NCBI GenBank assembly: GCA_036867785.1
Contig: CP145424.1
Coordinates: 186,001 to 250,000, forward strand
DNA from: Plasmodiophora brassicae
Taxonomy: Eukaryota
Direction: 5' to 3'
Length of the DNA stretch: 64,000 nt
The first letter of the stretch is position 1; each line of letters starts with the position of its first letter. The notes beneath the pieces were generated by a model. That model saw only the letters and a list, made by a program, of their open reading frames with translations, ran no database searches and was not told the origin of the DNA. The position numbers and the translations under genes were made by a program. Shown here one piece after another: positions 1-64,000 of this stretch.

Positions 1-1157
1 TCGATTGCATTCTCTCGTGGCAACAGCCGACCGACGTCCACGGGGTGCAGGTGTTTCTCGGGTTCGCTAACTTCTATCGCAAGTTCGTTCCCCACTTCGC
101 AGAGCTGGCCTTACCGCTGACAAATCTCACGCGTGATAACGTGCCGTTTCGTTGGGATCAATCGGCAGACGCCGCATTCACGGCGCTCAAGGTTGCTTTC
201 ACGTCAGCCCCTGTCCTTGCTCATTTCGACCCAGATCGCCCGTGCGAAGTGGAAACGGATGCTTCCGATTTCGCGGTGGCAATGGTCTTGTCGCAGCGGG
301 GCCCCGATGATGAACTTCACCCGTTGGCATTCTTCTCGCGCAAGCTCGCGCCTACTGATATCAATTTTCCTATCTACGACAAGGAACTTCTCGCGGTCGT
401 CCAGACCTTCGAAAAGTGGCGTCAGTTCCTGGACTCATCGCGACACCAGACCGTCATCCACAGCGATCATCGGAATCTGGAATACTTCACCAGCACTCAC
501 AAACTGAATCGTCGTCAAGTCCGATGGTCCCAACTGCTTAACGAATTTGATTTCGTTATCCAACACCGACCAGGCCGTCTTCATGGCAAGGCGGACGCCC
601 TGACTCGTCGCCCCGAATACGCGCCTTCTGATCAGGATGAGGTTGTGCTCCAGCAGTCACTCCTGCTCCTTCCAGCGTCGCGGCTCGGGCCAGGACCCCT
701 ACAGGAGGTCCAGATCAACGTGGCCGATACTACAACCGACGCACTCCTCGATCGTATCCGCCGCAACCAAGCTTCCGACCCGTTTGTGTGCCGCACCCGT
801 CAGCGACTTCATCGTCCGAGCGGCCGCCACTTTAGCGTCCGAGACGACGTTCTATACCGTGGACATTCTGTGGTCGTCTCTGGCGATGACTGCAAACTGG
901 ACATTCTTCGCTCTTTCCACGATAATGTCACGGCGGGCCACCTCGGTATTCGGAAAACCGTGCAGTTAATTCGCCGCGAATTTTGGTGGCCGGGTTTGAC
1001 CCCTTTCGTAGCCCGTTACGTGCTCTCCTGCGATACGTGTCGTCGGACTAAGACGGCTCGGCACAAGCCCTTCGGATTACTCATGCCACTCCCTCTGCCG
1101 ACGACTCTTTGGCGGTCCATTTCCATGGACTTCGTGGTTAAGCTTCCCTGTTCGAAC

Positions 1158-1341
1158 TGTCGAACAACGTATCCACTACGACCAGCAGCACATGCCTGCA
1201 GCACGTGAACGCCGTCACGCACTCCGCGACTCCGTGCCCGCCGGCGTTGGCAACCGTTACACCGTCGGCGACTACGTCGCCACTGTAACGTCCGCCGCAC
1301 ACGCCGTACGTAATACATCCACTTCATTATTGTCCTTCTCA
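1158..1341 (+). repeat. Copia 5' LTR
   Basis: Direct repeat identical to 6210-6393. Confidence 0.97.
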
Positions 1342-1384
1342 GATTAACAGTCGTATAGGCGCAGGCGCTGAGCCTCTACTCGCC

Positions 1385-4300
1385 ATGGCCGAGCGCCAGG
1401 CGACGCCTAACACGGATGACGACCCGCTGCGTCATCTGTCGCTCGAGGAGATCGACACCCGAATTGCCGAAGCGGAGGCAACGATCGCCAGGCAGGAGAA
1501 GATCGACCGTCTCCGTGTCCTGCAGCAGCAGCTGGCGCGTCCGACCAGCTGTCCATCGACCCCGGCCATGCCGATCATCGCCGAGGCGCACAGCCGAAGC
1601 GACGCAGGCCGACTGCCCATGCCCAAGTTCGAAGGTACTCCCGACTCGTTCACGTCCTGGGTTCAGACAGCTGCACTCTGGTTTCGCAATCGTGGGTACG
1701 CGGACGTCATCGGGATCAACGAAGATGGCTCGCCGACTGCGACAACCGGTACGGCACACGACCCAGCTCTCGAGGCAGCCGCGCGCGAGATTCTACTCGT
1801 CCACATGCTGGACCACAAGATCGCGTCCGCATTGTCTTTGTTTCAGGCAGGCTCGGCTGCCAAGTGCTGGCGCGTGCTGTTCCAGGCGTACAGCCCGTCG
1901 TCGCTGGCATCGGTCGTGCGCGCCGTCCGCGACCTCGTCACGGTCCAGCACATGCCCGGCGAGTCGGTCGCCACGTACGCCGCCCGAGTTCAAGCAGCGG
2001 CTCATCGCGTCCGGTCGACGGTACCGACCGAGATGCTGTCCCTCACCGACGCATTGGTCGCCGTCCTCATCTTGGCCAACGCATCATCCGATCTCGACGC
2101 CGTCGTCGCTGGCCTGCACAATCGTGCTCTGGACACGCTGCCCAGTGTCTCCGAGGTCGTCGGGTCGTTGACAAGCGAGGAGATCAGGGTCCAAGACGTG
2201 CGGGACCGACACGACGCGTTCCAAACGGCCAACCGCTCCAGTTGCGCCACATCGACGCGTCCCCGTGGACCACGACGCAACGAGTCCTGCGTCTTCCATC
2301 CCGGATCCAAGCACACTAACGGCGAATGCACGCTGCAACGACACATCTGGTACCGCGACAGCAACGCGAAAAGCAATACATCCTCACCAACGTCCAACGA
2401 GTATCCAACGTCTGGCGCTCATCCGATCGATCCGGCGCCCGAGCCGATGCGTGCTTTGTCGGCACGCCACGCCATCGACGTGTACGCGAACTCAGTAGGC
2501 CTACTGGACTCAGCGTGTTCCACGACGATGACGCCCCTGCGCCGACATCTCAGCTGCTATCGCCAAGGCACCGGACCGGAAGTTGAGCTAGCCGATCTGT
2601 CGCGTACGACCACTTCCGGTCGTGGCGTGACGTCATTCGGCATGGATGTCCAGGCGACGAGTATCGATTCGCTGCACGTTCCCCGACTTGGCCAAGCGCT
2701 AGTATCAGTTGGCCAGCTCACCAGATCAGGTCACAAGATCGTGTTCGACGGCGATACCGCGAAGATCTACTCGGGGGCCAACTGGACGGCGCCCGTCGGT
2801 CAGCCAGTGGCCGTCAGTCAACGAGGACACGATAACCTGTACCGGATTCCATTATCCGCTCCAACCTCCGCGCCCGGCACACTTCACTCTGCCCGAGTCT
2901 GCTCCTTGATCGCATCCAGCGTCTCATGCCGCGTCGCTAAGGTCACCGCCGCAGCTCCAGCTGTCTGGCACGCTCGAACCGGCCACCTGGGTTACGGCAA
3001 CCTGCGCATCCTGCACAAACGTTGTCGTGGCATGAAGTTCGACGGGCCAATCCCGAGGCCGCAAGATCGATGTCCATGCGCTGCATGTTTACTCGCCAAG
3101 GGCAAACGGTCATCATTCCCTCCCAGTACGTCGCGCGCGCGTCGTGTTGGCGATCTCGTCCATAGCGATCTGTCCGGACGGTGGCCTGTCGTCGGTGTCG
3201 GCGGCTTTGAGTACTACCAGACCATGCTGGACGATTCCTCTCGGTACCTGTCCGTCTATCTGCTACGTCGCAAATCGGAGGCGCTCGACGTCATCAAGCA
3301 CTATGACGCGCGTCTTCGCAACCAGGAAGGACGTGGTATCCGGACGTTCCAGACCGACGGTGGCGGCGAGTACAACTCCAAGGCGTGCGTCCTGTTCTAC
3401 AACGAGTCCGGCATCCTGCACCGCAAATCTGTCCCGTACACGCCCGAGCAGAACGGCCGCGCTGAAAGCGTCAACCACACGCTCTGCGGTATCGAAAGCT
3501 CAATCCGGTGCCACTCTCGCATGCCTGACTCCACGTGGCCCTGGTCGCTGTCCTACTCTGCGATACTGTACAACATCCACCCCAGATCAGTCCTTCCCGG
3601 GCGTCGCACATCGTTCGAGGCTGCTCGTCGCGCTCTACCTAACATCTCGGCCCTTCGTGTCTACGGTTGCGATGCCTATGCCATGCGACCGCATCCAGCC
3701 ACGAAGAAGCCGAGCAAGTTGGAGCCTCGTCGTGTTCGCGCTGTGTTTATCGGTTTCACGCCCGGCATGAAGGCTTGGCGGTTCTACGACGTGGACCGGG
3801 AAGACACGTTCGAGAGCACGACTGCCGAGTTCCTGGAGACCTCGTTCACATTCGGCTTTGGAAGATCCAGCCCTGCTAGTTCATCATCAGCGCCACCGTC
3901 CAGTCCCGAGTCGAGCTCTGCGCCGAACGTTGACACGATCGTCCCGACGCCCGTCTCTTCCGACGCCGTCATGGCACCTCTACCATCGACGTCAGCATCC
4001 TCTCTCGCAGCATCCCCTCCCGAGCCTCCGTCACCTGCCGCTGCGTCATCGCCTTCCGAGATCGTCCGACCGTCGCGCTCACCGTCTCCTGATGACGTAT
4101 CCACCGACGAAGATGATGATGACGCTGAAGATGATCCCGACTACGAAGGTTCGGCGTCCAGCAACGACTCTCCCAACGAAGCTGCCGACCCCGACGTCCA
4201 CGACAATTCCGATGCTGCTGATATCGTTGACCACAATGTCATCGACGTGCCACGCCCTCGCCGATCGAATCGTCGTCGTCAACCGCCTGGTGAATGGTGG

Positions 4301-6340
4301 AAGGCGCCGGAGGCGGCCAATCGTTCGTCGACACGGTGGTCCTCGACGGTCGACGCCTGGTTCCAGAATCCGACCCTAACGTTCCCGACACAGCGCCCTC
4401 CTCGTCGCTCCCGCCGACTGATCCGGCATTGGCAGCAGGTTGAGGAGCGCCGTCTGATCGATCAGGCCATCAGGTCCAACCGTCCGACATGTCGCGGCGC
4501 AGCTGCCAAGGCATGTCGAGCCAAGGTATCCGCCCCGATCGACCCAGCCCGTCTACCACGACCCGACCTGTCGAAGCTGAAAGCGACCGACATTCCCGTA
4601 CCCAACTCAATGGCCGATGCCCTCTCATCACCTTTCGCTGGCCACTGGTGGGACGCCGCCGTCACCCAGATGGCAACACTGGACGCCAAGGACACGTTCG
4701 GCCCGCTAATCGACCTGCCGAAAAGTAAGATCGCTGTTGGCGCCAAGTGGGTGTTCCGAGTGAAGTCCTCGCTCAGTGGCAACGGTGGCATCCGCAAGTT
4801 CACCGCCCGACTCTGTGCTCAGGGCTTCCGACAACGCCCCGGCATCGACTTCGACGATACGTTCGCGCCGACCGCCCGTGCCACTGCGTTCCTCGTTATC
4901 CTAGCGCTCGCGGCGCAGCACGGCCTGCATCTTCGCCAGGTCGACTGGGTGGCCGCATACCTGAACGCCGACATGCTCCATGATGTTTACATTCGTCAGC
5001 CGGATGGCTTCACCGATCATCACGTCCCGTACCGAGTTCGTCAACTGCAAAAGGCCCTTTATGGAACGAAACAAGGCGCCGAACGTTGGTACAAGACGCT
5101 TCGGGAGATGCTGTTATCACTCGGATTCGAATCGATCATCGCGGACCCCTGCGTCTTCCGGTACGATCGCGATGGAAAGTTCATGATCATGTCGGTGCAC
5201 ACCGACGACGGTCTGCTGGCGTACAATGACGTCCCGTTCGCGGAATCCGTTCTCGAGAAGCTCTCCACGATGGCCGAGATCACCGATCAAGGTGAACCGT
5301 CGACCCTGCTTGGCATGCGCATCCGACGCGAACCTGGCACCGGCGCCATCACCCTTGACCAAGCCGAGTACATCGAGAAGGTGTTGAGCGACTTCAACAT
5401 GTCGCATTGTCATCCGGTCGACACGCCGCACCAGCCTGGCGTTCACCTATCAACGACAATGAGTCCACAAAGCGACCTCGACCGTGACGAAATGGCGACC
5501 AAGCCGTACCTCAAACTTATTGGCTGCCTGACATGGCTCGCCCATCGATGCCGTCCCGACATCGCGTACATAACGAATGTACTGGCCCAATTCTCCTCGA
5601 ATCCCGGCATCCAGCATTGGCGTGCGGGGCAACGCGTTCTTAAGTACCTCGCCGGCACCATGACGCACGGCATCCGATACGAACGCCAGCCCGAAGATCG
5701 TCTGATCGCATACGCCGACGCTGATTGGGCATCCGACCCTGACACGCGACGGTCGCGCTCCGGCCACATCATCCTGCTGGCTGGCGGCCCCGTGCACTGG
5801 CAGTCACGTCGCCAAGACCTGGGCGCAGTCAAAGTTAGCTTATCGTCCACACATGCAGAGATCAAGTCGCTGTGTGCTGTTACCCGCCAGTTGGCCTGGA
5901 TCCGGTCATTCCTGACCGAAATCGGCTTCGCACGCTCCAGTCCGACGATCGTATACGAGGACAATCAAGGCGCGAAGGCCTGGTCTGGCTATCGTCGGAT
6001 GGATGATCGCACGAAGGACATCGAGGTGCAGTTTCACTACACCCGGGAGGCCGTCGAGGCCAGTTTGATCGTGGTCCACAAGTGCCCGTCCGCCGAGATG
6101 GCTGCAGACTACCTCACGAAGCCCGCTCTCAGCACCTCGTATCATGCGAACCTGCTCCTGGCCGGCATCATCGACACAAGTCCCAGGCCGTGTGCTGCTG
6201 GAGGGGGCGTGTCGAACAACGTATCCACTACGACCAGCAGCACATGCCTGCAGCACGTGAACGCCGTCACGCACTCCGCGACTCCGTGCCCGCCGGCGTT
6301 GGCAACCGTTACACCGTCGGCGACTACGTCGCCACTGTAA
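1385..6340 (+). CDS. Copia Gag-Pol polyprotein (Gag, protease, integrase, RT, RNase H), 1651 aa
   Basis: Protease LLDSACS, WHARTGH..C..C, integrase (HSDLSG, QTDGGGEY, PEQNGRAE), RT (KWVFRVK, QKALYGTKQ, HTDD), RNase H (YADADWA) in Copia order PR-IN-RT-RH. Confidence 0.97.
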   Translation: MAERQATPNTDDDPLRHLSLEEIDTRIAEAEATIARQEKIDRLRVLQQQLARPTSCPSTPAMPIIAEAHSRSDAGRLPMPKFEGTPDSFTSWVQTAALWFRNRGYADVIGINEDGSPTATTGTAHDPALEAAAREILLVHMLDHKIASALSLFQAGSAAKCWRVLFQAYSPSSLASVVRAVRDLVTVQHMPGESVATYAARVQAAAHRVRSTVPTEMLSLTDALVAVLILANASSDLDAVVAGLHNRALDTLPSVSEVVGSLTSEEIRVQDVRDRHDAFQTANRSSCATSTRPRGPRRNESCVFHPGSKHTNGECTLQRHIWYRDSNAKSNTSSPTSNEYPTSGAHPIDPAPEPMRALSARHAIDVYANSVGLLDSACSTTMTPLRRHLSCYRQGTGPEVELADLSRTTTSGRGVTSFGMDVQATSIDSLHVPRLGQALVSVGQLTRSGHKIVFDGDTAKIYSGANWTAPVGQPVAVSQRGHDNLYRIPLSAPTSAPGTLHSARVCSLIASSVSCRVAKVTAAAPAVWHARTGHLGYGNLRILHKRCRGMKFDGPIPRPQDRCPCAACLLAKGKRSSFPPSTSRARRVGDLVHSDLSGRWPVVGVGGFEYYQTMLDDSSRYLSVYLLRRKSEALDVIKHYDARLRNQEGRGIRTFQTDGGGEYNSKACVLFYNESGILHRKSVPYTPEQNGRAESVNHTLCGIESSIRCHSRMPDSTWPWSLSYSAILYNIHPRSVLPGRRTSFEAARRALPNISALRVYGCDAYAMRPHPATKKPSKLEPRRVRAVFIGFTPGMKAWRFYDVDREDTFESTTAEFLETSFTFGFGRSSPASSSSAPPSSPESSSAPNVDTIVPTPVSSDAVMAPLPSTSASSLAASPPEPPSPAAASSPSEIVRPSRSPSPDDVSTDEDDDDAEDDPDYEGSASSNDSPNEAADPDVHDNSDAADIVDHNVIDVPRPRRSNRRRQPPGEWWKAPEAANRSSTRWSSTVDAWFQNPTLTFPTQRPPRRSRRLIRHWQQVEERRLIDQAIRSNRPTCRGAAAKACRAKVSAPIDPARLPRPDLSKLKATDIPVPNSMADALSSPFAGHWWDAAVTQMATLDAKDTFGPLIDLPKSKIAVGAKWVFRVKSSLSGNGGIRKFTARLCAQGFRQRPGIDFDDTFAPTARATAFLVILALAAQHGLHLRQVDWVAAYLNADMLHDVYIRQPDGFTDHHVPYRVRQLQKALYGTKQGAERWYKTLREMLLSLGFESIIADPCVFRYDRDGKFMIMSVHTDDGLLAYNDVPFAESVLEKLSTMAEITDQGEPSTLLGMRIRREPGTGAITLDQAEYIEKVLSDFNMSHCHPVDTPHQPGVHLSTTMSPQSDLDRDEMATKPYLKLIGCLTWLAHRCRPDIAYITNVLAQFSSNPGIQHWRAGQRVLKYLAGTMTHGIRYERQPEDRLIAYADADWASDPDTRRSRSGHIILLAGGPVHWQSRRQDLGAVKVSLSSTHAEIKSLCAVTRQLAWIRSFLTEIGFARSSPTIVYEDNQGAKAWSGYRRMDDRTKDIEVQFHYTREAVEASLIVVHKCPSAEMAADYLTKPALSTSYHANLLLAGIIDTSPRPCAAGGGVSNNVSTTTSSTCLQHVNAVTHSATPCPPALATVTPSATTSPL

Positions 6341-6393
6341 CGTCCGCCGCACACGCCGTACGTAATACATCCACTTCATTATTGTCCTTCTCA
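6210..6393 (+). repeat. Copia 3' LTR
   Basis: Direct repeat identical to 1158-1341, preceded by the PPT. Confidence 0.97.
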
Positions 6394-7482
6394 CGAACGG
6401 GTATGACTCCATCCTCGTCGTCGTTGACCGCCTCTCCAAGATGGCGCATTTTATTCCTTGCAACGAAACAATATCATCTGTTGACCTTGCTGCCTTGTTT
6501 CTGGCAAATATCTTCCGCTTACATGGCCTCCCTGACGATATCGTGTCGGACCGAGGGCCTCAGTTCATCGCTAAGTTCTGGAAGCAACTTCTCATACGTC
6601 TCGGCGTGCAACGCAACCTGTCTTCTTCGCGGCACCCAGAATCCGATGGCCAAACCGAGCGGGTGAACCAAGTCATGGAACAGTATCTCCGTGCGTACGT
6701 CAACTACTTACAAGACGACTGGCAGCCGCTCCTTGCCGTAGCTGAATTTTCGTACAACAATGCAGACCATACCGCGACAGGTATGTCACCGTTTTTCGCG
6801 AACTATGGCTACCACCCACGTGTGATGGACGTGCAACCTCGACCGTCTACCAGCGCCAATCCGACTGCCGACGAGCGCGCTGAGTCCTTGCAGAGGATTC
6901 GCAACTTCTTGACCCGTCAACTGACTCGAGCTTCTGCCGATTCCAAACGATTCGCCGACGCGAAGCGGCAAACATCTCCGAAGTTTCAGGTGGGCGACTT
7001 AGTGATGCTACGTCGCGGCTCCCTGAAAACTCTGCGACCCTGCGCGAAGCTCGACTACCAATTTTTAGGGCCATTCCCTATCAGCCAACTCGTCAATCCG
7101 GTTGCTTTTCAACTCGACCTTCCTGCCGAGTTCCGTATCCACAATGTATTTCATGTATCTCAACTCGAGCCTTACGTCGCCAACCTTATCCCTGGTCGCA
7201 CTCAACCTCCTCCTCCACCGATTCTTCTCGCGGATGACGATGCTCCCCTCTTCATCGTTCACGATGTCCTCGATTCTCGATATCGCCGTTCCCGATTGGA
7301 ATATTTGATCGACTGGGAAGGGTACCCGCCTTCTGAACGCACGTGGGAACCCGCAGGAGAACTACACGGTACAGGTGGGCTCAACGAATTGTTGGTTAAC
7401 TTCCACGCTCGGTACCCAACCAAGCCGGGGCCGAAGTGGCGAAAGCCACCCCGCCGGCCGGCCCGATGACAGGGGACTATAC

Positions 7483-7616
7483 TGTTATGGCACGGCCGCG
7501 ACGGGGGTCGCGCAGCCGCGCAGTTTGAATAAACGTCCACGGCAACCGACGGCTTCGGCAGTCGGTTAATTCCGTGTTGTGGAGACAATAGTCGTCCGTC
7601 GTGTCGTCTCCTGACA
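7483..7616 (+). repeat. Gypsy family A 3' LTR (134 bp)
   Basis: TGTTATGG...CCTGACA; reverse complement of 17556-17689 and 23261-23394. Confidence 0.96.
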
Positions 7617-8137
7617 CCTATTTGTACGTTCACAGAAGGCGTTATGTTCTGACGAGCTCCGAACAGGGCATCGAGGCGAGCATAGCCGAAGCATTGACGT
7701 TCGCGCTTCTCTTCGATGCTTTTGACGCCCTTCTTCAGGTCTGCCTCGCACAGACCATAGCCAGTCTCATTGCTTTCGTGACGGACGCCTTTGTAAGTCT
7801 TCAGAATTGACTCGTAACGGCGCTTTGCGTCCATTGGCGCCCATTCCCGTTCAGGATGATGGCGGTTGACAAACTGCGCCAGCTCCTGGTAGGCATGCGT
7901 CTTGCTGACCGCTTTTCCAGATTCAACAGGTCCTACAAGGCAGCGCGTCATAGATTAGCACTGTAACCAAATAAACGACATTCGTTAACGCCTACCTTTG
8001 ACATTTCCCGTTATCAATCGAAAATTGTCTGGGTCTTCGAGCCATCTAATAACCAGGTCCTTTTCAAACGACGAAAGGCGCTTTCGTTGCTGCCCGGGCT
8101 GCTGGGACGACGACGCTTTGGACAACGACGCCGGCAT
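7617..8137 (-). pseudogene. Myb/SANT-like DNA-binding protein gene (Harbinger-accessory type), truncated by Gypsy insertion
   Basis: Two exons, LVIRWLEDPDNFRLITG and ELAQFVN...W...KRRYESILKTYK...CFGYARLDALFG, with a short intron near 7945-7995. The frame runs into the LTR at 7616. Confidence 0.6.
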
Positions 8138-8429
8138 CGCGACTACCCAAGTAAGAACATGCGCCACTGCGGCTTCCGCCAAAAATTGCTTCTACGGCAG
8201 GCTCGGATCGGTAAACAGTTTGCTTCTGACCCCGCTTGCTTCAAACGCGTAAGGTTAATTCTGACGACCCTCATTGATGGATATAGAGCGAAGATATTGG
8301 GTGTGACGGGCAACGTCGTAGACGTGAGACGCGGTGCACGTTACATCATCGCGGGCGGCGCTGACACCAGACTTGCGGAGTGCGTGGCAGCGTCGGTGTG
8401 CTGCACGAGTGTGCTGCTGGATATGGAGT

Positions 8430-9203
8430 TCGACACATACGACAGCAGAAACAACCTTACCCACCCCCTGCTGAACCGCGCCCGATCTGGACACTGCGGC
8501 GCCAGACAGTACCTCTTCAACATTAGCCAAAACATTGCCGGAGAATCATCCCAATGCCGACACTGCGGGAGCGCAACGGAAACCATTGAGCATCAACTTC
8601 TGCACTGCACCGCACTGCGCCACAAACTGCATCAAGAACAGAACGTGTACGCACGATTATGGAAAAACTCCTTCACAGAAGCTCTCTGGAAAGTGCCTAT
8701 ACATTTAACAACACGCCAAGACCACCAACACAACCAAGAACGAAGAACATTGTCCGTTCTGTTGTGCGAGCAACGAAATCCCACGGTAAAGTTTCACTGC
8801 CCCGCCAAGGACACAGGGCCTAAATGTTATGGGTGCCCGACAGCCCAGTAATTGTCGCCTAGGAGTTTTCTTACGGGATCACTTGAGCACGTTGGAAGAC
8901 GAAGGGGCGCCTGTAAAATAGGTGACCACTTCCCACAAGGGGGTGGATGTCGTCAGTAGTATAGGCAGATCAACCACAGTGAGGGAGATCAAAGTCTACG
9001 AACCTTTGGGGTGCCCATCGAGCCCTCAGACTCGCCCTGGAGTCGCCGACCTGCGTGATCCCAGCACAAAGGTGACAGGCCGGCACTGCCAGGCCGGGAG
9101 AAGCTTATGTTCTGGAAGCTGATCCTACGGTCCTCGGACCCGAGACCGAGGCGCCTGCTTGAAAAGCGCGAAACACAACTAAACTACACTAAACTAAACT
9201 AAA
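8430..9203 (+). mobile_element. 5'-truncated non-LTR retrotransposon (LINE) 3' end
   Basis: RARSGH...YL...CRHCGSATETIEHQLLHC is the C-terminal CCHC region of LINE ORF2 (stop 8851). A 3' UTR ends in an (AAACT)n tail at about 9177-9203. The 5' boundary is approximate. Confidence 0.75.
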
Positions 9204-9370
9204 GACGTTTTTGGTTGCTCCCGTTTGACGAAAGACTTCATCGAGAACTGGTAACCCGTGTCCGTTGACCTGTCGTGACGAAGCACTACAGTTCGTGTGG
9301 ACGGCAGCAACCAAGGGCGGCGTTGCCCTTCCTGTTCTGCCAGTTATGATTCGTCTGCTGGAGACTCTTA

Positions 9371-9902
9371 GGGCATCTCCAACGCTAGGGGCTATTCTAT
9401 TGCTATCGCGGCCTCCGGAAGTAAAAATAGCCCCGCTTAGAAACTCCGGACACATTGCTACCCACCGCGTGTCACGACTGGCATCCGTTTATAGCTGTTG
9501 GCAAGCGGCGTCGTAATTGGGCGCCGCTGCCAGACCAAATAAATGTCCGTGACGGTGGCCGACGTCAGTCGGCTAATGTCCTGTTAGCCCCAACATCGTG
9601 TTGTGCCTAACACCGCGGCAGCTGTCAAACGCTATCGCTATCCAATGGATCCTCGTGATAAACGACTGCCAGCCAATGCCGCCCCCGAGCCGGCTCCCCA
9701 CCTCTAATTTGGGAGCCACCATGCGGGGCGCAAATCGGCTTAGAACTCCGTAGCGACGGACCTCCAGTCCTTGCTGTTTCGTCCGAAATAGCAAGGATCG
9801 CGGACATTCTATCCTATCGATAGCAATTTGGTCCGCGGTGGGAGGGATAGAAACGTTCTATCAAGGTTAGAAATAGCAATAGCAACCGCGTTGGAGATGT
9901 CC
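9371..9902. mobile_element. PIF/Harbinger-type MITE (532 bp)
   Basis: TIRs GGGCATCTCCAACGC / GCGTTGGAGATGTCC (14 of 15 match), flanked by TTA at 9368-9370 and 9903-9905. Confidence 0.88.
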
Positions 9903-10009
9903 TTAGGCTACGACTTGTTTCCAAATCGCAAAGTGTCGGGTGGTGCGAGAGCGTCATCCGCGACCGTACCAACCAGGCACCATTATCCTGAAACACGTCC
10001 TTACCGATG

Positions 10010-10277
10010 CGAACATCTACGATATGTTATCCCGGATAAATTGTACTTGCTCCAACACTGTGTTCTGAAGATCAGCAACGAGGCCGTCGTCGAGGGAATG
10101 GGGCGTGTCATCAATCGACACGCAGCTGCCGGCCGTCATCTGTCGCCAGAGACTGTGGCCGACAAAGCCTTCATTGATTACAATGGCCCGGTACCCACAA
10201 AAGCCGATGGCATTCTCAATGGCGCTCTCGACATCTACTTTAAGGGCAACGAGCACCATTTTCCCAGTCCTCCTTAA
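10010..10277 (+). pseudogene. DNA-transposase C-terminal remnant (hAT-dimerisation-like)
   Basis: LKISNEAVVEGMGRVINRH...L...AFIDYNGP resembles the S.A..ER.FS...R..L tail of hAT-like transposases; lies among TE debris. Confidence 0.45.
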
Positions 10278-10519
10278 AAGGACGGACGTCTCACTTCGCG
10301 GTAACAGGAAAAGTTGTCTCCCGCTTGCTTGCCCGTCGCGATGCGAAGATCCCGACATTAGAGGACAAATGAACCTTCCGATCATTACCCCATTCCACAC
10401 AACCCTGTACACACCAATGTGAACGTTTTTTGGCGATGTGTACAGGCCTCCGTGCCTATGTACGTCTTCCCTCGACCGCAGCGTTTTTTTGCCGCATGCT
10501 CGGTCTCATTTGCAGCTCT

Positions 10520-11210
10520 GAGCATCTCCACCCGTTGTACCTATACCTAAATTTTTCCGTAGGTTTAAAGATAATGATAATGAATTCGTTCCCCACCCGT
10601 TTACCTAACCATTTAGAGCATCTCCACCCGTTGTACCTAAACGTATACCTAAGCGGACTCATAGGGATCACCAAATTTACAGAAAAATGGGTGCTCCCCC
10701 CAGCGGTGCTCGGCGTCTCTAATTCTGTGAACAGCACACAGTGTGTCGCCGTGGAGTTGTCCGATCCGACGGCGTCCCACGCATTTCCGCTGCCGTTGGG
10801 CGCTACCTATACTCCGTGACAGATCTGCTCAGATCTGTGGCCCCGTTTAAAGACTCTACCTAAACGGTTAGGTATAGGTACAACGGGTGGGGAACAAATT
10901 CATTATCATTATCTCTAAATCTACGGAAAAAATTGGGTTTAGGTACAACGGGTGGAGATGCTCTAGGTAGAGTCATTAAACTGGACCACAGATCTGAGTA
11001 GATCTGTCACGGAGTATAGGTAGCGCCCAACGGCAGCGGAAATGCGTGGGACGCCGTCGGATCGGACAACTCCACGGCGACACACTGTGTGCTGTTCACA
11101 GAAATAGAGACGCCGAGCACCGCTGGAGGAAGCACCCATTTTTCTGTAAATTTGGAGATCCCTATGAGCCCGCTTAGGTATAGGTTTAGGTACAACGGGT
11201 GGAGATGCTC
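10520..11210. mobile_element. Harbinger-type MITE (outer copy), split by an inverted copy of the same family
   Basis: TIRs GAGCATCTCCACCCGTTGTACCT, 3-bp TSD TCT (10517-10519, 11211-11213). Segments 10520-10615 plus 10964-11210 match the reverse complement of the inner element. Confidence 0.9.
10616..10963. mobile_element. Harbinger-type MITE (inner copy, 348 bp)
   Basis: Same TIRs; inserted at a TTA site (left flank TTA, right flank TA). Confidence 0.9.
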
Positions 11211-11920
11211 TCTTGAGTCCCGAGCCGACGGCACTCATTTTGAGTGGCTGTCTGTCTCCCGCACCTACCTACCGTTCGCAGAAAGGAAGTGGTGCCCACA
11301 GTTTCTGCTGTCAGATGACCGATGTGCATTTTTTGCTGAGTGTGTACAGGGTTGTGTGGAATGGGGTAGCTTGGTAAAGTATGTACTATGGTGCATAATA
11401 CACTCATGTGCCCTATACCGAAGGACCGGCTGGCACCTTCCGAAGGCCGACGACTCGGAGATAGCCTTCGGACGGACGCCGACTCGAAAAGTACTTTCTG
11501 GAACCCGGGCCTCCTCACATGATGGACTACGTCGAACATTACGCATACATGCCAGAGCGGGAACTCGATTCTTGCATGAAACAGATATGTCACGTCAGAG
11601 GCAGACGAGTTCGTTCGTGCGACGCTTCGTATATGCCACTGCAGATACTCACCATTCTTTACGTATTACAATCTTCCAAAGACGTGTGGGTTATGTGCGA
11701 CACGCTCGACGACGGCCGGAAGCGTGACGTGGCGCAGCCACGTGCGCAACGCTATGAATAGTATGGCTTGGGTGGGAGAGCTGTTGGAAACTGCGGAGCA
11801 CCTGCGGCACGCCCGCCTACACCGTACGGACTGCGGAAATAAAAATCATTCACCAAGATGTCCGATAGTCAACGCGTTCAACGTACACCCAACCAACAAG
11901 ACGTGCATTTGACATATGTG

Positions 11921-14900
11921 TGTACTACAAAAGTAGTAGCTCTGACCGTATGCATGGGATCGTCCCACTGTACCTTTGAATGAACAGTTCTCTTATAAGG
12001 CGTCTAGCGTGCGTCCAGCTTGACGGCAGTCGTGTGGACCGCTGACGGCGCACCGAAAGCACAAAAACGTTTTTGTGTCGTGGAGAATTCACCTGAACTT
12101 GATCGCGTGAGCCGATCGCCCTGAACGCAAGTGAACCTGAACCTGAATCCTGACCGCGACGATGAACGGCGCGGGACGTAGACGGGCGCCTGCTGCAGAG
12201 CCGGCCGACCCAGTCGCCATGGAAGAAGTACATGAACAGCCTGAAGAACAACCCGCTGGGCATGACAACGTCAACGGAGCTGCCGGAAACATGCTGAAGG
12301 GGCAAACTCCGATCTTTACACCTGTGACACCCCCGCAATTGAACAGCACTGACTACAAATGTGTGACAGAATTCTTGACGAAGTACAAGAAGTATGCGGC
12401 TCTGATTGAAGATCGACGAAATCGCCACAGCCAGGATATCTACCCGGAAGCGATGAAGAGCTGTATGCCTGACAGGATCCTCAACAGCATTGCGAAATTT
12501 CGTGTTCGGAAACCTGTTCAGAACATTACTGATGACGACATCAAAGGATACCTCGTGAAGATTCAGCGAGAAGCATTGTGCGAGGACATGAACGATTGCG
12601 ACATCGATGAGCTCATACGAAAGACCATCGTTATGGACATGAAAATTGGTAACTGCGAAGCCCGAGTTAACGCTCACTTTGGCAAATTTGATCAGTTTAT
12701 CGAAGACCATGGCCTTGAATCTCATTTCTCTGGATCCGACGCTAAGGTAAAGCGCAAGATCAAATTGCTTCGAAAAGGTATACGTCCAGAAATCCTACGC
12801 AAACAACTGAAGAAGGATATGAAGTATGGTAACTATGAACACTGCTGGAAGGACGAAATGGCGTTCTTTGACCTTGTAGACAAACGAGCCAAAGAGCAGA
12901 ACCTATTCTTCCCGAAGAAAGTTCCCGATGATAACAACAATCGAAAGAATGGTAAGACCACCAATGCTCGGTCTAACGGGAAAAATGAACCACACAGCAC
13001 CACGAAGAATGACGACATCAACTCGCCGAAGAAGAAATTGAATGGTAAGAATGAGACCAATAGGATTCCTGAACATGAGGGTAAACAACCCCCTGAAGGC
13101 GGTTGCGCTTTCTGTCAAGGACCTCATTGGCTACCGATGTGCCCCAAGGTAAGTAAAACAGAACGGCAAGAGTTACTGAAGAAAATGAAATGAGACAAAA
13201 CACCGTCTAATGACGAAACGACGACACACAGCGGCAACGAAGCAGCGAAGACGAAGAATAAGCGGTTGGCAACGAGTACATCAACCCTAGGAACTGTCCG
13301 AGTTCACGAGTGCGCTACGTTCAACTACGAGTTTGATAGTGCATGCACGAAGACAACGCTTTCATTGGAGCAGTTATCGCAGATCCAACGAGAAAAATTT
13401 GTTGCGGTAAGAATGTTTGAGAAACCACTGATGAGTACCCTTGCGATAGGCAACGTACAAACGAAGATTGTTGGGTACGCTCTGCTTGACCTCAAGTTCA
13501 CGTCGCAGCATGGAACTGTTGCAACTATCAGACGGGTCGAGTGCGCGATCTCTCAAGAACCTATGAGTGATGGTACTCTCTTAGTAGGCGTTGCTGAATT
13601 GGATGCTTTAGGGATCAACCCCGACACCATCTTTGAAGAGAAATATTCGAACACCTCGGAAACTGATGTGACTACTTACAGCCGAGATCCAGCGATTGAA
13701 ATGTTACGCAGCAAGCGATTGCAGATGATCGCCCCACAGGATGAAGATGAGGAACAAGATGATCCTGATCCTGGAAAGGATTATGACGTTGAAGTTGGGA
13801 TATTCAACAAAACTGAGGTACAAATTGCATGTGACAACATGATTGAACGTGCACTTCAGGAAGGATTCCCTCCCGACGACAAAGAACGATTGCGCTCTAT
13901 AGTGCGCAAATACCCAATATGGCGAACGAAGATCGACAATATGCCACCGGCTAAGGTAACTCCGATGAGACTGCATGTCAAAGCAGATGTTAGGCCGGTT
14001 GTATGTCAACCACCAAAGTACCCGGAGACACACCAAGCGTTTCTCCACCAGCACACAACGACACTGATGGAAAACGGTCTCGTGTACCGCAATCCACATG
14101 CGCGTTTCGCCTCACGAGCGAATGTCCATGAGAAGAAAGACTTCGGTAACCGTGGATATCGAATGACCGCGAATTTTAAACCTGTGAATAGGCAGATTGA
14201 CCGCATCAATTGGCCCATGCCTCACATCGATGTTATTCTGATGTATTTACGTTCAGCTACGATTTTCATGCTGTTTGATGCATTTAAGGGATATTGGCAA
14301 TTCCCTTTGCACCCTGATTCTCAAGAGTTCTGTTCCTTCATGACTCACGAAGGTGTTTTTACGCCAACTCGTATCATGCAAGGTATTATTGGTGCCGTAT
14401 TCGCCTTCCAGTCTGGAATGCAAGAAGTTCTTGGCGACCTGCTGTATCTAGCCGCATTGTTGTGGATCGATGACGTACTGGGCTACGTCCGGGATCTCGC
14501 CGAATACTTCGTAATATTGGAACGTATTCTGAAACGTTTCCATGAGTATGGTGTCATGTTGAATCCGAACCGGTGCCACCTGTGGTTACGGAAAGTGACC
14601 TGGTGCGTCCGTGTTATATCTGCTGAAGGAATATCGTTTGACGAGTCATTGATCAATGCTCTGAAAACCTTGGCAACTCCTCAGAATGCTGCTGATCTTC
14701 AGCAATTTCTCTGTGCGCTCAATTGGATGCGTACTTCGATTCCTCGTTTTTCTGAACGCGTTCATCCCTTACAACAACTACTTCTGGAATCGTCACGTAA
14801 GATTCGCAGCCTGAAGAAAGGTCAGTTACGCCGTGTCACGCTTAGTTCGGTTGGATGGAATGAGGAACATACGCGCTGTTTCGAACGATTGAAGCAACAA

Positions 14901-17239
14901 TTGGAGGAATTGATGCTGATGGCACACCCGAAAGATGGGTTTATTCGATGTATATTCCCTGATGCTTCGGACCATCATTGGTCTGTCTTCTTGACACAAA
15001 TTCCTTGTGATGATTTGCCGAAACCACTTGTCGATCAACGTCATGAACCGATGGCTTTCATTTCTGGTTCGTTCCGTCACAATCAGTGTAGACCAGACCG
15101 CCCAACTAGGCCACGGGAGCAGCTGCTCTCGTGGCCTAGTTGGGCGGTCTGATCTACAAAACATCTCACCGACGGGAGTTCGAGCCTCCTCGAAGTCCGC
15201 CGGGGCAATCATTGAGAAGGAAGGTTTTGCGATTATCGAAGGATGCTATCGCTACCGACACTACTTGCATTCGGCTGATGCTTTTCGTATCTTCACTGAT
15301 CATCGCAACTTGATGTATATTATGGACCCATTTCGTTTCTCTACGAATTTGAGTCGCATGACTGGAGATCGAATTGAGAGATGGAGATTGCAATTGAAGT
15401 CGTTCAATTTTGAAATCGAACACATTTCTGGAGACGAGAATGTCTGGGCGGACCTTGGAACACGATGGGGAGCGAACGTCGAACCCGAGTCTTGTGCTCA
15501 GACCATATCTGCTCGTGCCTTACGTTTTACTCACAAAGCTGCACGTTTTGACGACTACCGTATTCATGACGAGTTCGTCTGGCCTACTGTTTCTGAAATT
15601 GCTCAGTCTCAATCTGAATATTGTATTGCACATGGAATTGAACCTGATGCATCCATGCTCACCTTGGAAGGAACGTCGACTATCGTGCGACGAAATTCTG
15701 ATCGTCTGTTTTCTACACCTGATTATCAGATTTGGATCCCAAATGAATCGTTGATTCTCAGGATCATGATCATTGCTCATATGGGATTATCCGGACACCT
15801 TGTTGAATCGGCAACCTTGGCTACGATTCTTTCTCACTTTTGGTGGCCTGGAATTGACAAGTCTGTTGCAGAATTTGTTAGTCGATGTTTGCATTGTCTT
15901 CGAAATCGACATGGAACTGCTGTACCGCGTCCATTTGGATATGCTTTGCATGGTTCGAAACCGAACGCTGTCTTGCATTATGATTTTCTGTTTATCGAGA
16001 AACCGCGAGCATCTTGCCATCATGCACTCCGGTATGTTCTTGTACTGAAAGACGACTTCTCGGGATTTGTTGAAATTGTCCCTTCTGAATCTGCTGATCA
16101 CTTTGTTGTTGTTGATAGTCTTTTGAATTGGTTCAAACGTTTTGGTATTGTTTATCAACACGTATCGGATCAAGGCTCTCATTTTATGAATCAAGTGGTG
16201 AATGATTTGCTACAACGACTTCACATTGCACACCACTTCACTACTGCTTACACCCCTTGGGCGAACGGAACCGTCGAGGTTGTCAATCGTCGCATTCTAG
16301 ATCTGTTTCTGATGAAGTCCCTAAATGTACAAGACTGGCCTGATTTGATTCCGGTGATTAACATGGTGCTCAATCATACGATTCGACCTCGCATCGGATA
16401 TGCTCCTGTGACGATTTTTACTGGTCTTGAACCAAGTACTTTGTTATCTACTATCTTTGTTACCCGTCTTGACGCTACCCTTGACCTGCCAATAACACCT
16501 GATCGATTACGTGAATCGACTGCTGACTTGATATCGGCTATGGACGACATGCACAAAGATGTTTCGCACCGTCTAGCCAAACAACGTCGCTTACGGCACG
16601 AATCACGCAAGCACCAGCGTAATGTGAAACCGATCAACTTCTCTATTAATTGGTGATTATGTCCTGGTTGCTAAGCGTTCTACTGCGCGCAAGACTACGT
16701 CTAATTGGACTGGTCCTTACCAAATCGTTGAAGCTGTCAATCCACATGTCTACACTGTCCAAGACTTGATTACGAAAGATCTGTCTACCGTACATGCGCA
16801 ACGCTTGAAATTCTACCATGATTCATCTCTGAATGTCACTTCGGACCTGCTACACAATATTGCTTTGACTGGTAACACCTACGTGATTGAACAAATTGAT
16901 GATATTCGAATCGATCCTGTTTCTGGAGATGTCCAACTACACGTTCGTTGGCTAGGTTTTCAGGATGATGATGCCACATGGGAACCATTTGAAACCATCA
17001 AAGATGATACTCCTGACATCGTCCGACAATTTCTGGCATCACGCTCTGACACATTGTCCTGCACCCTGTTGCACGATTTTTGAAACAGGGGAGTGTACTA
17101 CAAAAGTAGTAGCTCAGCTGACCGTATGCATGGGATCGTCCCACTGTACCTTTGAATAAACAGTTCTCTTATAAGGCGTCTAGCGTGCGTCCAGCTTGTC
17201 AGCAGTCGTGTGGACCGCTGACGGCGCACCGAAAGCACA
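11921..17239 (+). mobile_element. Ty3/Gypsy LTR retrotransposon family B, full length but degenerate
   Basis: LTRs 11921-12063 and 17094-17239 differ by a 3-bp indel and 3 substitutions; TSD ATGTG (11916-11920, 17240-17244); PPT AAACAGGGGAG. Gag 12162-13193 with CAFCQGPHWLPMC; RT (DAFKGYWQ, LLWIDD); RNase H (PDASD, IEKEGF); integrase (LHYDF, VSDQGSHF, NGTVE); chromodomain 16766-17083. Confidence 0.96.
12162..17083 (+). pseudogene. Family B gag-pol with lesions
   Basis: In-frame TGA at 13191-13193, an insertion with frame change in RNase H near 15087-15205, and a frameshift near 16645 (F-S-I-G-D-Y-V-L disrupted). Confidence 0.88.
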
Positions 17240-17702
17240 ATGTGTTGCTAGGGCTCAGAATGCCGCGTTACTACAAAGGGTCGAGGGTATGAGTCCAGAT
17301 GAGCGCCCCGCTGATCTCCGGACGCTCGAGGGCAGAAACGCTCAAGTTTTGTGCAACCAAGTGGCATACCCTGGTGGTCAATTCCCAACTGGACCTGCAT
17401 CCAAGCCCGCAATCAATTTGCGGCCTGTGTGATTAGATCGAGAGCGCCCGACTTGGTGCCACGAGCGCATCCGATTTTGTAAAGAGTACTATGACTGGCG
17501 GCGGCGGCTGCGCTGGTCTCCTTACAGTCACGAGCAGTTCCTTGGGACTCTAGAGTGTCAGGAGACGACACGACGGACGACTATTGTCTCCACAACACGG
17601 AATTAACCGACTGCCGAAGCCGTCGGTTGCCGTGGACGTTTATTCAAACTGCGCGGCTGCGCGACCCCCGTCGCGGCCGTGCCATAACAGTATAGTCCCC
17701 TG

Positions 17703-20700
17703 TCATCGGGCCGGCCGGCGGGGTGGCTTTCGCCACTTCGGCCCCGGCTTGGTTGGGTACCGAGCGTGGAAGTTAACCAACAATTCGTTGAGCCCACCTG
17801 TACCGTGTAGTTCTCCTGCGGGTTCCCACGTGCGTTCAGAAGGCGGGTACCCTTCCCAGTCGATCAAATATTCCAATCGGGAACGGCGATATCGAGAATC
17901 GAGGACATCGTGAACGATGAAGAGGGGAGCATCGTCATCCGCGAGAAGAATCGGTGGAGGAGGAGGTTGAGTGCGACCAGGGATAAGGTTGGCGACGTAA
18001 GGCTCGAGTTGAGATACATGAAATACATTGTGGATACGGAACTCGGCAGGAAGGTCGAGTTGAAAAGCAACCGGATTGACGAGTTGGCTGATAGGGAATG
18101 GCCCTAAAAATTGGTAGTCGAGCTTCGCGCAGGGTCGCAGAGTTTTCAGGGAGCCCGCGACGTAGCATCACTAAGTCGCCCACCTGAAACTTCGGAGACG
18201 TTTGCCGCTTCGCGTCGGCGAATCGTTTGGAATCGGCAGAAGCTCGAGTCAGTTGACGGGTCAAGAAGTTGCGAATCCTCTGCAAGGACTCAGCGCGCTC
18301 GTCGGCAGTCGGATTGGCGCTGGTAGACGGTCGAGGTTGCACGTCCATCACACGTGGGTGGTAGCCATAGTTCGCGAAAAACGGTGACATACCTGTCGCG
18401 GTATGGTCTGCATTGTTGTACGAAAATTCAGCTACGGCAAGGAGCGGCTGCCAGTCGTCTTGTAAGTAGTTGACGTACGCACGGAGATACTGTTCCATGA
18501 CTTGGTTCACCCGCTCGGTTTGGCCATCGGATTCTGGGTGCCGCGAAGAAGACAGGTTGCGTTGCACGCCGAGACGTATGAGAAGTTGCTTCCAGAACTT
18601 AGCGATGAACTGAGGCCCTCGGTCCGACACGATATCGTCAGGGAGGCCATGTAAGCGGAAGATATTTGCCAGAAACAAGGCAGCAAGGTCAACAGATGAT
18701 ATTGTTTCGTTGCAAGGAATAAAATGCGCCATCTTGGAGAGGCGGTCAACGACGACGAGGATGGAGTCATACCCGTTCGAACAGGGAAGCTTAACCACGA
18801 AGTCCATGGAAATGGACCGCCAAAGAGTCGTCGGCAGAGGGAGTGGCATGAGTAATCCGAAGGGCTTGTGCCGAGCCGTCTTAGTCCGACGACACGTATC
18901 GCAGGAGAGCACGTAACGGGCTACGAAAGGGGTCAAACCCGGCCACCAAAATTCGCGGCGAATTAACTGCACGGTTTTCCGAATACCGAGGTGGCCCGCC
19001 GTGACATTATCGTGGAAAGAGCGAAGAATGTCCAGTTTGCAGTCATCGCCAGAGACGACCACAGAATGTCCACGGTATAGAACGTCGTCTCGGACGCTAA
19101 AGTGGCGGCCGCTCGGACGATGAAGTCGCTGACGGGTGCGGCACACAAACGGGTCGGAAGCTTGGTTGCGGCGGATACGATCGAGGAGTGCGTCGGTTGT
19201 AGTATCGGCCACGTTGATCTGGACCTCCTGTAGGGGTCCTGGCCCGAGCCGCGACGCTGGAAGGAGCAGGAGTGACTGCTGGAGCACAACCTCATCCTGA
19301 TCAGAAGGCGCGTATTCGGGGCGACGAGTCAGGGCGTCCGCCTTGCCATGAAGACGGCCTGGTCGGTGTTGGATAACGAAATCAAATTCGTTAAGCAGTT
19401 GGGACCATCGGACTTGACGACGATTCAGTTTGTGAGTGCTGGTGAAGTATTCCAGATTCCGATGATCGCTGTGGATGACGGTCTGGTGTCGCGATGAGTC
19501 CAGGAACTGACGCCACTTTTCGAAGGTCTGGACGACCGCGAGAAGTTCCTTGTCGTAGATAGGAAAATTGATATCAGTAGGCGCGAGCTTGCGCGAGAAG
19601 AATGCCAACGGGTGAAGTTCATCATCGGGGCCCCGCTGCGACAAGACCATTGCCACCGCGAAATCGGAAGCATCCGTTTCCACTTCGCACGGGCGATCTG
19701 GGTCGAAATGAGCAAGGACAGGGGCTGACGTGAAAGCAACCTTGAGCGCCGTGAATGCGGCGTCTGCCGATTGATCCCAACGAAACGGCACGTTATCACG
19801 CGTGAGATTTGTCAGCGGTAAGGCCAGCTCTGCGAAGTGGGGAACGAACTTGCGATAGAAGTTAGCGAACCCGAGAAACACCTGCACCCCGTGGACGTCG
19901 GTCGGCTGTTGCCACGAGAGAATGCAATCGATCCTGGAGGGGTCAACCCGTATCCCGGAGGAGGACACCAAGAAACCTAAAAATTCCACTTCGACCGTAT
20001 TGAAGACGCACTTCTCCAGTTTAGCGTGGAGTTGAGCAGTGCGGAGTCGGTGTAGGACGAGACGGACATGGCGTTCATGGTCCTCGGGAGTCGATGAGTA
20101 GATCAGGATGTCGTCCAAGTAGATTACCACAAATACATCAAGGAAATCCTTGAACGTCTCGTTCATGAAGTACTGGAAGGAGGCCGGCGCGTTGGCTAAG
20201 CCAAACGGCATGACTAAGTACTCGAACAAGCCGTACGGCGTGCGGAAGGCCGTCTTCCACTCATCGCCTTCTCGGATCCGAACTTGGTTATAGGCGCTGC
20301 GGAGGTCGATTTTCGTGAAGATTGTTCCGGAGCCGAGCTGGATCAAGAGCTGGTCGATAAGTGGAACCGGATATCGGTTCTTGATAGTAACAGAGTTTAG
20401 ACCACGGTAATCTACGCACAGGCGAAGACTACCGTCCTTCTTCTTGACGAACAGAATTGGGGCGCCCGCCGATGAACGGGATGGACGAATGAGATTAGCT
20501 TCCAGGTTGATCCTGAGATACTCCTTCAAGGCTTCTTGTTCCCGGGGTGACAGCCCGTACAGACGGCAATACGGCGGGTCGCCACCAGGTTTCAGGTCAA
20601 TCGGACAGTCGAACGATCGGTGATCAGGAAGAGTCGTTGAGTTCGCCTTATCGAACACGTCAGTAAACTCCTGATATTGCGGCGGTAGTTCCGCGGCGTG

Positions 20701-22111
20701 GGCAGCGGAATCGGACGGTGACCATGTGTAGTGGATGGCATAGCAGTCTGCGCCGTCTTGCACGTCGTCTAAGAACGGTTCGGCGGAAACAAACGCGATG
20801 GAGAGCGGCTCCACAGGTTCGCCTGGCGGCTCCGTAGGTAGTCGACGGATCCGTTCCAACCGACGACGACGTGGAGGCCTGTGGCACGGAAGTCAGCAAG
20901 GCGTTGTCGATGACGCAGGGATCCGGAAGCATGGAAGGCGCACGTCTCGGGGCGGAGCTGTTGGCGATCAATACCAGGAGGGCGACCAGCCCCACGAGCG
21001 CACACAGCTGGGAGGCGAGTGACCCGTGTGGACTGCTGCGCCCTGAGCAGGCGAAAGGGGCGCGTCGACCCGCGCGGCGACGTGCCGGCGAAACCGAGGG
21101 ATGTTCTGAACAAGAGGGGGCCGGTGCCAAGCACGAAAGAGGCGGAAGCGGTGGCGGAACAGTGGCGGCAGCTGCGGTCGCCGACTCAGGCGGTGCGGCG
21201 GAATTCTCTGGTCGACCAGCGGCAGACACGGGCGGCACGAGTTCCGGACCGTCGACCAGAGAAGCAGCCACCGGCACTAATGGCTGGTCAGTAGCAGGCG
21301 CAGGCTGCACTAGTTCCGGAACGTCGACGGCGACCAGAGAAGCACCCACCGGTGGTAACGGCTGGGCAGTAACGGGAGACGACGAGGCGACGAAGTGATC
21401 AATGTCCAAAGGCGGTGCGCTCGGAAGCGGGCCGGGTTCGACGGGCAACCCCTCGGCGCAGCATAATAACGCGGCCGTGTCAGGAGAGCAGACGGCCGTG
21501 TCAGGAGAGCAGGCGACTGTGGCATCAGAAAGGGCGACCGTGTCAGCAGAGCAGGCAACCGTGTCGGCAGAGCCGGTGGGGTTCCCACCGGCCCGAGCAT
21601 CGAGCCACAAACGCGGTGATCCCCGAGTAATGCGTTCGCGTACGGTGCGACGAAGCCAGTCGATATCCGGATTGTGCTGTTCGAGCCAGGGCAGTCCCAG
21701 GATTATACGGTGACTCGGAGCGTCAATAACGTTGAGGACAATTGTGTCGTGGAAGGCCCCGTTGACGGAACACGGCAATGGCGCCGTCTCCAATGTGATC
21801 GGTGGCAGGTGACGGCCGTCAACAACCTTGACTGGAATCGGTTGTGCTTTGGAGCGGAGTGGCAGGCCATAGCGGCGGGCGAAACCGGCGTCGACGAAGG
21901 AAGATGTCGCTCCACAGTCCAAAAGGGCCGTCGTCGCCCACGGGCGATCGCCCGTGGATTGAAACGGAACGAATAAATGATGAGATGAATGAACAGTTGC
22001 GAAACAAAGAGCAGTGACGAGGACAGTGTCGGGTTGCGAGGACGAAGAACATTCGTGTATCGAGAGAGGGTGAGCTGCCAACCCGGGAGCAGTCACCCTT
22101 GACCATTTCCC
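17703..22111 (-). pseudogene. Family A Pol (PR, long spacer, RT, RNase H, IN, chromodomain) with two frame breaks
   Basis: PR LLDCGATSSF in ORF 20660-22168; RT YLDD in ORF 17935-20859 in a different frame. A 1-bp insertion near 18155 relative to copy 1 shifts the chromodomain out of frame. Confidence 0.85.
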
Positions 22112-23079
22112 GGCGGACGATGTGGGCATGTTGCGACCATATGGCCGGGCTGCCGGCAATACATGCACAATCCTTGCCGTTTGCAGCGCTCGCGCTCCTC
22201 CGGCGTTAGCTTGGTCCGAGTGGTCGGCGAGGCATCCGTAGCTAGGAGCGCGTGTGCCGGGGCATAGAGGGGGGCCAGGCGCGCTGCCTCTTTGACCATG
22301 GCGTCGAATGTCGGCGGATTGAGCTTGAAGAGCTCGGTCGAAAGCTCTGGGGCGAGCGACTTGCGGAACTTCGTCGCCAGGCGCTTTGACGGGAGACTGT
22401 ACTCGCCCTTCGAGGCCGACTGTACGGCGTTGTACAGGTACATGAACCGACGCAGATGAGCATCGAACGGTCCCGTTTGACGAAGGGCATCGAACCGGGA
22501 TTCGAGGGTCTCGACGTCCGGTTCTGGAAAATTAAACCGGAGCAGCGCGGCGAACGCGGCTGGGGAGGCGGTCGCATCCAGTTGACGAAAAACGAAACGC
22601 GCTTCGCCCTTCAGGCAGCTAGCCAGGAGCGCACGAGCGCCCGCTGACAGTGGCTGGGTCGACGAGAGATCGACGCGGGCAATGCTAGCGAATAGCGCCA
22701 GCCACTCGCTCGCCGGCAGGTCGTCGGAATTGCCGGAAAATTCGCTCAACGACACCTTAGTCGTCGTGACAACAGGATCGTTGCCATGTGACGACGGCTC
22801 AGCAGATGTTGCCGAGGGATCGGTCATGGGCGTAGGCGGCGTAGAGTGTGGACTGGCAAGCGCGTTGGTAAAGATCTTCAGCTGCTCCTCAGCGCGAGCC
22901 CGCATTTCCGTGAAGAACGCATCCTGTTGGATCTGGAAGGCCCGTAAGGCACCCGCGAGGGCGCGATCGGCGGCGTCCACATCGGCCAAGGTCGTTGGGT
23001 CGATGGGAGAGGGAGGCGTCGTTGGGCACTTGGCTTCGTCAGCCGTCGAGCCCGTCGAGCCGGAGCGCGTGACCGTCAT
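22093..23079 (-). CDS. Family A Gag
   Basis: Retrotransposon gag-like domain and [14 protein letters not shown] knuckle; start ATG approximate. Confidence 0.9.
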
Positions 23080-23137
23080 CGAGACGTACACGAGCGAAGA
23101 ACGAAGGGGGCGGACAGGCCGAAGGTAGACGATCGAG

Positions 23138-23240
23138 AGACGATGCGACGACAGACGGTGACGACAGACGGCGACAGACGATGCGACGACAGACGGTGAC
23201 GACAGACAGCGACAGACGATGCGACGACAGACGGTGACGA
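23138..23240. repeat. Tandem repeat (about 38-bp unit, about 2.5 copies) in the family A 5' leader
   Basis: AGACGATGCGACGACAGACGGTGACGACAGAC(G/A)GCGAC repeated. Confidence 0.85.
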
Positions 23241-23464
23241 ACGGTTAAGGTCGGTTAAGATGTCAGGAGACGACACGACGGACGACTATTGTCTCCACAA
23301 CACGGAATTAACCGACTGCCGAAGCCGTCGGTTGCCGTGGACGTTTATTCAAACTGCGCGGCTGCGCGACCCCCGTCGCGGCCGTGCCATAACATAGAGG
23401 AGCCCCGGAAGGTCAAAGTGGAAGCGAGACAACAACAACTGTAACGAGCATCGAGGGACAGAAT

Positions 23465-26400
23465 ATGTCGTTCGGCAACGATGGCGTCGTCGTCCGCCCA
23501 CAGTGGGCACATCAGGTCCGCCTATTGGTCGGGAAGCAGCGCCAGCTGTTTTGGCTTGCCGGCCGCAGAGGCGTCATGGAGCTCGTCTTCCCGTGCCTCC
23601 TCGTCTTCCTATTCAACACTCCAAATCTCGGCAACACGATCACGCCACGAGCCGATCCAAACGCTGCCCCCACCGTCTTCAACGTATCCACGTTGCCTCC
23701 CTACCAAGCATTCCTTGGCAATGTATACCCACCGCCAATCAGTATGCAGTATAGCGCCGACTGGCAACCGTTCTACTGGAGTACGAATCCTGGACCACGA
23801 CTGTGGTGGGCACCGGCGCCGTCGCAGGCTTTGACGGCTTTCCTGAACGGAAGCGGTTTCCCGACCTCCGAAGTTCGCGCCTTCGCCAGCGAGAACGACA
23901 TGATGGATGCGTACAGCAACGCCGTGCCAGGCACATTCTGGGCTGGCGTCGTTATCCATAATACGGGTCCGAACTGGCACTATTCCATTCGCTTGAACGG
24001 CACGTACGCTCCCGATACATCGTCCGACCTGCAGGCCGTCGTCCGGAACAGTAACCAGTACGCCCTGCCAGGCTCGTACGGTAGGCGAATTATGCAGTGC
24101 CGCTGGAGATCGCATATCGTGCCATCCGCTGATCAGATCCGTATCGTCAGGCAAGTACTTCGCCAGCGGGTTCCTGACGCTGCAGGCCATGGTGGATAAG
24201 AGCCTTGGTGGGGCCAACGTCCACGCCACGCAGCGATTACCGATAGTGGTATCGACGGGCGCGTCCGTCACCTGGATCCTGCGCTGGCTGACAGGATGGT
24301 GCCTCAACATCGGCATCATGTTCTATTTCAATGTACGGTGGACGAATTGTGGACCTGTATCTCTGTATCGACGAGTACTGACTGCCTGTTCTGTGGTGTT
24401 GATCGATCATCCCGCAGACCATCACCGTTCGCATGGTATTCGAGAAGGAGCAGGAGATCACGCGCGGATACCTGCTCATGGGCGTATCCCGGTCGGCGTA
24501 CTGGGCGCACTGGGCCGTCTATTTCTCGATGCAGTCCCTGGCGATCTCCCTGGCCTTGGCCGGCATCCTGTACCTGGTGCGCACGGCCTACTATTCGTCG
24601 TTCGGCCTGGTCTTCATCTGGATGTACCTGTTCATGCTGGGCCTGGTGGCACTGGCCATGCTGGCCGCGTCCGCCATCGACAAGACCGACAGCATCACGT
24701 CGGTCGGTCTGGCGTGCGTGCTGACTTCGGGCGCCTGCTACGTTCCCGTGGCGATCACGGGTGCGCCCAGCGCCGTTCTGGTCGTCCTGTCCCTGTTCCC
24801 CTGGTTCGCCAGCTTCACGGGCGGCGACATCATCAACCAGTACGATTACCAGGGCCTGGCCCTCGGCATCACTACAGACAACGTCCTGCCGCAGTCCCCC
24901 TTTGGTTACATTGTCATTGCTCAGGCCTGCAGCGTCGTGGTGCTGTTCACCATCGCCTTCTACCGCCTGCAGCAACCGCAACGGGCGACTCGCTTGCCGC
25001 CCTCACCCGCTGCCGAGCAGGCGGCGGCCGCAGTGAATATCGAGGACCCGCCCACCGACTTCAGCGCCATCGTCGACGTGCGCGACCTGGTCGTCGGGTT
25101 CGGCCCGCCCAGCAAGGCGTTCCGGGCCGTCGACGGCCTGTCGCTGCGAATCAACCGCGGCGAAGTGTTCACCGTGCTGGGGCACAACGGCGCGGGCAAG
25201 ACGACGACCATGTCTGCGATCTCGGGCGAGCTGGCGCCGTCGTCCGGCGCGATCACGTTCACGTTCGCCGACGGGGCCACGTTCGAGCGCGGCGACCAGT
25301 GCGGCACGCGGATCCGCGTCTGCCCGCAGCGCGACGTCATCTACGACGTCCTGACCGCTCGCCAGCATCTGACGCTGTTCGCCGCCCTGAAGGGCGCGTC
25401 GGCCGACGACGTGGAGGCGGTCCTGGGGCAGTGCGGCCTGGCGGGCCACGCCGACCGCCCCGCTGGCGACTTCAGCGGCGGCATGAAACGCAAGGTCACC
25501 CTAGCCATGGCGCTGCTGGGCCGCCCCGAGCTGGTCTTCCTCGACGAACCGACCGCGTACAGTGGGCACCGACTCCTTGCAACCAGCCTGGCAGCAGACG
25601 TGTGTGGATTGATACGTGCGTTCGTGCAGGGGGATGGACCCAGTCAGCCGTCGCAGCGTCTGGGACATGATCCTGGCGGTGCGTCGCCAGGGCACCACCG
25701 TCGTCCTGACGACGCACTTCATGGACGAGGCCGACCTGCTCAGCGACCGCATCGCCATCGTGCGTCGCGGGCGCCGGATCGCGCAAGGGTCCCCGCTGTT
25801 CCTGAAGAACGCGCTCGGCGTCGGCTACACGCTGACCGCCGTCCCGTCACCGGGCCGCACGCACGACGACGTCGCCAGGGTCGTCGCCTCGGTCCTGCCG
25901 AACGCCACCGCGACGACGTCGCCGACGACGGGCGAGTCGCCGGCGGACGCCTCCGCCTACGCGCTCGCGCTCGGCGACGAACCCCGGTTCGCCACGTTGC
26001 TGCGCGCCCTGGACGACGTGTCGTCGGACGTGTCCCTGCAGCTGACATCGCTGGAGGACGTGTTCCTCAGCACGGCCCGCGAGTCGACGTCGTCGGAGAA
26101 CCCTCCGGTTGGCGCCCCCCAGCTGGCTGCTGCTGCCATCGCCGTGTCCACCGGCCCCGTTCGTATTCGTGATGCGCCCGCCGACGCTGTTGTCGTCCCC
26201 GTCGGGGATCAGCAGCAGTTGTCGTCGTCGTCGCCGCCGCCGCCGTCGCCGCCGCCGCCGTCGCCGCAGCAGCAGGAGGAACGGCGCCGGCCTCCATCGG
26301 CCGTGTCCCGCTTGCGAACGCTGGTGCGCCTGCAGGTCACCCTGCAGAGGCGCAACCGCCGCGCCATGTTCTTCTCGTTCGCCTTCCCGGCCATCATCCT

Positions 26401-28645
26401 CGTCGTTGCGTTCGTCGTCGGCGGCCAGTACAGCGGCAACGCGGCACAGTCGCCGGCGCCGCTCGACCTGCTGCCGGGCGTCCTGGCACCCGCCTACGTC
26501 GGATCGCCCGCCCGCGTCGCCGTCTCCGGCATCGACGGCGGCGCCCTCGGCCCGCCCTTGACCGCGTCGTCGTCGTCGGCCGCGTACCGCGCCGGCGGGT
26601 ACGACCCGGCCACGGGCGCCCTGTTGTACAACTCGAGCCTACCGGCGGCCGCGTCCCTGATGCTGTCGGCCCTGTCGAATGCGACGCTGGTGGCGGGCGC
26701 CGGATCCGTCCGCGTTCGCAACGCGCCGCTGCCGTTCCGCCAGGGCTACGTCGTCGACGTCGGCGCCCTGCTGATCCCGATGCTGTCGTCGATGGCGTTT
26801 GCCGCGTTTGCCTACGTCTGCATCCAGGCGGCCGTCTGGCGGCACCGGCACCTCAGCACGCAGCTGCGCCTGATGGGCGTGTCGTGGCGCGTCCAGCTGC
26901 TGTCGTTCGCCCTGCAGCGCCTGCTGGTCGTGTTCCCATTCGTGGCGGGCCTGGCCCTGGTCCTGGCGTTCGCCACCGGGTCGCGCCTGGTCGGCGACGG
27001 CGGCCGCTGGCTCGCCTTCGTCCTGCTCCTCGTCCTGTACGCCGGCGCCGTCCTGCCCTTCTCCCTGATGCTCCTGCCGCTGATGAGGTCGGAGCGCCAG
27101 GCCGTCGAGGTGTTCCCCCTGATCTGGAACGTCGTCTCGATCGTCCCGTTCATCCTGATCTGGGTGCTCAGCGTCAGCAGCGACAGCACGACGCGGGCGG
27201 CGTCGGCCACGATGGGCAACGTCCTCACCGTCATCCCGTCCATCGCCTACCAGACGGGCATCCAGCGCCTGCTGACCCTGTCGAGCGCGGTCGGCGCGCG
27301 CCCCATCCGCTGGTCGGACACGTTCTCGGCAGATCCGGGTACGGGCGTGCTGACCCAGGTCCTGGTGCTGGCCGCCGTCGCCCTGCTGTCGACCGCCGTC
27401 GTCCTGTTCCAGACGCGGGCGCCGCCCCTGGCGCCGCCGACGACGACGACCGTGCCGACGAACGGCGACGACGACGACGACGACGACGAGAACGTGCGCG
27501 GGGAGCACGTTCGCGCGGCCGACGGCGGCGACGCGGCCGGTGGCATCCGGGCCCTGCGCCTCGTCAAGGAGTTCAACGGGCGGCGCGTCCTGGACCAGAT
27601 GAGCATCGCGGTGGCCAGATCGGAGCTGTTCGTCCTGCTGGGGCCGAACGGCGCCGGCAAGACGACGACGATGCGGGTGCTGACGGGCGAGGAGCCGGCC
27701 ACGTCCGGGCGCGTGCACCTGGGCGCCCAGGCGTGCGCGACGCCCGACGACTTCCGCCGCCTGTACGCCAGCGGCCTGGTCGGGTACTGCCCGCAGTTCG
27801 ACGCCCTGTTCCCGGAGATGAGCGCCTCGGAGCACCTGGTGCTGTCGGCGCGCCTCCGCGGCCTCCCCCTGCGACCCGAACTCGACCGCCTCGACGCCGT
27901 CGGCCTCGAGCCCGCCCTACACCACCGACCCAGCGCCCAACTGTAAGGAACGCGCGCGCGCGCCTGTACGACGACATCGACAGGCCTGAGCCGGTGCCCC
28001 TGGGTGTGTGTGCGCGTTGTCGCGTCGTGCAGGTCGGGAGGCGGGCGCCGCAAGATCTCGCTGGCGCTGGCGCTGTCGGGCGACCCGGGCGTCCTGCTGC
28101 TCGACGAACCGTCGACGGGCCTGGATCCGGCGTCGCGTCGCGTCACGTGGCAGGCGCTGAAGGCGGCGCGCCGGCGCGGTGCCGCCCTGATCCTGTCGAC
28201 GCATGTCATGGAGGAGGCGGAAGCGCTGGCCACCCGGGTCGGCATCGCCATCAACGGGCGCCTGCGCGCCGTCGGCACGCCGGCGTCGCTGTCGGCCCAG
28301 TTCTGCGCGTTCCTGTCCGTCGAGATCAGCTCGAAGGCCGCCGACGGCGTCGTGGCGTTCCTCGAGGACGGGGCCAAGGCCGGCGACGGGCCCCTGCAGG
28401 GCGTCGTCGTCGTCGAGCGCGTGCGCACGCGTGTCCGCGCGCAGGTGCCCCGGGCGGCGCGCACGTCGCTGCCGGCGCAGCTGGCCGACCTGTTCCACCT
28501 GTTCCAGGGCGAGCGCGCCCGCCTGCACATCGACTTCTATTCGATCGCCCAGATGAACCTCGAGCAGATCTTTGTCCGGTTCGCCACCGGCCAGATGCGC
28601 GGCGGCAACGTCGCCGACGTCGCCCAGCGCTGGTCAACACATTAG
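23465..28645 (+). CDS. Full-size ABCA-subfamily ABC transporter (multi-exon)
   Basis: TMD-NBD-TMD-NBD. NBD1: LGHNGAGKTT, FSGGMKRK, LDEPTA-GMDP. NBD2: LGPNGAGKTT, GYCPQFDAL, LSGG split by intron 27943-28032, LDEPSTGLDP. ABCA motifs SLEDVFL and LEQIF. Confidence 0.95.
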
Positions 28646-28820
28646 CCCCTGGGTACGTTGCTGTTGTCCACTGCCTGCGCTCTACAAGGGATGCAGCGGA
28701 AGGCGCCGGCCTGCACCTGTGAAGTGACTTGTAGATAGCAGACGGGTGCGGGTGGCACGTGCACCCTTCCCCCGCACGTCGAGGGGAGATATTCACCCGT
28801 CGACGTCTGGCGCCGCCACC

Positions 28821-30930
28821 ATGCCTGGGTCGTGGGCGGGCGGCGGCGGCGGCGCGTCCGCGTCGAGCTCGGGTCGCACCGCACCGCTGGCCGCCGATAC
28901 GGTCGGGGCCGGCTTCGAGGCGGCCGTCCGCCGCGTCCATCACTGTACGCTGGTGGCGAACGCGAGGTCGCGCGCCGCCAAGGCCACCAGCGCCGCCATG
29001 CTGAGCGCGAACCTGTCCCGGCTGGGCCGGCGGGTCGTTGAGCACCGCGACCAGCTGGGTCGCCTGACGCAGGGCATCGCGCACGACGTCGCCCGCAACG
29101 AGGACGCCGCGTTCCGGGTCGCCCAGTCGTCCAACGACGCGTTCGAGTGCGGCGAGCGCCTGTCGGCCATCGCCAGAGACCTGGACGCCCAGATCGACGG
29201 GGCCGCCCGGGCAATCGGCGCCCTACGCCAGGCGCAGGGCGTCGGCGCCGCCGGCCACGAGCACCAGCAGCGGGTCGATCGGCAGGTGCGCATCCTGGAG
29301 AAGAACATGGTGGCCGGACGGCAGCGCCTGTCGGAAGCGGCACAGAACGCGCGCCTGGTATGCCCTGCCCTGCGCCCGCCCGCCTGACGACGACGACGAC
29401 GACGCCACTGACCGATCAACTTTTTCGCCCAGGCGAAGCAGCAGATGCAGGCGATCGGCCGGAGCAACGCCCTGCAGGTCATGGTGCAGGCGTCCATCGA
29501 GGGCGACATGGGCGGCCTCCTGGCCGACGTCAACCGCCACGTCGACCGGATCATGGCGGCGCGCCACGACACCGACGAGGCCCGGGGGCAGATCGTCGCG
29601 CTTCGTGACGCGGCCGACAGGCAGGTCGGCGGGCGCGCTGGCCAACGTGTGCTGCTCCCAAGTACCCTAACGGTCCCCATTTGACGCACAGGTGCGCCAG
29701 TTCGAGTACGACTGGCAGTGCCTGGCCGATTTCGAACGGGAGCACCCGATCCTGAACCGCGACAACCTGTTCGACGAGATGCGATCCGATTATCAGGTAG
29801 GCGGCGGGGGTGGCACGTGACGCGCGTATGCACCTGACCACCCCGCGTCGTCGTCGTCGTCGCCGTCAGGCGATCGTGCGGACGCGCCACGCGGAGACCA
29901 GGAAGGTGCAGATGGCCACGGTCGCCGCCCAGATCGAGGTGGGCCGTGCCCGCCAGCAGGTCGACGAGGCGCGCGCCCGGATCGACGCGTTCGTGTCGCT
30001 GTTCGGCAGGATCCGCGAGGCGACCGGCCTGGACACGGACCGGGAGATCGTCGACGCGCTCCAGAAGGCGCACGGCAGGCAGCTGGAGATGCTGTTCGAC
30101 CTGGAGCAGCTGGAGAACGCCGAGTACGACCTCCAGCAGCAGATCGCGGACGACGCCGCCGCCGCCCGACAGCAGGTCTGAGCTCTGTGCACAAGCCCAG
30201 CTGGGTCGCCGCTGTCCGCTGACGACGCGTTGCTCCCGGGTGCAGGCGGCGGCCGCCACGACGACGACGACGACGCGATCGCGCATGGCGGCGTACGCCC
30301 AGCAGCTGAAGACGCGCATCGCTCAGACGACCGCCCAGCTGCACACGCTGGAGAGGCAGCGTCGCGACGCGCTCGCCAGGATGGACCTGTTCGCCGAGGT
30401 AGGACGACGGACGGCCGCCGGGACTAGGGGCGACACCCTGCGAGGGCCTAACCGCTGTCGGGTAGGCCATCGAGGAGCGGTTCGGGTTGCAGCGCGGGGC
30501 GACCGGCGAATCCGATTGGCACCGCCTGGAGAAGAACGTCGCCGACCTGCAGGACGAGGTCGCCCGCCTGCTGGCCATCAAGGACGACCTGGACGCGGCC
30601 GTGCCAGACGAGCGCGGATCGATCGGCGACGGCGGCACGCCTGCGAAACGGCTCAGCGTGCTGTTCGAGGAGGAGCGGCTGCACGAGGAGGCGCTGGTCC
30701 GGACGGATCACGACCCGGCCGACGCCCTGCCGGACGGGGCCGCGTCGAAACGCGTGACGAACGCGGCCGTCGCCCAGACCATGTTCATTCGCGGCCTGCT
30801 GGACTCGCTGGAGAAACACGCCGAAGCCACAGTGCAGGCGCGGACGACCGCCAAGGCCAAGGAGCAGCAGGAGCAGCAGCAGGAACAGCAGCAGCAGCAG
30901 CAGCAGCATCAGCAGCACCAGGGACAGTAA
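28821..30930 (+). CDS. Coiled-coil protein resembling outer dynein arm docking complex subunits (multi-exon)
   Basis: Helical exons including FGRIREATGLDTDREIVDAL, similar to the ODA-DC/CCDC114-151 motif; polyQ at the end; 3' end uncertain. Confidence 0.55.
30862..30920 (+). repeat. CAG-rich polyglutamine tract
   Basis: Encodes EQQEQQQEQQQQQQQHQQHQ. Confidence 0.9.
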
Positions 30931-31318
30931 GCAGACCTCGGCCCGTTGGGCCATGTACGAAGCCGGACGCTTCACAGACGGGCGCGCGGCAATCATCGTA
31001 CGTGCTACCGTAATAAACCTGTGTACCCTGCATTGATAACCAGGCGTGTCCCGCCCTGCTGCCCAGGTCCGGCAGGAGGTGTTCAGCGCCATCGCGCAGG
31101 AGGGCCGCTATGAACGAACACGTGGGCAGGTCTCCCCGGCACACGTGTAGGACGCAGCCTGCGCGCTGGCCGTCTTCTGCTCCCGTGCCTTGCGGTACGA
31201 CGGGCCGACGGTTCGTTGCCCGCGTCCCGGCTCCCCGGATCGTCACCGACGTAGGCGCCCTTCTCGTCCGGCTTGCTGTGTACACGATCGCGTCGGCGTA
31301 CGGCCACTGAGCCTAATC

Positions 31319-33950
<2,632 letters not shown>

Positions 33951-34164
33951 CCACCAGCAACCCTTCTAAACCCCGGACCACAATGATGAGAAGTACCACC
34001 TATACCGTACCTTATCAGGCGGGTACCGTACCCCGGGGCACCGTTCCGGTCCACGGTTCGCAGCTTGCAGCTGGCCAGAGTGCACGAGCGGAAGTTGCGC
34101 GACGGGGGGCCCGTCCAGTGCTGCGCGCGCACCTCGGAGCGGTCGGGCGGGCGGTCGTCACCAG

Positions 34165-34764
34165 ATGACGTTGGACGATGGCGTGCCGCCGTCGCTGCCC
34201 AAGGAGCGCATGCGGCCGGCCGACCAGGCGACGATGAATGCGATGGAGAACTGTGCCGTCAAGGGCGTCTTCAGTGGCCTCGCAGGTCGTGTCGCCGTGT
34301 CTGCGCGCTAGGCTGGGTGCGGGATCGCTGAGCGTGCGCGCATGGGCTCCAGGCGGCGCCATGGGGCTCGTGTTCGGCCTGATGATGGGGTCGTTCGACC
34401 ACTCGATGTCGATGAGCGAGGAGTATCAGGCGGCCGACAGCCGTACCAAGATCCGCATGACTATGAAAGACATGGTCGCCAAGAGCAAATCCTGGGGCAA
34501 GAACTTCGCCGTCGTCGGCCTGATCTACTCGGCGACGGAGTGTTTCATTGAAAAGGTCGGGCCTGAAACACCGCGTTCCCCACCCTGCGGCTGATGGGCG
34601 CTTCTCTCCAGCAACGCGCCAAGCACGACCTGTACAACGTGGCCATGGCCGGCTGCGTGACCGGAGCCGCGTTAAGCGCCAAGTCGGGCCCTCAGGCCAT
34701 GCTGTTCGGTTGCGCTGGTTTCGCAGCGTTCTCTGCTGCAATCGACGCCTACATGGAAAGATAA
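34165..34764 (+). CDS. TIM22: Mitochondrial import inner membrane translocase TIM22 (3 exons)
   Basis: MENCAVK..., [27 protein letters not shown]...AGCVTG...[13 protein letters not shown]. Confidence 0.93.
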
Positions 34765-35141
34765 ACCGGTTCTGCTGACTCCCCGTTCGTCGTTGCGGCA
34801 TCCCAGACGTCGTCCGTTCACGGGACCCACAAAGGCGGCCCCGTCGCGTGGATCAAACGAACGAGGTTCGCCCATGGATCGTTCCCACCCTTCCTGGAAG
34901 CAGGGTGGGAACCGGCACGTTGTAGCGTTCGTGGACATCGCAACTCCCGGTCGGGTTGAACGGTGGCGGCCCATCGTACGGGGCGTCGACGGGTGCAGCG
35001 ACCAGTATCACGTGATGCGGAAACCGGATCGTCAAAGAAACCTGCCTGAACAGGTGCCCACGTCGGGATATCATCGGATCGCATGCAGTACCACACAGAC
35101 ATCCGCGACATCAGCGTAATCCCGAGGGGTTGAGACGGGAG

Positions 35142-36597
35142 ATGGGTGCATGTCTAAGCTCGACCGACAACGAAGAGTTTCGCGGCAGCGTCGTGCTGTC
35201 GTCGATCCTCGACAGGGAGCGTAAGGACGCGGCGTCGCAGTACGTGATCCTGTTCCTGGGCACGGGTGAGAGCGGCAAGTCGACCTTCTTCAAGCAGCTG
35301 AAGATCATCCACGGCGGCGGCATCGACAAGGGCGACCGGGCCGCCATCCGCTCCTGCATACGCACCATGATCATCTCCGACGTCATGATTCTGATTCGAG
35401 GGTGCCTGCTGCCCAACATGGCCGGCCTGATCGGCCAGGACGTCAAAGTGTCCCAGGATATCATCGACATGCTCTGTGGCGCCGAACTGTCGCCCCAGAC
35501 CGTGAAGCAGGCCATCATCGGCGCGTCGCCCGACGACAACTACCTGTCGCCAATGGCCGGCGATCTCATACACGCCATCTGGAACGATCCAATCGTCAAG
35601 AAGGTCGGGCGATCCGAGGTTGTGCATCGCTGTGTGCGCACGCATGCTGACCAATGGGAGCGCAGGTCTACGACAACCGGCGCATGTTCCATCTCGGCGA
35701 CCACGTGTCGTACTTCTTCGACAAGATCAAGACGATCGCCTCTTCCGACTGGGAGCCCACCCAGGACGACTGCGTTCACGCGAGACAAAAGACGACTGGC
35801 GTCGTCGAACAGATGCTGGTGGACCCGAAGACTCAGACCAGTATGAACCTCCAGCGGTTCATGATGCAACCGTGCTGTGCTAACAAATGTGTGTTCGGCT
35901 CGGCAGCCCTGCGCTGCGTAGACGTAGGAGGACAGAGAAGCGAACGCAGGAAGTGGTACGGCGGGTTGTAGACGTCCATGCCATAACACGTGCCTGACAG
36001 CGATGGGCAACAGGGTCGGGCTGTTCTCGCAGGCGACCTGCATAGCGTTCGTCGTCGGCATATCCGAGTACGACCAGACGTGCGCTGAAGACGGCGAGAC
36101 GCTGCGCTCTGTGGAGTCGTTCAACGTGTTCAAGTCGGTATGCCGTGAAGAGCAACTCAAGAAAGCCGGGTTGGTTGCAAACATGGTTCTGGCAATGCCT
36201 ACCTAGTCGGGCGGTCTGACAGTACTCATCTGCAGGATCGTTGTCTTCTTCAACAAGTTAGGTACGCTCCCATGTGGAAACCCTGTTACCTGTGATGTAG
36301 CCATGCATCTGACTGCTGGTGCCAGACTTATTACGGCAGAAGCTGGCGACAGTGCCGTTCGGGCCACCGTACGTGACCGATTTCAATGGGAGTGGGTCAG
36401 CCGAATCCGTTGGTCGATACTTTCGCGACAAGTACCAGGCGGAAGCGACGCTGGCGTTCAGGGAGATCGGCGAGCCGTCGAGACTGGTCCGGTTCTTCCT
36501 GACAACGGCTGTCGACCGGGAAAACGTCAACAAGGTGTTCGAGTCCGTCATCGAAATCGTCATCAGAATCAGCCTGAACAAGTGCGACCTCTGCTAA
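35142..36597 (+). CDS. Heterotrimeric G-protein alpha subunit, paralog 1 (multi-exon)
   Basis: MGAC N-terminus, GTGESGKST, RQKTTG, DVGGQRSERRKW, FFNK-D, TTAVD. Confidence 0.95.
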
Positions 36598-37259
36598 AAG
36601 TCTATCGTTCGCTGCCGGCCCGAATGGCCAGGACAGAATAACAATGTTATAGGGCGTACCTCCAAGGCTCACCTTTGAGGCCGCCCACCAGTATAATGAA
36701 GGACGAATGGTCGCATTGCAGGGGCAAGTCCAAAGAGTTGAACAGGGATCACAAGTGTTATAATTATTAGGATCCCTGGTTCTGGCTCATCGTCAGCCCC
36801 ATCGACGTTATTAGTAGTACCACCCGGCGGTCCTTGCTCCACCAGTGCCTTTTGCTCATATCATCGCCACATCGGCCGATCAGGGTGTATCCCACACCAG
36901 GCTTGGCGACAATACGAGGACAGCGCTGTGCAGAGCAGATACGGGCTGGTGACGTCGACAACGGATCGGATCCGCATGAGCCTCCGTACGAAACCAGTCC
37001 GCAATGCTCGCATGCAGGTCGCCCTTAGCAAGCATCGCACGAGGTAAGCCCAGCAGTGCCTTCTTCGTCATCACCCGCCTCACGCCGATAAGCTGCTAGA
37101 GGTCGTCTAATGGCATCGCCCACGAAGCCCGGTTGGTCGATGACTTTCGACGTGGGCATGCAGGCACGGCACAGAGTCATCCGCGTACGCACTGGCCCAC
37201 ATCAGCTCATGCCCAATTGCGTTCCAGGTCCAGCCACGTCGTAGCCGCCGTGGTCGCCT

Positions 37260-38723
37260 ATGGGGTCGTGTCTCGGGGCGCGCGTCTCTCCTGGCGCGGA
37301 TGAAGAACGTCAGGTCAACAGACTGCTGTCCGCGGAGCTGGAGAAGGAGCAGAAGGCGGCCGCCAAACAGACCGTTATCCTGTTCCTTGGCACTGGCGAG
37401 GGTGGCAAATCGACCTTTTTCAAACAGCTTCGGATCATCCACAACGCGGATCTGACGGCCACCGAGATCGCCTCGCTACGGCAGCAAATACGTTCTATGG
37501 TCATCGCCGATACCGTCACCTTGGTCCGCGGGTGCCTTCTGCCAGAAATGCCGGCCGCCATCGGATGCGGCCTGTCGTTCTCGACCAACCTCGTCGATAT
37601 GCTGAACGGGAGCACTCCCACTCCTGACCTCGTCAGCCACGTCATTGAACTCGCTCCGGTCGATGAGGCCATACTAACGCCAGAGGCCGCCTCACTGATC
37701 GACGCTATCTGGGGCGATCCCGTTGTTCAAAAGGTGTGGCAGAATCTGCCGACGTGCGCATTGCCAACCACGCAGTGAACGTTCGGTGCGCAGGTCTACG
37801 AGCACCGTCGAATGTTTCAGCTGGGTGATCACGCGCAATACTTCTTCAACAAGATCAAAGTGATCGCGCAGGCCGGTTGGCGGCCAACCGCGGACGATAT
37901 GGTCCATGCCAGGCAGAAGTCGACCGGCGTCGTCGAGCAGATTCTGGTCGACCCGGCCGCCGAAATGAGTCAGCCACCCTGGATCAGCATGCATTGTTGA
38001 CGGTGACGTGATGGCGGTGGGACAGATATGAGGTGCATTGATGTTGGTGGTCAACGCAGTGAGCGACGCAAATGGTATTGGGAAACAGCACGCCTCGATG
38101 ACCTGCATATGGGCAACATGAGGTGGCTGAGAGGAGAAACCGTATAGGATCGGTCAATTCTCCCGAGCCACTTGCGTGGCTTTCGTTGTGGGCATCTCCG
38201 AGTACGACCAGACATGCATAGAGGACGGCGAGACTCCGAGGCCCGTCGAATCGTTTAACGTTTTCAAATCGATATGCAGAGAACCTCCGCTGAGGAGCGC
38301 CGGGTCAGTACCAAATAGCTCGCGTTTGCTCAGCTGCGGTGGACACTAATTCTCTTGGTGCAGGATTGTCGTCTTCTTCAATAAGCTAGGTACGATAGCA
38401 TGCCAGTTTGCCACATGCCGATGCTAAGCGAGTGGGCGCTCCTTGGCACAGACCTACTACGCGAGAAACTGTTGAAGGTCCCGTTCGGGCAACCGTACGT
38501 GACCGACTACACGGGAAGCGGGTCGCCCGAATCCGTGGGCCGATACTATAGAGACAAGTACCAGCAGGAGGCCGACGCGGCCTTCCAAGAAATCGGCGAA
38601 CCTAACCGAACCATCAAGTTCTTCCTGACGACCGCCGTCGATAGAGATAACGTCAAGAAGGTCTTCAGTGCCGTCGTTGAGATTGTCACCAAATTGACCC
38701 TGGAACATGCCCATCTTTTATGA
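37260..38723 (+). CDS. Heterotrimeric G-protein alpha subunit, paralog 2 (multi-exon)
   Basis: MGSC N-terminus, GTGEGGKST, RQKSTG, DVGGQRSERRKW, FFNK-D, TTAVD; introns at the same positions as paralog 1. Confidence 0.95.
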
Positions 38724-38970
38724 CCTGCATACATTATTACTGTACTCCCCATTCCGAGCGCGGGCGTTCCTCGCGTGCTGTCTGCACCGCTGCAGTTCGG
38801 TTGTTGCGTGCTGCACCGCGAGAGACGTCGTGGCCTTTTGTGACGCGTTGCGAACACGACGGCCACTGACTGGCCAAGCAGCCGACTGGGCCCATTTGTT
38901 GTTTGTTTTTTGCACTCGACTGACCCCGTTGACGGACAAGGTTGCCCGCGTCTGAGTTGTAGCTGGAGCG

Positions 38971-39254
38971 ATGCAGCGCGTCATGCGTGCCATTGGATCC
39001 GGAGGCACACGTCGCCCGTTCCATACGTCGCCGGTCCTGCGTGATGCACACGTACGCCATTGTCGCGGGGTGCATCCTGGCCCGGCTGGTGCACTGACCG
39101 ACGTCTGACGCCGCAGCACAACCCGCCGATCTGGGCGCCGGGACCGTTCAAGAAATCGACCGTCCTCGCCTGGCTGGCCTTCATCATCGGCGGCGGCGTT
39201 GGCATCCCGCTGTTCGCCCGCGAGGTCGCCATGCGCAAGGGAGGATACAAATAA
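38971..39254 (+). CDS. Small single-TM mitochondrial protein (cytochrome c oxidase accessory subunit-like), 2 exons
   Basis: Presequence-like MQRVMRAIGSGGTRRPFHTSPVLR; intron about 39051-39116; TM LAWLAFIIGGGVGIPLF. Confidence 0.6.
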
Positions 39255-39781
39255 TTCGCTGTCGCCCTGAACACCCCTCGCATACTACACCACGCTGCCG
39301 TCATTCATTTCATCGCTGCCCATTTACTGTGCTGCTCTATCCCCAGACGTAAGCACAACGCGCCAGCGCCGACCACTTTCTGCCGAGTCAACGCCTGCGC
39401 ACCTCATCCCGGAATACGCCCATGCTGGCCAAGGAGCGCACATGCAACAACCCTGAGCTGAGTCGTAAACGAACGCGTATGCCTTGTGAGCGATGTCGCC
39501 ATCCAGGCGTATCGCGACGGCATCCCTGCTGCGCGCGGCGGTCAGTGGGGACTGGGGAGGGGGGGCGCCGAAGGACACGTTCGATTTCGGCGCGGCACGG
39601 CAATTTTGTTGTTTGCGAGCCCCCCCATCCCCATCCCGCGAGTGACGCAGTTGTCGGCGTCACCGCAGTCCAGTGTCAACGGCATCAGCACGTGCTGGGC
39701 TTGGCGCCGCGCCGAATCTCTCATTTTGATATTCGGCGTCGGGGCGGCGGCGAGTCATTTTGTGTCCTCCGTTGAGCGGCG

Positions 39782-41290
39782 ATGGCGACGACGACGGCAG
39801 CGACGCGTTCGGTCGCGTCCGTGTGCCCGTTCCTGCGGGCGACCGGAGGGAAAATCTCGGCGACGGCCCTGCCCGCCATCGTCGAGTCGATTGGCCAACG
39901 GTGCTGCCCGTTCATCAAGGGCCTGCAGGAGCCTGTTCGGTGCACGCAGGCCTGTCAGGGCCGGGCGCAGCAAGCCAAGGCCCACGCCCTGATCGAGGAG
40001 AAGCTGGGCCAGATCAAGGCCGAAGGGCGATACCGCACCTTCTTCGACATCGATCGCACGGCGGGATGCTTCCCGCATGCGTCTTACGATAGCCGCGACA
40101 TCACCGTCTGGTGCAATAACGATTATCTTGGCATGGGCCAGCACCCGAATGTCTTACGTGCTATGCACGATGCAATCGACACTGTTGGAGCTGGGGCGGG
40201 TGGCACCCGGTACCAAATGCTGTCTCCCGTTCTGCTGTTATCGGTTCTCACTGCCCTCTAGGAACATTTCGGGGACGTCACATTATCATTCAGAGCTGGA
40301 AGCTGAACTGGCGTCGTTGCACGGTCACGAGAGCTCCCTGGTGTTTTCGTCGGGCTACGTTGCCAATGACGCCACGTTGTCAACACTGCCGACGCTGCTT
40401 CCCGGTGTCCACTTCTTCAGCGATGCACTGAATCACGCGTCGATGATTGCTGGCATCCGTCGTAGCGGTGCCCCCAAATCGATCTGGCGGCACAACGACG
40501 TGGCACACCTCGAACAGCTGCTGTCCGAGGCGGACGCTGACGTGCCCAAGGTCGTCGTGTTTGAATCTGTATACTCGATGGACGGCGATATCGCCCCCAT
40601 TGAAGACATATGCAACGTGGCCGATCGCTATGGCGCGCTGACGTTCATCGACGAAGTCCATGCCGTTGGACTGTATGGTCCTGAGGGTGCCGGAGTCGCC
40701 TCGCGAGATGGCTTGTCCGATCGGCTGACCATGATATCGGGGACGCTGGGGAAAGCTTTCGGGTCGTTCGGCGGGTACGTCACCGGTCCTGCCAAGTTGA
40801 TGGACGCTGTTCGCAGCTATGCCCCCGGGTTCATTTTCACGACCGCATTGCCGCCTGCTGTCGCTGCCGCCTCCCTGGCCAGCATTCGTGTGCTTCGTGG
40901 GCCCGAGGGTCGTCGCCTTCGTGTGCAACACCAGGAACGCGCCGCTTTCGTCAAGTCCACGCTTCGCAACGCAGGGTTGCCTGTCCTCGAATCTCCCAGC
41001 CACATTGTCCCTGTCATCGTGGGCGATCCTCGTCTATGCAAACGTGCGTCGGATGTGCTGTTGTCCGACCACAAACTGTACGCTCAGGTAAGACACTGTG
41101 AACGTCATCGTTTCGTACGATGTTGTGACCCGGTCATATGCAGCCGATCAATTATCCGACTGTCCCGCGTGGCACCGAGCGCCTGCGCCTGACACCGACG
41201 CCCCTGCATGACGACCGTGCTGTGCTCACGCTTCGGGATGCGTTGCTGGACGTCTGGGGCGGTCTGGGACTGCCTATTGCGGCTAATTAG
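39782..41290 (+). CDS. HEM1: 5-aminolevulinate synthase (3 exons)
   Basis: [82 protein letters not shown]. Confidence 0.97.
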
Positions 41291-41603
41291 TGTACGTCGG
41301 GCCAATGTCACTGCCGTCGTCGTCGGTTGTCATTGTCGAACCAGGGTTAGGGGATATTACTAAAGAAGACGGCATTCTGAGGAGCACAGGCTTGCGTCAT
41401 GTTCAGCGCCCGGACATATAAGTAGATCAAGGGCCGCATCCAGAGGAAGGTGCCATTGCTGGCTTCCTGAATCTTGACCCCATGCACCGTCATACCTGTT
41501 GCCCGTGTGCTGTCGATTTAGCTATACCCGCTGGACGTGGTGGGCTGCGCGTAACGTCAGCTCCTCGACTCGACGTTGCAGTGTGGTACTGGTCGGCCAG
41601 ACG

Positions 41604-41946
41604 ATGGCGACGCCCGCGCAAGCTCACCCGGAGCCCATCGTGAAGAATGCGGACATGAACGACATCATGATCGAGTTCTCCAAGTCGACGGCGACGAAGG
41701 CGTTCGCCGAGTGCAAACGCGAGGTCGACGTCGCCGCGTACCTGCGCACCGAGTTCGACCGCGAGTTCGGCATGACCTGGAACGTGATCGTCGGGCGACA
41801 CTTCGGATCAGATGTCAGTGCGGACCGTTTGGGCATCCAGGTTCCGACGCCTCAGCACGGCTCTGCATGGACAGGTGACGCACGAGGCGAAACGCTACAT
41901 CAACTTCCAGATCGGCCAGCTTTCCATCCTGATCTGGAAGTCGTAA
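41604..41946 (+). CDS. Dynein light chain LC8 family (2 exons)
   Basis: IVKNADM...[33 protein letters not shown]...ILIWKS. Confidence 0.93.
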
Positions 41947-42047
41947 CTGGCACGGATCCAACGCCTCTGGTTATCGATGTGGTACACCGTTTACTTTGGC
42001 CGAACATGTAACGGGCGCACAGTGCGAGGACGAACGCACAGCAACAG

Positions 42048-42312
42048 TCATTTCCGTTGTCGTGCCTTGTGGTCGTTGGCGACGGCTTCGAACCTGGACA
42101 GAAAGGGGGGGCGCGTCAGCATCTGCGTCAGACACGGTGCGACAGGCGCGGCTGACGGACAGAGTGGCAAACAGGCGAGTCAGGCTATCCAGGTTGTGAC
42201 ATGTGGCACTGGCCGTTTCCACCGACGCGTTCAGCGTGGCCATCGATCGTTCCAGGCGCGATAACGACGCGGCTAGGCGGTCGTACCCATCGATGACGAC
42301 ACCGTTCGGCAT
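42048..42312 (-). CDS. Small helical protein, possibly a DASH/Dam1 complex subunit (2 exons)
   Basis: About 65 aa amphipathic helix LSRLERSMATLNASVE...LTRLF with one GT-AG intron; resemblance to Dad1/Dad4 by eye only. Confidence 0.35.
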
Positions 42313-42488
42313 TTGGTGCCGTGCGGTCTGCGGAGACCCGCGCTGAACAGCGGCGGGCGCCTTTTTCGTTTACGCCGCCGCACTGGTGTCCTGACATACA
42401 CCGACGCGACGTAACTCGAAGCGAACGGACAGGGCATGGCGGTGATGTTCGTATTTCTATATGGCGAAAGTCCAGGTAGAGCGGCCAG

Positions 42489-43792
42489 TCACGTTGGAGC
42501 CATGGCAACGCATAGGATCTCGATCAGCAGGCGAGGATGCGGAAGCTGAGCAACCGCGACAGTGGTACGCGCTGGGCCGGACGCTGCGTCGAAGTACACG
42601 TTCCAGACCTCGTTGAAGCCGCTATAATCTAGGCACGGTTTGGATGGTACATATGGTATGGCGACGGGCGCGGTGCACCTTTCATGTCGACCAGGTAAAC
42701 GGTTGCCGACACGAGATGCGACAGATCCGCATCAGCGGCCATCAGGATCGACCTGTACGTACGCACCGCATCAGGCGACGCTTCCCAGGATACATGCCAT
42801 GGCAGTGACTTGATGTTTTCGAGAACTGCCGCCGTCTGCAGACGGATATCGAGAATCCATTCCCCTGACGCGGCCTACCGATGCCCTTAGCGAGACTTGC
42901 CGCATATGGAGACAGCGTCGCACCAGGGTGGCGCCCACGTGTGTATTGTCCGAGCGTCGGCTCGAGACGCCCGACACGTAGATCATCCCGCCGCAGACAC
43001 GTGCATGCGGGTACCGCGCCAGGGCGGCCGCCGCCGCATCTCCCAGTACTACAGGGCGCCCATTAACCGTGCCTGCCATTCGAATAAGGGCACTGCAGAA
43101 TTCGCCGCCGATCGGGGGGCGCCAGCCAGGGTCACCGTCTGCTGCTGGTTGGTGACCGCGACCAGATACGCCGGCGGGCGCTTCCTGCGCAAGCGCAATG
43201 AACGTGTTGCTGTTGCTGTCCGAAGCGGTTCGCGCCGAGCGGACTGCCGACTGCGGCTGAGACACATTGTCGAGTCACATTGCGGACGGTGCCAGGGGGA
43301 TCGGAATCGCAGGGCGGCGCGGACCATAGCGAGGAAGTCGTTCTCAGCCAGCGAGATCCGCAGCCACGACGACTGGTACGCCACGAACACGTCCAGCGCC
43401 CCACTCAGCACGTACGCGGACACCAGCCCAGCGGATGGCGGCCTGGGCAGCCCGCACCCAGCGTCAATGCGATGGCGGCGCACGCGGAACCCGTTCCAGC
43501 AATCACAGTTCACATGGCGTTGACGATGGCACGTTGTCGAGCTGCACACAACGAAAACGTCAACCGGGTCCGAAGCGAACGCGCGCCCACACACACACAC
43601 CCTGGTACATGTCGTCAAGGACAGCCGGCGTCGAACGCGCTCCCAGACACCGCCATCGTGGTCGAGCGTGGCCGGTTCGATCCGCCAGTACCGAACATGC
43701 GCGGCGGACGCCAGCGCAGTCAGCGACGGCAGCGGCCCGGCGCCCTGCGGACAGGGCTCCAGGTCGGCGTTCACCCATGCGAGGCGCACCAT
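42489..43792 (-). CDS. Degenerate acireductone-dioxygenase-like cupin fused to a RidA/YjgF (2-aminomuconate deaminase-like) domain
   Basis: RidA part from 43079: ARYPHAR...[31 protein letters not shown]...[19 protein letters not shown]. Upstream cupin [11 protein letters not shown]...[14 protein letters not shown] is joined in frame through intron 43257-43324. RidA is secure; the fusion is inferred. Confidence 0.7.
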
Positions 43793-44197
43793 GTGGCCGC
43801 CTCCAAAGTCGTCGTCGCCCCCGCCGCCGTTCCCAGGTGCAAAAAGGCGCGCGGATCGATACGGGGCGGCGCGGATCGACCTGCTCTATTCCTATTTCGA
43901 GCACGACGGCGGTATGGATGGTGGGGGACGCCGCCCGCGGTCCGCAAAAACCGGTTAGCGCTGCAGAACCAACCGGGCGGCGGTCCGGGGGTCCAAATCC
44001 GGACGTCCGAGGGGGCGAAACGTGCGGTTCGCGCACTCGAGGATAACCTGCCGGGGCGGGCCGGGTTGCGCAGTGGCCCCTCTAAAGATAGGCGACGTTC
44101 GGGTCGGGCTGCCGCGTGGCGGCGCGTGCGATCCCCGTCCAAACGGGGAAACGTGTCTCCCGTCGCCATCGGGTCGTCGTGAGTCCTCAGTCGGGAC

Positions 44198-44686
44198 ATG
44201 CGTTATAAGGCGGACGGTCTGCGCCTGTCCGGGCGCACGGAGGAGTCGTCGTTCAAGCCGGTCTGCGTGCCGGCGTCGCTGACGTCGCCACGGGTGGCCT
44301 CGAAACGGGCCGGGTATGGCGCTCTGCGCCACGACCGTCACAAGATCCCCTTGACGTACTGGACGCCGTACGATAACACGCGGCTGGCGCTCGCGGTCGG
44401 ATGCGCGGCCCCAGCAGCAGTCCCAGCGTCATCCCACTGCGAGGCAACAGGTCATCAGCAGCAAGCGAGGCAGCCGAAATCGACCACGTTCATGGCGATG
44501 TCGCCACCGCCGTTCCTGACCACGCCGATCGTCGAAGAGCAATGCGACCAGGTGGTCCACGCCAACCACACCGTCGTCTTCCTCCGGGACGTTATCAGGG
44601 CGGAACAGGCGGCCAAGGACAACGACCGCCTCATGAACCTGCCGGTGCCGGACTCGCCCGGATCGCATCAGTCGCCCAGCTCCTGA
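44198..44686 (+). CDS. Hypothetical protein (162 aa)
   Basis: ATG-initiated ORF filling an intergenic gap; no recognised motif. Confidence 0.45.
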   Translation: MRYKADGLRLSGRTEESSFKPVCVPASLTSPRVASKRAGYGALRHDRHKIPLTYWTPYDNTRLALAVGCAAPAAVPASSHCEATGHQQQARQPKSTTFMAMSPPPFLTTPIVEEQCDQVVHANHTVVFLRDVIRAEQAAKDNDRLMNLPVPDSPGSHQSPSS

Positions 44687-44828
44687 CTGTAACAATGTCC
44701 ATTATTATTTCACTCCACTGGCCACCGTCCTTCGCGTCAGCGTTCGTTCCCAGTCAGTGTATGCCTGCCCAGCTGGGCAGCCTCATGTGTATCGATAGCG
44801 TGGGCCTGTGCGGTCAGCAGTTGTCGGA

Positions 44829-45491
44829 TCAGAGGCACGCGCCGGCCAGGACCGCGACGATGCCGAACGTGGCCGCCGCGCTCATGCCGACGGGTGCAGC
44901 CGCCGACTTGGCCGTACCGGTACTGCCCGTCCCGTTGGACGCCATGAGCGCCTGGATGCCCGCGTTGTACTGGGCGGCCGACAGCGTGCAGTTCTCTGCC
45001 AGGAACGAGTTGTACTGCTCCGCGGTCAGCGTCGTCTGGCAGTAGAGGAAGTCGGCCACGGCCTGGGCGAGCTTCTTGTCGCCCGCCGTGTTCTGCAGGT
45101 CGCTGGGTCCCGTGTACGTCGTCAGGCCGGCGTCGGTGTACACCGTGCTGATCAGCGCCACGTCCGGCTGCGTGCAGGATGCCGGGCAGGCGTCCGCAGC
45201 CGATGCGCCGCACTGGCTCACGGCCAGCATGGCGGTCTGGAGACCCGCGGGGCACGCACCGGAGATGAACGTGCAGTTCCCCGTCGCCGGGTTCGGGGCG
45301 CACAACGCCGACAGCTGCAGGTTGGCCGGCGGCGTCATATCCTGAACACCGCACCCGCCGTTCGGGTTCTGCAACGCTAGGAACTGGCACACGGCATCCA
45401 GGCTGGCGGCCGACGGCTGCGGCAGCGCCTGCGACGACGCGGTCGCCACGAGGGCCACGGAGACGATCAGGCAGGCGACCAGCGACGACAT
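44829..45491 (-). CDS. Secreted cysteine-rich, probably GPI-anchored surface protein (220 aa)
   Basis: N-terminal signal peptide, multiple Cys, Ser/Thr/Gly linker and hydrophobic C-terminal tail; intronless. Confidence 0.85.
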   Translation of the reverse strand: MSSLVACLIVSVALVATASSQALPQPSAASLDAVCQFLALQNPNGGCGVQDMTPPANLQLSALCAPNPATGNCTFISGACPAGLQTAMLAVSQCGASAADACPASCTQPDVALISTVYTDAGLTTYTGPSDLQNTAGDKKLAQAVADFLYCQTTLTAEQYNSFLAENCTLSAAQYNAGIQALMASNGTGSTGTAKSAAAPVGMSAAATFGIVAVLAGACL

Positions 45492-45704
45492 GATTGCGAC
45501 AATGCAGGAATGAGCAAACAGGCGCGCGCGCGCGTGGCAATGCCGCAGCCGTGCTGTGCGCTACATTCCAGAACAGTCGAGACGTTCCAGAAGGTGTCTG
45601 GTCGCCCGCCGCGGATGAAGGTAAATCGGGGCCGCGTCGTCGCTCCGGACTGCGCAGCAGCACGAAGAAGGCCGACCGACGCGCACGCCCAGCGCCACGC
45701 CACC

Positions 45705-47539
45705 ATGGACGACGATCAGGACGCATACGAGGAGGCCCTGCACCTTGTAGGTCGCGGCGTTGGTTACCGGCGGGACCTGTGTCGATGACGTGCTGCAGGC
45801 CGAGGTCGTCGAGACGTTCAGGGTAGGGGGCGCGCCCCTGCGTGCCCGGCCGGTCGAAACCCTGATCTGCCCCTGTAGAAGTACGCCCGCCTGGCGATGA
45901 ACGAGCTGCAGCGCCATGCGAACCACTTCAAGGCAGGCCTGTTGAGTGCTGTATGGGCGGTCGCCCCGCCATCTAATCGTGGTTGTTCAGGCGCTCCCGG
46001 ACAAGTACAGGCGGTTGCTGCCCGACGTGCCCCGGTATCACAAGGAGGGCCTCGACCGCGTCGTTCTCAACCAGAAATTCATCGACGTCATCGTGAACGC
46101 ATCCGCCAGCGCGTTCCAGTCGAACGCGTCAGTAAGCGGACCGGGCCAACGCATTCGTGCCCCGAGGTCGTCTCACTGGATGCCGCCGCAGTGCCGCTGT
46201 CGACCCCGGCAAGGTCGTCGCCGTCACGCCTGCAAACTTTGTCGGTTGCCATCGCCGGCGCTTCCATGCATGCGAATGGTCACGTACTCATAGCGGTGGT
46301 GGTCCACAGGAGAAGATCAAGTCGACGCTGAGGCAATTCGTTCGGGAGTGGTCCGCCGATGGCGCCGACGAGGTACGCCGCGTCGTTCTTCGGTCGCGTA
46401 TTCTGGGCCCTGTCAGACACATCTGCACACAGCGTGGGCAGAGCTATGGGCGCCTGCTGCAGACGCTGTGCGACCTGTTCCCCGCCGACAAATGTGACCG
46501 CGGCCAGATCCGCGTCCTGACGCCGGGATCGGGCCTGGGACGCCTGACCTGGGAGGTCGCCCGACTCGGGTTCATGTCCGAAGGCAATGAGTTCTCGTAC
46601 TTCATGCTGATTGGATCGCATTTCATGCTGAACTGGTCCGTCTGCCCATGTCCTGCCTGCATGGGTGGGTAGAGGGGGGTGTGGACCTGTTTGCGCTGAC
46701 CGCCGTTGCTCATCAGTTACCCGGCTGACCGACCTGCTCTCGACCTGTACCCGTACGTCAGTCAGACGACGAACGTGGTGTCGCAGGCTGATCGGTTGCG
46801 ACGATTTCAAGTTCCAGATGTCCACCCTGCATCAACCCCTATTTCGGGTATGTTCAGTGTCGCGTGCCGTCCTTGTTCCTGGGCATCGACCCCACACTGG
46901 TTGACACCAGGGTCCATGTCGATGGTCGCCGGCGACTTCCTTGAAGTGTACACCGATGATGTCGACGGATTTGACGCCATCGTCACCTGTTTCTTCATCG
47001 ATACTGGTTGTTCGGCCCCTGAAACGGTTGCTCCAGTGTCCCTCGCCCGCTGACCCGTGCTTCGCAGCGCACAACATCGTCCAGTACATCGAAACGATCG
47101 CACGAATTCTCAAACCAGGCGGTTACTGGATTAACCTGGGTCATTGGAACGGGGCCACTGAGATGCTGCGGCAGCGTACTGATGGCCATTGCAGGTCCCC
47201 TGTTGTACCATTTCAGCGACACGAACGAGCTGTCCATTGGTGCGTCTATGCTGCTCTGGGCAAACTGTCACGCGTTGCATCGCTAATGTGCTGCTGCTCG
47301 CAGAACTGTCCTACGAGGAAGTGAAGGCGCTGTTGCCGACGTTCGGATTGACAATGATTGTATGTCGGCGCGCGGACAGGCATCTTTGTCTGCTTGGGAC
47401 TGATATTGCTGCTGCGGCTGCTGTGCAGGATGAGACCCTTCCTGTCGATTGCTTCTACGTGGGCAACGCGCGGTCCATGATGCAATTCCTGTACAAGTGC
47501 GCCTTCTTCACGTGCCAGAAACAATCGCCAATGCACTAA
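45705..47539 (+). CDS. CARNMT1: Carnosine N-methyltransferase (N2227 family), multi-exon
   Basis: KSTLRQFVREWS, VLTPGSGLGRL, GNEFSYFML, MSMVAGDFLEVY, VTCFFIDTAHNI, WINLGPLLYHF. Confidence 0.93.
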
Positions 47540-48052
47540 CACGGTGTCATGGATTGGCGCGCTCTCGGCCAGTTGTACTCGGTTAGCATTTCGCGCGTGA
47601 CCTGTGCGACCCACGTTGCGAGGGGCGGCCGTTGATGACAGTGGCCGGGAGGCGCCAGTTCGTGTCCAGTCTCGACAGTGCTGTCGGGGGACCGGATCGA
47701 CGATACTGGCGATCAAAGGAACGGGATCCGAATCGGCAGCCGTTTGAGGAGCGTATGCTCTTCCAGCGTGGCGTCCCTGTGTACGGCAGCAATTGCCGGT
47801 CCTGTTCGATGTTGTCGATGCTCGGACGGCTGGCACGGTGCCACCTTCTGGAACATCGTGGCGGTAGTGTATATATACGTGTGGACGGAAAGCGGCGGCC
47901 TGATGCGAGCAAGGCGGAGGGAAGGCATGACTCACCAGAGGCCATGACGTCAACGTTCCGGTGCGATCTGGATCCGGGTTGGCCGGTGGGCACAAACGTG
48001 AAACGTCGCCCAGATCCCTACCCGAGACAGACGCACACGCAAACAGCCATCC

Positions 48053-48505
48053 ATGCGCTCCCTGTCGTCGTCATCACCAATGCCCTGGACGCTGGCGTCG
48101 CGTCTGCTGGCCTGCGTCATCGTGTTCGTGTCTGAGAGCATCCTGGTCGCGACGTACTGCCACCCGTGGCAGTCCTGGACGTCTTTGTTCCAAGCCCTGC
48201 TACTGCTGTCGTTCCCGTCCATCGTCCTCGTGCATTACCTGCTGCAGGCGACCATGTTCGACAAATCGTCGCCCGTCGTTCACGTCATGATCTCGTTGCC
48301 GCGTATCTCCTGCTGCTTCTACGTCGTCATTCGCCTGGCGTCGATGGCGCCGTTCGCGTCGGCCGCCCTTCTCGCCCTGATCGGCCTCGACGCGCTGCAC
48401 CTGATCGATGTCTATTCCGCCTGGACCGTGTACGACGAGAACCCATCCATGGCGCGGCACCTGCTGCTGGACCCGGAACCCGACACGCTTGCCAGCACTG
48501 TCTGA
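48053..48505 (+). CDS. Hypothetical multi-pass membrane protein (150 aa)
   Basis: About four hydrophobic segments; intronless ORF. Confidence 0.55.
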   Translation: MRSLSSSSPMPWTLASRLLACVIVFVSESILVATYCHPWQSWTSLFQALLLLSFPSIVLVHYLLQATMFDKSSPVVHVMISLPRISCCFYVVIRLASMAPFASAALLALIGLDALHLIDVYSAWTVYDENPSMARHLLLDPEPDTLASTV

Positions 48506-49207
48506 TGTTAAAATGACCACATACGCACGTCCTCCCTATTGTCAGCACCCAGACGCGAAACGGCAAAGGCCACTGGAGCAACGCCGAGACCGGACAGCAG
48601 TCGGCCGACAATGCCTTTTACACGAAACCGTTTGGCTGATGTATTGGCGCTCTGCTGCTGCCGCTTCTCTATGGTTTTACTAGTCACATGATATGGGCAT
48701 GATCCAGGCCGGCCCCAACAGTGTCTCGAAGCAGCGACGTCGGCAGCAGCGGCCCGACTTGGCATGCAATGATCCCATTGGATCACGGAAACAGTACTAT
48801 CGCACACAGTATCCTGCTCTTTCGAAACTTGCCAGGGACACGCTAATGCTGTTGGGCTAATGGTGATGGACTCGTCAGTCCCCTCGGAGTGTGCGTTTCT
48901 CTGTACCTGGAGGCTATGACGCTACGTTCCTGCAGGTTCGCACGTCCGATGCGAACTTGTCGGTGATGATAACGTTTCCGATCTGGCATAGACGCTTATT
49001 CAGAGGCATGTATTATTCATTTGTCATTTCGTCTGCCACAACAAGAGTGTCTATGCCATGAAAACTAGTCGGTTAACCGATGGCTAACCAGTGGTCCTCG
49101 GTTAACCGGGACCGACCGCAAAATGGGCAGCCCCCCTCAAGCCGATGGGCTTGCCATTCCGCAAACCGCGTTGTGTTGCGTTGCGCCTGTTCCAGTCCAG
49201 CGGCCCC

Positions 49208-50473
49208 ATGCTGCGCATGTTGCTTCTGGCGGCTGTCGCCGTCGTGTCCCTGGTCGCCGCGCAATATCTCAGGGTTGCCGTCGTGTTCACTGACGTCAAG
49301 CTGGACGACAAGGTGGCGGTGAACTACCTGAGGTACTGCGGCCACTACTACCTCGTGATTGCCGTGATCACCTGCGTTGCTGACGTTCAACGCGCGCACG
49401 GCGACCTGCGCGACTTCCTGTCCGAGACGTACCGCGGCGATCATAGTACTGCATGCGATGTTCTCATCATGAGCGTCCCGAACGCGAAACAAAAACCAGC
49501 CCCGCATGAGAAGTTCTTCATCGGCGATGCATATTCTGAAACCCCATCGTTCCTGAACTATATGGACGGCCAGTTGTTCAACAGCCCCGCCGTCGTGGAA
49601 ATCTTCCAGATCGCGCCGACTCCGACTGAGTACATCGTTCGCCTCTCCCGGGCGACGACTTTTATGATTAGCCTGTACCACCTGAGCGTCGGGGACTGCT
49701 CGACGCAGTATGACTGGAAAGGTGACGCCAACCCTCGGGACGAGCACTTTTTCGTGACCAGCATCGGGGACGAGATCCGCCGCCGGAACCCGAACGCTGT
49801 CGTCGTGTTCTGCAGCAACAAGCAATCGTTCAACCCGCCGGGATCCGGCAGCTACCAGCCGTACGCGGCCATGAAGGACCTCCTGCCTGAAGCCCACCTG
49901 GAGGCATACCTAAAGGAACCGTTCCTCGCCGACCAGCTCCTGGAAGCCAAACAGGTCCTGGAGTACTGTGGCGCGTCCACCAGTACTCCCCTGTTCCCGA
50001 GCATACCTGAGCGCCGTGTGGAGGCGACACGCGATGGCCTGCACGAGCTGATCCTGGAGGCGCTCAAGAACGAGCGCAACAGCATGGGTCGCCAGCTTCG
50101 CCAGTACTTCCGCACGTATCTCGAAGAAGCCATCCGCGAGCTGAAGCGTTGCATGCAAGAAGGAGGCCACTCGCGCGTCTGGCAGCGCGGTGGCACGAAC
50201 CTGGTCAAACCTCTCGAACAGAATTTCCTCCCGGCCTTCCAAGACGATGCGGAAATGCAAATCCGGATGGACGATGTCAACCAAGTTGCTGCCGTCATCG
50301 ACGCCAAGGAAACCGACTGGGCCAACCTGACAGGCATGCAGATCGTCTATAATGTCGAGGATATGGTCTTCGAGCTCTCTCCCGCAGCTCATGTTGCCGA
50401 CGACAAAATGGTTTACGACGCGTCCCCCACAAGATGCCTCGATCTGTTGCGCTCCACCTTGCTGCCGCAGTGA
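49208..50473 (+). CDS. Secreted protein paralog 1, divergent nucleoside-hydrolase-like
   Basis: Signal peptide MLRMLLLAAVAVVSLVAA; VVFTDVKLDDKVAV motif; intronless; paralogous to 52011-53246. Confidence 0.8.
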   Translation: MLRMLLLAAVAVVSLVAAQYLRVAVVFTDVKLDDKVAVNYLRYCGHYYLVIAVITCVADVQRAHGDLRDFLSETYRGDHSTACDVLIMSVPNAKQKPAPHEKFFIGDAYSETPSFLNYMDGQLFNSPAVVEIFQIAPTPTEYIVRLSRATTFMISLYHLSVGDCSTQYDWKGDANPRDEHFFVTSIGDEIRRRNPNAVVVFCSNKQSFNPPGSGSYQPYAAMKDLLPEAHLEAYLKEPFLADQLLEAKQVLEYCGASTSTPLFPSIPERRVEATRDGLHELILEALKNERNSMGRQLRQYFRTYLEEAIRELKRCMQEGGHSRVWQRGGTNLVKPLEQNFLPAFQDDAEMQIRMDDVNQVAAVIDAKETDWANLTGMQIVYNVEDMVFELSPAAHVADDKMVYDASPTRCLDLLRSTLLPQ

Positions 50474-52010
50474 TCGCCCGGCACCACGCGTAGACGCCCA
50501 CGTTCGAGTATGGCATGACGACACGGGCAATACACCTGGCGCTAAGTCGCCCATCATGTTTGAGACGATTCAAGGAATGTAATTGCGAAGCAAAGCGAGC
50601 CCCAACCGCTAGTCTACCGGTACGACGTACCTACATAGATCGCATTGTGATGCACGTCGCCGACACACCTGACGCGAACAATAGCACGTCCGGCGTGAAA
50701 CCGTCTGGATCGTTGACAGCAACGAACAGTGACGCCCGACAGGACTCCGTGTTTCATCTCATGCTGGGTCAGCATCACAGATGGACATTGGACGAACGGA
50801 AGGATACTTCACAGGCCCATAACGGCGCCTGTTGCCCACGTCAAGTTCAAGTTCGATACAGTCCTCGGGCTTCTGATCGGGTATACGTACAGTTGCGCTG
50901 GAGCGGCGCGACTTTATTAGTTTGCGGTTTGCTTTGGCGTCCCCGACGAATCGGATGAAGGACATAGTAAACGACGTACGGCCAGCCTGTAGGCGATTCT
51001 GTATTCGTTTATTCACAAAGTACGAACTGGGCGACGCCCAACGCAGCGACGAATGTGCTGGGCCGGGTCAAGCTGGCGATGCCCGGTCGCCCGGGCACAG
51101 TAACGACACGCGCCGCCCAGTCATAACGGGTCGGGAGTAGGCGACAGTGCGCGTGGTGCCGGAAGCGCCGTGCTGCGTTGTGACGGGGGCACCGCCACAG
51201 GGGGTCGTGGGTGCCCGACCGCGACGCAACATGTCAGGGCGTGGGGGAACTTGTGGGGAACGTCCATGGGCTAGCGGCGACGCGCGCTTGGTAGTGACGC
51301 GAGGACGTCGTTATCAGGCCGGGTGCCCTCGCGGCCTTGCGACTCTGGGCGATGGCGGCCGTCGGGGCCCGTGCTCGTCGGATGCGGCTACGTCGTCGTT
51401 CTCGAACCGGTCGTCGAAGTGGCGTGGGATCGGCCGCGACGAACGCAACCAGCATTAGCAGGAAGGCGTCCGGGACGATTGTCGTCAGATGGTCAACGCG
51501 GCGACGTCCGCCTTTGTCGGGCACGCGGGCTTCCTCGTACGTAGACGGTTTCAGCGGCAGCGTCAACGACGGCGGCGGCCAGGTTATTCTGCTCGTTCGG
51601 CCAGGAACGCGACGCCCCGGGCCGAGACCGAGAGCGGCGCCCCGTGCAGGTACGTTTCGACCGTTGCCGGCCGGATCGCCGTACCCAGGACGTGCATTCA
51701 CCGACGCCGGCGAACGGACAGCCAGAACGTCGGGTCACGCCAGGGCGGCATCAGGCACGGCACGGTCAGGCCGCCACCGCCTCGCACCAGCAGCAGCGGC
51801 CTGACCTTCCATCCGCCCGGACTCCGTGTCTGTCGTCGCCGCCTGGTGCTAAACATAGCGTCTCCCTGTCAGGGACCACGGCGTTGCGGTGGCCGCGGAC
51901 TGCGCAGGCGGCCTGGACCGGGCTGGACTGCGCGCCCGGCCGGTCGGCTTGTCATTCCACAAACCGTTGCGTTTGCGTTGCGCCCATTCCTGCCCAAAGA
52001 CGTCAAGACC

Positions 52011-53246
52011 ATGCTGCGCATGCTGCTTCTGGCCGCTGTCGCCGTCGTGTCCCTGGTCGCTGCGCAAGATCTCAGGGCTGCCGTCGTGTTCACCGACGTT
52101 AAGTTGGACGACAAGGTGGCGGTGAACTATCTGAGGTACTCCGGCGACTACTACCTCGTGATTGTGGTGATCACCTGCGTTGCTGACGTTCAACGCGCGC
52201 ACGGCGACCTGCGCGACTTCCTGGACAAGGTCGCGGAACGCAAGGGCTCCTCGTCAGCGTCTAGTGCACCAGCGGAGGTGTTCGTAATGAGCGTCGCGAA
52301 TCCGAAACACAAAGCCGTCCGGCATGAGAAGAACTTCCTCGGCAATGGAATTGAAACTCTACCGTTCGACCATATCGACGATTGGTTCCAGGAGCCCACC
52401 GTCGTGGACATCTTCCAGATCGCGCCGACTCCGATGGACAACATCGTTCGCGTTTCTAACGCGAGAAATGTGCACGTTGGCCTGTACCATCTGAGCTTCG
52501 GGTACTGCTCGTCGCAGTACGACGCGTTCGGGAATTCGGACCCTAATGCCCAGAAGGTATTCGTGACCAGCATCGGGGACGAGATCCGCAGTCAGCACCC
52601 CAACGCCATCGTCGTGTTCTGCAGCAACAAGCAGTCGTTCAACCCGCCGGGATCCGGCAGCTACCAGCCGTACGCGACCATGAAGGACCTCCTGCCTGAA
52701 GACCACCTGGAGGCCGACCTGAAAGAAACGTTCCTAGCCGACAAGGTCCTGGAAGCCGGGCAGGTCCTGCAGTACTGGGGCGTGCCCATCAGAACTCCCC
52801 TGTTCCCGAGCATACCTGAGTATAAGACCAAAAAGGAACTGCACGATCTGTTCCTGATGACGCGCAAGAACGATCCCAGCACCACGGGAAGCGGGCTTCG
52901 CGAGCACTTCCGCGCGTATCTCGAGGAAGCCATTCCCAAACTGGAGGAATTGTCCTACTGGAAGCGCCTTGACACGAACCTGTTCAGGCGTTTGCGACAG
53001 GACGTTCGCCCGGTTTTCGATGATGATGCGGAAATGCAAATCCTGATCAGCGATGGCAACCAAGTAGCTGCCGTCATCGACGCCGTGTATCAGAACAGTG
53101 GCACCCTGAAAAACATGCGCCTCGTTGGTAATGACAGGGACATGGTCTACGAACTCGCTCCCAGTGAAGAAGATACCGACGACAAAATGATATACGGCGC
53201 GTCCCGCGAACGTTGCCTCGACCTGTTGCGTCCCACCTTGCAGTGA
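52011..53246 (+). CDS. Secreted protein paralog 2, divergent nucleoside-hydrolase-like
   Basis: Identical signal peptide and motif; colinear with paralog 1. Confidence 0.8.
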   Translation: MLRMLLLAAVAVVSLVAAQDLRAAVVFTDVKLDDKVAVNYLRYSGDYYLVIVVITCVADVQRAHGDLRDFLDKVAERKGSSSASSAPAEVFVMSVANPKHKAVRHEKNFLGNGIETLPFDHIDDWFQEPTVVDIFQIAPTPMDNIVRVSNARNVHVGLYHLSFGYCSSQYDAFGNSDPNAQKVFVTSIGDEIRSQHPNAIVVFCSNKQSFNPPGSGSYQPYATMKDLLPEDHLEADLKETFLADKVLEAGQVLQYWGVPIRTPLFPSIPEYKTKKELHDLFLMTRKNDPSTTGSGLREHFRAYLEEAIPKLEELSYWKRLDTNLFRRLRQDVRPVFDDDAEMQILISDGNQVAAVIDAVYQNSGTLKNMRLVGNDRDMVYELAPSEEDTDDKMIYGASRERCLDLLRPTLQ

Positions 53247-53794
53247 GTTGCCCGACAACGCACACGACGTCAACGCCCACGTTCGGGTATGGCATGACAA
53301 TACACCTTGGCGCTGAGCCGCCCTTTGCCTGGAATTAAACGTACGTACTGCAGAGGAACGGCACGAGTTGGCGCGCGGGCGAGCAACGACGTGTTCGCCG
53401 ATGGCCGGGCGTTGCAGAGCACGTCTGGTCGTCGTTTGGTGCTGACGACGTATCGAGCGCGACACGAACGGTACAGCTGGACGATCTCAGAAGGCATCGA
53501 TTCAATGGTGTCGACGGCGCGCACGCGCCCTCCATTGGCGGTCCCCTGATGGCGACGCGAACTGACAAAGTACGTTGACGCAGACCTGGGGCAACGTGTT
53601 CGATAAGCGCCGACCGCATGCAGCGCCACCGCGTCGCTCGCTGCTCTGCCTACCTTCATAGTCGATATGTGCCCGTGCCCTCTGTACACGAGGGGGTCTG
53701 TTGCGACCGGCCCCACCCAGACCCGCTCTAACGAACGCGTCCGATCGGGCCACGGTGGCGATCGGGGCACCTTGTATGAATACGCATTAAGATA

Positions 53795-55789
53795 TTATAG
53801 CTTGGTGATCATTCGTTGCAGGTCGCGGTCGGCCTGGGCGAGCTCGTGGGGCACGCGGGCGCCGCTGTCGACGAGGATCTTGCGCAGGCCCGGGAACAGG
53901 TCGGCATCGCTGCTGGTCAGGAACGTGGTGGCCCGGCCCTGCTTCCCGGCCCGGCCCGTTCGCCCGACCCGATGCAGGTAGATCTCCGTGTTCTTCGGCG
54001 CGTCGTAGTTGATGACGTGGGTGACGCCCTCGACGTCGATACCGCGGCCGGCGACATCGGTCGCCACCAGGACGTCGTACCGGCCGGACTTGAACCCGTC
54101 CAGGCTCGCCTCGCGCTGGTCCTGCACCTTGCCGCCGTGCATGACGGTCACCCGGTACCCGGCCTGCGACAACGTCTTCGCCATGGCGTCGCACGCCGTC
54201 CTCTGATTCATGAAGACGATGATGGGCGGGTCGGACTGCTCCAGGAGCTTCATCAGGCGGCCCTTCTTCGCCTGGTCCGTCACGACCTCGACGTGCTGCT
54301 CGATCGTGGCGGCCGCCTTGCCCTGCCGGTCACCGATGGCGATGTACGCCGGCGACCGCAGGTACGTCTTGGCCATGCGTTCGACCTCGGCCGGCATCGT
54401 CGCCGAGAACATGAACGTCTGCCGGTACACCTGGTCCTGGACGGCCAGCGTCTCGTCCTCGGGCCTCAGGTTGCTCGACGGCATGGCGTCCATGATGGCG
54501 TTGACCTGGTCCTCGAACCCCATATCGATCATGCGGTCGGCCTCGTCCAGCACGATGTAATTGCACTGGTTCAGCACCAGGTACCGCTTGCGCAGGTGGT
54601 CGTTCAGGCGCCCGGGCGTCCCGATCAAGATCTCGGCGCCGCGACGGATCGCCTCGCTCTGGTCCTGGATCGACGCGCCGCCCACGATACAGATCGTCTG
54701 CAGGCGCAGGCGCGTCGTGAACTTCCGGCACTCGTCGTCGATCTGCTGGGCGAGCTCCCGCGTCGGCGCCAGGATGACCGCGTACGGCCCGTCCTGCGCC
54801 CGATCCGCATCGTACTTGGGCCGCTTCAGGATGTACTGCAGCATCGGCAGGATGAAGGCGCAGGTCTTGCCCGATCCCGTCTCCGCAATGCCCATCAGGT
54901 CCCGGCCGATCAGGCCGATCGGGATCGCCGCCCGCTGGATTGGGGTCGGCTGCGTGTACCCGACGTCGGCCAGCGCCGTCGCGATCGCCGCCGGGAACCC
55001 GGCTTCGTCCCAGGAGCGTAACGGGTGCGGCAGGTTCGTCCCACGAACGGCGATGTTGAAGTCCTCGTTGAAGATGCGCCAGTCGCGTGCGTCCATCTCC
55101 TCCAGCGTCTTATCCGACCAGTGCCGACTGGCCGCCACCCGCTTCTCCGCCTTCAGGCGGTCCTTCTCGTTGCGGGCGGCGACCTTCTCGGCGTCCTTGA
55201 CCTTGTCGAGGAACTCCCTGCGCTTCTCATCGATCTGCTCGTAGAGCCGATGCGACTGGCTGCGCTGCTGCTCCCGGTCGATGCCGGCAATGTACCCGCG
55301 GCCGAAGCCCAGGGCGACATCGTGCCGCCGGTTGTACAACGGGTTCAGGTCCGCGCTGGTGTCCTCGCCAGTGTCCCATTCGAACATGAATTTGGATCGG
55401 GACGCGCCCGTCGCACGACGCTTCTTCTTCTTCTCCTTCTTGCCCAGGTACGACGACTTGATCAGGGCCATCTCCTTCGACCGCGCCTCCTCGGCGGCGA
55501 TCTCCGCTGCAGACAGCGTCGTGGCGGATGGTAGTGGTGGTGGCGCCGAGGCTGACACGGCCCTGTCCGGTACGCGACCGTTGGTCTGCTGCCGCGCTTC
55601 CGCTTCCGCCTGCCGTTTCGCCGACAACCGCGCCAGGGCCGCCTCGGCCGCCAGGCGCTGCCGCTCCTGCTTCGACACGAACACGGGCTTGGCGTCCGCC
55701 TCCTCCTGCTCACGTTTCTTACGCGCAATCTCGTCCAGCGATATCGGCGCGCGCTTCTGCCCCGTGATGGGCAGCGACACGGACGACAT
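53795..55789 (-). CDS. PRP28: Pre-mRNA splicing DEAD-box helicase PRP28/DDX23
   Basis: KFMFEWD..EDTS, HWSDKTLEEMDARDWRIF.EDFNI, AETGSGKT, DEAD, SAT, HRVGRTGRAG. Confidence 0.97.
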   Translation of the reverse strand: MSSVSLPITGQKRAPISLDEIARKKREQEEADAKPVFVSKQERQRLAAEAALARLSAKRQAEAEARQQTNGRVPDRAVSASAPPPLPSATTLSAAEIAAEEARSKEMALIKSSYLGKKEKKKKRRATGASRSKFMFEWDTGEDTSADLNPLYNRRHDVALGFGRGYIAGIDREQQRSQSHRLYEQIDEKRREFLDKVKDAEKVAARNEKDRLKAEKRVAASRHWSDKTLEEMDARDWRIFNEDFNIAVRGTNLPHPLRSWDEAGFPAAIATALADVGYTQPTPIQRAAIPIGLIGRDLMGIAETGSGKTCAFILPMLQYILKRPKYDADRAQDGPYAVILAPTRELAQQIDDECRKFTTRLRLQTICIVGGASIQDQSEAIRRGAEILIGTPGRLNDHLRKRYLVLNQCNYIVLDEADRMIDMGFEDQVNAIMDAMPSSNLRPEDETLAVQDQVYRQTFMFSATMPAEVERMAKTYLRSPAYIAIGDRQGKAAATIEQHVEVVTDQAKKGRLMKLLEQSDPPIIVFMNQRTACDAMAKTLSQAGYRVTVMHGGKVQDQREASLDGFKSGRYDVLVATDVAGRGIDVEGVTHVINYDAPKNTEIYLHRVGRTGRAGKQGRATTFLTSSDADLFPGLRKILVDSGARVPHELAQADRDLQRMITKL

Positions 55790-55989
55790 GACGCGACGTG
55801 CGACAACGACGACGACGACGGGTCTCGGACACCGTCGCGGACTCCGTGGGGACCCTTAAGTCCGTACCTACCTGCTCGCGCTGAAGCGTCCCAGGCCGGT
55901 GCGTGCGCGCAGCCTGAAATCCGTTTACTGCATAGCCGGGATCGCCGGGTACCCGCCCAGTGTGGTCGCAGCGCCCCCGCCCTGGCCGC

Positions 55990-58731
55990 ATGCTGGACGT
56001 GCACAGGATCAAGGTGGGCGCCGGCCCCGTCCCAGAGCCCGACCCGGACGACGGCCCGTCCGCGAATCGCTCCATGCCGAATTACACGGCCGAGCCGGAC
56101 CCGAACGATCTGGTGTATGCCGACGAAAGGTATGCTGCGTGGCGGATGCGACGCGGTGGCCTACGTACGCGTGACACGACAGATGCAACGTAGGACGGTG
56201 GGCCCCTACTGGACGCTGGCCACGGTCGTCGTGCTATTGATAGCAGCGAACGCGGCCTACTGGATAGAGGTCGTCCTGGCAGGTCGGGTCATCCGCTCCC
56301 TGTCCAGCTGCCAGCACTCAGGCTTTCGTTCGTTCAGTTCTGCTCGGTCGAGCCTACGACACGACGATCCCGACGACCTCGCGCACCTGGTCTCGGGTCC
56401 TCATCATCCTCTTTGTCCTGTATCGCACCGCCGCCATCCGGTTCCGACGATTACAAACGTCAACGCGCATCTACCAGGACCGTCTGGTATTGAGGTTCGC
56501 TGATGGCCACATCGTCAGCGTGTTCACTCAGGTTGGGCGCCTGCTGGCGCTGTACAACCGTCGCGACTAACGGCCCCTGCGTACGCAGGACATCGTGCGA
56601 ATCCGCCAGGAAGGGTCGACTCTCCGCGTGGAGACGCGCGTCGTCGTCGGCATCAGGTCGAACGGGCGCAAGACGATCTGGAAGATCTCATCCAAGGCCA
56701 GCGAAGCTCTCGCCAGGAACCAGCCGCACAACGTCGGGCCAGCACACCGGGCCCTAGCCATTGCTCACCGTCTCCGATACAGGTCCGCGTGTACACCGGC
56801 GACATCCATCGCGTCATGCAGGCCATGATGAACGCCTGGGACATCGTCTTCGACAAACGGTGCTCCTGCAGTGGCCGCCGCGTCGCAATGGCTTGCTTGC
56901 TGACGACGACCGCACCTGCGATCAGGTATTCGCTGCGGCCGCAGGACATCCTGCCGAAGCCGGCGTTTCCTCGGCGACGCCTGGCACTGCCGGCCCAGTC
57001 CGGGTCGCCTCCCATCGTGCTACGTCGGTTCGTGATGATCTGGTAGGGAGCAGCAGCAGCGCCCAGATCGATCGGTATCTGGATGTAACTGGCTCCCTCA
57101 GCCTGGCGCTGATTACCAGCCATTACCTGCTGGTCGTCGTTCGGCAGCTGCTGGGGCTCTACGTCGGCGCCGCTGCCACGTCAACAGAATGCGTCCTGCA
57201 GGGCACGGGTTTGGACACGGCACGCCTAGGCATCGCACGCTGTTCGTTCATGCCGATCCCGCAGCGGTGAACGGAACCTGCACGACGACGTTCTTCGAGT
57301 ACTACGACCTGTTCATCGGCGCCTTCGTCGTCACGTTCATCGTCAATCAGTGCTGGGCGCACGTCGCCCAGCAGGTCGACCTGTTCAACGACCGCATACG
57401 CGTCCAGGTTCACACGCTGCACGCCCAGCATTGTTGGTCGGTCTGACGGTCATCGCCGCAGACGCGATCGGGCCTATTCATCAACGTGCTGCTGCGCGAC
57501 ATCCGATACATTCGATTCTGCCGCCCGGACCCGCTGGTGGCCCCCGGCGCCCTGACAGTGTACACCACCCAGTACCATACGTGCCGGCAAGGCCCCCGGG
57601 ACCTGCACGCGACACTCACCGTCGTCAGGGGCAACGAAGGCGCGTTCGCACGCCGAACCTGGGTGTGCGCCTGTCCACTGAGCGCGGTGCGCCCTGCAGG
57701 GTACGCTCCCGTCGGATGCGCGCCGCATCGCCTGCTTCGCCTGCTGGATGGGGCCTTCCACCCGCTGATCCTGCTGTCCAAGGACGACCTGGCCCTGCTG
57801 GAGGCGACCTTGACCGACCTGCGTCGGACGACCTGCACCGCCATGGGCGATTACGAACAGGAGATGGCACGAGTTCAGGCCGAGGAGGCCGCCCTGCGCA
57901 AGGTCAACAAAGTCTTCCGCCTCAAGCGCCCACGCCGCCCTGAACTGCCCGCCTTCATCTACGAATACGTCCGACCGAGTCAGGGAGACGCGCGTTCCTG
58001 TGGCGTCCCGCCCGGTCGGTAACGTGTGTGGTCCAGGTCGGGTCCTGAACGACGACACGTGGCTGGAGCTGAGGACGATCTTTGACGGGTACAAGACGGA
58101 CGTGCGGAACGGCGTCCATCGTGCTCGTCATGTGCTCGCCAGCCTGCAGGCGGCCCTGACCGGGCGCGCGCTGGACGATCGCACGTCCGAGCAGGCCCAC
58201 GCCGACGATATCAGGATAGTGAACGCGCACGAACTGATTGAGGTTCACGCCGGAAGCGCGCCGGTGCCCGTGCAGGCCAGCCCTGCGTTCGCAATGGCCC
58301 CGTTCCTGGTTGCGTCGCAGGCCGCCACACCCGCCTACGTCCTCGTACCTGCGCCCGTCGTTATCGTCGACCCTCAACAGCAGCAGCAGGCAGACCCGCC
58401 GCAGGCAGCGCACGTTCACCCTGTTCCAGGACAACCAGGCAAGGACCGCGCCGAGGACGCGTCGTCGAGGCACAGCGGGTCGGGAAAGAGCAGGTCCCGG
58501 GTCGCACCCGAGGAGGCCCGCAACGAGGACGGCGAGCTCCCCCAGGTAAACGCGACGGGCAACGTGGCCCCCGACCGTCCGACGCTGACATGAACGGGTT
58601 CGGCGCAGATGGACCCGCCCAGCAGGAAGCTGCCGGCGCTGCGCGCCTGGGGCGCCCCCCTCAAGGGCAAGCCGTCCAAATATGCGGCCGCGCACGCCGA
58701 CCCCGACCAGGACGCCTCCGACGATTCGTAA
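55990..58731 (+). CDS. Hypothetical multi-exon membrane protein (could be two genes)
   Basis: Series of coding-like segments with TM stretches separated by short GT-AG introns; family not recognised. Confidence 0.4.
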
Positions 58732-59003
58732 AAAAGGAGCTGGCTCCCAGAAAGAGCACGGCTCGGCGCAGGACCTGTCGCGCACACCGACCCGGTGCAG
58801 CTGCCCGTGTGGCACTCTGCGCTGCAGTAGAGTGCCGTGGGGGCGCGGCCGTGTCGCCGTCAACCGGACCGGACCGCGCGATGCGTTTTTGTGGGGTCGG
58901 GTCGGAGGTTGGTGCGGCCCCCTCCCCCCGTTGTCACCGTTGTCGTTCGCCAGGACTGTAGAGGAGGAGCCCGTCGTGGTCGTCCCCCGCCGCGATAGGA
59001 CGG

Positions 59004-60453
59004 ATGGATCGCGTGCGCCAGGTCGGCGGGCACGTCGTCGCGTCCGATGCGGCGGCGTCGTCGTTTCCGTGCGTCGCCTCGGAGTACTTTGCGTTCGACG
59101 AGCTGCTGGCGCCGGCCGAGCGCGCCCTGCGCGCCACGGTTCGCGCGTTCGCCGAGACGTACGTGCTGCCCCGCGCCGCCCGATGCTGGGAGAAGGCCGA
59201 GTTCCCGCACGACCTGCTGCCCGCCATCGCCAAACTCGGCATCTGCGGCTCGACCGTCAAGGGGTTCGGTTCACCCGGGTTATCCCACATGGCCAACGTT
59301 GCCGTAGGGACGCGCTCGGGACGCTCCCCCGCGTACGGTCTGACGTGGGGCGCCGCGTGACACAGATTCTCCTGGAGCTGGCCCGGGTCGACACGTCGCT
59401 GTCGACGTTCTTCCTGGTGCACAACTGCCTGGCGATCCAGTCGATTGCGCTGTGCGCGTCGGACGAGCAGAAGCAGCGGTACCTGCCGGCGATGATTCGC
59501 CTCGACAAGGTCGGGTGCTTCGCGCTGACCGAGCCCGAGCGCGGATCCGACGCCAGCAGTCTGCTGTCGACCGCCAAGCCCGTCGAGGGTGGCTGGGTGC
59601 TCAATGGGCGGAAGCGCTGGATTGGCAATGCCACGTTCGCCGACGTGTTCATCGTCTGGGCGAAGCACGCCGAGACGGGCGCCGTCCTCGGTTTCGTTGT
59701 CGACAAGGGGTCCCCGGGGTTGTCTGCGACGAAGATCGAGAACAAGATCTCGCTGCGCATTGTTCAGAACGGCGACATTGTCATGAAGGACGTCTTCGTG
59801 CCTGAGAAGTTCGATGCGCACCCCCTTGCCCAGCTCCGTTTGCGTCACCTGACTTGTATTGCTCAGGAACCGCCTGCCCAAGGCGAAGGATTTCGCATCG
59901 GGGCCGGGCCAGGCACTGACGGTGTCGCGCGTAATGGTCGCCTGGCAGCCTGTGGGTATTGCCATGGGCATCTATGACCACTGCCTGCAGTACTGCAAGC
60001 GTCGCGAGCAATTCGGGGCACCGCTGGCCGCGTTCCAGCTGAACCAGGAGAAGCTGGCGCGGATGCTGGGCACGATACAGGGCATGATCTACATGGGCCT
60101 GCGTATGAGCCAGCTGTACACGGCCGGGAAATTGACCCCTGGTCATGCGTCGTTGACCAAGGCCATGAACTCGCTGCGCGGTCGGGAAGTCGCCCACCTC
60201 GGCCGTGAGCTTCTCGGCGGCAACGGAATCGACGGCTCGTACCACGTCGCACGCCTGTTCTGCGACATGGAGAGCATCTACACCTACGAAGGTATGCCTG
60301 TGTGGCAGGTACGCGCCCGGTGGTATGCTGAACGTGCGATCAGGGACGTACGACATCAACATGCTCGTCGCGGGCCGCGAGATCACCGGTATGCCAGCAT
60401 TCAAGGCGTCGTACAAACCCAAATCGAAACGGAACCCGCCGCCTCACAAATAG
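59004..60453 (+). CDS. Acyl-CoA dehydrogenase-fold enzyme, ACX4/glutaryl-CoA dehydrogenase-like (multi-exon)
   Basis: [76 protein letters not shown]. Confidence 0.93.
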
Positions 60454-60706
60454 CCCGAGAACGCAACGGGTGGCCGTGAATTTCGACCATTATACACGAG
60501 CCTTGCGTATCTGGATCGGGGGGGCAGGTTCTGGCGCACAGCCTTGTGCGTCGGCAGCGTTGGCAACAAATCGTTGGTGTCGTTAGGGCTTACGCCGAGG
60601 AGAATGTAGATCTGCACTGAAGCCGACGATGTCGGAGAGTAGCCGATCAGGCAGACGGTAAGCGGCGTTGACGCTAAAGGTTGTGTCTCTGACCATGGGA
60701 CACGAG

Positions 60707-61529
60707 TATAGCTCTGTATTTTTTTTATTTGTATTATTCACCTGCTGTATAATACACATATAATACACGGTCTACGAAATATTATACAGCGATAAAATAC
60801 ACCCTGTGCCTATATATAGTGCCGACCACTGATGGGGGCCCGATTCTGTGCTAGCTGAAGCCATGCAGTACCGGCCGGCGTTGATATGGGCGCAAATCGA
60901 CGATAACCATCTATCTACGCTGGCGTCGCTACTGGTGAAGATCCACAACCTCGTTACTAATGCCGCCGGTGGTGAGCGAAACCATAAGGCAGCGAAGCGG
61001 GTCCATTCGGCAACACGAGCCAGCTTGCAAGGGGCGTCTGTGATGAAGCAGACAGCTGTTGCATTCAATGCAAAGCCGCTGTTGAAAGAAATCAGTATGA
61101 CGCGTTCCGATGACGCGTTTGTACAGAGGCTGTCCGCCTGTGGATCAGGGTCATTGTATTCGCAACGCGCTGCAGCAGACGAAGAAGCTCTCAATCTTGT
61201 TTTTGAGGACGAGGACGAGGATGAGGAGCTTGTCGGTCTCTCTGTCGAAAGCGTCATCGATCCTGCCACCGATATTGGGCTGGATAGCATCATCGCCCTT
61301 GATGCTGCGGAAGACATCGAGCTGTTCGAGCCGATGACAACTTGATCAGAACGCGCGAGATAACTGCCCTGAGCGTCTGAGGCCCTGATCCATCTCGGAA
61401 TGAATACAAACATCTTTGAATGCATTTCCAATAGGCTGTATTAAATACCTGTATTATTCACCAGTATTATACAGGTATTATACACTTTTTGTATTATACA
61501 GGACCTCGGGTGTATTATACAGAGCCATA
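60707..61529 (+). mobile_element. Non-autonomous hAT DNA transposon (823 bp)
   Basis: TIR TAT(A/G)GCTCTGTAT, 8-bp TSD GACACGAG (60699-60706, 61530-61537), subterminal TGTATTAT repeats, and internal ORF 60848-61345 with a dimerisation-domain remnant (TNAAGGERNHK...VHSATRASL). Confidence 0.92.
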
Positions 61530-61584
61530 GACACGAGGCTCGCGGAGTCCGCCGCGGACTCCGCCACGTCCGAAGGGCCTCAGG

Positions 61585-63138
61585 ATGGCTAAGGTGGTAG
61601 GTGCCAACGACCGTGTCCTGATCCTGTACCAGGATGCAACCTACTCCATGCTGCATGTGCGTCCTGGTGACAAGTTCCGCCTAGCCAAGAATCAGGTCGC
61701 CGTTGATCCGATTATCGGTACATCGCAGCATTCGGCGTCCCGGTGTCATTGTTGGGCTGACATCGACGTTAGGTTGCCCCTATGGATCAGTGTTTCGTCT
61801 TGAAGCGGGGGTGCTGGTGCAAGTTGACTCGTCGCTGTTCGATTCCAGCAGTTCCATCGTCGATTCCAACTTCCTGCCGTCCAGCGATAATTCCCAATTG
61901 CGAATGAACAGCAATGCGCAGAAGCTGACGCGCGACGAGATCATGGAACTGAAGAAGACCATGTCGGGCGAAGAGGTCGTTGCGCTGCTGGCAGCAAACA
62001 GGTACACAAGCGCCCGTCGTCGGTCCTGATCTGATGGAAAACCGCTGACCGCCCGTATCAGTGCCACGTTCGAATCGAAAACCGAGTTCTCCCAGGAGAA
62101 ATGGTTGAGGAAGAAGCGACAGCAGCACATTGTCGAGATTCGCATCCTGCGCCCGACAGCGCTGACCGTATCGCGTATGTACTTGAGCGACGCGAAATCC
62201 GATAAGGTCATGGGCATCCGTCCCGACACGCTGGCAATGATCCTTCAGAAGGCGTCCCTGCGGCCCATGTCGCAAGTTCTCGTGCTGGACCAATGCGTTG
62301 GCCTCATTGTGGCCTCCGTTGCGGAGCGCCTGGGCGGCTACGGCCGTGTTCTTGCACCGTACTTTACAGGGCCTGGGCCCAATGCCGAATGCGTCAACGC
62401 GTTCGGCCTCGACCTATCTATTCAGAACTCGATCGTGCACTTCCCGGCGGCCCTGATGAAAGATGCCTCGATGCAGGACCTGCCTGACGACGACCCTGTT
62501 CTCGTCTCCGAATATGTTCACGATGCGTCCAATGTGAACGCGAAAGGGCGTACCAGGTCTGGCATTGGCTCCTCTGTGACCCGAGTCGATGTCTGACTTT
62601 GGTATGTGTCGCAGGTATCCTGAAGAGCTGGTTCGGAGATGGCTCGCGAACCAGGTGGAATCAGTCATCATCTGTGCCCGGTTTGACGTGGAATCCGCCA
62701 TGTAACGCGCGTACCTGCTGTATTTGGGATGCATCCTCTAAGGTTCGTTGGTCCAGGGACGCATGCCTGCCGATCCTGTGTGGCGGTGGCTCGCTCGTCA
62801 TCTACTGCCCGTACCTGGAACCACTGCAGAAGGTCGCTCTCCGGCTTCGACAGTCGAAGCAGGCGATCATGGTCCAGGTGCGACCCCTGTCCCGTTGCAA
62901 AGCGGTACCGCGATGAGTATTCATGCCCGCCCTATAGGTGTCGGAGAACTGGTACCGGGAGTACCAAGTGCTGACCAACCGGACGCACCCGACAATGCAG
63001 ATGCATGGCGCCAGCGGTTACATACTATCGGCCATCAAGACTGCCAACCAACTGTCGTCGGGACCGTCGGAGACCCCAGATGAATCTCCCGACGCCAAGA
63101 GGCACAAACCCGACGACATCAATGAACGTGACACCTGA
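61585..63138 (+). CDS. TRM6: tRNA m1A58 methyltransferase non-catalytic subunit (multi-exon)
   Basis: IIGCPYGSVF, AQKLTRDEIMELKK, NSATFESKTEFSQEKW, IRPDTLAMIL, SENWYREYQVLTNRTHPTM...GYILS. Confidence 0.93.
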
Positions 63139-64000
63139 GCGGAGTGTTTCGGCATTCATTCCCATCCGCCTCGAAACTGTACTGCCTGTTTGCACAGCGG
63201 ATGGCCAGTAGTGGGCCTTGTCAAAAAACGTCATCGTTGCCTCGTTGAAGGACCGCCCAGTGCTGCATTGCTCATCTACACGACTGTAGACGTGTGGGTT
63301 CTGTTGACGAAGGCCAGGCTGTCGCGAACCTGCTTCGTACGGAGGGGCATATACTAACGGGCAACGGCAACCGGCGTGAAGCAATCGAGTATGATGTTGT
63401 TTACCCTTGGAATGCCGGTGTGCTGGTGCGGGCTTGGAGTCTGGCGCCACTGCCAGCGAATCCGGTCGCGCCCCATTCCACCGATCGCTTGACACGCTCG
63501 CCACAGCTGACACATTTCCGCTCCGGTTTCACCAGCGTCTCGAAGCAGGTCTGGAGCATCAGCGCTGTCAGATTCCTCCCATCGGTCCACGACGAACGAA
63601 CCATGTGACCTTGCAGACAACGTGGCCACATGGGCGCGCCCAGACAGTTCGTATCGTTGGCGTCAGGTTTCGCCGACATGACGGACACATGTACCTGCAG
63701 GAATCGTCGCCCGTCTGCCCCGTATCTAGCATTGCACAACCATTGTCAGGAGGGCAGCAACAGGAGTACGATGAGCATTGCTAGTTGACCTGCGTCGCAC
63801 CGATCTGTAAACCGAACCGGGCACAGATGCGATCGTTTCAGCGGCTTCTGGTCCTGGACGCCCAGCGTTCGTCAGCAAAGCCGGGACCGCCCAGCTGTTC
63901 GATTACCTCGGGGCAGCGCGTAACAGTGTCTGGCCGTTCCAGCGATGTTCGCTGCTCGCGTTCCGGTTCACAACTCATGGCGGCTGCCGGCAGCCAGAAG

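Follow-up and report, generated by a model that had tools for sequence, protein, structure and literature searches.

A Ty1/copia element nested in a gypsy element

The window, by which we mean the whole 64-kb stretch of Plasmodiophora brassicae DNA analysed here, carries an LTR retrotransposon whose features are collected in Table 1. The two LTRs agree at 184 of 184 positions, and their limits are exact because the bases beyond the repeat differ on both sides (C against G on the left, G against C on the right). The element is of the Ty1/copia type both by its Pfam domain order, with the integrase ahead of the reverse transcriptase in the polyprotein, and by its direct LTRs of the TG...CA form with a 5-bp target-site duplication. 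The frame enters the 3' LTR, which holds its final 131 nt (6210-6340); the polypurine-like tract thus lies within coding sequence, and the 5' LTR carries this tail as well.

Table 1. Features of the copia element, its putative priming sites and the interrupted gypsy element (positions in the window; aa, residues of the copia polyprotein).
Feature	Position	Strand	Remarks
Gypsy pol, left part (RNase H / integrase zinc region)	1-1157	+	ORF 282..1208 runs into the copia LTR
Target-site duplication, left copy, CGAAC	1153-1157	+	identical pentamer at 6394-6398
5' LTR	1158-1341	+	184 bp, TGT...TCA; twin of 6210-6393
Primer-binding site GATTAACAGTCGTA	1342-1355	+	complementary to positions 27-40 of tRNA-Asn(GUU)
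Possible site extension	1356		A26, in 85/120 matched genes listed
Possible site extension	1357		T25, in 1/120 matched genes listed
gag-PR-IN-RT polyprotein, single ORF, 1651 aa	1385-6340	+	ORF and Pfam
Retrotran_gag_2	aa 133-271		23.7 bits, under the 27-bit Pfam cut-off
Pol_BBD	aa 373-449		Pfam
gag_pre-integrs	aa 511-572		27.6 bits, slightly under the 28.4 cut-off
rve	aa 590-687		Pfam
SH3_retrovirus	aa 752-822		Pfam
RVT_2	aa 1108-1349		168.7 bits, Pfam
Polypurine-like tract GGAGGGGGCG	6200-6209	+	adjoins the 3' LTR; putative plus-strand primer, by position
3' LTR	6210-6393	+	184-bp twin of 1158-1341
Target-site duplication, right copy, CGAAC	6394-6398	+	identical pentamer at 1153-1157
Gypsy, right part	6394-7616	+	integrase and chromodomain-like tail to ~7469; 3' LTR from 7483

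The element lies within a gypsy integrase frame that is broken at 1157 and picks up again past 6398 (ORF 6441..7469), which makes it a clean and recent nested insertion. Its identical LTRs, its duplication, its open 1651-aa frame and its purine tract give it the appearance of a replication-competent element, and as far as its letters can tell they support an autonomous, recently inserted and intact Ty1/copia retrotransposon of P. brassicae, in agreement with an initial annotation that had called it intact and very young. No further copia copies were found in the 64-kb window with blastn or tblastn.

Over the region searched, the copia frame is 100% identical to a P. brassicae protein at NCBI; the next relatives of the polyprotein are metagenome proteins at 59% identity, and the nearest named matches outside the host, at 30-38% identity, are polyproteins from fungi, oomycetes and arachnids. 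The corresponding 90% protein cluster has six members, the named ones being all from P. brassicae: two are full-length proteins of 1651 aa, a single residue of the 1651 setting them apart, which is too little to inform on conservation within the family, and the other four are fragments 198-672 aa long. Among the public sequencing runs listed, 20 of 24, from 10 studies, contain 87-95% of the element's sampled words. Diverged relatives were also sought in viral contigs, where a protein query gave 72 pattern stretches and a query built on an alignment of 15 sequences gave 14, with none confirmed in either case.

Other repeats of the window

The Ty3/gypsy family that hosts the copia element has a second copy at 17556-23394, on the minus strand, with 134-bp LTRs that are 100% identical and a TAGAG duplication. 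The family, as represented at 7483-7616 and 17556-23394, is without a TGG site; 2 nt past its 5' LTR stands TTAACCGAC, which is complementary to GTCGGTTAA at LTR positions 79-87, some 30 nt downstream of AATAAA. This 9-nt match was reached by just 12 of 2000 shuffles of the LTR, and by such complementarity the family resembles elements with Tf1-type self-priming.

A third gypsy element (11923-17240), encoding RVT_1, RNase H and integrase in frames broken into three pieces, is older, with 142-bp LTRs that are 92% alike; no primer site could be recognised in it, its 6-nt LTR match being equalled in 633 of 2000 shuffles. Two diverged direct-repeat pairs stand at 35648-38602 and 49206-53241, with 72-94% identity and spacings of ~2.1 kb and ~2.8 kb; they may represent genes duplicated in tandem, or else units of a repeat.

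A tRNA-Asn anticodon arm at the edge of the 5' LTR

The primer-binding site, whose orientation is antisense to that of the tRNA, begins at the very first base past the 5' LTR. Its reverse complement, TACGACTGTTAATC, divides into one strand of the stem (5 nt), the 7-nt loop CTGTTAA with GTT, the anticodon for Asn, in its place, and 2 nt of the opposite stem strand. TGG is absent from the first 30 nt past the LTR, and with it the conventional site for a primer ending in the tRNA 3' CCA; the anticodon-arm site is the element's one plausible primer-binding site. The initial annotation had pointed to the missing TGG, to the motif found instead of it and to its reading as stem, loop and positions 39-40 of a tRNA, and on each of these it is borne out by the coordinates. 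Opposite the anticodon the site reads AAC (GTT, Asn), and not the complement of the initiator tRNA-Met anticodon. G1342 pairs with C40; nucleotide 41 of the tRNA must be G, since it pairs with C29, and would face A1341, so that pairing ends at the LTR edge.

Allowing up to 2 mismatches, the 14-mer occurs only once in the 64-kb window, which is weak evidence because one or more matches turned up in 17 of 100 shuffles as well. The real test against chance is its identity to positions 27-40 of many tRNA-Asn genes that are genuine by prediction, antisense and at the LTR edge. To collect these genes, metagenomes were scanned with a pattern composed of TACGACTGTTAATCGTR (a closed stem of 5 bp), a gap of 8-10 nt and GTTCRA (the T-loop), and at least 119 stretches matched the closed tRNA-Asn arm and T-loop together. 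ARAGORN called tRNA-Asn(gtt) in 117 of the 120 matches listed (91 distinct sequences), a set chosen via the pattern itself and coming mostly from AT-rich metagenome contigs, not from the host; the 3 listed matches that remained without a call are apparently located at contig ends. The predictions show that the motif is a genuine and common tRNA-Asn anticodon arm, as seen in metagenome tRNAs.

Just beyond the arm, position 26 is A in 85 and G in 35 of the 120 listed matches, and position 25 is C in 118, T in one and G in one, from which it follows that complementarity to the element could extend to 15 nt or, with one gene (in L089), to 16 nt. Where 20 nt of downstream sequence were available (117 listed matches), TTTT followed within 15 nt in 31 and CCA was encoded in 6; TTTT runs are a weak sign of eukaryotic origin, since the contigs are mostly AT-rich. 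As a negative control we used the other tRNAs that ARAGORN predicted in the listed matched loci (541 in all, 420 of them non-Asn): the 420 reached at most 7 nt of exact complementarity at 0-5 nt from the LTR edge, and among the 34 tRNA-Met genes in the matched loci listed there was no match of 6 nt or more.

tRNA genes in the window and in element-bearing runs

With introns disallowed, ARAGORN found no tRNA genes in the 64 kb of the window. When introns were allowed it proposed a tRNA-Ala at 31845-32541 (606-nt intron) and a tRNA-Arg at 45939-47679 (1649-nt intron); both vanish without introns and are probably false positives.

Contigs of four runs bearing the element were then aligned, at 80% likeness, to a metagenomic tRNA-Asn gene (L041:1260-1360). 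Two of the runs, X15 and X20, gave one contig each over reference positions 17-64, alike at 40 of 48 positions, with the differing letters unplaced. The stems force 3 of the 8 differences, one into the D-stem (GCGC vs GCTC/GAGC) and two into the T-stem (..GG at its 3' end). The others can be accommodated outside positions 27-40, though up to five could fall in the anticodon arm; the gene is thus compatible with a host tRNA-Asn that carries the arm. The 5' part of this gene ends in GTCTGAGTGGCGCAAC, and its 3' part reads GG-CTCGGAC-G followed by TTGACTTTTGC. It is of eukaryote type, with a perfectly paired acceptor (GTCTGAG/CTCGGAC), G as discriminator and TTTT thereafter, and its flanks are GC-rich, as is the window (60% GC); searched for in collections of prokaryote genomes and of viral contigs, these flanks gave 0 matches in each. 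Run X2 had no contig aligning to the tRNA-Asn reference. Run X19 had an ambiguous contig of 92 nt, alike at 40 of 45 positions (L041:1296-1340; 5 other letters); its tRNA has the acceptor GGGCCC../..GGGCCC, A as discriminator and an encoded CCA, and the contig may represent a bacterial or organellar tRNA, perhaps of another tRNA species.

Discussion

The arrangement at the LTR edge suggests a mode of replication in which minus-strand DNA synthesis would be primed inside tRNA-Asn(GUU), and not at the 3' CCA end of a tRNA. The 14 nt past the 5' LTR, or perhaps 15-16, would pair with tRNA positions 27-40 (26/25-40), and the 3'-OH to be extended would be that of nucleotide 40, which lies 3' of the anticodon loop; for extension to start from this nucleotide the tRNA would have to be cut there. 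This would be the priming mode of Hemivirus elements (copia / Ty5) carried out with a different tRNA, and since the register of the site is the nucleotide-40 register printed for those elements, the primer may be taken as a 5' fragment of tRNA-Asn of about 40 nt. By its position, its polarity and the exact identity of the arm, we consider that the primer is most likely such a ~40-nt fragment of tRNA-Asn(GUU), and we infer the whole chain, namely a host tRNA-Asn that carries the arm, a site that is in use and a fragment of this length as primer. The A37 of tRNA-Asn normally bears the t6A modification, an expected obstacle to pairing; the initiator tRNA from which copia and Ty5 prime likewise carries t6A37.

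How the tRNA comes to be cut bears on whether transposition would be tied to host tRNA-half production, as the initial annotation proposed. A whole tRNA-Asn might anneal via an opened anticodon arm and be cut only afterwards, by the RNase H of the element or by a host nuclease, in which case transposition would be independent of host tRNA-half production. The letters of the site fit this course and a half-molecule formed beforehand equally well, and we regard cutting after annealing as possible, if rather unlikely. Kikuchi is said to have found, in 1986, a fragment of ~39 nt on nascent Drosophila copia DNA, which would mean that the fragment exists but leaves the timing of the cut undefined. 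Descriptions of this type of priming in PMC1181622 and PMC10886601 have it start inside the anticodon stem-loop, and the manner and time of tRNA cutting are unstated in them.

Explanations in which tRNA-Asn plays no part fare considerably worse. Another tRNA with a similar arm could prime the element if a mismatch at position 34 were tolerated, tRNA-Lys(CUU) being an example, and tRNA-Lys(ctt/ttt) genes in the matched loci do share the 6 nt TTAATC with the site at offset 0; these 6 nt are, however, all that the Lys genes match exactly, whereas Asn-type arms from the same loci match over the full 14-16 of 14-16 nt, and the anticodon complement AAC is specific for Asn, which makes a substitute of this kind highly improbable. 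Nor do we see much in favour of a chance match or a relic in an element that primes otherwise, through Tf1-type self-priming or through a site further downstream. The gypsy family in the same window looks self-primed, and such a mode would therefore exist in this genome, but a random 14-mer equals a given tRNA arm with a chance of about 1 in 2.7e8, and here the arms of 117 called tRNA-Asn genes among the matches listed are reproduced exactly, with correct polarity and from the correct base. For the copia element itself, self-priming was rejected, the longest complementarity between its LTR and the next 20 nt being 6 nt, a length reached by 729 of 2000 shuffles. We give a chance or relic origin of the match very little credence, and priming from within tRNA-Asn(GUU) continues to be the reading that we prefer.

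Priming of this general kind has precedents. Hemivirus elements are described as primed by a half-tRNA, of which nucleotide 40, within the anticodon stem-loop, provides the 3'-OH that cDNA synthesis extends (PMC1181622). The combination that characterises such priming is also found in P. brassicae, where the site adjoins the 5' LTR, the anticodon-arm match to metagenome tRNAs ends at nucleotide 40 and TGG is missing. When the element is set beside the Hemivirus-type Pseudoviridae (Drosophila copia, 1731, yeast Ty5, Volvox Osser), likenesses and differences are as follows: (i) the Ty1/copia order of domains is common to both. (ii) In both, the primer site adjoins the LTR and is complementary to an anticodon stem-loop, with a start at nucleotide 40 as described in PMC1181622; the shared register that the initial annotation had proposed is therefore upheld. 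(iii) The Hemivirus type uses initiator tRNA-Met, whereas the P. brassicae element matches tRNA-Asn(GUU). (iv) The host is a rhizarian protist, and the likeness drawn here concerns the priming mode.

Primers other than the initiator have been described as well. The plant element Bianca is reported to use a half tRNA-Ile, and Osser, Bryco and part of Gymco-II a half tRNA-Met (PMC6317226); the fungal Copia element FunCo1 is described with an internal tRNA-Lys primer, and LTR families of the Tca2 type in Candida albicans with an internal tRNA-Arg(UCU) primer. Thus FunCo1, the Tca2-type families and Bianca share internal, non-initiator priming with the element described here, but the descriptions consulted name other tRNA species and not Asn. 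The closest case comes from rust fungi, for which PMC10886601 (section 3.6) lists Tyr, Ile and 'Asp' primers in named Copia families and a tRNA-Asn-GTT primer in a lineage of Helenus TRIMs, and states that autonomous Copia families of P. hordei display every Helenus primer variety. What seems to be a single primer class is called 'tRNA-Asp' in two sentences of that paper (with Copia-6_PHord) and 'tRNA-Asn-GTT' in a third, GTT being the anticodon of Asn; because its wording varies in this way, both the identity of the rust precedent, Asn or Asp, and its use by autonomous Copia elements are uncertain. The Puccinia Helenus TRIMs and Copia elements belong to fungal and not rhizarian hosts, and we liken them to ours through the description in the text (PMC10886601) and not letter by letter.

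With internal Arg, Lys, Ile, Tyr and Asn-GTT primers in print, the suggestion of the initial annotation that a tRNA-Asn half-primer was undescribed does not stand. In the literature searched we found no further report of one, although others could exist. By title and abstract, nothing was found on primer sites of Plasmodiophora retrotransposons, and a 2026 preprint on the P. brassicae pangenome treats Copia and Gypsy as repeat classes only and never mentions tRNA. The primer site of P. brassicae is real and of an already described kind of priming, and is new mainly in its host lineage.

The site opens no new mechanism. Its value is that of a clean and apparently active example of internal-tRNA priming from a distant eukaryotic lineage, the Rhizaria. 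Seen alongside the Arg, Lys, Ile, Tyr and Asn/Asp cases already published, it shows how readily copia elements exchange one half-tRNA primer for another; the arms of tRNA-Lys(CUU) and tRNA-Asn(GUU) differ little, so that a change of primer could need no more than one or two substitutions in the site. As a reminder for annotation, LTR finders restricted to tRNA 3' ends will list elements of this sort as having 'no PBS'.

A much bolder view is that this is the first half-tRNA-primed copia lineage beyond animals, fungi and plants, and that it is active, its copying depending on cleavage of tRNA-Asn at nucleotide 40. We think it unlikely that all of this holds. If it did, bursts of transposition would track the conditions that raise tRNA-Asn 5' fragments (starvation, host defence, spore germination), and the remodelling of clubroot isolate genomes would be tied to tRNA-fragment biology in a rhizarian parasite of crops. 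Structural variation in clubroot could owe something to this young and intact copia family, which occurs in runs from 10 studies.
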